Part shown: positions 1 through 64,000 of the stretch, piece after piece
How the letters are laid out: every line of letters begins with the position of its first letter
How positions within the stretch are numbered: position 1 is the stretch's first letter
Assembly: GCA_963734545.1 (NCBI GenBank)
Contig: CAVTHO010000010.1
Coordinates: 1-64,000, forward strand
DNA from: an uncultured Spirochaetota bacterium
GTDB taxonomy: Bacteria > Spirochaetota > Spirochaetia > SZUA-6 > Fen-1364
DNA: 64,000 bases
Direction of reading: 5' to 3'
Program-made: the position numbers and the translations under genes
The notes under the pieces: model-generated
What the model saw: only the letters and a program-made list of their open reading frames with translations
Told to the model about the DNA's origin: nothing
Database searches by the model: none

Positions 1-60
1 CTGGGCTCCCGCGGCAAACGTGACGGCAAGAGCGAACAGGACTGCGATGAACTTCCACAT
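1..60 (-). CDS. N-terminus (signal peptide) of a secreted protein, truncated by the window edge
   Basis: Minus strand from 60 reads MWKFIAVLFALAVTFAAGAQ, with an AGGAGG RBS just upstream (reverse complement of 61-70). Confidence 0.6.
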   Translation of the reverse strand, partial: MWKFIAVLFALAVTFAAGAQ

Positions 61-199
61 ACTTCCTCCTCGGCCCCGACCTCGTCGGCCCGCCCAGAGT
101 ACTCGCACTCCCCTCCGCATGGGTCAACGATCGGAATTCCTCCTTGATGTGCGGCGCGGCTCCTGTTTGCTGGCCGTACCGGTTCGCTACATTCGGTGA

Positions 200-1503
200 G
201 TGGATACGACGGCCCCCGATACGCATCGCACGGTCGACGCAGTCTGGAGAATCGAGTCGGCCAGGGTCATCGCCTGTGTCGCGCGCATGGTGCGCGACAT
301 CGGGCTCGCCGAGGAGCTCGCGCAGGACGCCCTGGTGGTCGCGCTCGAGCAAATGGCCGGTGTCGGGTGGGCGGTCAACCCCGCGCCTGGCTCATGACGG
401 TCGCGAAACGTCGCGCCATCGACTGGCTGCGCCGGAGCAGACTGCTCGCGCGCAAGCATGAAGAGCTCGGTCGGGCGCTCGAGATCCAGCAGGACATGAC
501 CGCGGCAGAGGACGACGCGATCGCCGACGCCGATGACGCCGTGGTAGGCGACGATACTCCTGCGCCTCATGTTCACCGCCTGTCATCCGGTGCTCTCTTC
601 CGAGGCGCGCTATTGCTCTCACGCTGCGCCTGCTCGGAGGCCTGAAGACAGAGGAGATTGCGCGGGCGTTCCTGGTCTCGGAGCCGACCATCGCCCAACG
701 AATCGTCCGGGCCAAGCGCACCCTTTCCGAAGCGGATGTCCCCTTCGAAGTCCCCCGCGCGCAAGACCTTGCCCCCCGCCTGTCGTCGGTGCTCGAGGTC
801 ATCTACCTCGTGTTCAATGAAGGCTACTCGGCCACCCGGGGTGAGGACTGGATACGCCCCGGCCTCTGCGAGGATGCGCTCCGTCTGGGCCGCATCCTCT
901 CGGAGCTCGCTCCGCGGGAGCCTGAGGTCCACGGGCTGGTCCCCTCATGGAAATCCAGGCGTCACGATTGAGGGCGCGCGTGGGACCGACGGGTGAGCCC
1001 ATCCTGCTCCTGGATCAGGACCGCGCCCGTTGGGACCAGCTTCTCATCCATCGCGGTCTCGCGGCGCTCGAGCGCGCCGTGTCGCCGGACGGCACGTATG
1101 GCCCGTATGGGCTCCAGGCCGCGATCGCCGCCTGTCACGCCAGGGCGCGCACCGCGGCGGAGACAGACTGGGCCCGCATCTCGGCGCTCTACGAGGCGCT
1201 CGCCGCGCTCACCCCGTCTCCTGTCGTCGAGCTGAATCGCGCCGTGGCCCGCGGTATGGCATTCGGCCCCGCGGCAGGCCTCGAGGTGGTGGACACGCTG
1301 ACCTCGGAGCCTTCGCTGAAAGCCTACCACCTCCTGCCCAGGGGGTCCGAGGAGACCTCCTCTTCAAGCTGGGCAGGCTCGACGAGAAGGCACGCGCCGA
1401 GTTCGAGCATGCGGCGTCGCTTACGCAGAACGCGCGTGAGCGCGAGGTGCTCCTCGCGCGCGCCCGGGCGTGCGCGACCAGCCCGAGGGAGGATTCCCTG
1501 TGA
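200..1503 (+). CDS. ECF sigma-70 factor with C-terminal TPR-like extension (ECF42-like), frameshifted
   Basis: Fragments across frames: VDAVWRIESARVIA..LAEELAQDAL, MFTACHPVLS, VLEVIYLVFNEGYSAT, SPVVELNRAVA, RGDLLFKLGR; several single-base indels. Confidence 0.85.
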
Positions 1504-2628
1504 AGCATCACATCGAGCGGCCTCTCGCCATCGCAATGTGGGACTTTTCCTGGCTCGAGCGTCGATGGCCCGGAGCAGGGTACGAGGACTGGGACCAGGC
1601 GCTGGATGAGCTTGCCGCCCGCGGCTATGACGCCGTGCGCATCGACGCCTACCCGCACCTCCTGTCCGCCTCGGCGGACAAGGCCTGGGAGCTGCTCCCT
1701 GCCTGGAATCAGACCGCGTGGGGGGCGCAGTCGAAGGTGGAGGTGCGGGTCGGCCCGGTGCTGCGGGATTTCATCCGGAAATGCCGTGACCGCAGGATCC
1801 TGGTCGGTCTCTCGACATGGAATCGACTCGAAGCGTCCGGCCTCCGGAACGGATCCGGGCGCCCGGCGACCACGCGCGGATCTGGCGGGACACGCTGCGC
1901 TACCTCGACGAGGCGGGGCTATTTCGACGCCCTGCTCTATGTGGATTTCAGCAACGAGTTTCCCGTCCCTTTCTGGACGCCGTATCTCTACGGCGGCAAC
2001 GAGAACGCTCCGTCCACTGAGGAGAAGCTGCGCGCATCGCCGGAAATGGCCTCCTGGATGCGCGACGCTATCGGGGAGGTTGCGGGCCTCTACCCGACTC
2101 TCGACTATACGTTTTCATTCTGCTCGCAGTACCGCGACTGGAAAGAGCAGGATGTTTCCATGCTCGATTTTCTGGAGCCGCACATCTGGATGTCGAATCC
2201 GGAAACCAGCGACTGGAACGAACGCGTCGGCTACCACTTCGAGAAGTTCGATCCGGTGGGATTCGCGCACATCGTCGAGAACGGCTATCGCGTCTACAAC
2301 GGCAGCAAGGCGAGGTACGATGCCGCCCTCATCGCCGAAATCGACAAGTGTCGCGGCCTGGTCACGCGCCTCGAAGAAGCCGCTCATCACCACCGAATGC
2401 TGGGCGGTTGTCGACTACAAGGACTGGCCGGGCCTGGACTGGGGCTGGGTCAAGGACCTGACGGCCAGGGGGGTCGCGCATGCCGCCTCGCAGGGCAGAT
2501 GGGTCGCCATCGCCACCTCGAACTTCTGCGGGCCGCAATTCGTCGGCATGTGGCGGGACATCGCCTGGCACCGCCGCCTGACGGATCTCATCAAGTCGTC
2601 TCCCATCGATCCGGACCTGAGGGCGTGA
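1500..2628 (+). CDS. Sugar-binding cellulase-like family protein (TIM-barrel glycoside-hydrolase-like), frameshifted
   Basis: GTG at 1500 after GGAGG; PLAIAMWDFSWLERRWPGAGYEDWD..GYDAVRIDAYPHL, ending ITTECWAVVDYKDWP..TSNFCGPQFVGMWRD in another frame. Confidence 0.85.
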
Positions 2629-2639
2629 GCTGCGGCCTC

Positions 2640-3830
2640 CTATTTGACCAGGAGGCCCGTCAGGTAGAGCAGCGACATCCCGGCCACGGCGCCGCCCGCG
2701 ACAGTCAGGGGCATGCGCGCGGACTGGACGTCCTGCCTGATCAGCTTCACGATCTCCCAGGCGACCTCGAGGACCGCGCCCGCCCCGACCGAGAGAAAGA
2801 GCACCGAGAGGATCGGCGAGTACACGAGACCGCCCACCCAGGTCCCGGCAATTGCGGGCGCGCCGCCGAGGAGACCGAGTCCCGCAAGGGTGCCGAGGGA
2901 TGGCTTCTCCTTCACGATGGTGGCAACGATCCCCAGCCCCTCCGTGATGTTCTGCAAGATGAAGCCGATCACCAGAAAGGTGCCAAGGGCTGCCGCGCCG
3001 ATACTGAACGAGGCGCCTATGGCAAGACCTTCGCCGAGATTGTGCAACCCGATCCCCAGGGCGATCATGAATGCGACCCGGATGCGGTGTGTCGCTTCGC
3101 CGGCCCCTGAGCGTGACTGCAGCCGGGCCACGGCATGGAGCCCGAGAATTGTCGCCACGATGCCGATGCCGATGAGTCCCACACCCTGGAAAGGCCCGCC
3201 GATGAGGGCGGCCGACTCGAGGGCCTCGTTTGCCGCGTCGATTCCGAGGTAAAGGAGCAGCCCTACCGTGAGGGCCATCAAGGCGAGAAATGCGCGCTTG
3301 CCAAGACGCCGCAGGAGCGGAAACCAGAACATCCCGAGAAACACGGGCACGACCCCGACGTACAGGCCGATGAGCGTAAAGCTCAGTAGCGTGCCGGCTT
3401 CGGCGCCCCGGGTCTCGGCCGCCGCATCGATAGTGGTATCGAACGGGACCGAGTTGCCCGTGAAGATCCGGATCGCATACGCCTCCCCTTCGACCCAGGG
3501 ATACGGGATGCTCACCACGGCCCTGCCGAGCCTCGGCACGGTCCGGTCAGGGCTCACACGAAAGGAAACAAAGGCATCACGCACGTCCACCTGCGCGAGG
3601 GTGATGTCCTGGGGGCTCGTGTTGCGCACGTGCAGGTCGATGATACCCGGCTGGAGAGTCGTCTTCTCGAACACCAGGCTTTCGATGGGCGCCGCCGGCT
3701 GCACCTTCAGCCCGGCGCCGTTCGTCTTCAGGAAGACCGCGATAACGCCGGCAAGAAGGATCACGGGGACGCTGAAGAGCAGAAGGGTCATTCCCGGCCC
3801 GCGGCGGGCTCCATTTTCGATGGCTTTCAT
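2640..3830 (-). CDS. ZIP (ZupT/GufA) family metal transporter with N-terminal extracytoplasmic domain
   Basis: IGLHNLGEGLAIG and LQNITEGLGI ZIP motifs; multiple TM helices. Confidence 0.9.
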   Translation of the reverse strand: MKAIENGARRGPGMTLLLFSVPVILLAGVIAVFLKTNGAGLKVQPAAPIESLVFEKTTLQPGIIDLHVRNTSPQDITLAQVDVRDAFVSFRVSPDRTVPRLGRAVVSIPYPWVEGEAYAIRIFTGNSVPFDTTIDAAAETRGAEAGTLLSFTLIGLYVGVVPVFLGMFWFPLLRRLGKRAFLALMALTVGLLLYLGIDAANEALESAALIGGPFQGVGLIGIGIVATILGLHAVARLQSRSGAGEATHRIRVAFMIALGIGLHNLGEGLAIGASFSIGAAALGTFLVIGFILQNITEGLGIVATIVKEKPSLGTLAGLGLLGGAPAIAGTWVGGLVYSPILSVLFLSVGAGAVLEVAWEIVKLIRQDVQSARMPLTVAGGAVAGMSLLYLTGLLVK

Positions 3831-3833
3831 GGC

Positions 3834-4871
3834 TTACTCCTCCACTTCGAGCACGCCTGTCCAGCCCAGCTCCGCGAACTCGGTCTTGTGCGCGTGGAAC
3901 ATGTAGCGGCCGGGAAAATGGTACCGGAATTCGAGGATTCCACGCTGGGCCTGCATCTGCGCGACCGTGTCGGTGTGCTCGGAAGGCGCAAGGCTCGTTC
4001 CCGTGGGATAATAATCGAAGAAATTGGCGTGAATGTGGAATGAGTTGCTCTGGTCGAATTCGAGCATGTTCACGAGGTACACGCGCACGAGGGCTTCTTT
4101 CTTCACCTTGATAGGGTGCCGGTCATAATAGAAGGGAATGAAATTCACATTGTAGAAATCATTCTCATTGTCGAAGTCGATGTCGTTTCCCGCCATGACC
4201 ATGACGAGCTCCTGATCCGCACGGGGCCTCCCCTGCCGGGGATCGATGATCATGGCCCCGTAGAGACCGCGGCTGATATGGCTGGCAAGCGGCATGACGT
4301 GGCAGTGATAGGGATGCACGCCGAAAGGCGCCGCGTCGAACTCGTACAGGAAGCTTCCGCCCGGCTCCACCGGCTCGTACACGCCGTCCATACCGGCCGG
4401 ATGCACCGTGTGGAAATGGATCGAATGCGGATGAGGCGTGGCATTATGGAAATGGATCCTGATCCGGTCTCCCTCGGTCGCCCGGATGGTCGGGCCGGGA
4501 ACCCGGCCATTGTACGTCCATGCCGTGTACACGATTCCCGGCACGACCTCGACGTCCCTGATCTCCGCGGTGAACCAGTATTCCCTCAGGCGCTGACCGG
4601 TCGGCAGGATGCTGACAGAGCCGTAGTCGAAATCGGTGAGAATCGCCGCTGGATCGAAACCATTGGCGGCCGTATCGACCTCGCCGACCACACCGGGCAT
4701 GAATGCGCCGGCGTGCCTCGTTCCCTCTGCCTCGTGTGAGGCCAATGGAGAGTGAGCTGCCCGTCTGGGCCTGGCCGCGTCCGTGCCGCTGCCCGTGCAG
4801 CTCACGAGAAAGCCTGCGAAAGCAAGGAGAAACACCGCAGCATGGACAAAGCGAGCACGCGTGACGATCAC
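3834..4871 (-). CDS. Two-domain multicopper oxidase, probable lipoprotein
   Basis: YNGRVPGPTIR, HSIHFH, YHCH..H, FHIHAN, MFHAH copper motifs; LVSC lipobox-like signal. Confidence 0.9.
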   Translation of the reverse strand: MIVTRARFVHAAVFLLAFAGFLVSCTGSGTDAARPRRAAHSPLASHEAEGTRHAGAFMPGVVGEVDTAANGFDPAAILTDFDYGSVSILPTGQRLREYWFTAEIRDVEVVPGIVYTAWTYNGRVPGPTIRATEGDRIRIHFHNATPHPHSIHFHTVHPAGMDGVYEPVEPGGSFLYEFDAAPFGVHPYHCHVMPLASHISRGLYGAMIIDPRQGRPRADQELVMVMAGNDIDFDNENDFYNVNFIPFYYDRHPIKVKKEALVRVYLVNMLEFDQSNSFHIHANFFDYYPTGTSLAPSEHTDTVAQMQAQRGILEFRYHFPGRYMFHAHKTEFAELGWTGVLEVEE

Positions 4872-5551
4872 GGGGCGCCTCCCGCGCGGGAGACGAGCAC
4901 GCAGGATGCGAGAGTCTCCCCGATCGGCTCTTCGGGCCGGGAGGAGAGCTCCAGGTGCACGATCCCGCTCCCCGGCTCGGCCGGCCTGACCCGAACGGAG
5001 ACACCCGGCACGAGACCGATGGACTCGAGGTGACGAAGCTGGCCGGGCTCCCGGCAGGTGATCTGCCGGACCACGGCGTGCTCACCGGCGTGGAGCGCCG
5101 TAAGCGCAACGAGCGCCCTTTGCTTCACGCGGCCGGTGCTGTCAGGAATGGGCGAGCCATGCGGATCGAACGCAGGATGACCAAGGTAGGCATCGATCTT
5201 CTCTTCCAGGGCCTCGGACATCGCGTGCTCGAGGCGGTCAGCCTCCCCGTGCACGGTCTCCAGGGTGAATCCGAGCGCCTTCTGGAGATACGTCTCCAGG
5301 AGTCGGTGGTGGCGCACCACCTCGAGCGCCTGTCGTTCCCCTGCCCGGGTGAGGGCGATGGAAAGATACGGCGTGTAGGAAACGAGCTTTCGTGAGGCCA
5401 GCTTTCGCATCATGCTCGTCACCGAGGGAAGGGAAACCCCCAGTGTCCGGGCAAGCAGAGACGCGGAAACTCCCCCCGCCTCTTTTTCCAGGCAATAGAT
5501 GGCCTTGAGGTAATCCTGCAGAGTCCCTGAAAGCGTTGTTTCCATGCTCAT
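4868..5551 (-). CDS. DtxR/MntR family metal-dependent repressor with C-terminal FeoA domain
   Basis: QDYLKAIY, SVTSMMRKL, RHHRLLETYL, EADRLEH, DPHGSPIP. Confidence 0.95.
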   Translation of the reverse strand: MSMETTLSGTLQDYLKAIYCLEKEAGGVSASLLARTLGVSLPSVTSMMRKLASRKLVSYTPYLSIALTRAGERQALEVVRHHRLLETYLQKALGFTLETVHGEADRLEHAMSEALEEKIDAYLGHPAFDPHGSPIPDSTGRVKQRALVALTALHAGEHAVVRQITCREPGQLRHLESIGLVPGVSVRVRPAEPGSGIVHLELSSRPEEPIGETLASCVLVSRAGGAP

Positions 5552-5568
5552 CTCCTCTAACTAATAAG

Positions 5569-5582
5569 TTAGACATATCTAA
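5569..5582. promoter_or_regulatory. DtxR/MntR-type operator (TTAG-N6-CTAA)
   Basis: TTAGACATATCTAA imperfect palindrome 17 bp upstream of the regulator start, overlapping the predicted -10/+1. Confidence 0.75.
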
Positions 5583-5609
5583 TATGCTGCGACAGTCCGG
5601 GAAAGACAA
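5581..5609 (-). promoter_or_regulatory. sigma70-like promoter of the DtxR-MCO-ZIP operon
   Basis: Minus strand TTGTCT-N17-CATATT. Confidence 0.5.
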
Positions 5610-5682
5610 GTATTTCCCGGCAGCGTGGCGTGCGCTTCCGCTTTTCCGCGGCCGGGCACGCGGGCACCGGGACGCGCAGCCG

Positions 5683-8600
5683 CTACGGGACGCGGGCGGG
5701 CTGTCGGGGAGACCTCTGGCGAAGATAGTGCAGGTGGGGGATCAGGACCTTGTTGGGATTGCCGGTGCCGTCATAGAAAATGTCGATGATCGGAATCCCG
5801 AAATCCTCCTGGATCTTTCGGAACAGGGACGCCGTGACCACCCCGGGGCAGCAGAACAGCGGATTGACATGGATGATGGCCTCCACGCTCCCTCTTTCAC
5901 AGAGAAAGAGGGCCCTTCCCACGTTGATCGCAGTTTCGCCCGGCAGGTAGTGGCGCAGCCCGTACTTGTCCGTGAGCCGCACGCATTCGGCGTAGTCCGG
6001 CTCCGCCTGGTCCTCCAGGAGGTCTTTCACGATGGACTCGTAACGCCCCTCGATGGTGCGCAGCAGCCGGTAGCTGCGGTCATCTTCACCATACTGCCGG
6101 ATTCCGATATCGAAGAAATGCAGGGCATACTCGGACATGGACGAGACCACAAGCTCTCCCTGCATGGCCTCCACCGTGGATTGTATCCCTTCGTTCACGA
6201 CCGCGTTGTATTTCACGTACAGGTCCCCCAGGAGCGCGATCCGGGGCTTCCGGCCCCGGGTTTCGTCCCGCGGGACCGCGCGGAAGAGATCCGCCGCCCT
6301 TCCCAGGGACGTCCGGAGCTCCGTTCCCGCAAGGATGGCGCTGCTGATGAGATCCCGCGCGGCGTTGAAGGCCCGTTCCGTGTCCCCCACGGTCTTTTCA
6401 TAGGGCCGGATGCGGAATTGCAGCTTGTAGAGGATGCAGGCCACGATGTAGGACTCGAGCAGCTTGATGGCCAGTGACTGAGGCAGGCTGTCGCCAAGGG
6501 CCATGAAGTTGATGCGGCCGATCCTGATCCCCCCGATGCCGGCGGCCTGAAACGCCATCTCCGCGAATATCGGAAACTGCGGCATGTTGCACGCCATGGG
6601 GATCGTGGGAATGAAGAAGAAGGTTTCCGCCGGGTTCAGGCCCTCCCCCTGCACCCGTTCGATCGCCGCCCCGACGATGGCTGCCAAAGGCATGCATTCG
6701 CCGCCGCTGGCGAAGCGATAGCCCGTGTTCAGCGCCGCGGCGCTTGCATCCAAGAGCAGCGCCGGATGCCCTGCGCGGGAGAAGCTCTGCGCCCAGAACG
6801 TGCTGATGAGGCTGTCCATGGCCGCGATGAGCACCGTGTCGCCTCCACGGAGCGCATCGTCCCGGGCATGGGTGACAGCGGCTGCTGCCCCCTTCCCGTC
6901 TCCGCCCTCCTCACGCGTTTCCCTCCCGCGATGGCTGCGAAACGACTGCAGCGCGGCCTCGATCCGCGTTGCGTAACCCACGTCGGACGCGTGCGCATCC
7001 AGCTGCAGGATGAGGAAGGGCTTCCCATAGTGGGAGAAAATGTCCTTGACGTAGCTCAGGAGGAAGGCGTCCGGGCTGCAGCGAAAAGATGTGAGAAAAA
7101 CGGGATAGAGATTTTCCGTCCGGGCGGCCATCTCGGCAACCCGAATGATCTGCCTGCCGAAGTGCCAATGCATGCGCTCCAGGTACTTGTTGCCATACCC
7201 GGGCTCGTGCGTCTCGAGGTCGAGCTCGTCCTGCCAGTACACCTCTGCCCCCAGCTTCTCAAAGGCGCGCGGAAGGGAGAGGTGGAGAAGCGGATCGAAT
7301 GCCACGTAAGGCCTTCCCATGAGCACGACGCGCAGGGGGCCGTCGGTCCCCTTGGCGGCCGTCTCCCGCGTGAACGTCTTCCCCCACAGTCCCTGCGCCG
7401 ATTGCAGCAGAGCATACGCGTCTTGAAAGGCCTCGCGCGTCTCGCCGGGATCGAGGTCGGGAAAGTGCTCCTGCAGCGCGGCGTGCAGGGTCAGGGCGAT
7501 CTTCTCGTCACTCATTTCCCGGAAAGCGACGAGCGGCGCGATCAGACGTCCCTTCATCGTGAACGCAGTCAGCTTGTCCACCACTGTGGGGAAGTATTGG
7601 GAGTAGTAGCAGAAGGCGCTGTCCGTTCCCTTTCTGCGGAATCCTCCGATGACGGGCGCTTCGCCGTCTCTCTCGTTGGTCACCGAGGGAAGGAAGAGAT
7701 AGTCGACACCGCTGTCCAGGAGCTGCTTCACGTAGCCGTGCGCGAGGATCATGGGCGCGCAGAAGTCGGAGTTCACCACCGCGGCGCCCTCCTCCATCGC
7801 GCTGCCTTTCTCTTCCGATTCTCTCACCGTGAATCCGAGCCGGGAGAGAAAGGCGTGCCACAGCGGTCCATAGGAGACGCTGGCCAGACAGCGGGGAATG
7901 CCGATGGTGATATGCGCGCGGCGGCGCGCAGGGGGAGAAAGGTCGGGTGGAGCCGCAAAGAGGGGCGCCATCCGCAGCGCGAACCGCCTCTCGATGCCCG
8001 CCACTTCTTCCGCGCCGGCGTGTGCCGCCGGACTCCGTTCGGCGTAGTCCCTGCCGCATTTCATGCCCCACCCCGTGCGGGCATCGCCGCGCTGCACGAC
8101 GGTCAGGTGGCAGCGGTTCACGCAGAGGCGGCATTCCTCGCTCTGGACGGCGACAGGACGGGTGTCCCAGAGAAAGCGGGACCCGGTGAGCCCCTGTTCC
8201 CTGCAGAGGAGGGCCGCACCCAGCGCTCCCGTGAGGTGGCACCAGGGCGAGACGTGGATCGGCGTGCCCAGGTGCTGCTCGAAGGCGGCCACGAGCGCGC
8301 GGTTCCTCGCCGTGGCGCCCTGGAAAACGATCTCTTTTCCCAGCGGACTGCGGGCCACGACTTTTGAAAGATAGTTGTCGCGGACGGAATGCAGCACGGC
8401 GGCCGCAAGGGAAGGGCGCGACCAGCCTTCCCCCAGCATCGCACCGAGGTCTCTCTCCATGTACACCGTGCAGCGGTCGCTCGTGAAGGGCGCGCGGTCA
8501 GCGAGCGCCATCTCGGAAAACTCCGCCAGGCTCACCCCGAGTCTCTTTGCCTGCTCTTCGATGAAACTCCCCGTGCCGGCCGCGCAGACGTAATTCATTG

Positions 8601-9882
8601 CGGACAGATACACGTCCCCGTCACGGATGCGGGTGAACTTGGAGTCCTGACCCCCGATCTCTATGACGGTGTCCACACCGGGATGAAGGAAGACGGCCGC
8701 CTTTGCGTGCGCGGTGATCTCGTTCACCTCGCGGTCCGCCTGGAAGACCTCGCGGATCATCCTGCGGCCGGAGCCGGTTGTCGATACGCCCAGGAGAGCC
8801 GGGCTCGCGGCGTCTGATCCCCGCGTCATGCTGCGCAGGAGCCTCTGCACCGCCGCAATGGGGTCGCCGCCGGTCCGCGCATAGTACCCGCCCAGTATTT
8901 GCGCATCACGGTCGATCAGGACCGCTTTCGTGCTGGTGGACCCGATGTCGATGCCCATGAACACGCCGGCGCCGGCAGCGGCTTTTCCGTTCGGGAGGAA
9001 GGTTTCCACGCCGTCGCGCTCTTCGATCGAAAAGGCATGGAGCGCAGGGTAGTCGGCGAGGTTCCGCGGAAGGGCCTCGCGCACTGTCCGGCCGACAGTC
9101 TTCTTCGGGAACAGGTCGCGGAAGTCGACCGGGGATGCGGTACCCAGCAGAGCGGCGCCCAGTGCGCCGACCAGCGGGGAATGCGCGGGCACCACCACCG
9201 ACCTTCCCAGGTGCGTCTCGATGGATGCGGCGATCCTGGCGTTCAGGGAGACTCCGCCGACCAGTCCCACGGGAGAGGACAGCTCGCGGCCCTTGAGCAG
9301 CGTGTCCAGAAGGCTCCGGGAAATCCCTTCGCACAATCCCGCGCAGATGGCGTCCAGCGAGTGACCTTCCTGCATGGCATGGGTGATGTCGGTCTTGGCA
9401 AAGACGGCGCAGCGCGTCGCAATGCGCGGGGCCTTCCCCCGGAACGACGCCGCGCGGCGGGAAAGCTCCTGGACGGTCAGCCCCAGGCGCTCGGCCTGCT
9501 GCTCGAGGAAGGATCCGGTTCCCGCGGCGCACGGCGGGTTGGCGGTATGTTCGCGGTACTTCCCCTGCTCGTCCAGCAGGATCAATGAGAAGGACTGCCC
9601 GCCGATGAATATGATGTTCCTGCTGTCGGGCAGGATCCACCGGGCGCCTTCGACCGTGGCGAGCATGCCGTCGATGATCCGTCCGCCCGGGTTCGCCAGG
9701 CTCCCGGTGACGCCGACCGTATCCGGGGAGCCGAAGCCGGGATCCGCCCGCACCGAGTCCAGCGCCGCATCTATTTCCCCTCCATGCTCACGGTACACGG
9801 ATCGCACGACGGCACGATCCTCGATCAGGACCGCGGTGAGATAGAGCGAGCCTATGTCGATCCCCAGTCTCCGCTTTGACAT
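5683..9882 (-). CDS. Acyl-CoA dehydratase activase-like protein (2x BadF/BadG/BcrA/BcrD ASKHA modules + DUF2229/HgdD-like domains)
   Basis: GIDIGS twice, CAAGTGSF(L/I)E twice, RCAVF/RCTVY, CxxCxNxC, GRPY, FRCSPD, PLFCCPG; start placed at MSKRRLGIDIGS. Confidence 0.9.
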   Translation of the reverse strand: MSKRRLGIDIGSLYLTAVLIEDRAVVRSVYREHGGEIDAALDSVRADPGFGSPDTVGVTGSLANPGGRIIDGMLATVEGARWILPDSRNIIFIGGQSFSLILLDEQGKYREHTANPPCAAGTGSFLEQQAERLGLTVQELSRRAASFRGKAPRIATRCAVFAKTDITHAMQEGHSLDAICAGLCEGISRSLLDTLLKGRELSSPVGLVGGVSLNARIAASIETHLGRSVVVPAHSPLVGALGAALLGTASPVDFRDLFPKKTVGRTVREALPRNLADYPALHAFSIEERDGVETFLPNGKAAAGAGVFMGIDIGSTSTKAVLIDRDAQILGGYYARTGGDPIAAVQRLLRSMTRGSDAASPALLGVSTTGSGRRMIREVFQADREVNEITAHAKAAVFLHPGVDTVIEIGGQDSKFTRIRDGDVYLSAMNYVCAAGTGSFIEEQAKRLGVSLAEFSEMALADRAPFTSDRCTVYMERDLGAMLGEGWSRPSLAAAVLHSVRDNYLSKVVARSPLGKEIVFQGATARNRALVAAFEQHLGTPIHVSPWCHLTGALGAALLCREQGLTGSRFLWDTRPVAVQSEECRLCVNRCHLTVVQRGDARTGWGMKCGRDYAERSPAAHAGAEEVAGIERRFALRMAPLFAAPPDLSPPARRRAHITIGIPRCLASVSYGPLWHAFLSRLGFTVRESEEKGSAMEEGAAVVNSDFCAPMILAHGYVKQLLDSGVDYLFLPSVTNERDGEAPVIGGFRRKGTDSAFCYYSQYFPTVVDKLTAFTMKGRLIAPLVAFREMSDEKIALTLHAALQEHFPDLDPGETREAFQDAYALLQSAQGLWGKTFTRETAAKGTDGPLRVVLMGRPYVAFDPLLHLSLPRAFEKLGAEVYWQDELDLETHEPGYGNKYLERMHWHFGRQIIRVAEMAARTENLYPVFLTSFRCSPDAFLLSYVKDIFSHYGKPFLILQLDAHASDVGYATRIEAALQSFRSHRGRETREEGGDGKGAAAAVTHARDDALRGGDTVLIAAMDSLISTFWAQSFSRAGHPALLLDASAAALNTGYRFASGGECMPLAAIVGAAIERVQGEGLNPAETFFFIPTIPMACNMPQFPIFAEMAFQAAGIGGIRIGRINFMALGDSLPQSLAIKLLESYIVACILYKLQFRIRPYEKTVGDTERAFNAARDLISSAILAGTELRTSLGRAADLFRAVPRDETRGRKPRIALLGDLYVKYNAVVNEGIQSTVEAMQGELVVSSMSEYALHFFDIGIRQYGEDDRSYRLLRTIEGRYESIVKDLLEDQAEPDYAECVRLTDKYGLRHYLPGETAINVGRALFLCERGSVEAIIHVNPLFCCPGVVTASLFRKIQEDFGIPIIDIFYDGTGNPNKVLIPHLHYLRQRSPRQPARVP

Positions 9883-10007
9883 GGACAGCTCCGGCAATGT
9901 GCGAGGATGCTCCTCATCATGGAGACCGGAGGCGCCGCCGTCAATAGCACGAATCAAGGTCCCCCGGTCGTCATGCCGCGTCAAAGCGGGAGAACCCGCG
10001 CGCGCGA

Positions 10008-10036
10008 TTGAACTTCACAATACGGAATGGTAATCT
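10008..10036 (+). promoter_or_regulatory. sigma70 promoter of the LuxR gene
   Basis: TTGAAC-N17-TAATCT with an extended TGn element. Confidence 0.55.
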
Positions 10037-10054
10037 CAACAATCAAAGGGCAGA

Positions 10055-10990
10055 ATGCAATACGTTTTCATATTCCTGCTCATTTCCTCTCTTTCAGTCG
10101 GCATTTTGACCAATGTTCTCGCCTTCGCGGTCTTCTTTCGAAAGAAGTCCGCCCTGGAAGGGCTCTTTCTCGCGTTCCTCACCTTCTTCACCCTGCGCAT
10201 GGTTGCCGATACCGTCATGTTCTACGTCCTCCCCCTTCTCCCCTCATCAGACACCCCGCTCTATGTCCTGCTGCTGGCCGGCCGCGCGACGATGGCGGGG
10301 ACGGTCGTCTTCATCACTCTTTTCATGCACAAACTGACGGATACCTTCCAGTCACGGAAAAGCCGCCGCGTCCTGTATGCGCTCTGTGCCGCTCTTTCCC
10401 TGTTCTTCATACTCCACTTCATAATCAGCCGCGCGCAGAAGCCGCCGACCATGAAGGATCTCAACGCGTTTTCTCTCGTGGATTTTTCATTTTTCATTCT
10501 GCCCTTGTACCCCATAGCGGTCTTTTTCCTGTTTTCGCGGAGAATCAAGAACGTCACCCTGCATGGAATGATCCGCAGTTTCGTCATCATGCTTCTCCTC
10601 ACATTCCCCGCGCTGATAGTGGAAGACATATTGGGAAGCTTCTCGATCGTCTTCGATTTTGCGCGCGACAATCCCGTTCACATGCGGTTGTTTCCCGCCA
10701 TCTACCTCATGATCTATCTCTTCCTCCTGTATCATGGCCTGAAGAACGTCGTCCTCGAGAAAAGGCTTTCCCATACGCCGCACCGGATCAGCGTGGCCTT
10801 CATTGCCCGCTTCGGCATCACGGAGCGGGAACAGCAGATCATCGCCCTCATGATCGAAGGAGCCAGCAACAAGGAGATCGGCAGGACGCTCTTTATTTCT
10901 GCCGCCACAGTCAGGAACCATATCCACAATGTTTTCCAAAAGACAGATGCGACCAATCGCGTGGAGCTGATCCGCATAGCGGCCTCATAG
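10055..10990 (+). CDS. Membrane-bound LuxR-family transcriptional regulator
   Basis: About 7 hydrophobic helices then ITEREQQII..GASNKEIGRTLFISAATVRNHIHNVFQK HTH. Confidence 0.9.
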   Translation: MQYVFIFLLISSLSVGILTNVLAFAVFFRKKSALEGLFLAFLTFFTLRMVADTVMFYVLPLLPSSDTPLYVLLLAGRATMAGTVVFITLFMHKLTDTFQSRKSRRVLYALCAALSLFFILHFIISRAQKPPTMKDLNAFSLVDFSFFILPLYPIAVFFLFSRRIKNVTLHGMIRSFVIMLLLTFPALIVEDILGSFSIVFDFARDNPVHMRLFPAIYLMIYLFLLYHGLKNVVLEKRLSHTPHRISVAFIARFGITEREQQIIALMIEGASNKEIGRTLFISAATVRNHIHNVFQKTDATNRVELIRIAAS

Positions 10991-11040
10991 AACAATCGTT
11001 CTATTCCTCCCTTTCCCGCAAAATGGAACATTCATTCTAT
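10987..11040. promoter_or_regulatory. Tandem palindromic operator pair
   Basis: ATAGAAC-AATC-GTTCTAT (10987-11004, perfect 7-bp arms) and ATGGAACATTCATTCTAT (11023-11040), 36-bp period. Confidence 0.6.
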
Positions 11041-11074
11041 TCTCCCGGCCGGTGAAAGGGGCTATCTGTTCATC

Positions 11075-12199
11075 ATGCAGAATCTCAGAACCGCTTTCCT
11101 CATTGTCTTCTTCATCCATGCCCTCTCCCCGTTCGCCTTCGGCGGGAATTCGTCCCGGAGGGACCCTTTCCTTTTCGATGCTGAATTCGACTGGATCGGC
11201 CTCGGAGCCAGGATAGGATACAAGGGACTGAACCTTTCCCCGTTCACGGACACTGTCCTCTTTCTCACGCTCGGCGGCGCCTACGATACCTACGGATACT
11301 TCAGAACTCCCCTTGACCTGCCCTACGACGGCACGCTGCCGGGCTACGATAATGCAAAAGCCCCGCTTTTTTCCCGTTTGACGGTCCGGTCGGGGCTGGA
11401 GCTCGTCCAGGGACTTCTCTGGAACGAGCGGGACCAGAGCAACAAGCTGGAGCTCTTCCTTGCCTGCAAATCGCGTTACGAGGAGAACAGGGAGGACTCG
11501 GGCACGCACCAGCTTCTTTTTGACTCGCACCTCCCCGACCGCGATCAGATCCTGCAGAACTCGGTATTCCTGGGGCTGGAATGGAAGGACATCAACCGGA
11601 GAAGCCCCCACCGCCTGTTGTCGGGGCTCGGCGCGGAAACATCGGTCGAATGGGGGCCGCTGGGATTCTTCAATAACCTGATCGGCCGGGCGGACTTTGC
11701 GCGCTTCAACCTTTCCGCGCGCGGCTTTCTGCCGCTGTTCGACAGAGACCCGGGATCCACGATGAATTCACTCTCGGCCTGCATGGGTCTTTACGTTGCC
11801 TTTGACTACATAGTCGGAGGCAGCATACCGCTCAACGTTCGCGAGACCTTCGGCGGGAGGTTTCCCCGCAAAGGGCTGGGCTACGCCGTGCGCGGTCTTG
11901 AGGACTGCCGGTTCGACACCCCGTTGAAGGCCGTTGCCAATTGGGAAGTCCGCCTGAATCTGCCCGCCATTGCCGATCCGGCTCTCATTCCCGGGCTCCT
12001 CTATTTCGTCGACGGCGGGTATTACAACTTCATGAGCACTCCCGACTCGGGATTCGTCTTCTCGACAGGCGGGGGAATCTTTCTTTCACTGTTCGATGTC
12101 TTCAATCTTACTTTCACGACGCAGTTTCTCTTGAACACGACAAGAGTGACAGGCGGGCATTGGGCTCCCTTTTTCTTCACATTTATTTTCCATTTCTGA
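11075..12199 (+). CDS. Putative outer-membrane beta-barrel (Omp85/BamA-surface-antigen-like, no POTRA)
   Basis: Signal peptide, amphipathic strands, GYAVRG..WEVRL..FVDGG, C-terminal Phe. Confidence 0.6.
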   Translation: MQNLRTAFLIVFFIHALSPFAFGGNSSRRDPFLFDAEFDWIGLGARIGYKGLNLSPFTDTVLFLTLGGAYDTYGYFRTPLDLPYDGTLPGYDNAKAPLFSRLTVRSGLELVQGLLWNERDQSNKLELFLACKSRYEENREDSGTHQLLFDSHLPDRDQILQNSVFLGLEWKDINRRSPHRLLSGLGAETSVEWGPLGFFNNLIGRADFARFNLSARGFLPLFDRDPGSTMNSLSACMGLYVAFDYIVGGSIPLNVRETFGGRFPRKGLGYAVRGLEDCRFDTPLKAVANWEVRLNLPAIADPALIPGLLYFVDGGYYNFMSTPDSGFVFSTGGGIFLSLFDVFNLTFTTQFLLNTTRVTGGHWAPFFFTFIFHF

Positions 12200-12216
12200 T
12201 TTCACGGAGGCGTTCG

Positions 12217-12885
12217 ATGAAAAGGCTTTTTCTGCTTGTGATTCTTCCGACCTTGTGCGCCGGTCTGTGGGGGGATGAGGTCTTCACCTACCGGATGCAG
12301 AAGGAAAAGGAGGTCGATACTCTCACGATAGCCGTGGCACGGACGGAGGATGGCTACACCGTCAGGGAATCCCAGGACCAGGGGAACGAGGAACGGACAA
12401 TTGAAACAGATGCGTCCTATTCGGCTCGCACCTTTCACTTCCGCAGCGTCTTGAACGGCACCGACTACAAAGCCGAGCGCGCGGGCAACAGAATCTCGGT
12501 CACCGGCATGCTCAATAACCGGATGCTCAAGCGGGAGTTTTCGGTGAATGAGGAACCCTGGTATCAATCCCTGGAACAGGCTCTCGGCAACTTCTCCACG
12601 GGTGCCCCGGGCAGCATCAAATTCTGGTTTCTCAGCGCGGATGACTGCGAAATCCATGAAATGGAGGCTGCTTCTGCCGGCACGGAAAGCATCACCGCCG
12701 CGGACGCCGTTGTGCCGGCGCGGAAAATCAAGGTCAATCTCACCGGATTTGCTTCACTGTTCTGGAGCGCGGTCTATTGGTTTGGAGCACCGGACAACTC
12801 TTCCCTGCGCTATGAGACCACCGAAGGCCCCGGCGGTCCGAGGCTCGTCATCCAGCTTGTTTCAAAGGTATCAACGCATGAATAG
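12217..12885 (+). CDS. Secreted beta-rich hypothetical protein
   Basis: GGAGG RBS; MKRLFLLVILPTLCAGLWG signal peptide; overlaps next gene. Confidence 0.7.
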   Translation: MKRLFLLVILPTLCAGLWGDEVFTYRMQKEKEVDTLTIAVARTEDGYTVRESQDQGNEERTIETDASYSARTFHFRSVLNGTDYKAERAGNRISVTGMLNNRMLKREFSVNEEPWYQSLEQALGNFSTGAPGSIKFWFLSADDCEIHEMEAASAGTESITAADAVVPARKIKVNLTGFASLFWSAVYWFGAPDNSSLRYETTEGPGGPRLVIQLVSKVSTHE

Positions 12886-13636
12886 GCGCCAGACTTTCGT
12901 CCTGATTTTCCTGCTGATCCTGCCTGTGCCGGCGGTCTTCGCCATGACGCCGGAAGAGGTGCGTGCCCTGGTGGAGAGGGTGGATGGGAATTCCGCACCC
13001 CTTCAATACGAGTCGGACCTGGCCATAAGAAACTACGGGCCCGGCGGGAGCCTGACGGAGCAGCAGGCCCATGTGCTCAGGAAAGGGGACAAGGTCCTCA
13101 TCGCCATTATCGCCCCCGCCATCCAGAGGGGGCAGGCAGTCATCAGGAATGAGGATGACATGTGGATGTACCTGCCCAATTCGGGCAAGGTGCTTCGCAT
13201 CGGGGCCAAGGAGCAGTCCATGGGAGGCGAGGCCTCCAATACGGACCTGCTGCGCGTCGATCTGGCAAAAGATTATGTCGGCGCGTACGTGGGAGAAGAA
13301 AACATGGACGGCGTTCGCTGCTACGAACTGGATCTGCGGGCAAAAGACCGCACCATTGCCTATGACAGGGTCGTCTACTGGGTGAGCAAAGACAAAGAGC
13401 TCCCCGTGAAGAGGGAGTTCTACTCCCTTTCCGGGAGACTGCTGAAAACAATGTATTTCAGGGATCTGAAGAGCTACCAGGGGAGAACGCGGCCTTCTTT
13501 CATCCTGATCCAGAACGAGAAGAATCCGCTCTACAAGACGGAAATCACGCTCATGGACATGATCGAGGTCACCCGGCTCCAGGATTTCATGTTCACCCCC
13601 TCATACGCCCAGCGGGGAATCTTTGGAAACCGCTAG
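12878..13636 (+). CDS. Outer membrane lipoprotein-sorting protein (LolA-like)
   Basis: DDMWMYLP..RIG..SMGGEASNTDL, AYDRVVYWV, EFYSLSGRLLKT family motifs. Confidence 0.85.
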   Translation: MNRRQTFVLIFLLILPVPAVFAMTPEEVRALVERVDGNSAPLQYESDLAIRNYGPGGSLTEQQAHVLRKGDKVLIAIIAPAIQRGQAVIRNEDDMWMYLPNSGKVLRIGAKEQSMGGEASNTDLLRVDLAKDYVGAYVGEENMDGVRCYELDLRAKDRTIAYDRVVYWVSKDKELPVKREFYSLSGRLLKTMYFRDLKSYQGRTRPSFILIQNEKNPLYKTEITLMDMIEVTRLQDFMFTPSYAQRGIFGNR

Positions 13637-13675
13637 CGTGAGCCGGCGCAGTCGCAGCGGCAAGGAGAGAACGAT

Positions 13676-14362
13676 ATGGCAACCATACGGGTTGTAGAAT
13701 TGAAGAAAGACTACGAGCTGGGCAAGACCAGGGTCCCGGCACTGCAAGGCGTTACTATTTCAATCGACACGGGGGAGTTCGTCACGATAGCGGGCCCGTC
13801 AGGGAGCGGTAAATCCACGCTCCTCAACCTCATCGGCTGCCTGGACTACCCGACATCCGGTGAAGTCTGGATAGGAGACATCCGGGTGAGCTCTCTCAGC
13901 GAGGGCCGGCTCAACAGGATCCGCCTGCGTACCATCGGCTTCATTTTCCAGTCCTTCAACCTCATTCCGGTGCTGAACGTATACGAAAACATCGAGCTGC
14001 CGCTGCTCATTCATCCTGACATATCCTCCGCTGAGCGGAAAAACAGGGTCGAAGCCTTGATCGATGCCGTGGGCCTCTCTCCGCAGCGAAAGCAAAAGCC
14101 CGCGGAGCTCTCCGGAGGTCAGAGACAGCGCGTTGCAGTGGCCCGCGCCCTTGTCACCAAACCGGACATCGTGCTCGCGGATGAGCCCACGGCGAACCTG
14201 GATTCACGGACCGGAGTCGAGATCATCGATCTCATGCACGGCATCAACAGGAGCGACTCCACCTCCTTCGTCTTTTCCACCCATGATCCGAAAATCATCC
14301 AGCGCGCCGACAAGGTGTACTATCTCCAGGACGGCCGCCTGACGAGCGAGCGCCAGTCATGA
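13676..14362 (+). CDS. ABC transporter ATP-binding protein (LolD/MacB-like)
   Basis: GPSGSGKST, LSGGQRQRV, LADEPTANLD, STHD. Confidence 0.95.
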   Translation: MATIRVVELKKDYELGKTRVPALQGVTISIDTGEFVTIAGPSGSGKSTLLNLIGCLDYPTSGEVWIGDIRVSSLSEGRLNRIRLRTIGFIFQSFNLIPVLNVYENIELPLLIHPDISSAERKNRVEALIDAVGLSPQRKQKPAELSGGQRQRVAVARALVTKPDIVLADEPTANLDSRTGVEIIDLMHGINRSDSTSFVFSTHDPKIIQRADKVYYLQDGRLTSERQS

Positions 14363-15651
14363 AGCTGTTCCTGTTTGCCTTGAAAAACGCGCTGCGAAGC
14401 TGGTGGCGCACTTTGATTCTGGGAATATTCATCTTCCTGATCGGTTTTATCTCGATATTCATCGGCGCGTTCAGCTTCACAATCCGAAGTCAAATGGAAG
14501 ACGCCATCATCAACGGACTGAGCGGACACGTTCAGATACGCGCGGGGGACTCGGAGAACGACGATTTTGCCCAGCAGCTGAAAAGCCGCTGGAAGGGCGC
14601 CGCTTTTCTGAGCGCTGCACAGCTGAAGGCGGTCGGAAGCGTCCTGCGCGCGCACCCTGATTCAGGGACTGCCACTCCGCGCGTGCGGCACGGAGGCCAG
14701 TTCATATCGGACAAGGACAAGGCTTCCTCCCTCATCATCGGGCTGGATCCGGAGAGCGCGAACTATCGAGACGCCCTGATCCTCGTGCAAGGCAGAATGC
14801 TCGACCCGCACGGCAGCCATGAAATAGTGATCGCCGAATCCCTGGCGGAGAAGCTGCGGGTGAAGGCGGGGGACACGATCGGCGTCCTCTGCCGGACCAG
14901 GGACGGGTATGCAATCGACGCCGCGGTGACGGTAGTGGGGATCGTGCAATACCGCATGCTCTCCCTGTTTGCCTTTTCAGCAGTGTACACGGACATCGAT
15001 ACGGCGCGTGAGCTGATCGGCTACTCCAACGGCGAAGTGACGGACGTCATCCTCTATCTGAAAGACAAGGACAAATCTCAGGCAGTGTACCGCGAGCTGC
15101 TGTCGGCATTCCGGAACGCCGGCGTGCAGGTCGTGACCGGGGAAGAGAAGCCGATGACGGCAGAGGGAATCCGGTTGTCCACCTACACGAGCATGGGGGG
15201 ATTCTTCGTGGGAGTGGTGTCGGGATTCATTCTCGTCTTTTACGTGCTTCTCGTCCTCATGCTTCTCATCGTGAGCATCCTCATCAGCAACCTCATCTTC
15301 ATGATGGGCATCGAGCGCTACAAGGAAATCGGCACGCTGCGCGCCATCGGCTTCTCGAAATTCGAGACAATCAGGATTTTCATGACGGAAATATTCTGCG
15401 TCGCGGGCTTTTTCGGCCTCCTGGGCATTCTTGCGGCAACGGCGCTCAACATCTATTTCAGCATTGCCGGTATGCCCTCGCCCTCCGCGGCCACCGATTT
15501 CATCATGGGAAAAAGGCTGTTGTTCCGGATCGACTACGCGCACATCCTCGTCACGCTCGGGCTTCTCTTCGGGTTCACATTCCTCGCCTCCTTTCTCCCC
15601 GCCTACAAGGCCTGTTCCTTGAGGCCGGTGGAGATACTCAAAGACACATGA
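14359..15651 (+). CDS. FtsX/LolE-like ABC permease
   Basis: N-terminal TM, large periplasmic domain, ERYKEIGTLRAIG. Confidence 0.9.
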   Translation: MKLFLFALKNALRSWWRTLILGIFIFLIGFISIFIGAFSFTIRSQMEDAIINGLSGHVQIRAGDSENDDFAQQLKSRWKGAAFLSAAQLKAVGSVLRAHPDSGTATPRVRHGGQFISDKDKASSLIIGLDPESANYRDALILVQGRMLDPHGSHEIVIAESLAEKLRVKAGDTIGVLCRTRDGYAIDAAVTVVGIVQYRMLSLFAFSAVYTDIDTARELIGYSNGEVTDVILYLKDKDKSQAVYRELLSAFRNAGVQVVTGEEKPMTAEGIRLSTYTSMGGFFVGVVSGFILVFYVLLVLMLLIVSILISNLIFMMGIERYKEIGTLRAIGFSKFETIRIFMTEIFCVAGFFGLLGILAATALNIYFSIAGMPSPSAATDFIMGKRLLFRIDYAHILVTLGLLFGFTFLASFLPAYKACSLRPVEILKDT

Positions 15652-15673
15652 ATCACGATCCAGGAGGACCCTG

Positions 15674-17029
15674 ATGAGAAAGCTCGTCCAGATCGCCTTC
15701 CGCAATGTCATCAAAAACAGGAAGAGATCCCTGTTCATCGGGACGGCCATATTCATATCCTGCCTGATCCTCCTGATAAGCGATGCGTTCGGCAATGGCA
15801 CGGCGGCCGCCATTACGAACGAATACTACTACCAGCAGGCCGGAGACGTCGTCTTGCTCTGGCAAAAAGCCCTGGAAATCCCGAAAGACAGCCCGTCAAG
15901 GATCTATCTCTCACAATTCGAGGCTGAAAAGGCCACGGAGAACAAGAGAGCGCTTGCCGGTGCGAGTGAGTTTCTGCGCCGGCATGAACCTGAGATCAAG
16001 AATGCTTTCGCGGTAGTCAGGCGCAGTGCGACTGTGGCCATGGCGGAGGACAATATCGACGTGAACGTCTATGGACTCGGCAGGGATGAGTGGCTGTTCC
16101 TGGAGCCCAAAAAGACCGTCACACTCGAAGAAGGCGCGTTCGAAGCCGCACCGGATTCATCCGTCGCTGTCAGCCGTCTCATCGCGGACGCCGGCAATCT
16201 CAAGGTCGGCGATTGGATAACACTCGAGGTGACGACGGCGTACGGGGTGAAGAACTCGCTGGACTACAGGATCTCGGGAATCTACAAGAACGGTGTTCCC
16301 TGGAACAATGACTACATCTACATGTCGGCCGCGGATGCGCGGCTTCTCTATGATTTCGATCCTGAGGACTTCGATTCAATGCGGATCTATCTCGACGACC
16401 CGGCCGCGCGGGGGGCTTTTGCGCGTGACCTGAACGCGTCTCCCGGCCTCGAATCCAGGGTGCTGCAGGCGCTCGAGGGCCCGGAGGCGAGCTCTTTTTT
16501 CACCCGGCAGGCTGAATTCTTCAAGACCATATTCACCTTTTTCGTCATATTCCTGATCGCGATCATAGGGTTCGGGATTCGCGCAACGGTGAGAATGAAC
16601 CTGTTCGAGCGGATGGGCGAATTCGGCACTCTGCGCGCAATGGGCTGCAACAGAATACAGATATTCTTCATCATCTCGTGCGAGATCTTTCTCCTGGCGC
16701 TCTTTGCGCTCCTGTGCGCGGCTGCAATCTCGACCGTCATTCTGCTCCTGGTCAGCCGAACCGGGATCCACGTCGGATCTGGAGCTGCGAGCTACCTGTT
16801 CGGGGGCGAGTACCTCTACCCCCTGTTCAAGCTCAAGGACGCGCTCCTTGCATTGGGGATCATCCTGATCCTGTCCCTCATGGCGCCTTTCAAGCCGGCA
16901 ATGAAGCTTTCGTGGCAGAAAATAAGCGATGTCCTCAGGAAACGTCAGGAACGCAGCCCGCTGACAATCATGCTGCTGAGAAATATCTCACGCAGGATGC
17001 GGTCCCCCGCAAAGGATCCCTTGTCATGA
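15674..17029 (+). CDS. FtsX/LolE-like ABC permease
   Basis: IAFRNVIKNRKRS, ERMGEFGTLRAMG. Confidence 0.9.
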   Translation: MRKLVQIAFRNVIKNRKRSLFIGTAIFISCLILLISDAFGNGTAAAITNEYYYQQAGDVVLLWQKALEIPKDSPSRIYLSQFEAEKATENKRALAGASEFLRRHEPEIKNAFAVVRRSATVAMAEDNIDVNVYGLGRDEWLFLEPKKTVTLEEGAFEAAPDSSVAVSRLIADAGNLKVGDWITLEVTTAYGVKNSLDYRISGIYKNGVPWNNDYIYMSAADARLLYDFDPEDFDSMRIYLDDPAARGAFARDLNASPGLESRVLQALEGPEASSFFTRQAEFFKTIFTFFVIFLIAIIGFGIRATVRMNLFERMGEFGTLRAMGCNRIQIFFIISCEIFLLALFALLCAAAISTVILLLVSRTGIHVGSGAASYLFGGEYLYPLFKLKDALLALGIILILSLMAPFKPAMKLSWQKISDVLRKRQERSPLTIMLLRNISRRMRSPAKDPLS

Positions 17030-18237
17030 GAAGTGCATGCATAATCGTTTTCTGGGCGGCGATTCTGGCCCCCGTGTTCGCCGAAAACATTTCAACGTAT
17101 GGCACTGTCGAAGGGAAGGTCAGTTTCGATTCTCTTCGGAAGGACTCTCCCCTGCACGCAGGCACGGCAGGGGACTACCTCCTCGACAACACCCTTTTGC
17201 TGAATGCCAATACAAAGCTGCCGGCGGGCAAGGGGGCCTTTGCGGCAATCAACGCGGACGTGCTTGTGCAGGCGCTGATGGGGAGTCAAGACAACCAGGA
17301 GCTGCAGACAGTCTCCCCGACTCTCAACGAAGCCTACCTCAGTGTGCCTCTTGCCGATTTTCTCATTTTTTCGCTCGGCAAGAAGCGCATTGTCTGGGGC
17401 ACCGGGTTGTCCTACAATCCAGCCGACTTCATCAATCCCCCCAAGGACCCGCTCAATCCGCGGCTGGAAAAGCGCGGCGTCCCGTGCGCTCAGCTCGAGC
17501 TTTTCACCGACTGGCTGAGCGTGACCCAGGCGGTGGTTCTCTACGACCAGCTCGATCATTTCGGCTATGGCACAAAGCTCTCCACCTCACGGCTGATTCC
17601 CTCCACGGACATCTCTCTCATCTCTTATTATTCGGCTCGCGCGCAATTCAACCTCGGAGCCTCCATCGATTCGACGCCCTTCGGGGGGGTCCCGGTACTG
17701 GAAAACCTCGCGCTCCATGCCGAAGCAGGCTTCTCTCAGGGCTCGGAGCGCCTCGTGTACGATGAGGCCATGCTTCTTCTTGCCGTGCGCGAGTCACGTG
17801 CTGACTTCTATAAGAGCTTCCTGACCGGACTGCGCTATACCATCCCCGGCTGGGAGACGCTCATCACTGCCGAGTACTTCCATATCGATGACGGGTACAG
17901 CCCTGCCGAGCTCGGCGCGATCCTGGACCATGGGCTCGCCGCAGAGATGGACTATGAACCGGGTCTCATGTGCCGCAACAACCTGATGATTTCGATCATG
18001 CAGCCGCAGCTTACCGAGCGTTTCAATGCCTTTACAGATGCCCTCAGCGTTTCCGCCGCGATGCTTCTCAACCTCGAGGACGCGAGCTGCGTCATCACGG
18101 CGAGGATCGAAAGCTCCGTAATCGCCGACTGCCTGTTCGCGCTGGAAGCCGGATACTTTGCCGGCGGACGCGGCACGGAATACCGAATTTCCCCCAGGGA
18201 ATACTATGTCGCGTTTTCTGCAACTGTCGGGTTTTAG
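17026..18237 (+). CDS. Putative outer-membrane beta-barrel protein
   Basis: Signal peptide; LNEAY..GKKRIVWGTG..NPADFINP motif; C-terminal VGF. Confidence 0.7.
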   Translation: MRSACIIVFWAAILAPVFAENISTYGTVEGKVSFDSLRKDSPLHAGTAGDYLLDNTLLLNANTKLPAGKGAFAAINADVLVQALMGSQDNQELQTVSPTLNEAYLSVPLADFLIFSLGKKRIVWGTGLSYNPADFINPPKDPLNPRLEKRGVPCAQLELFTDWLSVTQAVVLYDQLDHFGYGTKLSTSRLIPSTDISLISYYSARAQFNLGASIDSTPFGGVPVLENLALHAEAGFSQGSERLVYDEAMLLLAVRESRADFYKSFLTGLRYTIPGWETLITAEYFHIDDGYSPAELGAILDHGLAAEMDYEPGLMCRNNLMISIMQPQLTERFNAFTDALSVSAAMLLNLEDASCVITARIESSVIADCLFALEAGYFAGGRGTEYRISPREYYVAFSATVGF

Positions 18238-18241
18238 GCGC

Positions 18242-19567
18242 TCAGCGTCCTTTTCCCCCGATGTCGGTGCCGACTGCCTGTTTCACCGCAAGCTCGCTCA
18301 GCACTGCCCGATACTGCGCCTGGAGACTGCCGAGCTGCGCCCTCTCCAGCGCGGACTGCGCGTCCAGGTATTCGAGGTTGGTCAGCATCCCGAGGTCGTA
18401 CTGAAGCTTCACCACCTGCAGCATCTCCGTAGCCTGGTCGAGCTGCGACTGCGCAATCTGGACCTGCCTGCGGCCGGCATCGGCATCCTGAAGAGACTGC
18501 AGGACCTGCGTGGTGATCGTGCGCTTAACCGCGGCGGTATTCTCCCGGGCCGCGAGCACCTTCTTGTCTGCTTCCTCCAGCGCGTGGACCGCGAGAAACC
18601 CCTGGAAGAGGGGAACGTTCACCTGGACTCCTGCTATCCAGTCGAAGACGAGCGCGTTGATATCGAGGTTGGAGGCCGTCCGGATCCCATTCTTGAACCC
18701 CATCGCGGCGTGCGCGGAGATCGTCGGCAGCGCCCCCGCAACCGCAAGGTTCCGATTCAGCCCCGCGGCATTTTCGGTCTCCACCGCCTGCAGGACTTCG
18801 GGACGGTGCGCCATGGCGGCCGCAATCTGCGCCTGCGCGTCGGGTGGATCGTTCGTCAGGGGGGCAAATCCGCCGCTCAATGAGAATGGTGCCGATTCAT
18901 CCATGTCCAGGAGCTGCTTGAGGGCGATGGACTGCTTCTGGTACTGGTTCTCCGCCTCTATGATCTGGCTTTGCAGAGCTGAGATGCGCACACCCGTGCT
19001 CAGCACGTCATAGCGCGTTGCCGATCCCGTCTGCTCCTTGACCTGGGTGGCCCGCAGATGCTCCTGAAGGTTCTGGAGCTGCTCGTTCAGCGCCTTGATT
19101 TCCTCCTGGAGGAAAAGGACCGTGTAGAAGCCCTGCGCCGCCTGGAAGGCAATAGCGATCCTGATCTGATCCACGCCAATCCGTGCGGCGGAAACCCCGT
19201 TCTCCGCCAGCTTGACTTGCGCGCCCCTCCGGCCGAACTGGAAGATCACCTGCCTGAGCCCTACATTGAAGTCCCAGTTGTTGACGGGGACGAGCGATCC
19301 AAAACCAGGGATGGTCTGGTCCGGCTCGAGCAGAGTGTAGGTCCCTGAGGCGCCGACGCTGGGATAGTACGCGCTCTGCGCCTCCCCCACGCGGGCGCGC
19401 GCAGCCTCGACAGCGGCCGCAGCCTGCTGGATCAGGGGCTGGTTCGCCAGGGCCCGGGCAGTGACCTGCTCGAGCGTGAGGGGGGCCGTATCCTGTGCCG
19501 CCTGCGCGTACAGGGCTGCGCCCAGCGTGAAGAGCATCAGGGCCGTCGCGCATAGTTTTCCGTTCAT
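18242..19567 (-). CDS. tolC: TolC family outer membrane efflux protein
   Basis: LTLEQV..ALANQP, YYPSV, GSATRYDV, YDLGMLTNLEYLDAQ. Confidence 0.9.
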   Translation of the reverse strand: MNGKLCATALMLFTLGAALYAQAAQDTAPLTLEQVTARALANQPLIQQAAAAVEAARARVGEAQSAYYPSVGASGTYTLLEPDQTIPGFGSLVPVNNWDFNVGLRQVIFQFGRRGAQVKLAENGVSAARIGVDQIRIAIAFQAAQGFYTVLFLQEEIKALNEQLQNLQEHLRATQVKEQTGSATRYDVLSTGVRISALQSQIIEAENQYQKQSIALKQLLDMDESAPFSLSGGFAPLTNDPPDAQAQIAAAMAHRPEVLQAVETENAAGLNRNLAVAGALPTISAHAAMGFKNGIRTASNLDINALVFDWIAGVQVNVPLFQGFLAVHALEEADKKVLAARENTAAVKRTITTQVLQSLQDADAGRRQVQIAQSQLDQATEMLQVVKLQYDLGMLTNLEYLDAQSALERAQLGSLQAQYRAVLSELAVKQAVGTDIGGKGR

Positions 19568-19613
19568 CGTGCACCTCGTTGCAGCGCGGGATTCACGCCG
19601 TGGTGCCGGGGCG

Positions 19614-20786
19614 TCATTGCGCCACCTCCATGCCCTCCTGCAGGGTCCCCACGTTGGTGACCGCAACCATTTCTCCCGATGCGAGCCCGGAAAGGACCTG
19701 GACTTCGCCGCCGTTCCTCATGCCGAGAGTCACGGGCTTCTGATGGACCTTGCCGCCGGACACGACGAAGACGAATGACTGACCATCTTCCCCTCCGCTC
19801 ACCGCCGCGAGCGGGGCGATGATTCCCTGACTCCCCGTAAGGGTGAATGAGGCCTTGGCCGTCATGCCGGCAAGGAGCCTGCCATCATTTGCGAGATTCA
19901 CGACAACGGGAAAATACTGCCCCGTCGCGGCTGCAATGGGGCCCACCTGCACGATCCGTCCCGCGTATTCTTTCCCCGGTATGGCATCGACGGACACCTT
20001 TACTTTGTCGCCCACGGAGAGATGCACCACGTCTTCCTGCGAGACATTGCCCTGCAGCTTCAGCGTGGCGGTGTCCGCGACGGACAGCAGGGGCGTGTTC
20101 ACGGAGGTGATCTCTCCCGGGTTGATATTGCGATTCGTCACAATGCCATTGATCGGGCTGGTGATGGTGCTGTTGGAGATCTGCACCCGGATGAAGTTCG
20201 CCTGTGCCTCGGCCTGGGCGACTCCCGAGCCGCTCACTGTCTGGTATTGCCGGCTCGCGTTGTCGGAGGCCGACTTCGCCAGATCCAGCTTCGTCTGCGC
20301 GTCATCGAGCTGACTCTGGGTGACCACCTTTGTGTCAAGAAGCGTCTTGGTCCTGTCATAGGCGCGCTGGGCCATCTCGAGATTCAGCCGCGCCGTCTCC
20401 ATCCCGATCCTGGCCTGGGCTGCCTGATCGGACACGCCGGCGCCCTGGGCCTCCGCGACCTTCAGCTGGGCATTGAGCTCCTTGGTGTCGATCTGCACAA
20501 GAAGCTGTCCTGCCTTGACCCGGGTGCCCACGTCGCCGGCTACCGTGGTGGCCTGGCCGGCGATTTTCGCGAAAATATTGACCGTTCTGTTGGGGACGAG
20601 TACTCCCGAGAATTCCACTTTCCTGACGATGCTGCCGGCGCGGGCGGTCCCCGTCTTCACCGTCACGCGCGCGGCCGTCTGCGGCCCGCACGCAGCGAGA
20701 CCCGCGGACAGTGCCGCGACAATTACCAATGCCCACGGGCGAAACCCCCGATTTTTCACGCATTCGCTCCTTTGCTCAGTTGACAT
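19614..20786 (-). CDS. Efflux periplasmic adaptor subunit (RND/MFP type), lipoprotein
   Basis: LAAC lipobox; VGTRVKAGQLL, ITSPINGIV, GMTAK. Confidence 0.9.
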   Translation of the reverse strand: MSTEQRSECVKNRGFRPWALVIVAALSAGLAACGPQTAARVTVKTGTARAGSIVRKVEFSGVLVPNRTVNIFAKIAGQATTVAGDVGTRVKAGQLLVQIDTKELNAQLKVAEAQGAGVSDQAAQARIGMETARLNLEMAQRAYDRTKTLLDTKVVTQSQLDDAQTKLDLAKSASDNASRQYQTVSGSGVAQAEAQANFIRVQISNSTITSPINGIVTNRNINPGEITSVNTPLLSVADTATLKLQGNVSQEDVVHLSVGDKVKVSVDAIPGKEYAGRIVQVGPIAAATGQYFPVVVNLANDGRLLAGMTAKASFTLTGSQGIIAPLAAVSGGEDGQSFVFVVSGGKVHQKPVTLGMRNGGEVQVLSGLASGEMVAVTNVGTLQEGMEVAQ

Positions 20787-21471
20787 GTATCTTGATGGAC
20801 GCGTTCATGCCGATCATGAACCGCGAATCGCCCTGGTCGATGACGTTCACCTTGATGGGTATGACCTGGATGACCTTCGTATAGTTGCCGCTGCCGCTCT
20901 GCGCGGGCAGCAGCGAAAAGGTCGATGACGTGGCGCGCCCGATGGTCTCCACCCTCCCGTGGAATCGCTTTCCACGAAAGGCATCGATCGCCACGTCGAC
21001 GGACTGGCCGGTCCTGACCCGGGCGATGTCGCCTTCCTTGATGTTGGCACTGATGTACAGCCCATCCGTGTCCGCAATCACGGCGAGAGACATGCCGGGC
21101 GCGGCCATCTCTCCCACGACGGCCGTGGAAAGAATGACCTGCCCTGCTATCGGGGCCTTGAGAACCGCTTTTTCAGCCACGACTCCGGCAACTGAGCCCA
21201 TGGTCTGGGGATTCAGGGCGCCCGAGGTCAGTGCGGAGCCGAGGTCCTGTCGGCCGAGAATATCGTCTTTCTGGACAGTGTCCCCTTCCTTCACGCGCCA
21301 CTCCACTACTTTTCCCAGGATTTCCGGGCTCACCGCGACGACATTCGAGGCGATACGGGCGTCGTCGGTGGCCACGTACCGGGATCCCTGGTACCAGTAG
21401 TACCCGACGATGCCGACAGTGACGGCGGCGGCGACTGCGATAACAAGAATAATGACAGTTTTCCGTGACAT
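20776..21471 (-). CDS. Short HlyD/EmrA-family adaptor lacking the alpha-hairpin
   Basis: YVATDDA, FSLLPAQSGSGNYTKVIQVIPIK, GMNA. Confidence 0.85.
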   Translation of the reverse strand: MSRKTVIILVIAVAAAVTVGIVGYYWYQGSRYVATDDARIASNVVAVSPEILGKVVEWRVKEGDTVQKDDILGRQDLGSALTSGALNPQTMGSVAGVVAEKAVLKAPIAGQVILSTAVVGEMAAPGMSLAVIADTDGLYISANIKEGDIARVRTGQSVDVAIDAFRGKRFHGRVETIGRATSSTFSLLPAQSGSGNYTKVIQVIPIKVNVIDQGDSRFMIGMNASIKIHVN

Positions 21472-21540
21472 CTCATCAACCTCTCTGCGAACAGAATTGT
21501 GTTGTTGCGCCTCCCCGCGACGCGGAGGGCGGCGCGCCTG

Positions 21541-23160
21541 CTACTCGGCCATTCCCGCTCCACGCGCTTTGCCGATGGCTGCCTTCTTGAGGAAAAGAGC
21601 GGGCACAAGGGCGATCAAGGTGAGTGCCGCGGTAACGATGAAGACGTCATCAATGGCATTCACGAAGGACGATTTCGCTACCATACCCTGCATGTAGGCA
21701 AGCGCGACGCTTTTTCCTCGTGCCCCGCCGCCCATGGCTGCTCCTGCCCGCGCAATCATGTTTACGACGGTCGGGTTGGCCGCATTCAGCCCCCAGGACA
21801 GATGCGCGCCATGGAAGGCCTGTCGCGTTGTCAGCATCGAGGTCAGCACGGCAATGCCGAACGAGCTGGATACCCTGCTCACGATATTCGTGATGGCGGA
21901 CGCCCGGCCGATCAGCTCATTCGGGATGTCCGCCATGGCAGCCGTCTGGGCGGGCATCATGGCCAGGGGCATCGTCATGCCCCGGATCATCGTCCATACC
22001 ATGACGGTCGTGGTGGCGGTTGCAAGATTCAGGTTACGGAAGAGAAATGTGATGAACGCGAGAAGAAGGAGCCCGACAAGAACCAGGGGCCGCGGGCCCA
22101 CCTTGTCGAAGAGCCTGCCAATCAACGGCATCATCAGGCCGGAGACGAGAGCGCCCGGCAGCATGAGAAGCCCGGTCTCCATGGCGCCGATGCCGCGGAT
22201 GTTCTGCAGGAACAGGGGCAGGAAAAAAAGACCGGAGAACAACCCGATCGTCGTAACAACGATGGTCAGATTCGCCAGGGTGAAGCTCGCGTATTTGAAC
22301 GCGCGCAGGTCCAGAAGCGGGTTCTCCGAGGTCAGCTCGAGGTAGATGAAGAGGACGAAAGAGAAAAAGCTCACAACGAAAAGCATGACCGTCTTCTCGT
22401 CACCCCACCCCCACGCGGATCCTTTGCTCAGCGCGAGAAGCAGGCAGAAAAGCGCGGCTGCGGACGTGACGGCCCCCGCATAGTCGAGCTTGCCCGGATG
22501 TTTGGACTGGAATTCGGGCAGCATGAAGTACGCAAGGAACATGCCGATCACGCCGATGGGCAGGTTGATCGTGAAGATCCAGCGCCAGTCGACATACTCG
22601 ACAAGGTATCCGCCGAGGGTCGGCCCGATGGCGGGCGCCACGAGCAGTGCGATACCGAAGATACCCATGCCCGCGCCAATCTTGTCCCGCGGCACCATGC
22701 GGTAGATCATTGCCATCGTGGTCGGCATGATCATTCCGCCCCCTATCGCCTGGACCACCCGGGCCACGATCAGAGAGTTGAGGTCCCACGCAAAGGTGCA
22801 GAGGAGCGAGCCGGCCACAAACGCACCCATGGAAAGGATGTAGAGCCTCTTGAAGCCCAGACGGTCCCCCAGCCAGCCGGAAAGCGGCGTAACGACTCCC
22901 AGCGCAAGCAGGTAAATCGTAGAGACCCACTGGATGGAATCCGGGCCCGTGTTGAAAACATTCATCATGGTCGGTATGGCCACGTTGACGATGCTCCCGT
23001 CCAGAATGGCCATGAATGCGCCTATGAGCGCCACGAGCACCGGTCCGAGCCAGTGATACCCGCTCTGCCCGGCTTCCCCGGCGCCCGCGATCCCGCCGGG
23101 CATCACGGCGGGAGCCGTCGGAGCGGAAGGCGCGGCCGCGACCGTCCCCTTCTTTCTCAT
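21541..23160 (-). CDS. emrB: DHA2 family MFS efflux permease (EmrB/QacA)
   Basis: FMAILDGSIVNVAIP, GWLGDRLG, PAIGPTLGG, WRWIFTINLPIG. Confidence 0.9.
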   Translation of the reverse strand: MRKKGTVAAAPSAPTAPAVMPGGIAGAGEAGQSGYHWLGPVLVALIGAFMAILDGSIVNVAIPTMMNVFNTGPDSIQWVSTIYLLALGVVTPLSGWLGDRLGFKRLYILSMGAFVAGSLLCTFAWDLNSLIVARVVQAIGGGMIMPTTMAMIYRMVPRDKIGAGMGIFGIALLVAPAIGPTLGGYLVEYVDWRWIFTINLPIGVIGMFLAYFMLPEFQSKHPGKLDYAGAVTSAAALFCLLLALSKGSAWGWGDEKTVMLFVVSFFSFVLFIYLELTSENPLLDLRAFKYASFTLANLTIVVTTIGLFSGLFFLPLFLQNIRGIGAMETGLLMLPGALVSGLMMPLIGRLFDKVGPRPLVLVGLLLLAFITFLFRNLNLATATTTVMVWTMIRGMTMPLAMMPAQTAAMADIPNELIGRASAITNIVSRVSSSFGIAVLTSMLTTRQAFHGAHLSWGLNAANPTVVNMIARAGAAMGGGARGKSVALAYMQGMVAKSSFVNAIDDVFIVTAALTLIALVPALFLKKAAIGKARGAGMAE

Positions 23161-23591
23161 TCCTGCGTCTCCTCACGCTCCAGGCAGTTGAAAACCGCGG
23201 TGAGATCTGCCGTCAGTCTCTCGATCAGGTCCGGCGGAAGCTGGCGGAAGACCTTCACCATGCTTTTCTCGCTCGCCTGCGTCACGTGGCGGATAAGCTG
23301 ACGGAGCTTCGGGGTGCCCTTCATCACCACGGCCCTCCTGTCCTCGGGGTCCGACTCGCGCTCGAGCCACCCCCCTGCGGTCAGCCGGTCCAGGATGCCC
23401 GTGAGCGTGCTGGGGGGAACGCCGATCTCCCCCCCAAGCTCCAGCACCCTGCAGCTGCCCTTGCGGTGCATCTTCCACGCAACAAGGAACTCCGCGGCGG
23501 AAAGGCCTTCCCGCTGCGCAAAGGGCGCAAGGCGCTTGAAGAGTTTCCTGTAGATCTCCGTGAAAAGCTCGATCAGTCTTATCTCGTTCAT
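23157..23591 (-). CDS. MarR family transcriptional regulator
   Basis: STLTGILDRL..GWLER..DPEDRR. Confidence 0.9.
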   Translation of the reverse strand: MNEIRLIELFTEIYRKLFKRLAPFAQREGLSAAEFLVAWKMHRKGSCRVLELGGEIGVPPSTLTGILDRLTAGGWLERESDPEDRRAVVMKGTPKLRQLIRHVTQASEKSMVKVFRQLPPDLIERLTADLTAVFNCLEREETQE

Positions 23592-23603
23592 CCATCTGCC
23601 TTG

Positions 23604-23630
23604 TACGAATACGAAATATTCGTATCCGTA
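23604..23630. promoter_or_regulatory. Probable MarR operator
   Basis: TACGAATACGAA-ATA-TTCGTATCCGTA, 12-bp arms with one mismatch, between promoter and marR start. Confidence 0.75.
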
Positions 23631-23639
23631 GTATTCGAG

Positions 23640-23668
23640 AAAATAATGATTCTTCGCCGTACCGTCAA
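23640..23668 (-). promoter_or_regulatory. sigma70 promoter of the marR-emrB-tolC operon
   Basis: Minus strand TTGACG-N17-TATTTT. Confidence 0.5.
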
Positions 23669-23737
23669 GCGTGGAGAGAGCGCGGCCGGGGAGGCTGCGC
23701 GCGGCTCATGGGGCTCTTGGCATTCCGCGTTCCCGGC

Positions 23738-26700
23738 TCACGCGGCGGTTGAGGCCCTCTTCCGGATACGTTCCCAGCGCGTGAGCATCTGCCGGGCCAC
23801 CGATGCGAAGGTTGTCTGGCTCGCGGGGGAGGATGCCGACGCCCGGGCGAGCGCGGAGAAGCATTTCTCGAGCGCTTCCCAGCTTTCCTTATCCAGCGAC
23901 ACCGAGCCGCTGGCCCGCGTTGCAGGGCGGGAAGCCGCGGGGGGAGCGGAACCGGCGCCTGCTCCGGGAGCGGGCCGGATCGCCCGGGCCTGCTTGAGCG
24001 GATCGAGCTCCGCGGACAGATCGAGGGTGATCTCGTAGGGCTCGAATACCCGGATCGGCTCGGCGATGTTCTTGACTGTAATACGTCCGATTTCCCGGGC
24101 AAGGATCGCGTCCTTGACCTTGTCATACACGCTGTCCGAGACGAGTATCGACCCCGGTCGGGCGGATGACTCCAGCCGCGAGGCGATATTGACGTCGTTG
24201 CCCAGCACGTCGCCGCCCGGTTTGCGTATCACCTTTCCGGCATGTATCCCGATGCGGATCACCACCCGGCTGTTCTCCTCTCGATAGCGATTGAACCGGA
24301 CCATGGATTTCTGCAGGCGGATGGCGGCGAGCACGGCGTCCAGCGGACGCCGAAAGACGATCATGTGCCCGTCGCCCATACGCTTGACGAGCTTCTCCCC
24401 TGTGATCATCCACGTGCGCGAGGAGCACTGCCTCGTACTCCTGGATCAGCGCGGAAAGCTGCAGGGGGGTGAGGAGCTGGGCCTTCTTGGAATACCCCTG
24501 AATGTCGGAGAAAAACATCACCAGCTCCTGGATATGCTCGCGTTCGAACTGAAAAGCGGTGCGCTCCGTGCGCAGGTCCACCACCGGCGTCTCGTCGCCG
24601 TCCTGTGGATCCTCTTCCATGGCGGCGCCCCGCATGTGGAGCGCCATGGCAAGCACACTTTCCCGCAGTGCAGGCTCCTCCGCGCCGAGAAGCAGCTCCC
24701 GCAGCGGCCCGTGCAGGGACGCACTCCCCTGGGTGAGGAGGCGCGAGAGGGCGGGAAGCAGCGGCGCGCGCAGCGTACCCCGCAGGGCGCGCAGCGTCCC
24801 GGGCCGTCTCCGCTTCGGTCCCTGCGGTGAGGGTGTCGCCGAGAACCTCGGGGGCGTAGTCGTCACCCAGTTTCCACAGGATGACCGCCGCCGCCCTGCG
24901 GCTGTGCGCATGCTTTCCGCGCAGGATGCGGAAAAGGAACTCCGCCATGCCCTCGCGATTGGTGACGAGGCCGCCGGAGACCCGGTGCTCCAGGATGGCG
25001 AGCGCCACGGCTTTCTGCGAATCACTGCCGCTTGCCGCCAGCTCCTTGAGGCTTTCGGAGATGTCCAGAAGCACCTTCTCTCCCAGGTAGGCTGCCGCGG
25101 AAGCGCGCACCTCCGACGTGGCGGAATCGGCCACCCGGGCAAGCAGGGCACGGGCAAGCTCCGCGCTGGCCGTGGGGGGCACCGCGCTGATCGTTTCGAT
25201 GGCATTCAGCGTCACATAGGTGTCGTCCAGCGAGGCGAGCAGTCGGGCGGCCGACGGCTCCAGAAGCTGAGGATCCAGCTCCTTCAGCAGGTGAAGCGAG
25301 GTGATGGCGAGCACCTTGCTGGCGAGCGGCAGCGCGAGGCATTCCCGGCACGCCGCGGTCGAGAATACCCTGTCGACCCGGGCCAGCGCGAGCAGCGCGG
25401 CCTCCGCGAGCCGGAACAGCTTCTCCTGCCGCGCCCAGGAGAAGATGCCCCTCATGGTGAGGGATGCCTGGCCGCCCGGCGCGGGCATGAGGAATACCGA
25501 TGCAATCCTGATGGCGCCGCAGACGCGAGAACACGAGCCCCTTTCCGGTTCTTGCCAGCGCAATCTCGCGCGCCACCAACGCGATGCCCGGCCCGCGGGG
25601 TTCTTGATGAGGTCTGCCAGGGCGGTATACCCGTCGAAATGCCGCACCTCCACCCGCGCGGCTGTGGCCTGAAGGGCCTTCAGCAGTTCCGGGGCTTCCG
25701 CCGCGCCCGCCCCTTTGAGCCAGCGGACGAGCGCGGCCTTGAACTCCTCGTCGCAGTAGTACTCCACGTATTCCTTCGCGCGGGTGATCAGCCAGCCCAG
25801 CTCATGCGTGTCGCTGGACACGTGCCTGCCTTCCGCGGCGAGCTGCTTGTACAGCTCTCCCACCCTGACGAGAGCGCGCACCCGGGCCTGCGGAGTGATT
25901 TCTCCGCGACTCCAGGCAGGAGCTGCAGACGCTGGAGGGCCTGCGTGACCTCGTCCTCCAACGCGGGGCTCGCTTCGACGAACCCGGCCATGCGGTCCAC
26001 GAGGTCCCCGGGAATCTCCGCGTGATGCGGCTCGGTGCCGATCGCGGCGTAGGCGGCGCGCCGGAGCTTCGAGCTCCGCGTCGGAGAGCGCAAGGGACAG
26101 CAGGGCGGCAGACTCGGGGAGCTGCTGCCGAGCGGCAAGCGTGACGAGCATAGCGCGGCCCCGGGGGGACAGGCGCGCATGAACAGGCGCGAAGGACGCG
26201 ACGGCGCGGGGGAGCAGCGCCGGGTTCTCCGACGCGGAGAGAAGGACCTGGTGCACTATTTCTTCACGGGTGTCCGTGAGGAGCTCCTTCAGGGCCGGCT
26301 GCGCGCCGATCCTGAGGAGCAGCCCTGCCGCATGCGCGCGCGCCGACGGGGACGCCATGTCTTCCCGTATCGTCTGCCGGAGGAGGTCGATCGTTTCGCT
26401 TGCCGCCGGGGCCGCTTCCGCCAATGCCTCGAGAATTTCCCGGCGCACGCTCTCGCCGCGCGCGGTCCTGACGAACTGCTCCAGCAGCGCGACGGCGCGG
26501 GGATGCCGAATCCTCCCGAGGGCGCGCGCCGCGCCGCGCCGTACTCCCTCTTCTCCGCTCGTGATCAGCCGCGCCAGAAAGGGGACGCTGCGCGGATCGG
26601 CGAGCGCGCCCACCGCCTCGAGCGCGGAAAACGCGACGGGCAGCCGGGGAGTCGAAGAGGTCGGCGTGCAGCCACTGCAGGCTCTTTTTCTGCCCATCGA

Positions 26701-26809
26701 AGGCGGCGAAGATCCTGTGCGTGGTGATCAGCGGCTCGACCTCCCGCAGCGGCATCTCAGGGACACGCGCGGGGACTGGCGGAGACTGGAGCGGGGATGC
26801 GGTTTCCAT
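23738..26809 (-). CDS. HEAT-repeat protein with C-terminal class III adenylate cyclase domain, frameshifted
   Basis: HEAT-like ALEAVGAL..VRRGAARALGRI; cyclase VMFFSDIQGYS, LVKRMGDGHM, IRIGIHAG, DVLGNDVNIASRLES, spread over several frames. Confidence 0.8.
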
Positions 26810-26822
26810 GTGAGCGCCCTGC

Positions 26823-27340
26823 CTATCGAACGGCGCCGGCGAGTGCCGGTTCCGCCGCGGTGGTGTCCAGCGAGCCCAGCGCCGCGCGCTCCTCCATCGT
26901 GAGGACCGCGTCCGCGTTCAGCAGGATGATGAGCGTGTCGTCGCGCTTGCCTATCCCGGCGATGAACTCCTGGGCGAATCCGCCGTGCACGGGCGGCGGC
27001 TCGATCTGGTCCTCGGGATGCGCACCACCTGGCTGGCGGAGTCCACCACCATGCCCACGAGCCGGCCTTCGACTTCCACCACGATCACCCGTGTCATCGC
27101 CGTGGCTTCCCGGGGCTCAAGGCCGAACTTGTCACGCAGATCGACTATGGGAATCACGTCTCCGCGCAGGTTGATGATGCCCTTCACGAATGAGGGCGCC
27201 TTGGGAAGCCAGGTCGTCTCGCGCACCCGGATGACCTCTTTCACCCGCAGGAGCTCCATGCCGTACTCCTCTTCCCCCACGGAAAAGCTGATGAACTGAC
27301 GCAGGTTTTCCGTTTCCTTCCGTACCTTCTTCGAATCCAT
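26823..27340 (-). CDS. cheW: Chemotaxis coupling protein CheW, one frameshift
   Basis: QFISFSVGEEEYG..VKEVIR, GIINLRGDVIPIVDLR; C-terminus FIAGIGK..LIILLNAD in a shifted frame. Confidence 0.9.
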
Positions 27341-28437
27341 GATCGTTCCTCCTCACGGCGGACTTCCCGCCGGTTCATTGCGTACCCCGCTCTTCCCTGG
27401 ACGAGCCAGGTCGAGGCGGGTGCCGCCAGAAACACCTTTGTGATTTCGGGATCGAATTGCGTTCCCGCGCGGCGCATCACCTCCTCCGCCACCGTGGAGA
27501 ATGGGAGCGCCGCGCGGTACGGCCTATCCGAGGTCATGGCATCCAGCGTGTCCATGATGGAGAATATGCGGGCATGCAGGGGGATGCGGGTGCCCCGCAG
27601 CCCGTGGGGATAGCCCGAGCCATCGAAGCGCTCGTGGTGCGAGAGCACCACGTCGGTTGTGTGCGCAAGGAACTCGATATTACGTATCATCGTGTATCCC
27701 ATGACCGGATGCTTCTCGACGATGAAGCGCTCCTCCCGCGTGAGCGGTCCCGGCTTCAAAAGGATGCTTTCGGGCATGCCGATCTTGCCGATGTCATGGA
27801 GGTAGGCCCCCCATTTCAGGTTCTTCAGCTCGAACGGGGAAAGGTCGAGCAGGGACCCGAGCCTCACGCAGTTCTGCGACACCCGCGCGCAGTGGTCCGC
27901 CGTCTCGCTGTCCTTGAGGCTGAGCGCGGCGCCCAGCGCGAGCACCGTCATGTCGTGCACCTCGTCGATCTGCCGCGAAGAGCGGGACAGTTCCTCTGTC
28001 TTCATCCGCACGAGGGTCTCCAGTGTCCGCGCCTGGGCGCGCAGGCGCGCGCGCGACTTCCATTCGTCGATCGCCTTGTCGACGCGCTGGAGAAAATGGC
28101 CGACCGTGAAGGGCTTCGTGATGAAATCGATGGCGCCGCGGCGTATCGCCTCGATGGCTGTCTGGATGTCGCTGCTTCCGGTCATGACGAGCACGAGGGG
28201 CGACTGCGGACCGTCGTCTCTGATGAGGGAAAGCCCGGACCCGTCGGGGAGGGCGACATCGATGAACAGGAGGTCGTAGTGCCCCCGCTCCAGGCGCTCT
28301 CGCGCCTCGGCAAGACTGGATACCGCGTCGCATGCCAGGTTCCGCACCTTCAACATTGCCACGACCAGCTCCTGTATCGCTGCCTGATCCTCGAGGACCA
28401 GTATCCGGGGCGGCCGCAAGAGATTATCGTTTTGCAT
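27241..28437 (-). CDS. Response regulator with HD-GYP phosphodiesterase domain
   Basis: REC (ILVLED, FIDVALP, KPF) + HDIGK and HHERFDGSGYP; 3' end uncertain because the ORF overlaps cheW. Confidence 0.9.
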   Translation of the reverse strand: MQNDNLLRPPRILVLEDQAAIQELVVAMLKVRNLACDAVSSLAEARERLERGHYDLLFIDVALPDGSGLSLIRDDGPQSPLVLVMTGSSDIQTAIEAIRRGAIDFITKPFTVGHFLQRVDKAIDEWKSRARLRAQARTLETLVRMKTEELSRSSRQIDEVHDMTVLALGAALSLKDSETADHCARVSQNCVRLGSLLDLSPFELKNLKWGAYLHDIGKIGMPESILLKPGPLTREERFIVEKHPVMGYTMIRNIEFLAHTTDVVLSHHERFDGSGYPHGLRGTRIPLHARIFSIMDTLDAMTSDRPYRAALPFSTVAEEVMRRAGTQFDPEITKVFLAAPASTWLVQGRAGYAMNRREVRREEERSWIRRRYGRKRKTCVSSSAFPWGKRSTAWSSCG

Positions 28438-29336
28438 GAGTCTCGTTCCGTTTCCATTGGAGTGTGGACGCATCCGCTCGTGAGTCTGCTCCGCGACCAC
28501 CCGATAGATCGGCGCATGGAACAGGGATGCGTACTGGAATACCTTGCTGAATCCACCGACCGATTCCGCGTGCCCGATGAAGAGATTACCGCCGCTTGCC
28601 CGCCAAATCCCGTCCACCAGTCTTTCCTGGGTGGCCTTGTCGAAATAGATCATCACGTTCCGGAGAAGATCACATCTATACCCTCACCGGGGGGGTGGTT
28701 ATTACGAGGTTAACGACCTTGAACTCACGCGCGCCCCCAGCTAGTCCCGCACCTGGTGCCGCCGTCTTCGGTCGGCCGGAAACACTGTTTCAACAGCTCG
28801 GGGGACACCAGCTTGAGCGACCGGTCGTGGTAGACGCCGCCCGGGCCCGGGTGATCACCGTTGTGCTGATGTCGGTGCCCACAATCTCCACGTCGCGCGC
28901 CCCGCAGGCCCTGGCGGCCCGGTCCGCCACGATTCGCAGCGTGTACGCTTCTTCACCCGTTGAGCAGCCCGCGCTCCAGATCCGCACCCGGTGTCCCGCG
29001 CGGAACAGCTCGGGAAGCACGTGTTCCTCGAGCGCCGTAAAATGGCTGCCCTCCCTGAAGAAGTACGTCTCGTTGGTGCTCACCGCGTCTATGAAGTGCC
29101 GCATCTCTGCCGGGGCATCTTCTCCGGAACGTCAGGAGCCCGTAGTAATCCTCGTAGCTTGCCAGATCCAGGTGGACGAGGCGCTTGCGCAGGCGGTTGG
29201 AAACGAGGATCTGTTTGCCGTCACGCATATTGATGCCGGTCTTCAGGTAGATCAGCTTCCGAAACCTGTCGAAGGTCTCCTGAGAAATGACGGGCATCAT
29301 GGCCGCAGGAACAAGTGTGCCGGGAGGCGCGCTCAT
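28438..29336 (-). CDS. cheR: Chemotaxis methyltransferase CheR, frameshifted
   Basis: STNETYFFRE, RIWSAGCSTGEEAY, GTDIS, RNVMIYFD, LFIGHAES. Confidence 0.85.
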
Positions 29337-29818
29337 TCAGTCACCCTTTTCCACGGGAGGGCTGTGAGCTTTTTCACCGACACCCGGCCCGTAGCATTGT
29401 CGTACACCACGGTGCGGCCCGACGTCCCGCCCGTGTCCTCGAACACGATGGGGATGCGGTTCTCCTGCAGAATTCGCCGCGAGGTTTCCACGTTCTGGTC
29501 CCCGATGGAGGCGAGCGTCGTGTCTCCCATCGGGAACATCTGCGCGCCGCCGACAAGCAGCGCCTGCAGAGAAGACTGCCTCCCGCCGATGCCTGCCAGA
29601 CGTCTCAGCAGCGCGGGGATGGCCGAGTCTGCATACTTGCCCGTCGAGGCGTCATCACGGAGGCGAGCGGGCAGCATGATGTGCGCGAGACCGCTCACTC
29701 CACGTTCGAGGTCCCGCAGGATGATGCCAACGCACGATCCGAGGATGGTCTTGAGCCCGCGCGCGTCGCTCACCACATCCATTCCGGCCATCTTCACGTT
29801 CACGATGTTCTCCGTCAT
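29333..29818 (-). CDS. cheD: Chemoreceptor glutamine deamidase CheD
   Basis: LGSCVG, LAHIMLP, KYAD, GGAQMF, EDTGG..GRT. Confidence 0.9.
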   Translation of the reverse strand: MTENIVNVKMAGMDVVSDARGLKTILGSCVGIILRDLERGVSGLAHIMLPARLRDDASTGKYADSAIPALLRRLAGIGGRQSSLQALLVGGAQMFPMGDTTLASIGDQNVETSRRILQENRIPIVFEDTGGTSGRTVVYDNATGRVSVKKLTALPWKRVTE

Positions 29819-32590
29819 GACCTTTCCCTCATCCCCGCGCCCGTGGCCAGGGCCGTCCCGTGGTCGTCCGCGAGCTCGTGCAGGAGCAGTCGGAAGGAGT
29901 CCGGCTCGAGAAAGAGCAGCTGGTGGCACACCACGGTGTGCATGTCGGCGCCGTAGATCACCGCTTCCGTAAGGAGGATCCTGTCACCCGGCTGGTTGAA
30001 CCGGGCCAGGACCGAGTCGATGACCGGCAGGCACATGTCGATGCTGATCTCCGGCACCTCCGGGCAGACCTGCAGGCCCGCGGCGTCCGCGATCGAGTTG
30101 ATGAAGCAGGCAGCCAGGATGTTCCCCATCTCGGAGAGGCCCGATTGATCCACGGCGGACAGGTCCGTACGTGTGCCGGGCAGGGGCGGCCATGCAGCAT
30201 GTCGTCGATGGAGAGAAGGCTCTTCTCGGGAAACACCAGGAGCACGCCGCCGCTGATGCCGCCCCCGATTCCCACGTAGATTCCGCCCACCGTGGCCTCT
30301 TCACCTCTCCCATGAGCTCGGCGACGTCCGCGAGCGGCATGAGCCGCGACTCCGGAAAGCTCACACGTATCTCCTGACCCATGAGCTGGGAAAGGCTGAC
30401 GGAGGCCTGGATGGCCGCCGCCATTGTGCAGCTCCTCGAGCCGCCCGCCCCTGCTGCCTGTGACGGCGGAGGCAAGATCGTCCACAGGCTGTTCAGGCGC
30501 CAAGGAGGCCTCGGGAGCAGGGACAGTGACGGACTGGTTTTCCGTCAGCGAATCGACGACTCCTGCAGCCGGGCGGAACGAATGGATCGGCCGGCATGCA
30601 GTCCGATGAGGGACGGCACGTCCACGATCAGGGCAATCGTGCCGTTTCCCAGGATCGAGGCGCCGATGAAGCCGGCCACCTCCCGGTAGTGACGGCTCAG
30701 GCTCTTGATGACGACCTCCCGTGTGCCGATGATCCTTTCGACTTCGAGACCGATCTTCGTGCCCTCGAACTCGACGATCACCACCGGGCGACGGGGAGCC
30801 TTGCCGGCTTCGCCGCGATCCTGCCGCCGAGGACGCCGGCCAGCTCGACGAGCGCCAGCACTTCGTCGCGGAGCATGATGACCCGCAGTGCCACCGTCCG
30901 CAGGGTCGATTCCTTCCCTTCCAGGATCTCGCGGACCGCGGACAATGGGATGGCATACACCGAGCCCGCTGTCTCCACGAGGGCCGCCGTAATGATGGCC
31001 ATGGTGAGGGGGAGCGTAATGGTGACGACAGTGCCTTTGCCGGAAACGGATTGCACGCGGACATTCCCGCCCATCTCCTCCACGCCGCGTTTCACCGCGT
31101 CCATTCCGACGCCGCGGCCCGAGATGTCGGTCACTTCCCGCGCCGTGCTGAAGCCCGGCAGGAAGATGAAGCCGAGAATGCGGTCCGTGCCAGCGGTCTC
31201 CGCCTCGTCCCGGCTGATCAGACCCTTCTGCAGCGCCTTTTTCAGTATCGCTTCCCGATCGAGCCCGCGGCCGTCATCCGATACCTGGATGCAGATGTGG
31301 TCTCCCTCCTGGTACGCTGCCAGCCTGATGGTCCCTTCAGGACTCTTGCCGCGCGCCGCGCGTTCTGCCGCGTTCTCCAGCCCGTGATCCACCGCGTTGC
31401 GCACGAGGTGGACGAGGGGCTCGCCGATGCGGTCGATCACTTTCTTGTCGATCTCGGTCTCCTCGCCGGAGACCTCCAGGACAACGGTCTTGCCGCTCGC
31501 CTTCGACAGGTCCCGCACCACGCGGCGGAATCGATCGAAAACCCGGGAAACGGGGAGCATCCTCGCCTTCATGATGCCGTTCTGAAGCTGCCGCGCGATG
31601 GCGGACAAGCCTTCGGTTTTTTCTTCCAGCTCCGCAACGAGCGGGCTTCTTCCATATGCCTGGCGAAGAGACTGGGCCGTCGCGACGAATCCCGAGTTGT
31701 GGATGACCAGCTCTCCTACAAGGTTGAGCAGGGTGTCCAGCTTTTCCACGGACACGCGCACCACTTCATCTGGCTGGATGCCTACACGGTCGGCGCGCCC
31801 GACTCCTTTGCGGCCGCGGGCAGCGTCTGCTCGCAGCGGCCGACCGGAATTGGCGCCTCGGGAGAGGGCAGGCGGTCACCTGGTCCACGGCAACCTCGCG
31901 GGCGAGCGCCTCGGGACCCGCCGCACTTTCGACCGTCACCGTATAAAGGAAAGGCCCGTCTCCGTCGCGGAGGGCTCCCCGGTGAAGGCTCGGTGGCCGA
32001 CGACGCGTGCCCAGCCGCTCAAGCCTGGCCTTCACGAGGAACGAACGCAGGTACGCCTCACGCGGCTGGCCTTCGATTCGGATCTCCAGCCGGCACGACA
32101 CACGCGGAGCAGCGTGCTGCGGTACCCCGCGGATTTCGCGCGCAGACGCAGGACGGCCGGCGAGACCGCTGGCAGGACCGCGCTCGGTCCGCGCACCGGC
32201 GCTTCCCGCTCCGTGCGCGCGCTCAACCGGCTCATGAGGCGCCTCCGTCTCACTGTTGAAACCGGCGCCTCCGTCAGGTGAGCCGACCATCGACTTGCAG
32301 GAGGTCCAGTCCTTCGAAGAGGACTTCACCCAGCCGCGATGTCATAGGCCCGCGTGCCGTCCCGCACATCGGCCAGCGACGACTCCAGGCAATGCGCAAG
32401 CTTCTGCAGCATGTCAAAGCCGATGAACCCGGCTGAGCCCTTCAGCGTATGGATTGCCCGGAACATACCGTTCAACCGCTCCGGCTGCCCGGGATTCCCA
32501 TCGAGGGCCAGGAGGCATTCCTCCCATTCCCTGAGCGAGATCGCTCGCCTCTTCGCTGAAGATCGCCAGGTATTCCGATTTCTTTTCCAT
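29815..32590 (-). CDS. cheA: Chemotaxis kinase CheA with apparent C-terminal CheC-like domain, frameshifted
   Basis: Hpt FRAIHTLKGSAG; LVHLVRNAVDHG; DISGRGVGMD; P5 GASILGNG; followed by ASVSLSQL..LSEMGNILAACFINSI CheC motifs. Confidence 0.8.
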
Positions 32591-32629
32591 TTCAGGTTTC
32601 TCCCTGTTTCCCTGGTCCCTGTCCGCCGC

Positions 32630-33154
32630 CTAAGCTTCGGACAGGGCTCCCACGAATGATTCCGTTTCCTGCAGTGTCTCCTGCTCCTCCACCGCAATGC
32701 TGATCTCGATGGGGCCATACTGGGTAATCAGTCCCAGTACCAGCGCGGGCTTGGGCACAAGGTGCACGCTCAGGTTGGTGCCCGTGGCAATCGCCGGGGT
32801 GGTGATGTTCAGTATCTGGTCGCGCCTCTGGTTCAGCAGCGCGGTGGCATTACCGGTGATCATGTTCGCCACCTCGCCCAGGCAGTCCAGGAACATGATC
32901 TTCTTTTCCTGCGGGGACTTGCCTTCCAGCATCTTGTCCACCAGCCGCGCGGCGAGGGCGCCGTCCAGGCTGTAGACGATCTGGCCGGTCAGAAAGCCGT
33001 AGATGCCGATTATGATGGACACCCCGAAGGAGGGCTCCACCTTGGCCTTGTACGACAGGTGCCCCCGGCGGACTTCGATGCCAGTGATCTGGTTGACCAC
33101 CCGCATGGCGGCCTCGACAAACGGATTGACGTGCTTGGCGTTGATCTTTGTCAT
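32630..33154 (-). CDS. cheX: CheY-P phosphatase CheX
   Basis: VNPFVEA, GEVANMITG, ITTP. Confidence 0.9.
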   Translation of the reverse strand: MTKINAKHVNPFVEAAMRVVNQITGIEVRRGHLSYKAKVEPSFGVSIIIGIYGFLTGQIVYSLDGALAARLVDKMLEGKSPQEKKIMFLDCLGEVANMITGNATALLNQRRDQILNITTPAIATGTNLSVHLVPKPALVLGLITQYGPIEISIAVEEQETLQETESFVGALSEA

Positions 33155-33170
33155 TGTTTTGCCCTTTCGC

Positions 33171-33534
33171 TTACTGCAGCGCCTTGTGCACTGCCGAAAT
33201 AATCCGCTCTTTGGTGAATGGCTTCACCACGAAATCACGCACGCCCAGCGGCGATGGAATCCAGGAGCATCTTCTCCTGGCCAAGCGCGGTGACCATGAC
33301 GATGCGGGCATTGGGATCGGCTGCCAGGATGTCCCGCGCCGCCTCCAGGCCGTCCTTCACCTTCATGGTGATGTCCATCGTGACCAGATCGGGCTTGAGC
33401 TGGGTGTACTTTGTCACCGCCTCGGCCCCGTTCGTCGCTTCCCCCGCGATCTCGAATCCGCCGGGAGTCAGCGTGTCCTTGACGATCGTGCGCATGAAGT
33501 TCGCATCATCGACTACCAAGATTCTCTTTCCCAT
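33171..33534 (-). CDS. cheY: Single-domain response regulator CheY, one frameshift
   Basis: ILVVDDANFMR, PDLVTMDITM, VTALGQ; DFVVKPF in a shifted frame ending at TAA 33171. Confidence 0.9.
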
Positions 33535-33591
33535 TTCTCGTACTCCTTTCAAAGCGGCAGGCGGGGGATCCCGGGAGACCCCCCTGCCCTC

Positions 33592-35648
33592 CTATGCGAT
33601 TTTCTCCACCCGTTCCGGGGTGTCGTTCTCAAGTGACGTCCCGTCCTCCGCAGAGACCCTGAATTGCGCGACGAGCTTCTGCAGCTCCTGCGCCATGCCG
33701 GAGAGCTGCTCCGTGGACGAGGACATCTGCTCCGCTGCGGTCGCCGCCGCCTGCGTCAGCTCGTTCACGTTCTCCACGGCCTTGCAGACCTGCCGTGCGT
33801 TGGTGGTCTGCTCCTCGGTGGCGGCGGAGATGCTCTGGCTCATCTCGTTGACGTTCGCCAGCGCCGCGGCCAGCTCCCGGATCGCGGCCACCTGCTGCTC
33901 CATCGAGTCGGACAGCTCCACGATCATGTCCTTGACCTTCTGCGAGGCGGTCGCGGATCTGCTCCATCGACTCCTGCGACCCCTGGGCCATCTCGACGCC
34001 CCTCTGTGACGTTCTTCACGCTCTCCTTGATCAGGATCTCGATCTCCTTGGTGGAGGTGGCGCTGCGCTCGGCGAGCTTGCTCACCTCGTCGGCCACGAC
34101 CGCGAACCCGCGGCCGTGCTCTCCCGCCCGCGCGGCCTCGATGGAAGCGTTCAGCGCCAGGAGGTTGGTCTGGTCGGCGATGTCGGAGATGACCGTCACG
34201 ATCCCGCCGATCTTCTCCGAGCTCTCGGCAATGAGGTTGATCCCCTGGACCACGTCCGCCGACCGCCTGCGCTCCCTCGTCCGCGTTGTCCACGGACGCT
34301 CCGGCAAGCCCGGAGATCTCGCTCAGGTTGCGGGAGATCTCGTCGATGGACTTCTGCACCTGGGTCATCGAGCCGGTTCCCTGCTCTACGGCGGCGGCCT
34401 GGCTCTGGGCGTGCTCCGCTCACCTGGTCTACGGAGGCCGTCAGCTCCTCGACGGATGCGCTCGTCTCCTCCAGGGTGGAGGCCTGGCTCTGCGCGCCCT
34501 CGGCCAGGGACTGCGAGCTGGCGGACATCTCTTCACTGGACGCGGCCACCTGCTCGGCGCTGTCCTGGATGGTCGCCACGATGGAGCGCAGCCTCGTGGA
34601 GGTCTGGTACAGCGCTGCCGCCAGCACGCCGATCTCGTCGTTCTTGCCGAGCAGCCGCGCGTCCACGTCCTCCCTCAGGTCCCCTTCCGCCAGGTTGGAG
34701 AGGAGGTCGACCATCTTCTGGATCGGATTGGAGATCGAGCGGGCGAACAGCGAGAAGACGAATCCGCCCGCGGCCAAACCCGCCGCCATGATGGCGATGA
34801 TCGAGAGGAGCAGATTCCGGAAGGCCTCCTTGCTCTGGCTGAGCTTCAGTCGTCTCCTCGACAACGGCCGCCACCAGCGGCTCCACCTTGTGGATGGCCT
34901 CCCTCATTCCTCCCTGCAGCCCGTCGTTCTCCGTCAGCCCGATCTGAGCCTGGACCTGGAGGTAGTGCTGCACGGCCGCTCCGTACTTGTCGATGTCCGC
35001 CAGGAGCGCCGAGCGCGTCGGCTCACCCAGTCGTCCTGCCCCCGCGCGCAGTCTTTCCAGCTCGCCGGTGAGCTGCTGAACGTACTGATCGTCCGCGCGA
35101 AGGAGGTAGTCCTTCTCATGACGCCGCACGCTCAGCAGCGATATGGTGAGGGCAGCGTTCCCGGCCGCCGAGAGGCGGCTCTCGATGTCATGGGCCGCGG
35201 TGCGCCAGTCGCCCTCGGCCCCCCAGTCGGCAAACCCCCGCTCCCGATAGGCGGCCACCAGCTTGGCGAATGACTGGTTGTAGCCGTCGACCGCCTCGCG
35301 CAGATCGCCGATCGTCTGCCGGGTAGCGGCCTGGTGAAGCGCGTCGAGCTGGTCGATTGCCTTCCGCATGCCGGCAACCGACTCGGTGTGCTTGGCGAGG
35401 TTGGCGCTCGTTCCCTTCTGGTAGAACTCCGCAGTCCGGATGTCCCGCAGCTGGAAGTCCTTTTCGTTCCGCCGCGCCTGCAGCATCCAGATGGCGATCT
35501 CGTTCGCCAGTGAATGCGCCGTGCTCGCCCTGTCGCTTCTCTGGTAGAAAAAGACCAGGCAGGCGACCCACGTAGCACCGATCAGGACCGTAAGAAACAG
35601 AAAAATCCTCAGAAGCTTGACGAATATCGTCGTGTTCTTCTTTGGCAT
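33592..35648 (-). CDS. Methyl-accepting chemotaxis protein (periplasmic helical sensor, HAMP), frameshifted
   Basis: [13 protein letters not shown] / RRHEKDY sensor repeats, [37 protein letters not shown]. Confidence 0.9.
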
Positions 35649-35680
35649 ATATAGCTCCTTTCTTTCCACGAGGCCTTAAT

Positions 35681-35696
35681 AGCAAGGTGTGTGCCA
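35681..35696 (-). promoter_or_regulatory. sigma54 (-24/-12) promoter of the MCP-che operon
   Basis: Minus strand TGGCAC-ACACC-TTGCT, 32 bp upstream of the MCP start. Confidence 0.85.
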
Positions 35697-35935
35697 ATCG
35701 ACGGATTGTCGTTTAATTTTCTATCAGGTAAAGAATTATTTTTTGATACCGAACCTTGGGGCCGATATGCCGGTCCTGCAGTCAGCTTGCAGGATTCTCA
35801 TAACTCTTTATGCTGATGTGAATTAAGTCAAATGGCTTGGACAGGCAAAGTGCGTTTTGTTCCAGGGGTTTCGAAAACGAAGAGGGCCGGGCAATCGGCG
35901 CGCCCCCCTTCTGTTCACGGCAGGCGCCGCTTGCC

Positions 35936-37510
35936 CTACGTGTCTGACGCGGCTGCCGAAGGCAGCACGATGCGGAAGAGGGTTCCGCTGCCGGGGGAGC
36001 TTTCGACGTGGATGCGTCCCCCGGCAGCTTCGATGATCATCTGCACCATCGACAGGCCGAGCCCTGTCCCCACGCCTTCCGGCTTGGTGGTGAAAAACGG
36101 CTCGAAAATCCTCGCCCGCGTCTCGCCGTCCATGCCGGTGCCGCTGTCCCGAATCTCGAGGAAGACCTGCCCGGCGCCGCGGGAGAGAGATGGATCATCG
36201 CCCGTCCTTGCGCTGATCGTTATCGTTCCTCCGTCGGGCATCGCGTCCCGCGCGTTCAGGACGAGATTGCGCACCACCTGGTCGAGCTGTGACGCCGCGA
36301 TGTCGACCAGGAAGCTCTCAGGCTCCAGAATGCAAGCACGAGGGACTGACCTTCACGCAGGTGCTGCCGGAGGCTGGACTCCGCCTCGCGCAGAACCGCG
36401 TTCAGCTCGACGCACACATGCGCCTTGTGCGGGGCACTGCCCATTGTGAAGAGCTGATGGACCATCTTGCTGGCCTTGGCAGCGGCAAGCCGGATCTCCT
36501 GGGCGTCCGCCCGTACCGCCTGCGTCACCCCTTCTTCGGAGGCAATCAACTCCGCATAGCCGCTCACGACGGAAAGCGTGTTGTTGAAATCGTGCGCGAG
36601 CCCGGGCGGCGAGACGCCCGACCGTTTCGAGCCTGTGTGCCCGGGCGAGCTCCAGCTCCATCTGCCGGGGTACCGTCACGTCGACGAATCCGCCTTCCGC
36701 GAATCCGTCGTTCGTGGACAATCGGAACGAGCCGACGATCACGAAGCTTCTCCCGCCCGGGGTTCGGCCGCGCAGCTCTTCGTCGCGCAGCTCGCCCTGT
36801 TCCCGAAGCCTGCGGATCGTTTCCGCCTTTCCTTCAGCGTCCAGCAGATCGAAAAAGCACACGTGCTCGGGAACCGCGGAGGAGTCGGACCCCATGAATC
36901 GCAGGAATGCGTCGTTGCAGTAGCGGATCCGGAAGGTGTCCTCGTCCAGCAGCACGTATGGAGTCGGCAAGCTCCCGATCAGCCTGCGGTACTCGCTCCT
37001 CGTCTGCTCCAGCATGTCGATTACGCCAGTGGAGGCCGAGAGCTCAGGCGCCCGGGAACCGGCAGTGATCCGATCGGAAAGCAGGAAATTCCGGATCAGC
37101 CTTCCCTTGGAGCTGCCGGAGGGGCTGGCGAGAGCCTTCCTGACAACGGCGATGAGCCGTTCCCTGTCGATGGGCTTCACGAGGTAGTCGACCACACCTC
37201 CTGCCGTTCCCTCCGCGTAGTCCCTGATCTGGGAAGAGGCGGTCACGACGATCATTCGCGGCCGGTTCAGCAGAGGGACGCTCTGTCGAATGATGTCATG
37301 TCCCGTGACATGAGGCATATTCAGATCGAGGATCACGAGGCTGAACTTCTCCCGTGCCAGCATGGCAGGGACGTTTCTGCTTTCCGCGCACGTGCGCAGA
37401 TTGCTGTAGCCTGCTGATCGAAGGGTGATGCTCATCGAGGTGAGCGCGTTCTCCTCGTCGTCCACGATCAGCAGGGGTTGCTGTGGATATAGTGCACCAG
37501 GAATCATCAT
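35936..37510 (-). CDS. Hybrid REC-PAS-histidine kinase, frameshifted
   Basis: LLIVDDEE, ILDLNMP, PAS, AHDFNN H-box, NLVLNARDA, FEPFFTTK..GTGLGL. Confidence 0.85.
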
Positions 37511-37521
37511 GACTCGACTAA

Positions 37522-37537
37522 TGCAAGGAATGTGCCA
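37522..37537 (-). promoter_or_regulatory. sigma54 (-24/-12) promoter of the hybrid kinase
   Basis: Minus strand TGGCAC-ATTCC-TTGCA. Confidence 0.8.
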
Positions 37538-37702
37538 GCTGACTATGCAATCTATTTCCTTATCTGGTAAATATCTAAGAATAGAGCAGGCTTCAACAAG
37601 TGAAGGGGCGAAAGATGCTGATGACGGAGGACATTCTCTCTATCTCTTTGGCATGGAATGAGTTACGTGCGAAATGCGCCGCGGCCGAGAGTGCAAAATG
37701 TC

Positions 37703-39120
37703 CTAGGGTTTCCTGTTGAGCCGGCGGTTCAACGCGGTGCGCGTCAGGCCCAGAAGCCGCGCCGCGGCATCCTGGTTTCCTTTCGAACGGCGGAGGGATT
37801 CCTCGATCAGGAGGTTGCCGGCTTCCCTCAGCGTGGGCAGAGTCTGGCAGGCGCCGAACAGATTCTCCCCTTCCGCCGTGCATGATCCCGCGCCCTTCTC
37901 CGCCGCGCTTACCGCCCTTTCACCCATCGCATTTCGGAAGCTCCCGAGCGACAAGACGCGTGACTGATGACGCACCACCGCGTCGAAAATCAAACCCTCG
38001 AGCTCGCGGATATTGCCGGGAAACGGATAGCTTCGAAGCAGCGGCAGGAGCTCCTTCGGGCACCGTGGGCATGCTCTTGCCGACGGCCTTGGACGCCTTG
38101 TCGAGGAAGTGATCGACCAGGGCGGGAAGGTCGCCCGCTCTCTCCCGCAGCGGCGGTATGCGGATATGGTGGGACCGCAGCCGGTACAGGAGGTCCTTGC
38201 GGAACTTGCCCTCCGCCGTCGCTTGCGCGATATCGAGGTTGGTGGCGAACACGAACCGCGCGGTCGTCGGCCGCGGCCTGTCGGTGCCCAGCGGATAGTA
38301 CTCCCTCTCCTGCAGGAGCCGCAGGAGCTTGATCTGCGATTCGGGGGCAAGGTCCCCGATCTCGTCGAGGAAGAGCGTCCCTTCCTCCGCCTTGGCCACC
38401 ATCCCTTCGCGTGCCGAGTCCGCGCCGGTAAAGGCACCCTTCACGTGCCCGAAGAGGGTGTCCGCGAACAGGGTGTCGTCCAGCCCGGCGACATTCACGG
38501 GAACGAAGCTCCCCGTTCGTCCGGCTCAGCGAGTGGATGGCACGGGCGATCAGCTCCTTGCCGACGCCCGTCTCCCCGGTGATGAGCACGGGAAGCGATG
38601 TCGGGGCGATGGCCTCCGCGTAGCGGAAGATCGCGAGCATCGAGGGGTCCGGCGTGATGATTTCACGAAACGCCTCGGGGTGCGCCGGTCCCGTGGCAAG
38701 GAGACCGTCGCGCAGGGATCCTGACCTCGCGCTCGGTCTCCCACTTCTCGATCGCGTGCCGCACGCTGGTGACCAGGCGCGTGCGGTCGACGGGCTTGGC
38801 AGGTAGTCGAATGCTCCGGCCCGCATGCACCGAACCGCGGTGTCCAGGTCACCGGTTCCCGTGGCCACGATTACCGGGGTCTCGGGCCGTTCCTCCAGGA
38901 TCGTCGGCAGGAGGTCGAGCCCGGAGATCCGGGCAGATTGAGGTCCAGGACGACGGCGGCGAAGGACCCCGCGCGGACCTCGTCGCCAGCCGGCGTCCCC
39001 GTCCGCGCACTCGACGATGTTCGTGATGCCGTCCAGGAGCAGCGCCGCGCGCACGCGAGGCGCGGATCTCCTCCTCGTCGTCCACGATGAGCACGGGGTC
39101 CGCGGGGAGGGGCGGCTCAT
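37703..39120 (-). CDS. sigma54-dependent NtrC-family response regulator (REC-AAA+-HTH), frameshifted
   Basis: VLIVDDEE, GETGVGKE, FGHVKGAFTGA, LFLDEIGDL, FRKDLLYRL, FPGNIREL, AARLLGL. Confidence 0.9.
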
Positions 39121-42100
39121 GGAGCGCTCCCGGACGCGGGAAGCCGCACCGTGACGACGGTCCCTCGTCCACTTCGAGTGAAGCTGCATTGTTCCTCCGT
39201 GATTCTGGACGATGCGGGAGGAGACGGCAGAGGCCGAGCCCCGATCCGCCCTTCTGCCGCTTGGTCGTGAAGAACGGATCGACCACGCGAGACAGGTTCT
39301 CCTGCGGGATTCCGATTCCCTCGTCGGTCACGCTGAGCGTCACCCACTCCCCCTCCGTCTTCGATGGTCGTTGCGATCGTGACCGCCCTTTCCCGTGAAC
39401 GAAAGGGCCTGGCAGGCGTTTGTGACGAGGTTGATCACCACCTGCTCGAGCTGGTGATAGTTCCCCCGCACGGCGGGCAGAGAAGGAGCTCCCGGACTGA
39501 GAAGAAATCCGTCGATTTCTGGATCAGGTTCTGCACGATCATGACTGCCGGACCTGACGACCTTGTTCAGGTCCACGTGCTCGCTCAGGCCGCCCTCGTC
39601 CCCGCGCGCGAAGTCGCGCAGATTGAGGAGGAGCTTCTCGATGCGCTTCGACCCTTCCCCGATGCCCCCCAGGAGCTCATCCACCATGCCCCGCGCCGTC
39701 GTCGTAGGGGATGCCGTGCAGCGTGAGCGCCCCGTCCGTTCGAAGCGAGGTCGTCGAGAACCAGCCGGATGTCGCCCCAGAACTCCGGCGAGGTTCTGGG
39801 AGTTCAGGCGGATGTAGTTGTTGGGATTGTTGATTTCATGAGCGATACCGGAAACCAGGGTGCCGAGCGAGGCGAGCTTCGACGGCCTGGAAGAGCTGCA
39901 GCTCGTGCTCGCGTTCCCGTTCCCGGGCGCTCATCCGCTCCGAGATATCGCGCGACGCGCTCTGGATCTCGATCACGTTCCCGGTCTGCTCGTCCCTGAT
40001 TCCATGGCTGACAGTCTCGAACCAGGTATAGGTGCCGTCCTTGCGGCGGATCCGGTAGCTCACCGTGTAGGAGCTATTCTGCTCCTGAATGGTCGCGTGT
40101 GATCGTGTGACCGCTGCCAGGTCCTCTTCATGGAAGAGATCATACGCGGACCTGCCCACAAGCTCCTCCGGCGCATAGCCGAGCAGCGCCGTGCAGGCGG
40201 GGGACGCATAGAGATATCGCCCGTCCGGTGCGTGGCGGGAGATCATGTCAGTCGAGTTTTCCGCCAGGAGCCGGAAGCGCGCTTCGCTGTCGCGGAGCGC
40301 CTCCTCCATCACCTTGCGTTCGGTCATGTCGCGCGTGATTGAGAGGAGGCGCTTCTTGCCGTCGATCTCGATGATTCTCCAGGACACCATGCCATAGCGT
40401 ATGCTCCCGTTCTTCTTGCGAAACGGCACCCACTCGCCGACGGCCTCTCCACGCTGCGTGACCATTTCGAGCAGCCGCGCCCGGTCGTTCAGGGTTGACC
40501 CAGATACCGAGGTCACGCGGGAAGCTGGACCTGGCCCGATGACCTCGTCCCGCTGATACCCGTACACCTCCGTGAAGCCCCGGTTGACCTCGAGAAGGAC
40601 CCCGTCGTCCAGATGGCTGATCGTGATCGAATCAGGGCTGCCGTGAAAGGCCCGGGAGAACTTCTCTTCGGACTGCCGCAGCGCTTCCACCATCCGTCGG
40701 TTCTCGGTCATGTCCCGGGCCAGGCCGACGAGGCGGTGGATGCGTCCGCGCGTATCGCGGATCGGCACCAGCGTTGTATGGAAATAGGATCGTCCGGTGG
40801 GAAGATCGAGCATGCTTTCGAAGCTCATGGGCCGCCCCGCCTCGATGCATTGACGGTTCTGCTCGTTCACGATCTCCACGACATCCCTCGACATGTACTC
40901 GTCGTTGAACTTTCCGGCCGCGAATGATCGGGGAACTCCCAGCATCCTTTCCTGCGCCGGATTGTACTCCATGAGCCGGTAGCGCTGATCCTGCGTCACT
41001 TCGACCATGAAGAGACCGTCCGAGGTATTCTCGAACACCTCGCGGTAGCGCTGCTCGCTTTCCCGCAGGGCTTCCTCCGCGCGGCGGCGTTCGGTCACGT
41101 CGTGCGCCATCCCGAGAATGCGGCGGATCCTCCCCGACTCGTCGCGCAGCGGCACGAGTGTCGTCTGAAAGGCCATGCTGCCGCCCGGCAGATCGAGCAG
41201 CTCGTCATAGCTGATCGGCGCGCCCGCCTCGATGCAGCGCCGGTAGTTGGCGGTCACCTGAGCGGCTGTTTCAGGAAGCAGGAACTCCTCCATGATCTTC
41301 CCCACGGCCGTCGACGCGGCAATCCCTGTCATCTTCTCCTCGGCAGGATTGAAGCTCACGGCGCGGAAACGCATGTCGGGCGTCACGTCGAGCAGGAATA
41401 TGCCGTCGGATGCCTTTTCGAAGACCTCCCGGTACAACGCCTCACTCGTGCGAAGAGCCGCCCCGGATCGGATGGAGCCGATCACCTCGATGGCAAGAGA
41501 AACGAGGATGCTGCCCAGATCGAGGTCCTGGTCGCTGAACGGAGGGACCTGCTTGTTGTGGAGGGAGACAAGACCGAAATAATCGAGACGCGCATCCGCC
41601 ATGGGCAGGACAAGCAGCGATCCGTTTCGATACCCGTTCCAGCCGTTGCGCGCGTACCCGGGGTCGGCGGCGATGTCTTGGATCAGGACCGGCGCGCAGC
41701 CGGAACGCCTTCTCGAAGACGCACCCGCGCGGCAGCGGGAGGGACAGGTGCCGGGGGGCATGGTCAGGATCGAGCGCGCCGGCCAGCCTGAGCTCCTCCC
41801 CGTCCCGCACGTAGAAGCTCCCGCCGTCCGCTCCCATGATCCGGGCAAACTCCACGAGCAGGTTGTGACAGAATGCATCTTCATCACGCTGGCCGGCGAG
41901 GCGCTTGGCCGATTCCACGAGCCCGCGGAGCCTCTCGTTGAGCTGCGAGAGATCCCTGTTGCCTGCCTCCAGCGCCTGCCGGGCCGCTTCATTTTCCTCC
42001 CGCAGCCTGACCCGCTCGAAGCAACGGTCAAGTGTGGCAAAGAGGTCGTCCGGCTCGACGGGCTTGACGAGGTAGTCATACGCTCCTGCCTTGAGTGCGC

Positions 42101-42389
42101 GGATCGCCGTGTCCGTTCCCGCATAGGCGGTCATGGTGACGCAGAGGGACTGCGGTGCGACCTTCAGCAGTGTCTGTACGAGCTCCACTCCGCTGTCCTT
42201 CCCGAGCCTCACGTCCACCAGAAAGACCTGCGGGGGAACATCCCGGGCCCGGGCCAGCGCGTCACGCGCCGTGGCCGCGGTCGTCACATCGTAGCCTGCG
42301 CCTTCGAGCACATCGACGAGGCTTGCGCAGAAATCCGCGTCGTCGTCGACGATGAATACCCTTCGCTTTTCCCGCTCATTTCTGCTCAT
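39117..42389 (-). CDS. REC-GAF-multi-PAS sensor histidine kinase, frameshifted
   Basis: VFIVDDD REC, GAF-like segment, about 4 PAS/PAC repeats (HDVTERRRAEEALRESE etc.), AHEINNPN, LEQVVINLVTNA, PFFTTK. Confidence 0.85.
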
Positions 42390-42424
42390 GCCTTCTCCGC
42401 GGGATCCATCCCGTGCTCCTCTTG

Positions 42425-44211
42425 TCATGGCAGTGCCTTCAGCCGGAGCCTGACCACGGTCCCCCGGCCCTCGCTGCTCTCTATCTCGAGCGAGCCGTCG
42501 TGGTCCTGCATGACGGCTTTCACGATCGACAGTCCCAGGCCGACTCCGTACGGCTTCGTGCTGTACAACGGCTCGCCCGCCTTTGCGCGCGCCTCCGGGC
42601 TCATCCCGGCGCCGTTGTCTCGAAAAACGAGCTCGATCCGGCCGTCACGTGAGCTGCTCTCCACGGCCAGCACGCCCGCTCCCCTGTCCGCGGTCATTGC
42701 CTGCACGGCATTCGAGTGGACATTCACGACGGCGCGCCTCATGCGCTCCGGATCCAGCCGCGCGCGCGCATGGCTGCGCAGGGCTCGCGTCACCTCGATC
42801 CCGGCGGGCGTTTCCAGCTCGTCCAGGACTTTTCCGAGCCAGGCATCCACTTCGAGCTCTTCGAGCGCCGGCGCGCGCGGCCGCGAATAGTCCAGGAGCT
42901 CCACAATGATCGCATCGCAGCGCCGGACGTTTCGCTCGGCGAGCTCGATGGCGCGTTCGCTCCGTTCCCGATCGCCGGCCGCCAGGGCCTCCCGGAGAGA
43001 AAAAAGCGCATTGCGGACGGAGCCGAGCGGGTTGCGGATCTCGTGGCTCACCGTGGCCACAGTCTGCCCGAGGGTGGAAAGACGCTCGCGTCTCAGGAGC
43101 TCCTCCTGCGCGCGTTCGAGCTCGGCAAGCCGGGACGCGAGCTCGTCACGTGTTCTTGACAGTGTTTCGGCGAGCTTCTTGTGAGCGGTGATGTCCTGCA
43201 TGAGAAAAACTCGCCCGATCTTCCTCCCCCTGTGATCGCGTGCGGATGAAATGTGGACCTCGAACGTCCGTCCGATGTTATGCGGCCTCCACCCCTCAGC
43301 CTCGAGAACAATCTCTTCCACGTGGCGCAATCGCTCCAGGAGCTCGCGATGGCCGGGAAAAACGTCCGCCGTGTCCCTGCCGATGATCTGCTGGGGAGAG
43401 AGCTGGAGCGCCTCGGCACCGGCTCGGTTGACGTCGACGATCCGGTTCCGCCCATCCTCCACGAACAGGGCAACGTCCATGTGCTCGATGGCGAGGTCCC
43501 GGGCGATCGGCACGAGGTCGAAGAGAGCGAACCGGGCCAGGGCAACGACGATGACGAGGTCCTGCAGGGCGAGCGTGACGGGCGTGATATCGCGATAGGG
43601 GCCGATCTGAAGGCCGACAATCGTCAGGCACGCCCCGACGAACGGGACAAGGAGAGCGCCGCATACAATGAGCGCCTGACGCCGCAGGACGCCCGCGCTG
43701 CGGAGTGAAAACGAGAGCAGGATCGCCGTGTTGACGACCATGAGGGCGAGAATGTACACGTACAGTACGTCCTGGACAACTGTGATGGGATATTGAAGCT
43801 CGGGGAAGAAAGGTGTCGTGCTGAGCGACGCGGCGGGCCGGATCAGATGATGCAGGGAATCCGTGGCCAGCAGAGCCGACGCGGCGGCCGAGGGAACGCC
43901 GACAACGAGGAGAGCGGTCCGCAACCGGATACCGGCGTTTCACGATGCTCAGGACGAACAGGTATCCGAGCCCCGGGCAGGGCCAGATCCAGGACAAACT
44001 GGACATTATCCCAGAGGATCTTTGTTTCCAGCCTGAGGCTCACCATTTCCATGATGAACCCGGCAATGATGAGCGACTCCGCGACTACCTTGTAGAAGAA
44101 AAATCGCGCGGATTCGACGCCGCGGTATTTCCGCACGTACCCCGCGATCCCGAGGCTCACCGCAAGACCGAGCAGGTAGGGAAGGAGGAAATAGATCTCC
44201 CGGGCAATCAT
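42425..44211 (-). CDS. Histidine kinase with N-terminal 7TM (HisKA_7TM) and PAS, one frameshift near 43930
   Basis: LETKILWDNVQF, LFDLVPIARD, SHEIRNPL, NAVQAM, GVGLGL. Confidence 0.85.
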
Positions 44212-44338
44212 TCCCGCGCCTCGCGCTCAGACATCGCGTCCTCGTGCCCCGACTCGCGGCGGGGTGTCGTGATCCTTCTATAATAAGGTCGCCATCACGA
44301 CAGGGCAAGGTGGGGGAGACCGGGTTGCCGCCCGTCGA

Positions 44339-45481
44339 CTATTGCGGCCGCAGGCTCACGTCGAAGCCGGGATCCAGTGCCTGGAGGGTGTCGTAGAGCA
44401 CCTGGAGCACATATTTCGTGTTGTGGATGCCGAGACTCTTGTCGTCGACGATCATCCGGTAGTTGTAGAACGCCGCCACCTCGGGCAGGGGGCGCACGAC
44501 CTCGGACCGCACGAAATTGAAGCTCCCATCCGGCTTGTAGTACGGCGGGTTCAGTTTCTGCAGCAATCCGGTACCGTTCTTGTCGACGAATCGATCGAGC
44601 AGACCCTGGACCTCCAGCTGGAATGGTTCCTTTTTCCCGTTGCGGTCGTAGTCCTCCTGCGCAATGATGTTGAATACTTCCCTGCCGCGCACCTGCGCAA
44701 TATCCCTGTGGCAGGAGATGCAGGCGGACACATTCAGCGTGTCGACTTCGTGCACTTTGCCCGCGATACGGAAACTGTGGCCGCCGAGCTCCATGCTGAG
44801 GCCGGCGCGCCCCTTGGGCAGGCTCATGTGGCAGCTGATGCAGCCGTCGTTCATGACATCCTTGTGCGCCGAGCTGCCGTAGCTTTTGCCGGGGAACTCG
44901 TAGGCGTTTGTGCCCATCGTGATGTCCGCCTGGGGCCCGTGATGCGAGCCCCAGTAGGGGGCCACCTTGTTTGCCGGCAGGGGGACGACCGTCTTTGCCG
45001 CGTCCGCAGTGGCCTTGTGGCAGCTCGCGCACAGGTTGCCGTGCCCGACGTCGAACACCTTCCCGTTTGCGAGGGTGACGGGCGCGATGGTGCGCAGGCT
45101 GAAATCGCCCTTCTCGTGCGGCATGTGGCAGGTGAAGCAGCCGGGCTGCGAGGGATCCGCGATGAACTCCTTGGGGTCGGGTTCACCTCTCTGCGTGAAC
45201 GCGACAAATCCCTCGTGCGTGTGGCACTTCTGGCAGCCCTGGCCGTTCGCGTAGGCCGCATCCCCGATTATCTTGTGGCCCGAAAGCTCGTACCGGGCCC
45301 TTGCGCCAAGGAACGGGTACTTCGCGTTCGTGCTCGAGTGGCAGTTCGTGCACGCGGTGGCGCTCACCACACCCGCGTCCCTGACTTCTCCGCGGCCCGA
45401 CGCGCGCGCGCACGGAGGGACCGCGGCAAGGGATGCCAGCATCAGAACACAGGCCAGCCTCTTCGTGACGGTCATGCTCAT
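44339..45481 (-). CDS. Secreted hexaheme c-type cytochrome
   Basis: Six CxxCH: CTNCH, CQKCH, CFTCH, CASCH, CISCH, CISCH; signal peptide. Confidence 0.9.
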
Positions 45482-47502
45482 GGCAGCGCCGCCTGTCCTT
45501 TTCCCTCGACCTTTATGGTGCCCTCGACCTTTGCAGTCCCCTCGACCTTGATCGTCTTGAAATTCGCGGTGAGACCATGGAGCTGCTGCGCCATCCCGGC
45601 AAGCTGCTGGGCCGATGCGGAGATCTCCTCCGTGGACGAGGCCGCCTGCTGGGTCAGCTCGTTGACGTTCTCCACCGCCGTCGAAACCTGGCGGGCGCTG
45701 GAAGTCTGCTCGGCCGTTGCGGTGGAGATTTCCCCGCTCATCCCGCTCACGTTCTCCAGGACCCTGGTCACCTCGTTCACCGCCGTGACCTGCTCCTTCA
45801 TGGAGGCCGAGAGGCTGCTCGTCATCTCGCTGGTCATCCGGGCCGCCTCGGTGATTTGCTCCATGGACAGCTTCGATCCCGTTGCGCGCTCCACCCCCTT
45901 CTTGACGTTCGTCACGCTCTCTTCGATGAGGAACGATATTTCCTTGGCGGAGGAAGAGCTGCGCTCGGCCAGCTTGCTCACCTCGTCCGCCACCACGGCG
46001 AATCCCCGCCCGTATTCGCCCGCACGCGCCGCCTCGATGGAGGCGTTGAGCGCCAGCAGGTTAGTCTGGTTTGCGATGTCGGAGATCACGCTGACGATGC
46101 CCGCTATTTTCGCGGAGCTCGTGGAGATGAGGGTGATCGCCTCCACCACCTGGTCGGCTGCCTGCGCTCCCTGCTGGGACCTCTCCAGGGACTGCAGGGC
46201 GAGGTCCGAAATCTGCTGAAGGCTCTCCGCGACCTCTCCCACCGATCTCTGCACCTGCGCCATGGAGCCCGCGCCCAACGCAAAAGCGTCCGCCTGGGCC
46301 TTCGCGTGGATGGAAACCTGATCGATGGAAGAGGTCAGCTCCTCGATCGCGGCGCTCGTCTCCTCGAGCATCGAGGCCTGGCTCTCCGCGCCGCCGGCCA
46401 GGTTCGACGTGGACGCGGAGATCTCCTCGCTGCTCGTGGCCACCTGCGCCGCGTTTTCCTGGAGGGTGATCACCATCTCCCTCAGCTTCACCGTCATTGT
46501 CTGGAGGTCCCGGGCAAGGATCCCGACCTCGTCTCCCTGCCTGATGTCCAGATGATGGGTCAGGTCACCCTGGGCAATGGCGCGCGAGAAATCGACCGCC
46601 TTCGTCACCGGCACGGTGATGCCCCGCGCAATGAAGAAGCCGATGGCCCCCGCCGCGAGCACGGCGATTCCCAGCGCAAGGAAGATGAGCCGGATGGACA
46701 GCGCCGAAGAGGTCTTCTGGGTCGCGATGAGCTCCCTCTCGAGATCCTTGGACACGGTGATGATGCTGTTCGCCGTCTTCGTCATCTGGATGGCGCCGCG
46801 CGCCTCCTTGTCGAAGTAGTCCTTGTAGCTGCTCATCGCCGCGTTGTAGGCCTCGAGGGGGGACTGCAGCGCGCGGCCGGCCTCCGCCGTGCGCGCGTTG
46901 GCCGCAAGACGCGCGACATCGGCGCCGAAAGCGGCGAGAGCCGCCTGGTAGCTCTCCCACGCGGCGGCCTTCTTGTCCTTGAGAAAGGTGAGAGCGGCGA
47001 TGTGCAGCCGGGAAAAGCCGCCCCGAAGGCCCTCGTTTCGATCGGTCGCCTCTCCGATGCGCTGCACCGCCTCCCTCCAATCGGAGGCATAGCGCGCCTC
47101 GTTCCCGCGGTCCGCCCAGTATGCGAGGTAATCCAGCCGGAACGCATTCGCCGCGTCCTGGATCGTCTGGAGCCGTTCCCGCTGAGCGGCCGAGAGTGCG
47201 CCGGCCCTGAGCTCTTCTACCATGGCGGTAATTGCCTTCACCTGCTCGCTCACGTCCTTGAGATTACCGGAACCGCCCTGCAGCCCGTACGCCCCTTCCT
47301 GCTCCCGGGCCTGAAGGATGTCGATGATGCGCTGCATCATGTCCTGCGCGCCGCCGTTTCCCATCACCGCTTCCGCGCTCTCCACCACCTTCGCAACGCG
47401 CCTGTTCTGCACGAATGCGATGAGAGTGATGGCGACCATGAGGACGATGGGGACGGAGAAGCCTATGGCGATCTTCTGCCATATCTTCATGCCGTGAAAC
47501 AT
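45478..47502 (-). CDS. Methyl-accepting chemotaxis protein
   Basis: TM-periplasmic-TM-HAMP (DEVG), [33 protein letters not shown]; AGGAGG RBS. Confidence 0.95.
45503..45552. repeat. 18-bp tandem repeat (about 3 copies) encoding KVEG(T) units in the MCP tail
   Basis: ccctcgacctt at 45503, 45521 and 45539. Confidence 0.85.
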
Positions 47503-47840
47503 GCTGAGCCTCCTGTTCGAATCGTCTTGCACGCAAAACCGGTATACATAGTCCCGGCGCAAAGCTGTTTCACAAAAGTTGATTTTGATTGATGCTCTAA
47601 CAGTATCACATATATCAGTTTTTTGCAGTATTAATCGAAAGAATATTCATAAGAATATGATGCAAAAATCCACACGCCCTGCTCATCAAAGCACTCGTCC
47701 TGCCGCAAGCTGATATCCCACTTTTTTCTGCCTGCCTGGGTGTCGCGGATATTTCCGGCGCGTGTTGTATCTTGCAAGTTGTATATAGGAACGAAGGCAT
47801 ACTAAGCAGGCGTTCCAAATGGAGGTATACATTGAGAACC

Positions 47841-49274
47841 ATGGTTCAAAGAGGGCACGCGGCGCGATGGACATTGCTTGTCCTGTCCGTCGTCGTGCTC
47901 GCGGTTGCCGGCTGCGCGCTCGGCGCGGGACCGGCGCAGGGAGTTCCGGGCTACGCCAAAGGCGTCATTACCGCCAAGGGCAGCATCTTCGTGAACGGCG
48001 TCGAGTACGACACAAAGAGCGCCACCATCACGATGGATGACACGGGCACCCATCCTGACAGCGACCTGAAGGTAGGCATGGTGGTCGAGGTGAAAGGCAC
48101 CATCGACAGCGCCACCGGCAAGGGAAGCGCTACGGAGGTGCAGTACGACGCCAATCTCGAAGGCCCGATCGACACGGGAAGCATCGACGCAACGGCGCAG
48201 AGCTTCACCGTGTTCGGCGAGAAGATCGTCGCGGACGCGACCACTGTCTATGAAGGGGTGAGCGGCTTCTCCGGCCTCGCGCAGGGGGATCGGGTCGAGG
48301 TCAGCGGAACGGCTGACACCACCTCCCACGTCATAAAGGCCGCCCGCATAGAGAAGAAGAGCATCGCGGGCAACTTCGAGATCAAAGGCATCGTGAGCGG
48401 CCTGGGCGCCGGAACCTTTACGCTCACCCCGCGGCACGCCGCCGTTGGCATCACGGTGAACTTTACCGGAACGCTCGATGCCGCAATAGTGAACGGGTCA
48501 TTCGTGGAAGTGAAGTTCGCCGCCTTCGGCAACCCGCTCTCCACGACGGCCGACCAGGTCAAGCTCCGCAGGCAGCTTGCGCCCTCCGACAAGGATCGTG
48601 CGGAAGTAGGGGGCGTAGTGGGCAATTTCGTCTCGGGCGCCGGCTCCTCGACCTTCACGGTGGACGGCGTCAACGTGAGCGCGGACAACTCGCTGCTCTC
48701 CGGCGTCACCGACGGCGTCGAGGTCGAAGTGAAAGGGACCATGAGCGCGGGCGTCCTCATCGCAGAAATCGTGCGGGTCGAGCGCGAGAGCAACCTGCTT
48801 CTGGGTGGAACGGTCAGCGCGGTCGATACCGGCGCCGGGACCGTGACGCTGAACGGCGTGACGCTGGCCGTGACCAGCACAACGATCTTCCGCGACAGGA
48901 CCTCGCTCACGCCCGCGGCGTCGTTCAGCCTGGCGAACATCATGGTGGGCGACTATATCGGCGTGCGCGGGTACACGGACTCTTCCGCAAGCCCGGCAGT
49001 GGGAGTCGCTACACGAATCGAACGCCTGGCCGCCCTTCCCGGCTCGCTTCTTGCCGGGCCAGTAAGCGCGGCAGCCACCAACAGCCTGACGATCCTCGGA
49101 ATTTCCGTGGACACGTCTGCAGCGACTTTCCGCGACGCCGACGGTCACAGTGTGACACAGTCCGCTTTCCTCGCGCTCATCACGCCGGGAACGACCCTCG
49201 CAGGTGTGATCGGAACCTCGAGCGGCGCAACCTTCACCGCCACGATCGGGCAGATAGGTGAGGTCGAGCAATAG
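47841..49274 (+). CDS. DUF5666-repeat lipoprotein
   Basis: VAGC lipobox; GSIFVNGV, LKVGMVVEVKG, GDRVEVSG, GVEVEVKG repeated OB-like units. Confidence 0.85.
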   Translation: MVQRGHAARWTLLVLSVVVLAVAGCALGAGPAQGVPGYAKGVITAKGSIFVNGVEYDTKSATITMDDTGTHPDSDLKVGMVVEVKGTIDSATGKGSATEVQYDANLEGPIDTGSIDATAQSFTVFGEKIVADATTVYEGVSGFSGLAQGDRVEVSGTADTTSHVIKAARIEKKSIAGNFEIKGIVSGLGAGTFTLTPRHAAVGITVNFTGTLDAAIVNGSFVEVKFAAFGNPLSTTADQVKLRRQLAPSDKDRAEVGGVVGNFVSGAGSSTFTVDGVNVSADNSLLSGVTDGVEVEVKGTMSAGVLIAEIVRVERESNLLLGGTVSAVDTGAGTVTLNGVTLAVTSTTIFRDRTSLTPAASFSLANIMVGDYIGVRGYTDSSASPAVGVATRIERLAALPGSLLAGPVSAAATNSLTILGISVDTSAATFRDADGHSVTQSAFLALITPGTTLAGVIGTSSGATFTATIGQIGEVEQ

Positions 49275-49296
49275 GAGCCTCGCAGGTTGAATCTGT

Positions 49297-49358
49297 AACG
49301 GCGCTCTTGCGCGCGGAGGCCACCCGCCCCGCTCACACGGCAAGGGCGCCGTTCTTTT
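49297..49358 (+). terminator. Probable intrinsic terminator after the DUF5666 gene
   Basis: AACGGCGCTCTTGC / GCAAGGGCGCCGTT stem followed by CTTTT. Confidence 0.55.
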
Positions 49359-49386
49359 GTGAGGTGAAAAATTCCGCCCGGGCCCC

Positions 49387-49415
49387 TTGACAACTGCCGG
49401 CGCGCGTGCTAATGG
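49387..49415 (+). promoter_or_regulatory. sigma70-like promoter upstream of the riboswitch
   Basis: Perfect TTGACA at 49387; weak -10 (TGCTAATGG). Confidence 0.5.
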
Positions 49416-49423
49416 TTTCTGTG

Positions 49424-49520
49424 TAGTTGAAGAACAGGTCCGCGCCCAGCGCGGATACCGGGCCGACACTTCCCCGTTGGGGAGGCTTGAGGCAGCAGGC
49501 ACGCCTGCGGGACTCATACT
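49424..49520 (+). ncRNA. NiCo (czcD) metal-sensing riboswitch
   Basis: Four-way-junction signature in order: GAACAGG, P2 TCCGCG/CGCGGA, CCGGGCC, P3 CTTCCCC/GGGGAG, GGCAGCAG, P4 GCAGGC/GCCTGC, GCGGGAC, closed by AGTTGA/TCATACT; recognised by eye, not by covariance search. Confidence 0.75.
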
Positions 49521-49637
49521 CTAACCAGTATCCGTTCCGTGGGCGTTTCTGTTTCAGGAGCGCATCGCGCGGGAAGCCCTGGCCTTCCGCCCGACTTCGC
49601 GCCTGAAACCGGATGCTCCGGACGGGGGAGGCCCCCG

Positions 49638-50955
49638 ATGCATCCGACCATGCCCGGTTCTTCTGCGAATCCACTTCCCCCGAATCGACTCTTCATCTCC
49701 ACAATCGCCGCAATGGCGCTCAAGAACCTCTTCCGCCACCGTCGGCGCACCGTGGTGAACCTCATTGGCATCGCCGTGGCTGTCGGCGCTCTCCTGTTCT
49801 TCCAGGCATTCTACCGCGGCTCCTACGAGGAGCTCATGTTCGGCGCCATCGTCGACTACGAGACCGCCCATCTCCAGGTACAGAGCGCCGCCCTCGTCGA
49901 CGAGGACCCCGATTCGTACGCCCGGGAGCCATCGATGATCCCGGACTGGCAGGTCCTCTGCGGCCGGCTGCGGAATGTCGACGGCGTGCGCGCCCTTGCG
50001 CCTCGTCTCCTCGTTCCCGCCTTTGCGGGGGACGGCGTCCGCACGCGCGCTGTTTTCCTGGTCGGGATGGATCAAGCGGCGGAGCGTGAAACCATGCGGA
50101 CCCTCGATCGACTCAGCGCGGGCCGGCCGCTGTCAGGGCCCGGCCAGGTCCTCGTGGGAGCTTCCCTGGCCAGACTCTTCGGTCTCGAGCCGGGGAGCCA
50201 GCTTCGGGTGCAGGTCCGTACGGTCGATGGCGTGCCCAACATCCAGACGTTCACGATCGCGGGGTTCTTCGTCACCGGGTACGCGCTGATTGATCGGGGC
50301 ATGGTATTCGCGAGCCTCCCTGATGTGCAGGAGGTTTCAAGCGCGGGTGACCGGGTCAACAGGATCCACATTCGCGCGGCTTCCGTCGACGACGTGGACA
50401 CGGTGACCGCCGCCGCCGCGGCCATGCTTTCCCAGGCGCGCCGGCCGCTCGACGGCCGGGACCGCGCGGCTCGTTGCAAAGCCGTGGACGGAATCGGCGG
50501 CGGGGCTCCTTGAGCACACGAAGGGCGACCGGCTCTTCATGTTCGTATTCCTCGCCATCCTCCTGGTCCTCGCGCTCTCCTCGATTGCCGGGACCATGTA
50601 CATGGCCGTCTTCGAGCGCACGAGGGAGATCGGCACCCTGCGCGCCATGGGCTGGCACAGGGGGGAGGTCTTCCAGTTGTTCGTCCTCGAGGCGGCGCTC
50701 ATCGGGATCACGGGATCCATCCTGGGAATCATCCTCGGGGGAGGGGCAAGCATCGCTCTTGCCCGTTTCCCCATCGATCTGAGCGGCAGTTTCGATTCTC
50801 TGGACATCCCGTTTCTGAAGATGACCGCCAGGCTCACGGGCCTGGATGCGGTCGTAGCCTCGCTTGCCGGCGCGGCGGCGGCAGCGGGAGCAGGGATCAC
50901 ACCGGCGCGCCGGGCAGCGTCCCTGGAAATCGTGAAAGCCCTCACCACGCGCTGA
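49638..50955 (+). CDS. FtsX/LolE-like ABC permease, one frameshift near 50470
   Basis: MALKNLFRHRRRT, ERTREIGTLRAMG; GGAGG RBS. Confidence 0.85.
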
Positions 50956-50974
50956 GAGATCAGGGAGGAATATC

Positions 50975-51703
50975 ATGACGACAAAAAGACATGCGGTTCT
51001 CGCGGCGGTGCTGCTGACCTTTTGCCTCTGGCCGCCCTCCGCGCGGGGGGATGAGCGGGGCCGGGCGATCCTCGACGTAATGGACGACGCCATGAACTTC
51101 TCGGAAGGACGCATGCGTCTGCGGATCGAGGACCACAAGGCGAACGGCGCCACCCGCGTGTACGCGGCGGAGGTGCTCTACGTCCTGAACAAGGGCACTC
51201 TCATCGAGTTCGTTGCGCCGCCGCGCGATCGGGGAAAGCGGATCCTGACCGTCGGCGACTCGATGTGGATGTCGGTGCCGGGAACGTCCCGTCCGATCCG
51301 ACTGTCCGGCAAGGACTCGTTCATGGGCACCTCGTTCACCAACGACGACGTCATGAATCTCGATCGCTCCGACGACTACGACGCGGTGACGACGGGAGAG
51401 GAGCCCGAGGGCACCCGGCTGGTCATGACTGCGCGCACGACATCGGTTCCTTACCCGCGCATGGAGATCCTGGTCGGGACCGGCTCCCTGCCGGTCTGGT
51501 CGGTGCTCTACACACGCTCGGGCGTTGCGGCCAAGCGGATCGAGTACAGCTCCCTGACTGACTTCGGTGACAAGGTCCGGCCCGCGGTGATGACGATCAT
51601 CGATCTCATGACCAGGGGTGACCGCAGCGTGGTCGTGTTCGAGGAGATGCGCGCGTCTCCCGTGGACAGGGCAAAGCTGTCTCCGGCCTCATTCGGCAGA
51701 TGA
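50975..51703 (+). CDS. Outer membrane lipoprotein-sorting protein (LolA-like)
   Basis: PPRDRGKRIL..DSMWMSVP..RLSGKDSFMGTSFTNDD, PYPR. Confidence 0.85.
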   Translation: MTTKRHAVLAAVLLTFCLWPPSARGDERGRAILDVMDDAMNFSEGRMRLRIEDHKANGATRVYAAEVLYVLNKGTLIEFVAPPRDRGKRILTVGDSMWMSVPGTSRPIRLSGKDSFMGTSFTNDDVMNLDRSDDYDAVTTGEEPEGTRLVMTARTTSVPYPRMEILVGTGSLPVWSVLYTRSGVAAKRIEYSSLTDFGDKVRPAVMTIIDLMTRGDRSVVVFEEMRASPVDRAKLSPASFGR

Positions 51704-51715
51704 CGGGAGGATGAG

Positions 51716-52438
51716 ATGAGCTCCATTCGCATAGAACAGGTGACGAAAAGCTATCGGCTCGGCCACACGGATGTCCCGGCGCTCCGGGGCGTCGACTTTG
51801 CCGTCAATGCCGCCGAGATCGTCGGCATTGTCGGGCCCTCCGGCTCGGGGAAGTCCACCCTTCTCAATATCGTCGGCTGCATCGACACGCCCACGAGCGG
51901 CCGCATCGTGATGGACGGCGTGGACCTGGGCACCTTGAAGGACAGGGACCTCACCGAGGTGCGGCGCGGCTCCATCGGGTTCGTTTTCCAGTCCTTCAAC
52001 CTGATCCCGGTCCTGAACGCCTTCGAGAACGTGGAGCTGCCCCTCCTGGCCCTCGGGATTCCGAGCGGACGGCGCAGGCGCATGGTGGGGGAGATCCTGG
52101 AGCGCGTCGCGCTCTCCGCGTACATGCATCATCGCCCCGATGAGCTCTCCGGCGGTCAGCGCCAGCGGGTGGCGGTGGCCCGGGCCCTCGTCATATCGCC
52201 CCGGCTCGTGCTTGCCGATGAGCCGACGGCGAACCTCGATGGGGAAAACGGCCGGGCGATCATGGAGATGATGCACGTGATCAATCATGAGCTTTCCAGC
52301 ACGTTCCTCCTTGCCACGCACGATCCGCGTGTCCTGCCCTTCCTCGACCGGCGCATCTACCTGGAAGACGGAAGGATCAAAAGCATCGAAGACCTTCCGG
52401 GGAGGCCGGCAAGTGCCGCCAGGAGCGGCCGAGCATGA
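51716..52438 (+). CDS. ABC transporter ATP-binding protein (LolD-like)
   Basis: GPSGSGKST, LSGGQRQRV, LADEPTANLD, ATHD. Confidence 0.95.
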   Translation: MSSIRIEQVTKSYRLGHTDVPALRGVDFAVNAAEIVGIVGPSGSGKSTLLNIVGCIDTPTSGRIVMDGVDLGTLKDRDLTEVRRGSIGFVFQSFNLIPVLNAFENVELPLLALGIPSGRRRRMVGEILERVALSAYMHHRPDELSGGQRQRVAVARALVISPRLVLADEPTANLDGENGRAIMEMMHVINHELSSTFLLATHDPRVLPFLDRRIYLEDGRIKSIEDLPGRPASAARSGRA

Positions 52439-53553
52439 GACCGCGCAGCGCGCACCCGCGCCGGGGCAGCTTCGGCCCGAGGGGGAAATGGCTCCCTCTG
52501 GTCCTGGTCCTTTTCCTGGCCCCGCTGGCCCGGTCGGCGGCCCTCACCGCCGAAGGGAGCCTGTTCGTCCAGGCAGGGCCGACGCTTCTTCGGGAGGATC
52601 TCCCCTCCGGATCAGTGCCCGACTGGACGGCGCAGACCCTGGCGGGCATACGGATCAGCGGCGCCGGCCCGGCGGCCGAGCTCGCCATAGAGGCGCTCTA
52701 TGCGCACGATGTCGTCTCCCGCTCGGATATGCTGTTCCTCGAGGAGGCATGGGCGGCGTGGAAGCCGGTCGACGGTTTCACCATGCGGTTCGGGAGGCAA
52801 CGCCTCGGGTTCGGCTGCGGCTTTGCGTGGAGTGTCGTGGACGACCTGGACCCCCAGCCAATGCCCTTTGATCCGCATCTCCCCCGGGTGGGTCTGGATG
52901 CGTTCAGCCTCTCGTTCGACTTCACGCCGCTCGGCGCGCCGGTCAAAGTGGCTGCCGAGGCATTTGCTCCGCGGACAGAAGGCGGTGGGCCTCTTCTGGT
53001 CGTGCACGGCATCAACACCGCATTCCCCGCGGGCACGGGCGCGTCCCTGCCCCGGCTTGCCGATTGTGGAGCGGCGGCGCAGGTCTCTGCCTTCCTCGGG
53101 GGGTTCGAGATCGGCGCGGCAGGGTCGATCCGGGAGTTTGCCCCGGATCCGCCGATTTCCATCGGCGGATGGGTCACCGTGGACATCGCCGGGTTCGTTC
53201 TCGGCGCCGAGGGGGCATGGCGGAATGCAGGCGGGGAGCTCCTGGTGAACTGCAACAGGCGCGCGGGAGATTTCGCTGCAGTTGCGGAGACCCGATGGGT
53301 TGCCGGGAGCGACCGCGTGTGGCTCTTCGGCCAGGTTTCCTGGAGCCGCGGAGATCTGAGCGCGGCGGTCTCCACGCTCTTTTCCCTCCGAGAAGCCTCG
53401 GGTCTGGCGGACCTCGGCCTTTCCTACACAGCCTCGGATGCGCTCGTGCTCTCCGCAGGCGTGACCTTCTACGAGCGGCCGGACGCTCTTCCCGAGATCG
53501 GACCCTCGCCCTACAGGTGCGCGGTCTCGGCAAGCGCAGAGTACTTCTTCTAA
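52435..53553 (+). CDS. Putative outer-membrane beta-barrel protein
   Basis: Signal peptide; LEEAW..FGRQRLGFGCG..DDL motif like that in 17026-18237; C-terminal EYFF. Confidence 0.7.
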   Translation: MRPRSAHPRRGSFGPRGKWLPLVLVLFLAPLARSAALTAEGSLFVQAGPTLLREDLPSGSVPDWTAQTLAGIRISGAGPAAELAIEALYAHDVVSRSDMLFLEEAWAAWKPVDGFTMRFGRQRLGFGCGFAWSVVDDLDPQPMPFDPHLPRVGLDAFSLSFDFTPLGAPVKVAAEAFAPRTEGGGPLLVVHGINTAFPAGTGASLPRLADCGAAAQVSAFLGGFEIGAAGSIREFAPDPPISIGGWVTVDIAGFVLGAEGAWRNAGGELLVNCNRRAGDFAAVAETRWVAGSDRVWLFGQVSWSRGDLSAAVSTLFSLREASGLADLGLSYTASDALVLSAGVTFYERPDALPEIGPSPYRCAVSASAEYFF

Positions 53554-53563
53554 GAGGAGGTGC

Positions 53564-54859
53564 GTGATGAGCCAGTTTCTTCTTGCCGCGCGGCTCGCGT
53601 CCCGCGGAGTCCGCGCCTACCGACGCCGCAGCCTGCAGACGCTCCTTGTCGTGGGCTTCGGCGTCGCGCTCGTCGTCCTCACGGATTCGTTCATGCAGGG
53701 GTTCTCCGCGAAAATCATGGACCAGATGCTCAGCGCGACGGGCCACCTCTCCCTCACGGCGCCGGGCTACGCGGCACAGCGGGAAGTGGCACCCATCGAT
53801 CTTTTCATTCCCGACGTGGAGGTATTGAAGGAGAGGATACGAAAGGACGCCGTGGCTGCCGCGCCTGATGGATCACTGGTGCTTTCCGCCTCGATCTTCA
53901 GCGCCGGACTGGTATCCGACGGCGAGCGCTCCGTCACGACGACCTGCAGGGGCATCGACCCATTCTGGCAGGGGACGATAGTTCCCTCCCTGCGTGACGT
54001 GGCGCGCCGGGTGGAAGGGAGTTTCTTTGTGCCGGGCGGCGCGCCGGGGCTTCTCGTTTCGCGCCGCGTGGCGGACAAGCTCAACGCACGCCCGGGAGAC
54101 CGGCTGATGTTCCTGTGCTCCGACCGCTATGGCTCCTTTGGAGTTGTGGAGCTGGTCCTGCTCGGCATTTTTCCGAAGGGAGCGGCAATGGGGGGAGAAG
54201 AGTGCCTGATGGACCTGGCCCCCATGCAGTCCGTCACCGGCCTTGAAGGGGGAGCGTCGGAGATTTCCGTCTGGCGTCTGCAGGAAAGAGCGGGCGGACG
54301 GGTTCTGGCCAATCCCCGTGAGCCCTCACCGGTGATAGAGGAGGCGGCCAGGATTGCACGGGCGGCAGGATGCGTGGCGCAGAGGTGGAGCGAGATCTCC
54401 GCCTCCTACGGGAGCATGATGAGCTTCTTCGACCTCTATATGGCGATCATGTGCGTCATATTCGCGGTTGTGGCGGCCATGGGAATGACCAATTCCATAT
54501 TGCTTTCCGTGCAGGACAGGATCCGGGACATCGGCACGCTGCGTGTGGTCGCCCTGTCACGCGGGGGTGTCTCGCTCATGGTGGCTCTTGAATCCTTTAT
54601 TCTGGGTCTCTGTGGCGCAGCAGCAGGTGCCCTCATCGGCGGTGCAGCCTCATTCCTGTTGGAGCACTTCGGGTTCACCCTTCAGGTGGAGCTGGAGGCA
54701 ATCGCGAGCTACATGCAGAACGGCATGAGGCCGCGCTTTTCCCCCGGGCGGGCCGCGATAATCGGACTGGTCGCTTCCTGCGTTCCTCTCCTTGCGTCAC
54801 TGCTGCCGATCGCAACACTGCGCAGGATCACGGTGAGGGAGGCGCTGGGCTACATATAG
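53564..54859 (+). CDS. FtsX/LolE-like ABC permease
   Basis: AYRRRSLQT, TGHL, DRIRDIGTLR. Confidence 0.9.
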   Translation: MMSQFLLAARLASRGVRAYRRRSLQTLLVVGFGVALVVLTDSFMQGFSAKIMDQMLSATGHLSLTAPGYAAQREVAPIDLFIPDVEVLKERIRKDAVAAAPDGSLVLSASIFSAGLVSDGERSVTTTCRGIDPFWQGTIVPSLRDVARRVEGSFFVPGGAPGLLVSRRVADKLNARPGDRLMFLCSDRYGSFGVVELVLLGIFPKGAAMGGEECLMDLAPMQSVTGLEGGASEISVWRLQERAGGRVLANPREPSPVIEEAARIARAAGCVAQRWSEISASYGSMMSFFDLYMAIMCVIFAVVAAMGMTNSILLSVQDRIRDIGTLRVVALSRGGVSLMVALESFILGLCGAAAGALIGGAASFLLEHFGFTLQVELEAIASYMQNGMRPRFSPGRAAIIGLVASCVPLLASLLPIATLRRITVREALGYI

Positions 54860-55104
54860 AGGGCGGCGGCAGCGGACCTGCCCGCGCCCCGAGCAATCCG
54901 CCGGAGGTAGCCTTCGGCGACGAGCTGATCGAGAGCGTTCTTCACGGCAGCGCGGGAGACATTCGTCTCCCGCGCAATCTGCTGCGCGGGGCTCATATGA
55001 TCTCCCGCGGGGAGCGAGCCGGAAAGGATTCGGTCCCTGATGAGGGTGAAAATCCGGGTGGCTGCCGGCTCCCGAGATGCCCGATGGGGGTCAGGAATCG
55101 ACAT
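54850..55104 (-). pseudogene. GntR-family winged-HTH only (truncated MocR-like regulator)
   Basis: IRDRILSGSLPAG..IARETNVSRAAVKNALDQLVAEGYL; no effector domain; 3' end overlaps the convergent permease. Confidence 0.6.
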
Positions 55105-55202
55105 TCGTCTGCTTCGCCTTTCGCAGTGACAATATCATTTCCCTCGTGAAACTTCACGCGTCCGGTATGGACACCCGACCCGGGTCGAACTAAGCTGTGT
55201 GC

Positions 55203-55814
55203 ATGAAATCACTCATGTTGAATGTGCAGAAGACCGCGGTCCTCGTGATCGACATGCAGAACGCCTTCCTGGATCCGAAGGGGTCAATCGCGAGGATGGG
55301 CATTCCCATAGAAAGGGCGGTCGCCGTGATCGAAACACTCGCGGCTGCGCTCGGCAGACTGCGAAAGAGCGGCGCCAGGATCATCCATAACCGCATGGCC
55401 CTCAGGCCGGACTACTCGGACGCCGGTATCCTCGCACAGGCGTTCCCCCGGCTGATGGAGCTCGGGCATTGCGTCAAGGGAACGTGGGACTTCGAGAACG
55501 TGCCGGGCTTCGCCCCGGAGCCCGGCGAATACGTCGTCGACAAGATCCGGTTCGACGGGTTTCATGGAACCGAGATGGAAAGCCTCCTCCGGTGCCTGGG
55601 AATAGACACGCTCGTATTCACCGGCATCGCCACGAACATCTGCGTGGAGAGCACCGTCAGGGCGGCGTTCACGAGAGATTTCCGCTGCATCGTTCCCCGC
55701 CAGACCACCGCCTCGTTCACTCCCGAGATGGAAGCGGGCTCAATGGGCAATTTCGCTTTCGGTTTCGCCGAGGTCGTCGACATCGAAGAGGTCTACGCGG
55801 AGCTGGGCTGCTGA
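55203..55814 (+). CDS. Isochorismatase-family cysteine hydrolase
   Basis: AVLVIDMQNAF, VDKIRFDGF, TGIATNICVESTVR (D-K-C triad). Confidence 0.9.
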   Translation: MKSLMLNVQKTAVLVIDMQNAFLDPKGSIARMGIPIERAVAVIETLAAALGRLRKSGARIIHNRMALRPDYSDAGILAQAFPRLMELGHCVKGTWDFENVPGFAPEPGEYVVDKIRFDGFHGTEMESLLRCLGIDTLVFTGIATNICVESTVRAAFTRDFRCIVPRQTTASFTPEMEAGSMGNFAFGFAEVVDIEEVYAELGC

Positions 55815-55833
55815 CAGCCTTCCCAGCCTGTGC

Positions 55834-56892
55834 TCACGCCGGCCGGGTAAGCCGCCTCCGCCTCCATTGGTCGAAGACAACCACGAGGATGATCACGAAT
55901 CCCTGCACGATTCTCTGCCAGAAGGCGCTCACGTTGAGCAGGTTGAGGCCGTTTCCCAGAACGCCCATGATGATCGCCCCGATCAGGGAGCCGAAGACCC
56001 CGCCTTCCCCGCCGAAGAGGTTCGTGCCGCCGATCACCACCGCGGCGATCGAACGGAGGTTTTCCTCTCCCGCCATGAGAGCATTGGAAGAGTTCATGCG
56101 GCCGGCCAGCACGAAGCCGGCAATCGCCGCGATGAGACCGGAGAGAACGTAGACCGCGATCTTGGTCTTGTCGATGCTGATTCCCGACACCCGGGCCGCC
56201 TCCCGGTTTCCTCCCACGGCGAAGACTGCGCGTCCAAGGGCCAGGTAGCGCAGGAGCAGCCAGCCCAGCACGACTATCACCACGGCAATGATGCCGGCAA
56301 CCGGGATGCCCAGAATATCCCCCGCTCCCATCCAGATCATCTGCGGCGGAAGGTATCCCTTCAGCTCGGTCGCGGTGAGGTGGGAGGGCACCGGGAGGCC
56401 GCCCGTGATGATGAGGGCGAATCCCTGGAAGATCGTCAACGTGCCCAGGGTGGCAATGAAATCCGGGATCCTGCCCCGTGTGATGATGAGGCCATTCACC
56501 AGGCCGCACAGGCCCCCGACCAGGAGGGCGACCAGAAGTCCCAGCTCGAAGTTCAGAGGTCCGATGACCACCCCGAGGATGGCGAACCTCTGGGTCATGA
56601 GAACAGCCGCGGCAGATGCCGAGATCGCCGCCATGGCTCCCACGGAAAGATCGATTCCCCCGGTGAGAATGACCATGGTCTGTCCCGCTGCCAGGATGGC
56701 TGTGATCGCAGACTGGCGCGTGATGTTGGCCATGTTGTTGACTTTGAGGAAGTGCGGTGATGCAAAGGAAAGAAAAGCGCCGAGCAGGACCAGGGCAAAG
56801 ATCGGCCCCAGCCGCGCAATCACCTCGCGGCCGGCCCGCTGGATGCCCATCGATGCCGCGGAGGCTGCTTCTCTTTCCGGTGTGCGGCTCAT
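55834..56892 (-). CDS. Monosaccharide ABC transporter permease (RbsC-like)
   Basis: GGIDLSVG, FIATLG, GGNREAARVSG, IAAVVIGGT. Confidence 0.95.
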   Translation of the reverse strand: MSRTPEREAASAASMGIQRAGREVIARLGPIFALVLLGAFLSFASPHFLKVNNMANITRQSAITAILAAGQTMVILTGGIDLSVGAMAAISASAAAVLMTQRFAILGVVIGPLNFELGLLVALLVGGLCGLVNGLIITRGRIPDFIATLGTLTIFQGFALIITGGLPVPSHLTATELKGYLPPQMIWMGAGDILGIPVAGIIAVVIVVLGWLLLRYLALGRAVFAVGGNREAARVSGISIDKTKIAVYVLSGLIAAIAGFVLAGRMNSSNALMAGEENLRSIAAVVIGGTNLFGGEGGVFGSLIGAIIMGVLGNGLNLLNVSAFWQRIVQGFVIILVVVFDQWRRRRLTRPA

Positions 56893-56905
56893 GGTGTCCC
56901 CCTCA

Positions 56906-58411
56906 TCAACTGGCTGCGCGCAGAAGCTTTTCCTGCGTGGCCTCGCCGGCAGTGAACTCCGCGGTGATGCGGCCTCCCCGCATCACCAGGATCCTGTCCG
57001 CCATGGCGAGTATTTCGGGCATTTCCGAGGAAATCATGACGATCGCGGCCTTGTTGCCCGTGAGCTGATTCATCAGGGCAAAGACTTCAGCTTTGGCCCC
57101 GACATCGATGCCGCGCGTGGGTTCGTCGAAAATCAATATCCTGGCCCCGCTGCACAGCCACCGCGCCAGGACGACCTTCTGCTGGTTGCCGCCGCTCAGG
57201 AACATGACCGCACGGTTCAGGCTCGCCGGATGTATGCTGAGGCTTTTCGTGTATTCGGACGCCGTTCGGGACTCCGATCGCAGTCTCACGCGTCGGTGCA
57301 TTCCAAGCTGGCTCACGTTTGCAAGGGTGACGTTGGGGGGAATCGGAAGAGCAGGCACCAGGCTCATCCGTCGGTCCCGCGTAAGGAGCCCGATGCCGTG
57401 CCGGATTGCGTCGGTGGGGCCATGAATGTGCACTTCCTTGTCATCCACCCAGATCCGCCCCGTGCTCCTCCTCTCCAGCCCGAAAATGGCGCGAGTCAGC
57501 TCCGGCTGGCCGGCGCCCATAAGGCCGAAGATCCCCAGGATCTCTCCCTCACGAATCTCCAGGGAAATGTCATGGAGGGACCCCTTCATTGAAATGTCCT
57601 CGATTCGAAACACTCGTCGGCCGGGCTCCCGGGTCTCCTTGGGAAACTGCTCGGTCAGGCGGCGGCCCACCATCATATTCACCAGCGTGGGCTCATCCGC
57701 GTCCTTGACGGCAAGGCTCCCGATCACCTTTCCATCCCTCATGACCGTCACTCGCTGGCCGACAAGCGGGACCTCGGCCAGCCTGTGGGAGATATAGACG
57801 ATGCCGACTCCTCGCTGCCGAAGGAGGCCGATGAGAGAGAACAGACGCTCCCGCTCGGCGTCGGAGAGCGCCGAGGTCGGCTCATCGAGGAGCATGATTT
57901 TGGGCTGTGCGGTGAGCACCCGCGCGATCTCCGTAAGCTGCTGCTCCGCCACGTGCAGCCGGCGGACCTCGGTCTTGGGATCGATGGAGAGGCCCAGATC
58001 CGCCAGACTTCTTTCAGCCTCGCGGTACATCGCCCTCCAGTCAATGCCGCCCAGCCGGCTCTTGTGGGGCTTCCCCAGGAAGATATTCTCCGCCACGCTG
58101 AGGGCGGGCACGAGGCTCAGCTCCTGGTACACCATGCCGATGCCCAGCTCACGCGCGTACTCCGGCGTGAGGCCGTGCACCGTCTTGCCGAGGATCTCGA
58201 TCCGGCCGCTGTCATTCCTGATGGAGCCGCTCAGTACCTTCATGAGCGTGGACTTCCCGGCGCCATTCTCTCCCAGGAGCACGTGGACTTCACCCGGAAG
58301 GAGGTCGAAGTCAACGTGGTCGAGGGCATGCACTCCCGGAAAGCGTTTCTCGATTTGCTCCATGCGAAGGATCGGTTCTCGGGCATCCACGGGCAGCGCT
58401 TCCGTGTTCAT
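56906..58411 (-). CDS. Monosaccharide ABC transporter ATP-binding protein (RbsA-like, tandem NBD)
   Basis: GENGAGKST, DEPTSAL, LSGGNQQKV, DEPTRGIDVGAK. Confidence 0.95.
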   Translation of the reverse strand: MNTEALPVDAREPILRMEQIEKRFPGVHALDHVDFDLLPGEVHVLLGENGAGKSTLMKVLSGSIRNDSGRIEILGKTVHGLTPEYARELGIGMVYQELSLVPALSVAENIFLGKPHKSRLGGIDWRAMYREAERSLADLGLSIDPKTEVRRLHVAEQQLTEIARVLTAQPKIMLLDEPTSALSDAERERLFSLIGLLRQRGVGIVYISHRLAEVPLVGQRVTVMRDGKVIGSLAVKDADEPTLVNMMVGRRLTEQFPKETREPGRRVFRIEDISMKGSLHDISLEIREGEILGIFGLMGAGQPELTRAIFGLERRSTGRIWVDDKEVHIHGPTDAIRHGIGLLTRDRRMSLVPALPIPPNVTLANVSQLGMHRRVRLRSESRTASEYTKSLSIHPASLNRAVMFLSGGNQQKVVLARWLCSGARILIFDEPTRGIDVGAKAEVFALMNQLTGNKAAIVMISSEMPEILAMADRILVMRGGRITAEFTAGEATQEKLLRAAS

Positions 58412-58421
58412 GGGGATTTCC

Positions 58422-59183
58422 TCATTGGGCAGTATAGCCGCCGTCAACGCTGAGCACCGCGCCCGTGGCATATCCGGCAACGTCACTTGCCAGAAAAAGA
58501 ATCGCAGCGGCAATCTCCGCTGGCGTGCCCAGGCGGTTTGCGGGACGAATCTGTTCCAGCGCTCTTCGCGCTGCAGCGGGGTCCGTTGCTCGTCGGACCG
58601 CGTCCTGCACAAGCGGTGTGTCCGTGGTGCCGGGGCAAACGCAGTTGACCCGGATTCCCCGGGAGGCAAAATCCAGGGCGCAGCTCCTCGTAAGTGCTAT
58701 CAGGCCGGCCTTGGTCACGTTGTAGGCCACCTGGTTTCGAATTCCCACGAGGCCGGCCTCGGAAGCCACGTTGACTATCGCTCCCCCCCTCCCCCGCATC
58801 ATCGCGGGCACGGCATGCTTGATGCAGAGAAAAGAGCCCGTGAGGTTGACGGCCATGAGCTTGTTCCACTCCGCTTCGGTAGTCGCCACTGCATCTGCCT
58901 GGAGGTAGATGCCGGCGTTGTTCACCAGAACGTCGAGCCGGCCCCACTTGTGCAGGATGGCTTCCACGAGGGCCTGGACATCCGGTTCCCGCGAGACGTC
59001 CGTGGCAAACACCTCCGCGTCCATGCCCGTGCGCGTGATCTCCTCGGCAACCCGTTTGCCGGCGGACGCATCGGTGTCGGCGAGGGCCACCCCGGCGCCT
59101 TCGCGCGCAAACGCAAGGGCCACCGCCCGTCCGATTCCCGAGGAGGCCCCTGTCACGACAACTATCTTGCCTTCGAACTGCAT
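58422..59183 (-). CDS. SDR family oxidoreductase
   Basis: TGASSGIG, NNAG, YNVTK, CPG. Confidence 0.95.
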   Translation of the reverse strand: MQFEGKIVVVTGASSGIGRAVALAFAREGAGVALADTDASAGKRVAEEITRTGMDAEVFATDVSREPDVQALVEAILHKWGRLDVLVNNAGIYLQADAVATTEAEWNKLMAVNLTGSFLCIKHAVPAMMRGRGGAIVNVASEAGLVGIRNQVAYNVTKAGLIALTRSCALDFASRGIRVNCVCPGTTDTPLVQDAVRRATDPAAARRALEQIRPANRLGTPAEIAAAILFLASDVAGYATGAVLSVDGGYTAQ

Positions 59184-59262
59184 CGCGTTCACCCTCCCCG
59201 CGCGGCCGCGTCGAACAGGATATGCAGGACTATGCTTGTGTTCCTTGAACGGAATTATCAAG

Positions 59263-59289
59263 GTCCGGGAGCCCGAACGGCTCCCGGAC
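59263..59289. terminator. Perfect 11-bp stem-loop downstream of the binding-protein gene
   Basis: GTCCGGGAGCC-CGAAC-GGCTCCCGGAC; typical transcript-stabilising or attenuating hairpin position. Confidence 0.6.
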
Positions 59290-59309
59290 ACTCACCTTCT
59301 CTGACCGAG

Positions 59310-60470
59310 CTACTTGCTCTGCTTCTTGATGCCATCCCAGTCAATGGCGGGCAGGGCAGGATTGGGATAGAAAAGCGACGCGTTCTTCACGTAGGCGGTA
59401 CGCGGCCGAATGTCGAAAGTCTTCGGCACGTCGATGCCGCACGCGAGCTTCACGCCGAACTCGGTGCCGAACCAGCCCCAGTCCGCAAATCCGTGCGTTG
59501 TTTCGGCGATCATCTTGCCCTCTCTGATGCGGGCAACCGACTCAGGCGTCACGTCGTTGGTGAACACTGCGACCATCTTGCCGCCAAGCGCGTGAGGCGC
59601 GGATGCCGTCTGGAGCCTTTTCGCTGAATCACAGGTCAGCATGGCGCCGAGGCCCATTTCGTTCGAGGCTGCCCAGATGAAGTCCAGCCCGCTCGGGTTG
59701 GCCTGGAGGATGTCCTCCGTTGCCTTGATTCCCTTCTCCCGGTTCCAGTCAGCGGCAATCGGGTTGCCTGCGATCTTGATGCCGGGGTACTGGTCGATGA
59801 CGTTGTGAAAGCCGTCCAGGCGCGCCTGGGAGAAGAACCCGCCTGCCACTCCCTCGATGATGGCGCCCTTGGCCTTGATCGAGGCTTTTTCAGCAGGTGT
59901 CAGTCCCTTGTACAGCTTCTCCCAGAACGCGAGGTCCAGGTACTGGCTGGAAGCCACGTTCACTTTCTTGCCCGTTCCCAGGACACCGGGTCCGCCGAAA
60001 TAGTCCAGCACCGCGTAGGCGCTCACTTCCGCGCCGACCTGGTTGTCGAACCCGATGTAAGAAGCCACATCAACGCCCTCGATCGGCTCCAGCAGGTTGA
60101 CGATGATTACCGGGATGCCCTTTTCGTTCGCCTTGGCAAGGGCGGGCTTGATGACCTCTACCTCGATGGGCGATATGGCGATGACGTCGACTTCCCTCTG
60201 GATGAAGTCCTCGATGATCGCCACCTGGTCGGCGAAAGCCGTATGGCTGGAAACGGATTGCGTAATGACCTCGATGTTGAAGCCGTGCTTATTGCCGTCC
60301 TTGGCAGCGGCTTCGAAGAAGTCGGTTGCGGTCTTGAAAACGCCGGTGATGTCTGGCGGCGTCCAGCCGATGACAATAGGCTTCTGCCATCTGTCCCCCG
60401 CGAATCCTATTGGAGCGGCCAGAACGAAAAGCAGGAGCAGAATGGACACGACGAGCTTGTTCATTTTCAT
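59310..60470 (-). CDS. Sugar ABC transporter substrate-binding protein
   Basis: Signal peptide; QVAIIEDFI..VDVIAISP, YIGFDN, RLDGF, DWNRE, SNEMGLGA. Confidence 0.9.
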   Translation of the reverse strand: MKMNKLVVSILLLLFVLAAPIGFAGDRWQKPIVIGWTPPDITGVFKTATDFFEAAAKDGNKHGFNIEVITQSVSSHTAFADQVAIIEDFIQREVDVIAISPIEVEVIKPALAKANEKGIPVIIVNLLEPIEGVDVASYIGFDNQVGAEVSAYAVLDYFGGPGVLGTGKKVNVASSQYLDLAFWEKLYKGLTPAEKASIKAKGAIIEGVAGGFFSQARLDGFHNVIDQYPGIKIAGNPIAADWNREKGIKATEDILQANPSGLDFIWAASNEMGLGAMLTCDSAKRLQTASAPHALGGKMVAVFTNDVTPESVARIREGKMIAETTHGFADWGWFGTEFGVKLACGIDVPKTFDIRPRTAYVKNASLFYPNPALPAIDWDGIKKQSK

Positions 60471-60754
60471 CGTTTTTCTCCCTTGAAGCTTCTAACTTTT
60501 CCGGAGTCAACAGACTTCGGATGCTCACGAGATCGATACCACCTCCTTCCAACAGAATTGTCATGCTCGGCGCAAACGCGCCGATTTTCGAGCAAGACCT
60601 GTCATCACCCTGCAGTTTTTGCAGTTTACACCCGCATGGAAGCCCGGTCAATAATAAAATTCATACAAACGCTAAAATACGATAAGAGATTGCACGAGAT
60701 ATGAGAACAAATGCCGACGCCGGAACGGTCGCCGGGAGGCAACAGATGGGCGCG

Positions 60755-61108
60755 CTATTTCAGTATGGACAATCCTCCATCGATCGACAGAACCTGACCG
60801 GTGCACCAGTCCGCTTCGTCCGAGGCAAGAAAGAGCACCGCGGCAGCGATATCTTCCACTCTCCCGATCCGGCCCAACGGGGCATCCGCCGCCAGTTGGC
60901 GCTGCCGCGCCTCCTCGGGCACCCCGGCCCGCAACATGTCGGTCATCACCGGACCTGGAGCCACGGCGTTCACGGTTATCCCGAACTGTCCGAGATCCAC
61001 GGCAAGCGCCCGTGTCATCGAGTTGACTCGGGCGAATCCCGCCGCAATCGCGCGACCTATCCCCCGGCTGGCCCCTGTCACAATCGCTACCTTGCCTGCA
61101 AGACGCAT
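60755..61108 (-). pseudogene. SDR with large in-frame internal deletion
   Basis: VTGASRGIG..GFAR joined directly to VNSMTRALA..NAVAPG; NNAG and YxxxK missing; 117 aa. Confidence 0.75.
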
Positions 61109-61121
61109 GACACACCTCCCG

Positions 61122-61871
61122 CTACCGGTATCCCCCCGAGGCCACGATCATTTCGCCGGTGATGTATCCCGCCCGGTCGGAAGCGATGAACGCGGCAAGA
61201 CTCCCGATCTCCTCTGGAGTCCCGAATCTGCGGGCAGGGATCTTCTTCAACAAATCGGCTTTTCCATTTTCATCCAGGGAGCTCCACAACATATCGGTTT
61301 CGATCTTGCTGGGAACAATGGAGTTCACCGTGATTCCATGCGGCGCGAACTCGCTGCTGAGCGATTTGGTGAGGGTAATGACTCCTCCCTTGGCAGCCGC
61401 GTAGTGCGCGCCGGATGTTCCTCCCGTCAACCCGGAGGTTGATGCAATGTTGATGATCCGGCCCCACTTCCTCTGCAGCATGTGAGGAATCACGGCCCTG
61501 CAGCAGAGGAAGACGCTGGTGAGATTTGTCTCGAGCATCCGTCGCCAGTCCTCCGGGGTGATGTCCATAAAGGGAAGACCCTGGGCAATCCCCGCGTTAT
61601 TCACAAGGATGTCGATCCTGCCGAATTTTCGAATGGCGCCTTCCACCATCGCGGCGATCTCAGGCTCCCGCGTCACATCGGCCTGGATCAGCAAGCTCGA
61701 TTCAGGATTCCTGCGTTCCACTTCGGATGCCGTTGCGCGGGCAGCCTCGATCGAAGAGCGGAAGTTGATGACCACCTTGCAGCCCTCGTCCGCCAGGCAA
61801 AGCGCGATGGCTTTTCCAATCCCTCGAGAGGATCCGGTGACAATGGCTACCCTTCCCTGCAATAGCTTCAT
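61122..61871 (-). CDS. FabG-like SDR oxidoreductase
   Basis: TGSSRGIG, NNAG, YAAAK. Confidence 0.9.
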   Translation of the reverse strand: MKLLQGRVAIVTGSSRGIGKAIALCLADEGCKVVINFRSSIEAARATASEVERRNPESSLLIQADVTREPEIAAMVEGAIRKFGRIDILVNNAGIAQGLPFMDITPEDWRRMLETNLTSVFLCCRAVIPHMLQRKWGRIINIASTSGLTGGTSGAHYAAAKGGVITLTKSLSSEFAPHGITVNSIVPSKIETDMLWSSLDENGKADLLKKIPARRFGTPEEIGSLAAFIASDRAGYITGEMIVASGGYR

Positions 61872-61939
61872 GGGGCTCCACGGTATGATATGACAACAAT
61901 CAATAACGCGATACGGGAGAGCACCGACACGGCCCTTGG

Positions 61940-61968
61940 TTGCGCGCACCAGGTGTCGGCGCTATACT
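61940..61968 (+). promoter_or_regulatory. sigma70 promoter of the glycyl radical enzyme gene
   Basis: TTGCGC-N17-TATACT. Confidence 0.55.
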
Positions 61969-61991
61969 GACGTCAAAATGGAGGTTCCTCC

Positions 61992-64000
61992 ATGGGACAA
62001 AGTGCAGACACTGCTCCGCGGTCCCCCGCACATCCGTCACGGTATGCCATCAAGGCCCCCACAAACCTCTCCCCGCGCATCAGGGGGCTTCGCGACTTCT
62101 ACTTCCAGGGAGTGAACCGGGCGTGGAACAACGAGTTCACCTCCTGGACCACGGGCACGCCGTGGGATTTTCAGTTCAATGAGATCACGTTCTACATCGT
62201 ACCGGAGACCTACACGTTCTTCCCCACCTTCCGCGCGTCGTTTCGACAGGCGGCGCGCAGGGTCGACCTGGCGCCCGGCTTCTGGTCATGGAGCATTCCG
62301 GAGCGTCGGGCGTGGTTCGTGCGGGAGGTCATGACGAGATATCTTCCCTGCGAGCTCCTCCCGGGAGACCTGATTGCCGGAGCCCGGTTCAATCTCATGA
62401 CCTCGACCTGCATGACGCGCAGGGAAGCGGCGGCGTTCGACCGTCTGGTGGTGGGCAGGGGCGGCACGCGACGGTCTGTCCAGTGGCTGCATAACCATGG
62501 CTACGGAAATGCGGGAGCCACGAGCGGTCACCTGATCCCGGACTATCCGCGCGTCCTCAGCCGGGGCTGGAAGGACGTCTCGCGCGACATACAGGGAAAG
62601 CTCGACGCATTGTCTCCGCGGGAACGACGGGGCCCGAAAGGCGCCCAGCTTCGCGCCATGCGCACGTCGGCAGCCATGGCGCGCGACCTGGCGGCGCGCT
62701 ACGCCGCCCTCTGTGGAACACTCGCCGGGGAGACGGCGGACGGGACGCGCCGCCAGGAGCTCCTGGAGATGTCCCGCGCGCTTTCCCGGGTTCCCTGGGA
62801 ACCGGCAGACACCTTCTGGGAGGCGCTGCAATCTCTCTGGCTCACGCACATGCTGGTGATGAGCGACGAGAACTATCCCGGGCCGGGCGTCTCCTTCGGC
62901 CGGATGGACCAGTACCTCCTCCCGTACTGGGAGAGGTCGATTGCCCGAGGCATGGATCGCGAGGAGGGCAAGGAGATCCTCAAGTGCTTCTGGGTCCACT
63001 GCAACACGGCGTATGACGCAATGATCCGCACCGGCGCGCACCAGGGAATCACGGCAGGCTACGGCCAGCTCCTCTCCCTTTCCGGCATGGGACCCGGGGG
63101 GCAGGACGCGACCAACGACCTCACGTTCGCGATGCTCGAGGTGATCGATGAGATGTCCCCGATCCTGGAACCCAAGCCGAACATCCGTCTGCATCGTCAC
63201 TCCCCCGAGCCGCTCCTCGACAAGGTGGTGGACATGATCGCCGGCAGCCAGGGCGCGCCCTTCCTGCTCAACTTCGACGAGCGCTCCGTGGCAGGCATGC
63301 TCCTGGAGGCGCGATTGGCGGGCATCCAGCAGCCTGATCAACGAGGACAACGTGCACGACTATGCGTCGGTCGGCTGCCTGGAGAACACAATGGCCGGCA
63401 ACGACAGATCGGGCACGGTCGACGTCAACCTGAACCTCCTCAAGGCCGTGGAGCTTGCCTTGACCGGCGGGTACGACCTTGTTCCTTTCACCGATCCAAT
63501 GAGCGGCAGGACAGATGCCCGGGGCCGCCAGGGGCCGGACACGGGAGATCCCGCGGCATTCACCTCATTCGACGCGTTCTGGAACGCCTATGCGGCGCAG
63601 ACCCGGTTCATCATGCGACGGATCGTCGATCTGTACGAGTCGAGCGAGTCCGTCCGTGCCCGCTACCTTCCGACGCCGTATCTTTCGTGCCTCGTGCGCG
63701 GCTGCGCGGAGAAGGGTCTGGATGTCACCCAGGGAGGCGCCGAGATCGGCTTCGTGACCGTGGAAGCGGTCACCTATGCCACGACTGTGGACTCGCTTCT
63801 TGCGGTGAAATACCTCGTGTTCGATCGCAGGGTCTGCACGATGCCCGAGCTGGTTGCCGCGTTGAAAGACAACTGGGTGGGGCACGAGAAGCTGCAGGCG
63901 CTGGCGGTGAACAAGGCGCCCAAATACGGCCGGGACGACGACGAAGCCGATGCCATGGGCCGGCGGGTCATGGAAACGTGGACTGCGGAGACGTGGAAAC
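61992..64000 (+). CDS. Glycyl radical enzyme (PFL superfamily), 3'-truncated by the window, one frameshift near 63333; absent from the ORF track
   Basis: Manual translation from ATG 61992 (GGAGG RBS): GHLIPDY, PADTFWEALQSLW, SFGRMDQYL, DATNDLT, DYASVGCLEN Cys loop, APKYGRDDDEAD. Confidence 0.9.
   Translation, partial: MGQSADTAPRSPAHPSRYAIKAPTNLSPRIRGLRDFYFQGVNRAWNNEFTSWTTGTPWDFQFNEITFYIVPETYTFFPTFRASFRQAARRVDLAPGFWSWSIPERRAWFVREVMTRYLPCELLPGDLIAGARFNLMTSTCMTRREAAAFDRLVVGRGGTRRSVQWLHNHGYGNAGATSGHLIPDYPRVLSRGWKDVSRDIQGKLDALSPRERRGPKGAQLRAMRTSAAMARDLAARYAALCGTLAGETADGTRRQELLEMSRALSRVPWEPADTFWEALQSLWLTHMLVMSDENYPGPGVSFGRMDQYLLPYWERSIARGMDREEGKEILKCFWVHCNTAYDAMIRTGAHQGITAGYGQLLSLSGMGPGGQDATNDLTFAMLEVIDEMSPILEPKPNIRLHRHSPEPLLDKVVDMIAGSQGAPFLLNFDERSVAGMLLEARLAGIQQPDQRGQRARLCVGRLPGEHNGRQRQIGHGRRQPEPPQGRGACLDRRVRPCSFHRSNERQDRCPGPPGAGHGRSRGIHLIRRVLERLCGADPVHHATDRRSVRVERVRPCPLPSDAVSFVPRARLRGEGSGCHPGRRRDRLRDRGSGHLCHDCGLASCGEIPRVRSQGLHDARAGCRVERQLGGAREAAGAGGEQGAQIRPGRRRSRCHGPAGHGNVDCGDVE

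Follow-up and report, generated by a model that had tools for sequence, protein, structure and literature searches.

A chemotaxis-like gene cluster of an uncultured spirochaete encoding a predicted c-di-GMP phosphodiesterase and a predicted HEAT-repeat adenylate cyclase

Introduction

Chemosensory pathways that act on targets besides the flagellar motor have been described in few models, such as the Wsp, Chp, Dif and Che7 systems. The Wsp system includes the CheB WspF and a CheA-receiver hybrid, WspE, and the Pil-Chp pathway of Pseudomonas aeruginosa sets cAMP through the class III cyclase CyaB. In Xanthomonas, RpfC/RpfG signalling works through a REC-HD-GYP regulator, RpfG, which is activated by phosphorylation and degrades c-di-GMP. 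In Myxococcus, CheY7 reportedly (work by Darnell from 2014) binds a HEAT-repeat protein. The association of the Che7 cluster of this genus with a HEAT-repeat protein is described in excerpts of PMC9040617. Pseudomonas Wsp appears in excerpts of PMC8846402 as a Che-like pathway whose operon-encoded response regulator (WspR, REC-GGDEF) is itself a c-di-GMP enzyme. Fusions of CheA to CheC or CheX have been assigned to class F1 in Leptospirae, with a dual kinase/phosphatase role proposed by the authors (excerpts of PMC10782961).

The operon analysed here, carried on a 64 kb stretch of DNA (the window) from an uncultured spirochaete, resembles each of these systems in part. Wsp makes c-di-GMP, uses a 40H receptor, WspA (excerpts of PMC2577667), and has no CheC, CheD, CheX or cyclase, whereas the spirochaete operon has all four, encodes a receptor of ~44 heptads and is predicted to degrade c-di-GMP. 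CyaB lies outside its che operon and is without a HEAT domain, and the Myxococcus HEAT protein is without an enzymatic domain, whereas the HEAT solenoid of the spirochaete protein is fused to a cyclase. Whereas RpfG receives its signal from a hybrid sensor kinase, the spirochaete HD-GYP is encoded in one operon with CheA and a receptor. The receptors of Dif (Myxococcus) and Dif-like (Geobacter) systems have tiny periplasmic domains, compared with ~250 aa in the spirochaete MCP, and Dif clusters lack the CheX, CheA-CheC fusion, HD-GYP and cyclase that are all present here. The kinase shares its architecture with the Leptospirae fusions; the excerpts of PMC10782961 treat the protein only and contain no HD-GYP/cyclase operon, and the homologues reported here come from Spirochaetia MAGs. 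No paper describing a che operon with both an HD-GYP and a cyclase was found in literature searches, and the arrangement is conserved but unstudied.

Results

Gene content and order

A Pfam search of 60 stop-to-stop minus-strand pieces of 23160-35797 identified nine genes, all on the minus strand (as are all features below whose coordinates are joined by two dots) from 35648 to 23738, in the order MCP, CheY, CheX, CheA-CheC, CheD, CheR, REC-HD-GYP, CheW and HEAT-adenylate cyclase. Every domain named in the initial annotation of this DNA was thus recovered in the order it had given, as was the tight same-strand packing: the CheA stop and CheD start overlap as ATGA, the CheD stop and CheR start also overlap, and the remaining intergenic gaps are ≤60 nt. 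The Che pathway set was complete, with an MCP signalling domain, CheW, CheA (Hpt, dimerisation, HATPase and CheW-like domains) and a CheY-type receiver found together, all above Pfam curated cut-offs when scored on frameshift-separated pieces. The locus is a genuine chemotaxis-like gene cluster of an uncultured spirochaete.

The MCP (33592..35648) is a transmembrane chemoreceptor consisting of TM1, a periplasmic helical sensor of ~250 aa, TM2, HAMP and a signalling hairpin of ~44 heptads with N- and C-arms of 157 aa each; Pfam matches (33595-35675) were to a weak HBM-like sensor, HAMP and MCPsignal. Its ATG at 35648 is preceded by a ribosome-binding site (AAGGAG), and frameshift-aware alignment placed five one-base frameshifts at 34856, 34420, 34260, ~34004 and ~33952. 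A second, intact MCP is encoded at 45484-47646. CheY (33171..33552; Pfam piece 33238-33591) is a single REC domain (Response_reg, E=1.9e-18) with one frameshift near 33250 (33249 by a codon-usage Viterbi), and translation showed that the other frame encodes its C-terminus with the conserved Lys-Pro-Phe motif. CheX (32630..33154; piece 32633-33223; E=1.6e-13) is intact, and its translation contains one occurrence of E-x2-N-x22-P, the active-site motif that defines CheC/CheX phosphatases. CheW (26823..27340; piece 26826-27352; E=5.4e-31 plus a second piece) has one frameshift near 27012 and aligned with 61% identity to the CheW of L001, a locus from a distant relative.

The CheA-CheC fusion (29815..32590, up to 13 one-base frameshifts) comprises Hpt (32329-32727), a P2-like region, dimerisation, HATPase and CheW-like domains (H-kinase_dim, HATPase_c and CheW pieces, 30548-31875) and a CheC-like C-terminal domain (29818-30300). 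It aligned end to end with the 915-aa orthologue P0121 (residues 1-915) at 72.7% identity and with no in-frame stop. Among solved structures, the CheA core matched Thermotoga maritima CheA best (1b3q, 284 bits, compared with 259 bits for E. coli). The CheC-like domain scored 19.3 bits, under the 22-bit Pfam cut-off, but its assignment is backed by T. maritima CheC as best PDB match (1xkr, E=0.0024) and by orthologues whose CheC domains exceed the cut-off (P0147, 27.0 bits; P0151, 28.4 bits). It contains two E-x2-N-x22-P motifs, one of which spans a frameshift so that its spacing is uncertain.

CheD (29333..29818; piece 29336-29983; 161 aa, E=6.1e-28) is intact. The CheR methyltransferase gene (28500..29336; CheR_N and CheR pieces at 28793-29336, C-end at 28500-28683) carries four to five frameshifts, placed by guided alignment to the CheR of loci L042, L060 and L021, and its C-end shares an open frame with the HD-GYP gene, no stop separating them.

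Frameshifts

Altogether, ~31 single-base frameshifts, not mentioned in the initial annotation, break up six of the nine genes so that each is spread over two to four frames (MCP 5, CheY 1, CheA-CheC up to 13, CheR 4-5, CheW 1, HEAT-cyclase 7), and none were found in CheX, CheD or the HD-GYP gene. Five guided reconstructions contained no in-frame stop, no indel >1 base and no large deletion. Columns conserved at ≥95% were kept at 233 of 245 positions in the HEAT-cyclase and 235 of 241 in CheA (orthologue medians 98.4% and 99.1%). Unrelated genes of the window were split too, including a cellulase-like gene (1440-2625), MacB (49491-50952), a PFL-like gene (61971-63999) and the neighbouring NtrC and kinase genes. 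Given the lack of stops, the exclusively one-base shifts, the preserved columns and the splitting of unrelated genes, the frameshifts are probably assembly consensus errors and not signs of decay.

A decaying pseudogene operon, with real frameshifts in a lineage that has lost its need for the pathway, would account for the concentration of ~31 shifts in 11.9 kb when a 4.2-kb ORF (5686-9891) and other long genes of the window have none; the density is ~1 per 400 nt at 23.7-39.9 kb, compared with 0-2 in 21 kb at 2.6-23.7 kb. The sites showed no homopolymer enrichment (4 of 31 near a run of four or more, against 3.8 expected), a 763-aa broken ORF is itself a public database entry (217,059-bp contig), so that the shifts are in the record, and no intact CheA or cyclase copy of >90% identity turned up in homologue searches. 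However, the reconstructions are free of nonsense codons and larger lesions, retention of 95-97.5% of conserved columns would be hard to square with the substitutions expected beside ~30 fixed indels, and unrelated genes both near and far are affected. Nor does spontaneous mutation typically give indels that disregard repeats, which again counts against decay. On balance, a pseudogene operon appears improbable.

Two second-messenger enzymes and their linkage to che genes

The REC-HD-GYP response regulator gene (27241..28437; Response_reg and HD_5 on piece 27244-28437) is intact, and the ~33-aa C-terminal tail of its product reads into cheW. All 120 homologues among the matches listed (294-414 aa, 62-99% identity) combine REC and HD_5. 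An alignment of 24 sequences, the 99% identical P0001 among them, showed no variation in the HD and HHExxDGxGYP motifs, the REC acidic pocket, the phospho-acceptor Asp or the Thr and Lys. The protein has the receiver and phosphodiesterase motifs of RpfG-type regulators and is a predicted c-di-GMP phosphodiesterase. A 99% identical HD-GYP exists on another, 18-kb contig.

The last gene (23738..26809) encodes a HEAT-repeat/class III adenylate cyclase of ~1020 aa, with HEAT_2 at the start of piece 24409-26727, Guanylate_cyc on piece 23741-24445 and a HEAT solenoid of ~740 aa. Three guide proteins (62-67% identity) agreed on seven one-base frameshifts and no in-frame stop, and the codon-usage Viterbi found the identical seven. 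In a 62-sequence alignment, D771, D815, D869, N876 and R880 were invariant and K811 at least 90% conserved, and the guided reconstruction of the window copy carries all six. Class III cyclases use two metal-binding Asp, a substrate-specifying Lys/Asp pair and a transition-state Asn and Arg; the set found here, which we take to be the adenylate-specific one, makes the protein a class III adenylate cyclase by its residues, with predicted activity. P. aeruginosa CyaB (3r5g) was among the PDB matches of the cyclase domain (E=5e-14). Of 76 matches for the HEAT-cyclase family, 73 were family members of ~1000 aa or fragments of such, and 32 of the 150 representatives listed in a profile search (50% clustering) matched >800 of 1022 positions.

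Spirochaetia MAGs commonly encode intact orthologues of three of the proteins, the HD-GYP, the CheA-CheC fusion and the HEAT-cyclase. Contig sizes common to the HD-GYP (120) and cyclase (72) lists numbered 23, five of them ≤11 kb; 18 were common to the HD-GYP and CheA lists and six to all three. In a genome scan, relatives reached ≤47% identity among the matches listed, and in L001, whose HD-GYP is 47% identical, the HD-GYP, CheW, MCP and HEAT-cyclase genes are kept together. The expected synteny of both enzymes with che genes was therefore upheld by the 23 shared contig sizes and the L001 linkage, and for close orthologues coinciding contig sizes, as opposed to their DNA, point indirectly to conserved linkage.

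Absence of cheB and chemosensory class

No CheB_methylest domain was found in 122 pieces scanned with Pfam across the 64 kb window, and tblastn of the window with the CheB of L001 and L042 returned REC domains only (best match to the methylesterase part E=0.84), so the reported lack of cheB in the operon was extended to the whole window. The initial annotation put the HD-GYP in the usual slot of cheB, but a stand-in role for CheB did not survive comparison: in L001, cheB and comFB lie directly upstream of the HD-GYP gene, and cheB was present as well at L042 and L060, both che loci linked to an HD-GYP. The HD-GYP is thus better seen as an added output, and the absence of cheB may be local to this operon, with a copy possibly elsewhere on the 217-kb contig.

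Class F1 goes with 44H receptors. This length, also found here, is not diagnostic of F1, since it is cited for F9 (PMC9321776) and Dif-like clusters as well. The F1 auxiliaries CheX, CheD and a CheC-like end on CheA were present, and a CheB, as expected of F1, was absent from the 64 kb window. CheAs of the ACF and Tfp classes commonly have more than one Hpt and end in a receiver (excerpts of PMC10782961). The ACF class initially proposed is not established: the CheA has one Hpt, no receiver and a CheC-like C-terminus, the receptor is ~44 heptads long and the literature places CheA-CheC fusions in F1. The proposed departure from the spirochaete cheA-cheW-cheX-cheY flagellar operon was confirmed by gene content and order and by a short dimerisation domain, the match being 67 aa (as long as the Pfam model itself), whereas F2 CheAs are marked by an extended one, with ~50 extra residues in Treponema denticola (excerpts of PMC10782961). 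None of the 10 PDB matches at E≤1e-10 was a T. denticola CheA chain. A Dif-like assignment fitted the cluster composition and the receptor arms (157 + 157 aa) and did not fit the periplasmic domain (3-10 aa in Dif-like receptors, ~250 aa between two hydrophobic segments here).

These comparisons also bear on a plainer reading, in which the locus is an ordinary F1 flagellar chemotaxis operon, CheY-P acts on the motor switch only, cheB lies elsewhere and the co-transcribed HD-GYP and cyclase adjust motility indirectly and are not kinase outputs. The Leptospirae F1 fusions (excerpts of PMC10782961), the closeness of the CheA core to T. maritima CheA, the ~44-heptad receptor, the CheB genes of L001, L042 and L060 and the second intact MCP (45484-47646) all favour it. 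Nevertheless, the HD-GYP has a receiver of its own in which the phospho-acceptor is intact, its gene lies between cheR and cheW with no other kinase gene inside the operon, the linkage of both enzymes to che genes persists as far as L001, and no flagellar genes were found with Pfam within the 64 kb window. We consider this reading rather unlikely.

Putative promoter

An exact sigma-54 (RpoN) consensus, TGGCAC-N5-TTGC, was found at 35682..35696, ~35 nt upstream of the MCP start codon, and a second at 37523..37537, 13 nt upstream of the ATG of a REC-PAS-histidine kinase gene (35936-37510). The window thus holds two exact matches (0.09 expected; at least two in 1 of 100 shuffles), both just upstream of start codons with -24 GG and -12 GC elements, and both are putative promoters. 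The adjoining frameshifted gene for an NtrC-type sigma-54 activator (37703..39190; REC, Sigma54_activat and HTH_8 on pieces 37706-38437, 37923-38525 and 37993-39327) encodes a candidate regulator of the che operon.

Discussion

We give about an even chance to the reading that this is one sigma-54-driven operon encoding a complete T. maritima/B. subtilis-type chemosensory pathway (so termed for its CheC, CheD and CheX and its ~44-heptad receptor), with two second-messenger enzymes as conserved cargo and frameshifts that are assembly errors. Domains, gene order, catalytic-residue conservation and linkage are the observations from which we infer all signalling steps. In such a pathway, the MCP with its large periplasmic sensor would control the CheA-CheC kinase via CheW, and CheA would phosphorylate two operon-encoded receivers, CheY and the REC-HD-GYP. 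By analogy with RpfC and RpfG, phosphorylation could switch the phosphodiesterase and so change c-di-GMP. CheX and the kinase-fused CheC domain would keep CheY-P short-lived, and CheY-P may act on the flagellar switch or on the HEAT solenoid of the cyclase, then tuning cAMP synthesis, the latter option being modelled on a single analogy, that of CheY7 and the HEAT-repeat protein of Myxococcus. Adaptation would involve CheR together with CheD as a deamidase and possibly an esterase, any CheB being encoded elsewhere. Demethylation by CheD, raised in the initial annotation, has a precedent in T. maritima CheD, described both as a deamidase and as a methylesterase (excerpts of PMC3579733).

A bolder version, which we regard as unlikely, would have one array set two messengers, with CheA-phosphorylated HD-GYP lowering c-di-GMP and CheY-P docking on the HEAT domain to switch the cyclase; adaptation would be CheB-less, with CheD, held at the kinase by the fused CheC, as sole receptor esterase/deamidase, in a new alternative-function class widespread in uncultured Spirochaetia.

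For genome curation, the locus illustrates that a locally error-dense long contig can conceal such operons from gene callers. The preferred reading of one operon with conserved cargo places a predicted c-di-GMP phosphodiesterase and a predicted cAMP synthase inside one che operon, a pair whose linkage to che genes extends over many uncultured spirochaetes. Should both enzymes prove to be driven by the kinase, the operon would offer a compact, testable example of how chemoreception, c-di-GMP and cAMP signalling intersect, and would assign a function to a family of ~1000-aa cyclases with a giant HEAT domain.

Gene content of the operon and absence of cheB

The minus strand of 23160-35797 was split into 60 stop-to-stop pieces for a Pfam scan, which recovered every domain of the gene order proposed in the initial annotation, in the same order, from 35648 down to 23738 (-). 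The first gene encodes a transmembrane MCP with a weak HBM-like sensor, HAMP and MCPsignal domains, followed by CheY, CheX and a CheA with Hpt, dimerisation, HATPase_c and CheW-like domains, then by CheD, CheR, a receiver-HD-GYP protein (REC-HD-GYP) and CheW, in that order, and finally by a protein of ~1020 aa, here called HEAT-cyclase, with HEAT_2 repeats in its N-terminal part and a cyclase domain of class III towards its C-terminal end, all on the (-) strand. The CheC-like C-terminal end of the CheA scored 19.3 bits in Pfam, under the 22-bit cut-off, while the same end scored 27.0 and 28.4 bits in the orthologues P0147 and P0151, respectively; its best PDB match was T. maritima CheC (1xkr, E=0.0024). 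The operon genes adjoin or overlap, with an ATGA overlap joining the CheA stop to the CheD start and the CheR start overlapped by the CheD stop.

The lack of cheB noted in the initial annotation holds for the window by two approaches. CheB_methylest gave zero Pfam matches in the 122 window pieces scanned, and tblastn of the window with two CheB proteins from related loci returned receiver domains only, the best match to the methylesterase part having E=0.84. No Rfam family or tRNA was detected in the window.

Frameshifts in the operon genes

Six of the nine operon genes are scattered across several reading frames by frameshifts, which the initial annotation had not recognised. The G+C content of the window is ~63%, so that long spurious ORFs are plentiful in it. 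The shifts were mapped with a purpose-written frameshift-tolerant protein-to-DNA aligner using intact homologues as guides. The gene for CheA-CheC required 13 one-base shifts, with residues 1-915 of the guide P0121 (a homologous CheA-CheC) aligned at 72.7% identity; three of these shifts, within 30 nt of the weakly conserved P2 region, may be alignment noise. HEAT-cyclase required seven shifts over ~1035 aligned residues, at identical positions with three different guides, and a homologue-free Viterbi analysis of codon usage gave the same seven. Fewer shifts were counted in MCP (5), CheR (4-5), CheW (1) and CheY (1) and none were needed in CheX, CheD or HD-GYP, giving an operon total of ~31 shifts in 11.9 kb.

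Such a density could reflect real decay of the operon or errors in the assembly. The reconstructions contained no in-frame stops and all events were of a single base. The reconstructed proteins also retained most orthologue columns conserved at ≥95%, namely 233 of 245 for HEAT-cyclase and 235 of 241 for CheA, the orthologue medians for the same columns being 98.4% and 99.1%, respectively. In addition, genes unrelated to the operon are split in the window (a cellulase-like gene, a MacB permease and a PFL-like gene), as are the neighbouring kinase and NtrC-type genes. On these grounds assembly error is the likely source of the operon frameshifts, real decay being an improbable one. The shifts are distributed in patches, with ~1 per 400 nt at 23.7-39.9 kb and seven at 0.2-2.6 kb, separated by a cold stretch of 21 kb (2.6-23.7 kb) with just 0-2 shifts; by coordinates, the dense stretches are 200-2600 and 23700-39900 and the sparse ones 2643-23678 and 42428-64000. 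Four of the 31 sites lie near homopolymers against 3.8 expected, so that no link to homopolymers, and thus no signature of any particular sequencing chemistry, was found. Among the homologue matches listed, there was no intact copy of CheA or of the cyclase more than 90% identical. The broken ORF of 763 aa has its own database entry, on a 217,059-bp contig, which places the shifts in the public record.

HD-GYP, CheA and HEAT-cyclase families

All 120 HD-GYP homologues listed consist of REC and HD_5 domains, are 294-414 aa long and share 62-99% identity with the window protein, and those that are named come mostly from "Spirochaetia bacterium" MAGs; the orthologous group is very large. The C-terminal end of CheR and the start of HD-GYP share one open frame with no intervening stop (28437-28520 (-)). 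A CheR-REC-HD-GYP fusion as the form of the family was ruled out, as none of the 120 listed homologues has a CheR domain and all are stand-alone; the absent stop may itself be an effect of a frameshift. The N-terminal extensions of the homologues, examined for remains of an upstream gene, revealed nothing informative. At the other end of HD-GYP, no stop occurs at the point where the orthologues terminate, and the frame runs ~33 aa into cheW (27241-27345 (-)). This tail is probably a real feature, since the same tail, with substitutions, occurs in P0001, an HD-GYP protein 99% identical from another contig.

Full-length CheA homologues (643-1065 aa) are as common as those of HD-GYP, the best showing 79% identity among the 120 matches listed; a CheC domain is precomputed for 33 of them. 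Both families are broader than that of HEAT-cyclase, which gave 76 matches, nearly all of them proteins of ~1000-1080 aa combining HEAT_2 and Guanylate_cyc or fragments thereof. A profile search against 1.84 billion representatives showed that 32 of the best 150 match more than 800 of the 1022 profile positions, indicating that the family is diverse and not confined to one lineage. In an alignment of 62 cyclase sequences the two metal-binding Asp, the substrate Asp, the Asn and the Arg were invariant and the substrate Lys nearly so, which we take to be the ATP-specific set of class III cyclases. Among solved structures, the cyclase domain is closest to bacterial cyclases, P. aeruginosa CyaB included, and the N-terminal part of the protein is similar to designed HEAT-like alphaRep proteins. 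For the middle of the protein, Protein Atlas returned HEAT-like clusters at 0.86-0.88, under 0.9 and a lead only.

Conservation of the gene association in related loci

A scan of genome contigs for HD-GYP loci gave at least 601 stretches, the listed relatives all being ≤47% identical. As a proxy for linkage in closer orthologues, the longest-contig sizes recorded for the lists of HD-GYP (120), CheA and cyclase (72) proteins were compared. Among the matches listed, HD-GYP and cyclase had 23 sizes in common (five of ≤11 kb), HD-GYP and CheA 18, CheA and cyclase 10, and all three lists six, namely 16354, 20025, 28261, 35040, 50670 and 117851 bp. The sizes coincide far beyond chance, which is indirect evidence that the three genes are linked in close orthologues.

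The best locus among the scan matches listed, L001 from a distant Spirochaetota MAG, encodes in one direction CheB, ComFB, REC-HD-GYP, CheW, MCP, Hsp70, DnaJ-HEAT, GrpE and a HEAT-cyclase of 1014 aa; its contig begins at cheB and is readable only downstream from there. Together with the shared longest-contig sizes, this locus shows that the association of HD-GYP, CheW and HEAT-cyclase is old and conserved, in agreement with the view that the second-messenger genes belong to the operon by synteny. The further proposal that HD-GYP occupies the slot of CheB is weakened, as CheB and HD-GYP coexist in L001. HD-GYP genes also lie beside che genes in other phyla, as in L042 (Thermoanaerobacterium), L060 (Devosia) and L021 (Nitrospinae), with cheB present in the first two.

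The ComFB-domain gene of L001 (1160-1465) lies between cheB and the HD-GYP gene; ComFB, of which none was found in the window, is a family of c-di-GMP/c-di-AMP receptors (PMC12448109), and its position beside a phosphodiesterase gene fits a c-di-GMP role. The Hsp70-like, DnaJ-HEAT and GrpE genes occupy L001 5684-8444 between MCP and HEAT-cyclase; in Myxococcus, a Hsp70-like protein is tied to Dif signalling, according to the title of PMC4319316. In L057, an Actinomycetota MAG locus, a CheB-like gene comes after a REC-HD-GYP gene (10001-12610), and no further che gene from the set of the window was detected there.

Predicted regulation and genomic neighbourhood

An exact sigma-54 consensus (TGGCAC-N5-TTGC) is present at 35682-35696 (-). 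The MCP start codon (35648), with the ribosome-binding site AAGGAG before it, follows ~35 nt downstream. A second exact consensus, at 37523-37537 (-), precedes the start of the neighbouring REC-PAS-kinase gene by 13 nt. Two exact matches in the window compare with 0.09 expected, and one of 100 shuffles reached two; sigma-70-like promoters (2 versus 1.1 expected) and terminator-like sites (10 versus 7.8) occurred in uninformative numbers. Directly upstream, 37703-39190 (-) encodes a NtrC-type activator with REC, sigma-54 interaction and HTH_8 domains. Judged from these motifs and domains, expression of the operon probably depends on RpoN and is subject to two-component control, and sigma-54 regulation is a point added beyond the initial annotation.

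Signalling genes are densely packed upstream at 38852-44226 (-), encoding a triple-PAS kinase, a receiver protein and a 7TM-PAS kinase; frameshifts affect several of these genes. The window also has a second MCP (45484-47646 (-)), intact and 721 aa long; with 178 aa after its hairpin tip, it is probably also of ~44 heptads. The gene that follows it encodes a multihaem cytochrome (44342-45481 (-)). Elsewhere in the window are two similar sets of LolA-like, ABC ATPase and MacB-FtsX permease genes at 12548-18234 (+) and 49491-54856 (+); the G+C content is lower (56-58%) where the first set lies.

Class of the system and proposed mechanism

In the window CheA, one Hpt and a P2-like region accompany a short dimerisation domain of 67 aa, and there is no receiver. 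This CheA thus lacks the traits of multi-Hpt and receiver-bearing CheAs, which are mainly of the ACF (alternative cellular function) or Tfp classes, and also differs from T. denticola CheA, whose dimerisation domain is extended; CheC/CheX fusions are reported for F1 CheAs of Leptospirae (all three points from PMC10782961). The MCP arms of 157 aa each correspond to ~44 heptads (44H), the T. maritima receptor type, also cited for Dif-like clusters and for F9 (PMC9321776). The published CheB-less system most similar in composition is the Geobacter Dif-like cluster, containing a 44H MCP, CheA, CheW, CheY, CheC, CheD and CheR. We conclude from these domain features that the operon is of F1/Dif-like stock; "ACF" is a label of function, and putative for this operon.

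Among the papers listed from the main texts of the open-access literature, no description was found of a che operon with HD-GYP and HEAT-cyclase. Chemosensory control of cAMP is already known from Chp-CyaB. That of c-di-GMP is known from Wsp, as described in PMC8846402.

From the gene anatomy, which is what was observed, we infer each step of the following mechanism. MCP, CheW and CheA-CheC would form a sensing array, with CheA as the phosphate donor for both CheY and the receiver of HD-GYP. The HD-GYP alignment shows no variation in the acidic pocket, Asp, Thr and Lys of the receiver or in the HD and GYP motifs, and phosphorylation would gate c-di-GMP hydrolysis. CheY-P would be dephosphorylated by CheX and the kinase-tethered CheC domain, both of which show an E-x2-N-x22-P motif on reading of the translations. 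The receptor, in which Glu/Gln-pair sites are visible in the reconstruction, would be methylated by CheR and deamidated by CheD, with demethylation by CheD also possible; both activities are described for T. maritima CheD in PMC3579733. The CheC domain would likely restrain CheD. HEAT-cyclase is catalytically complete as predicted from its residues, and the pathway may control it, as hinted at by the conserved linkage and by the precedent of Che7, which is associated with a HEAT-repeat protein (PMC9040617).
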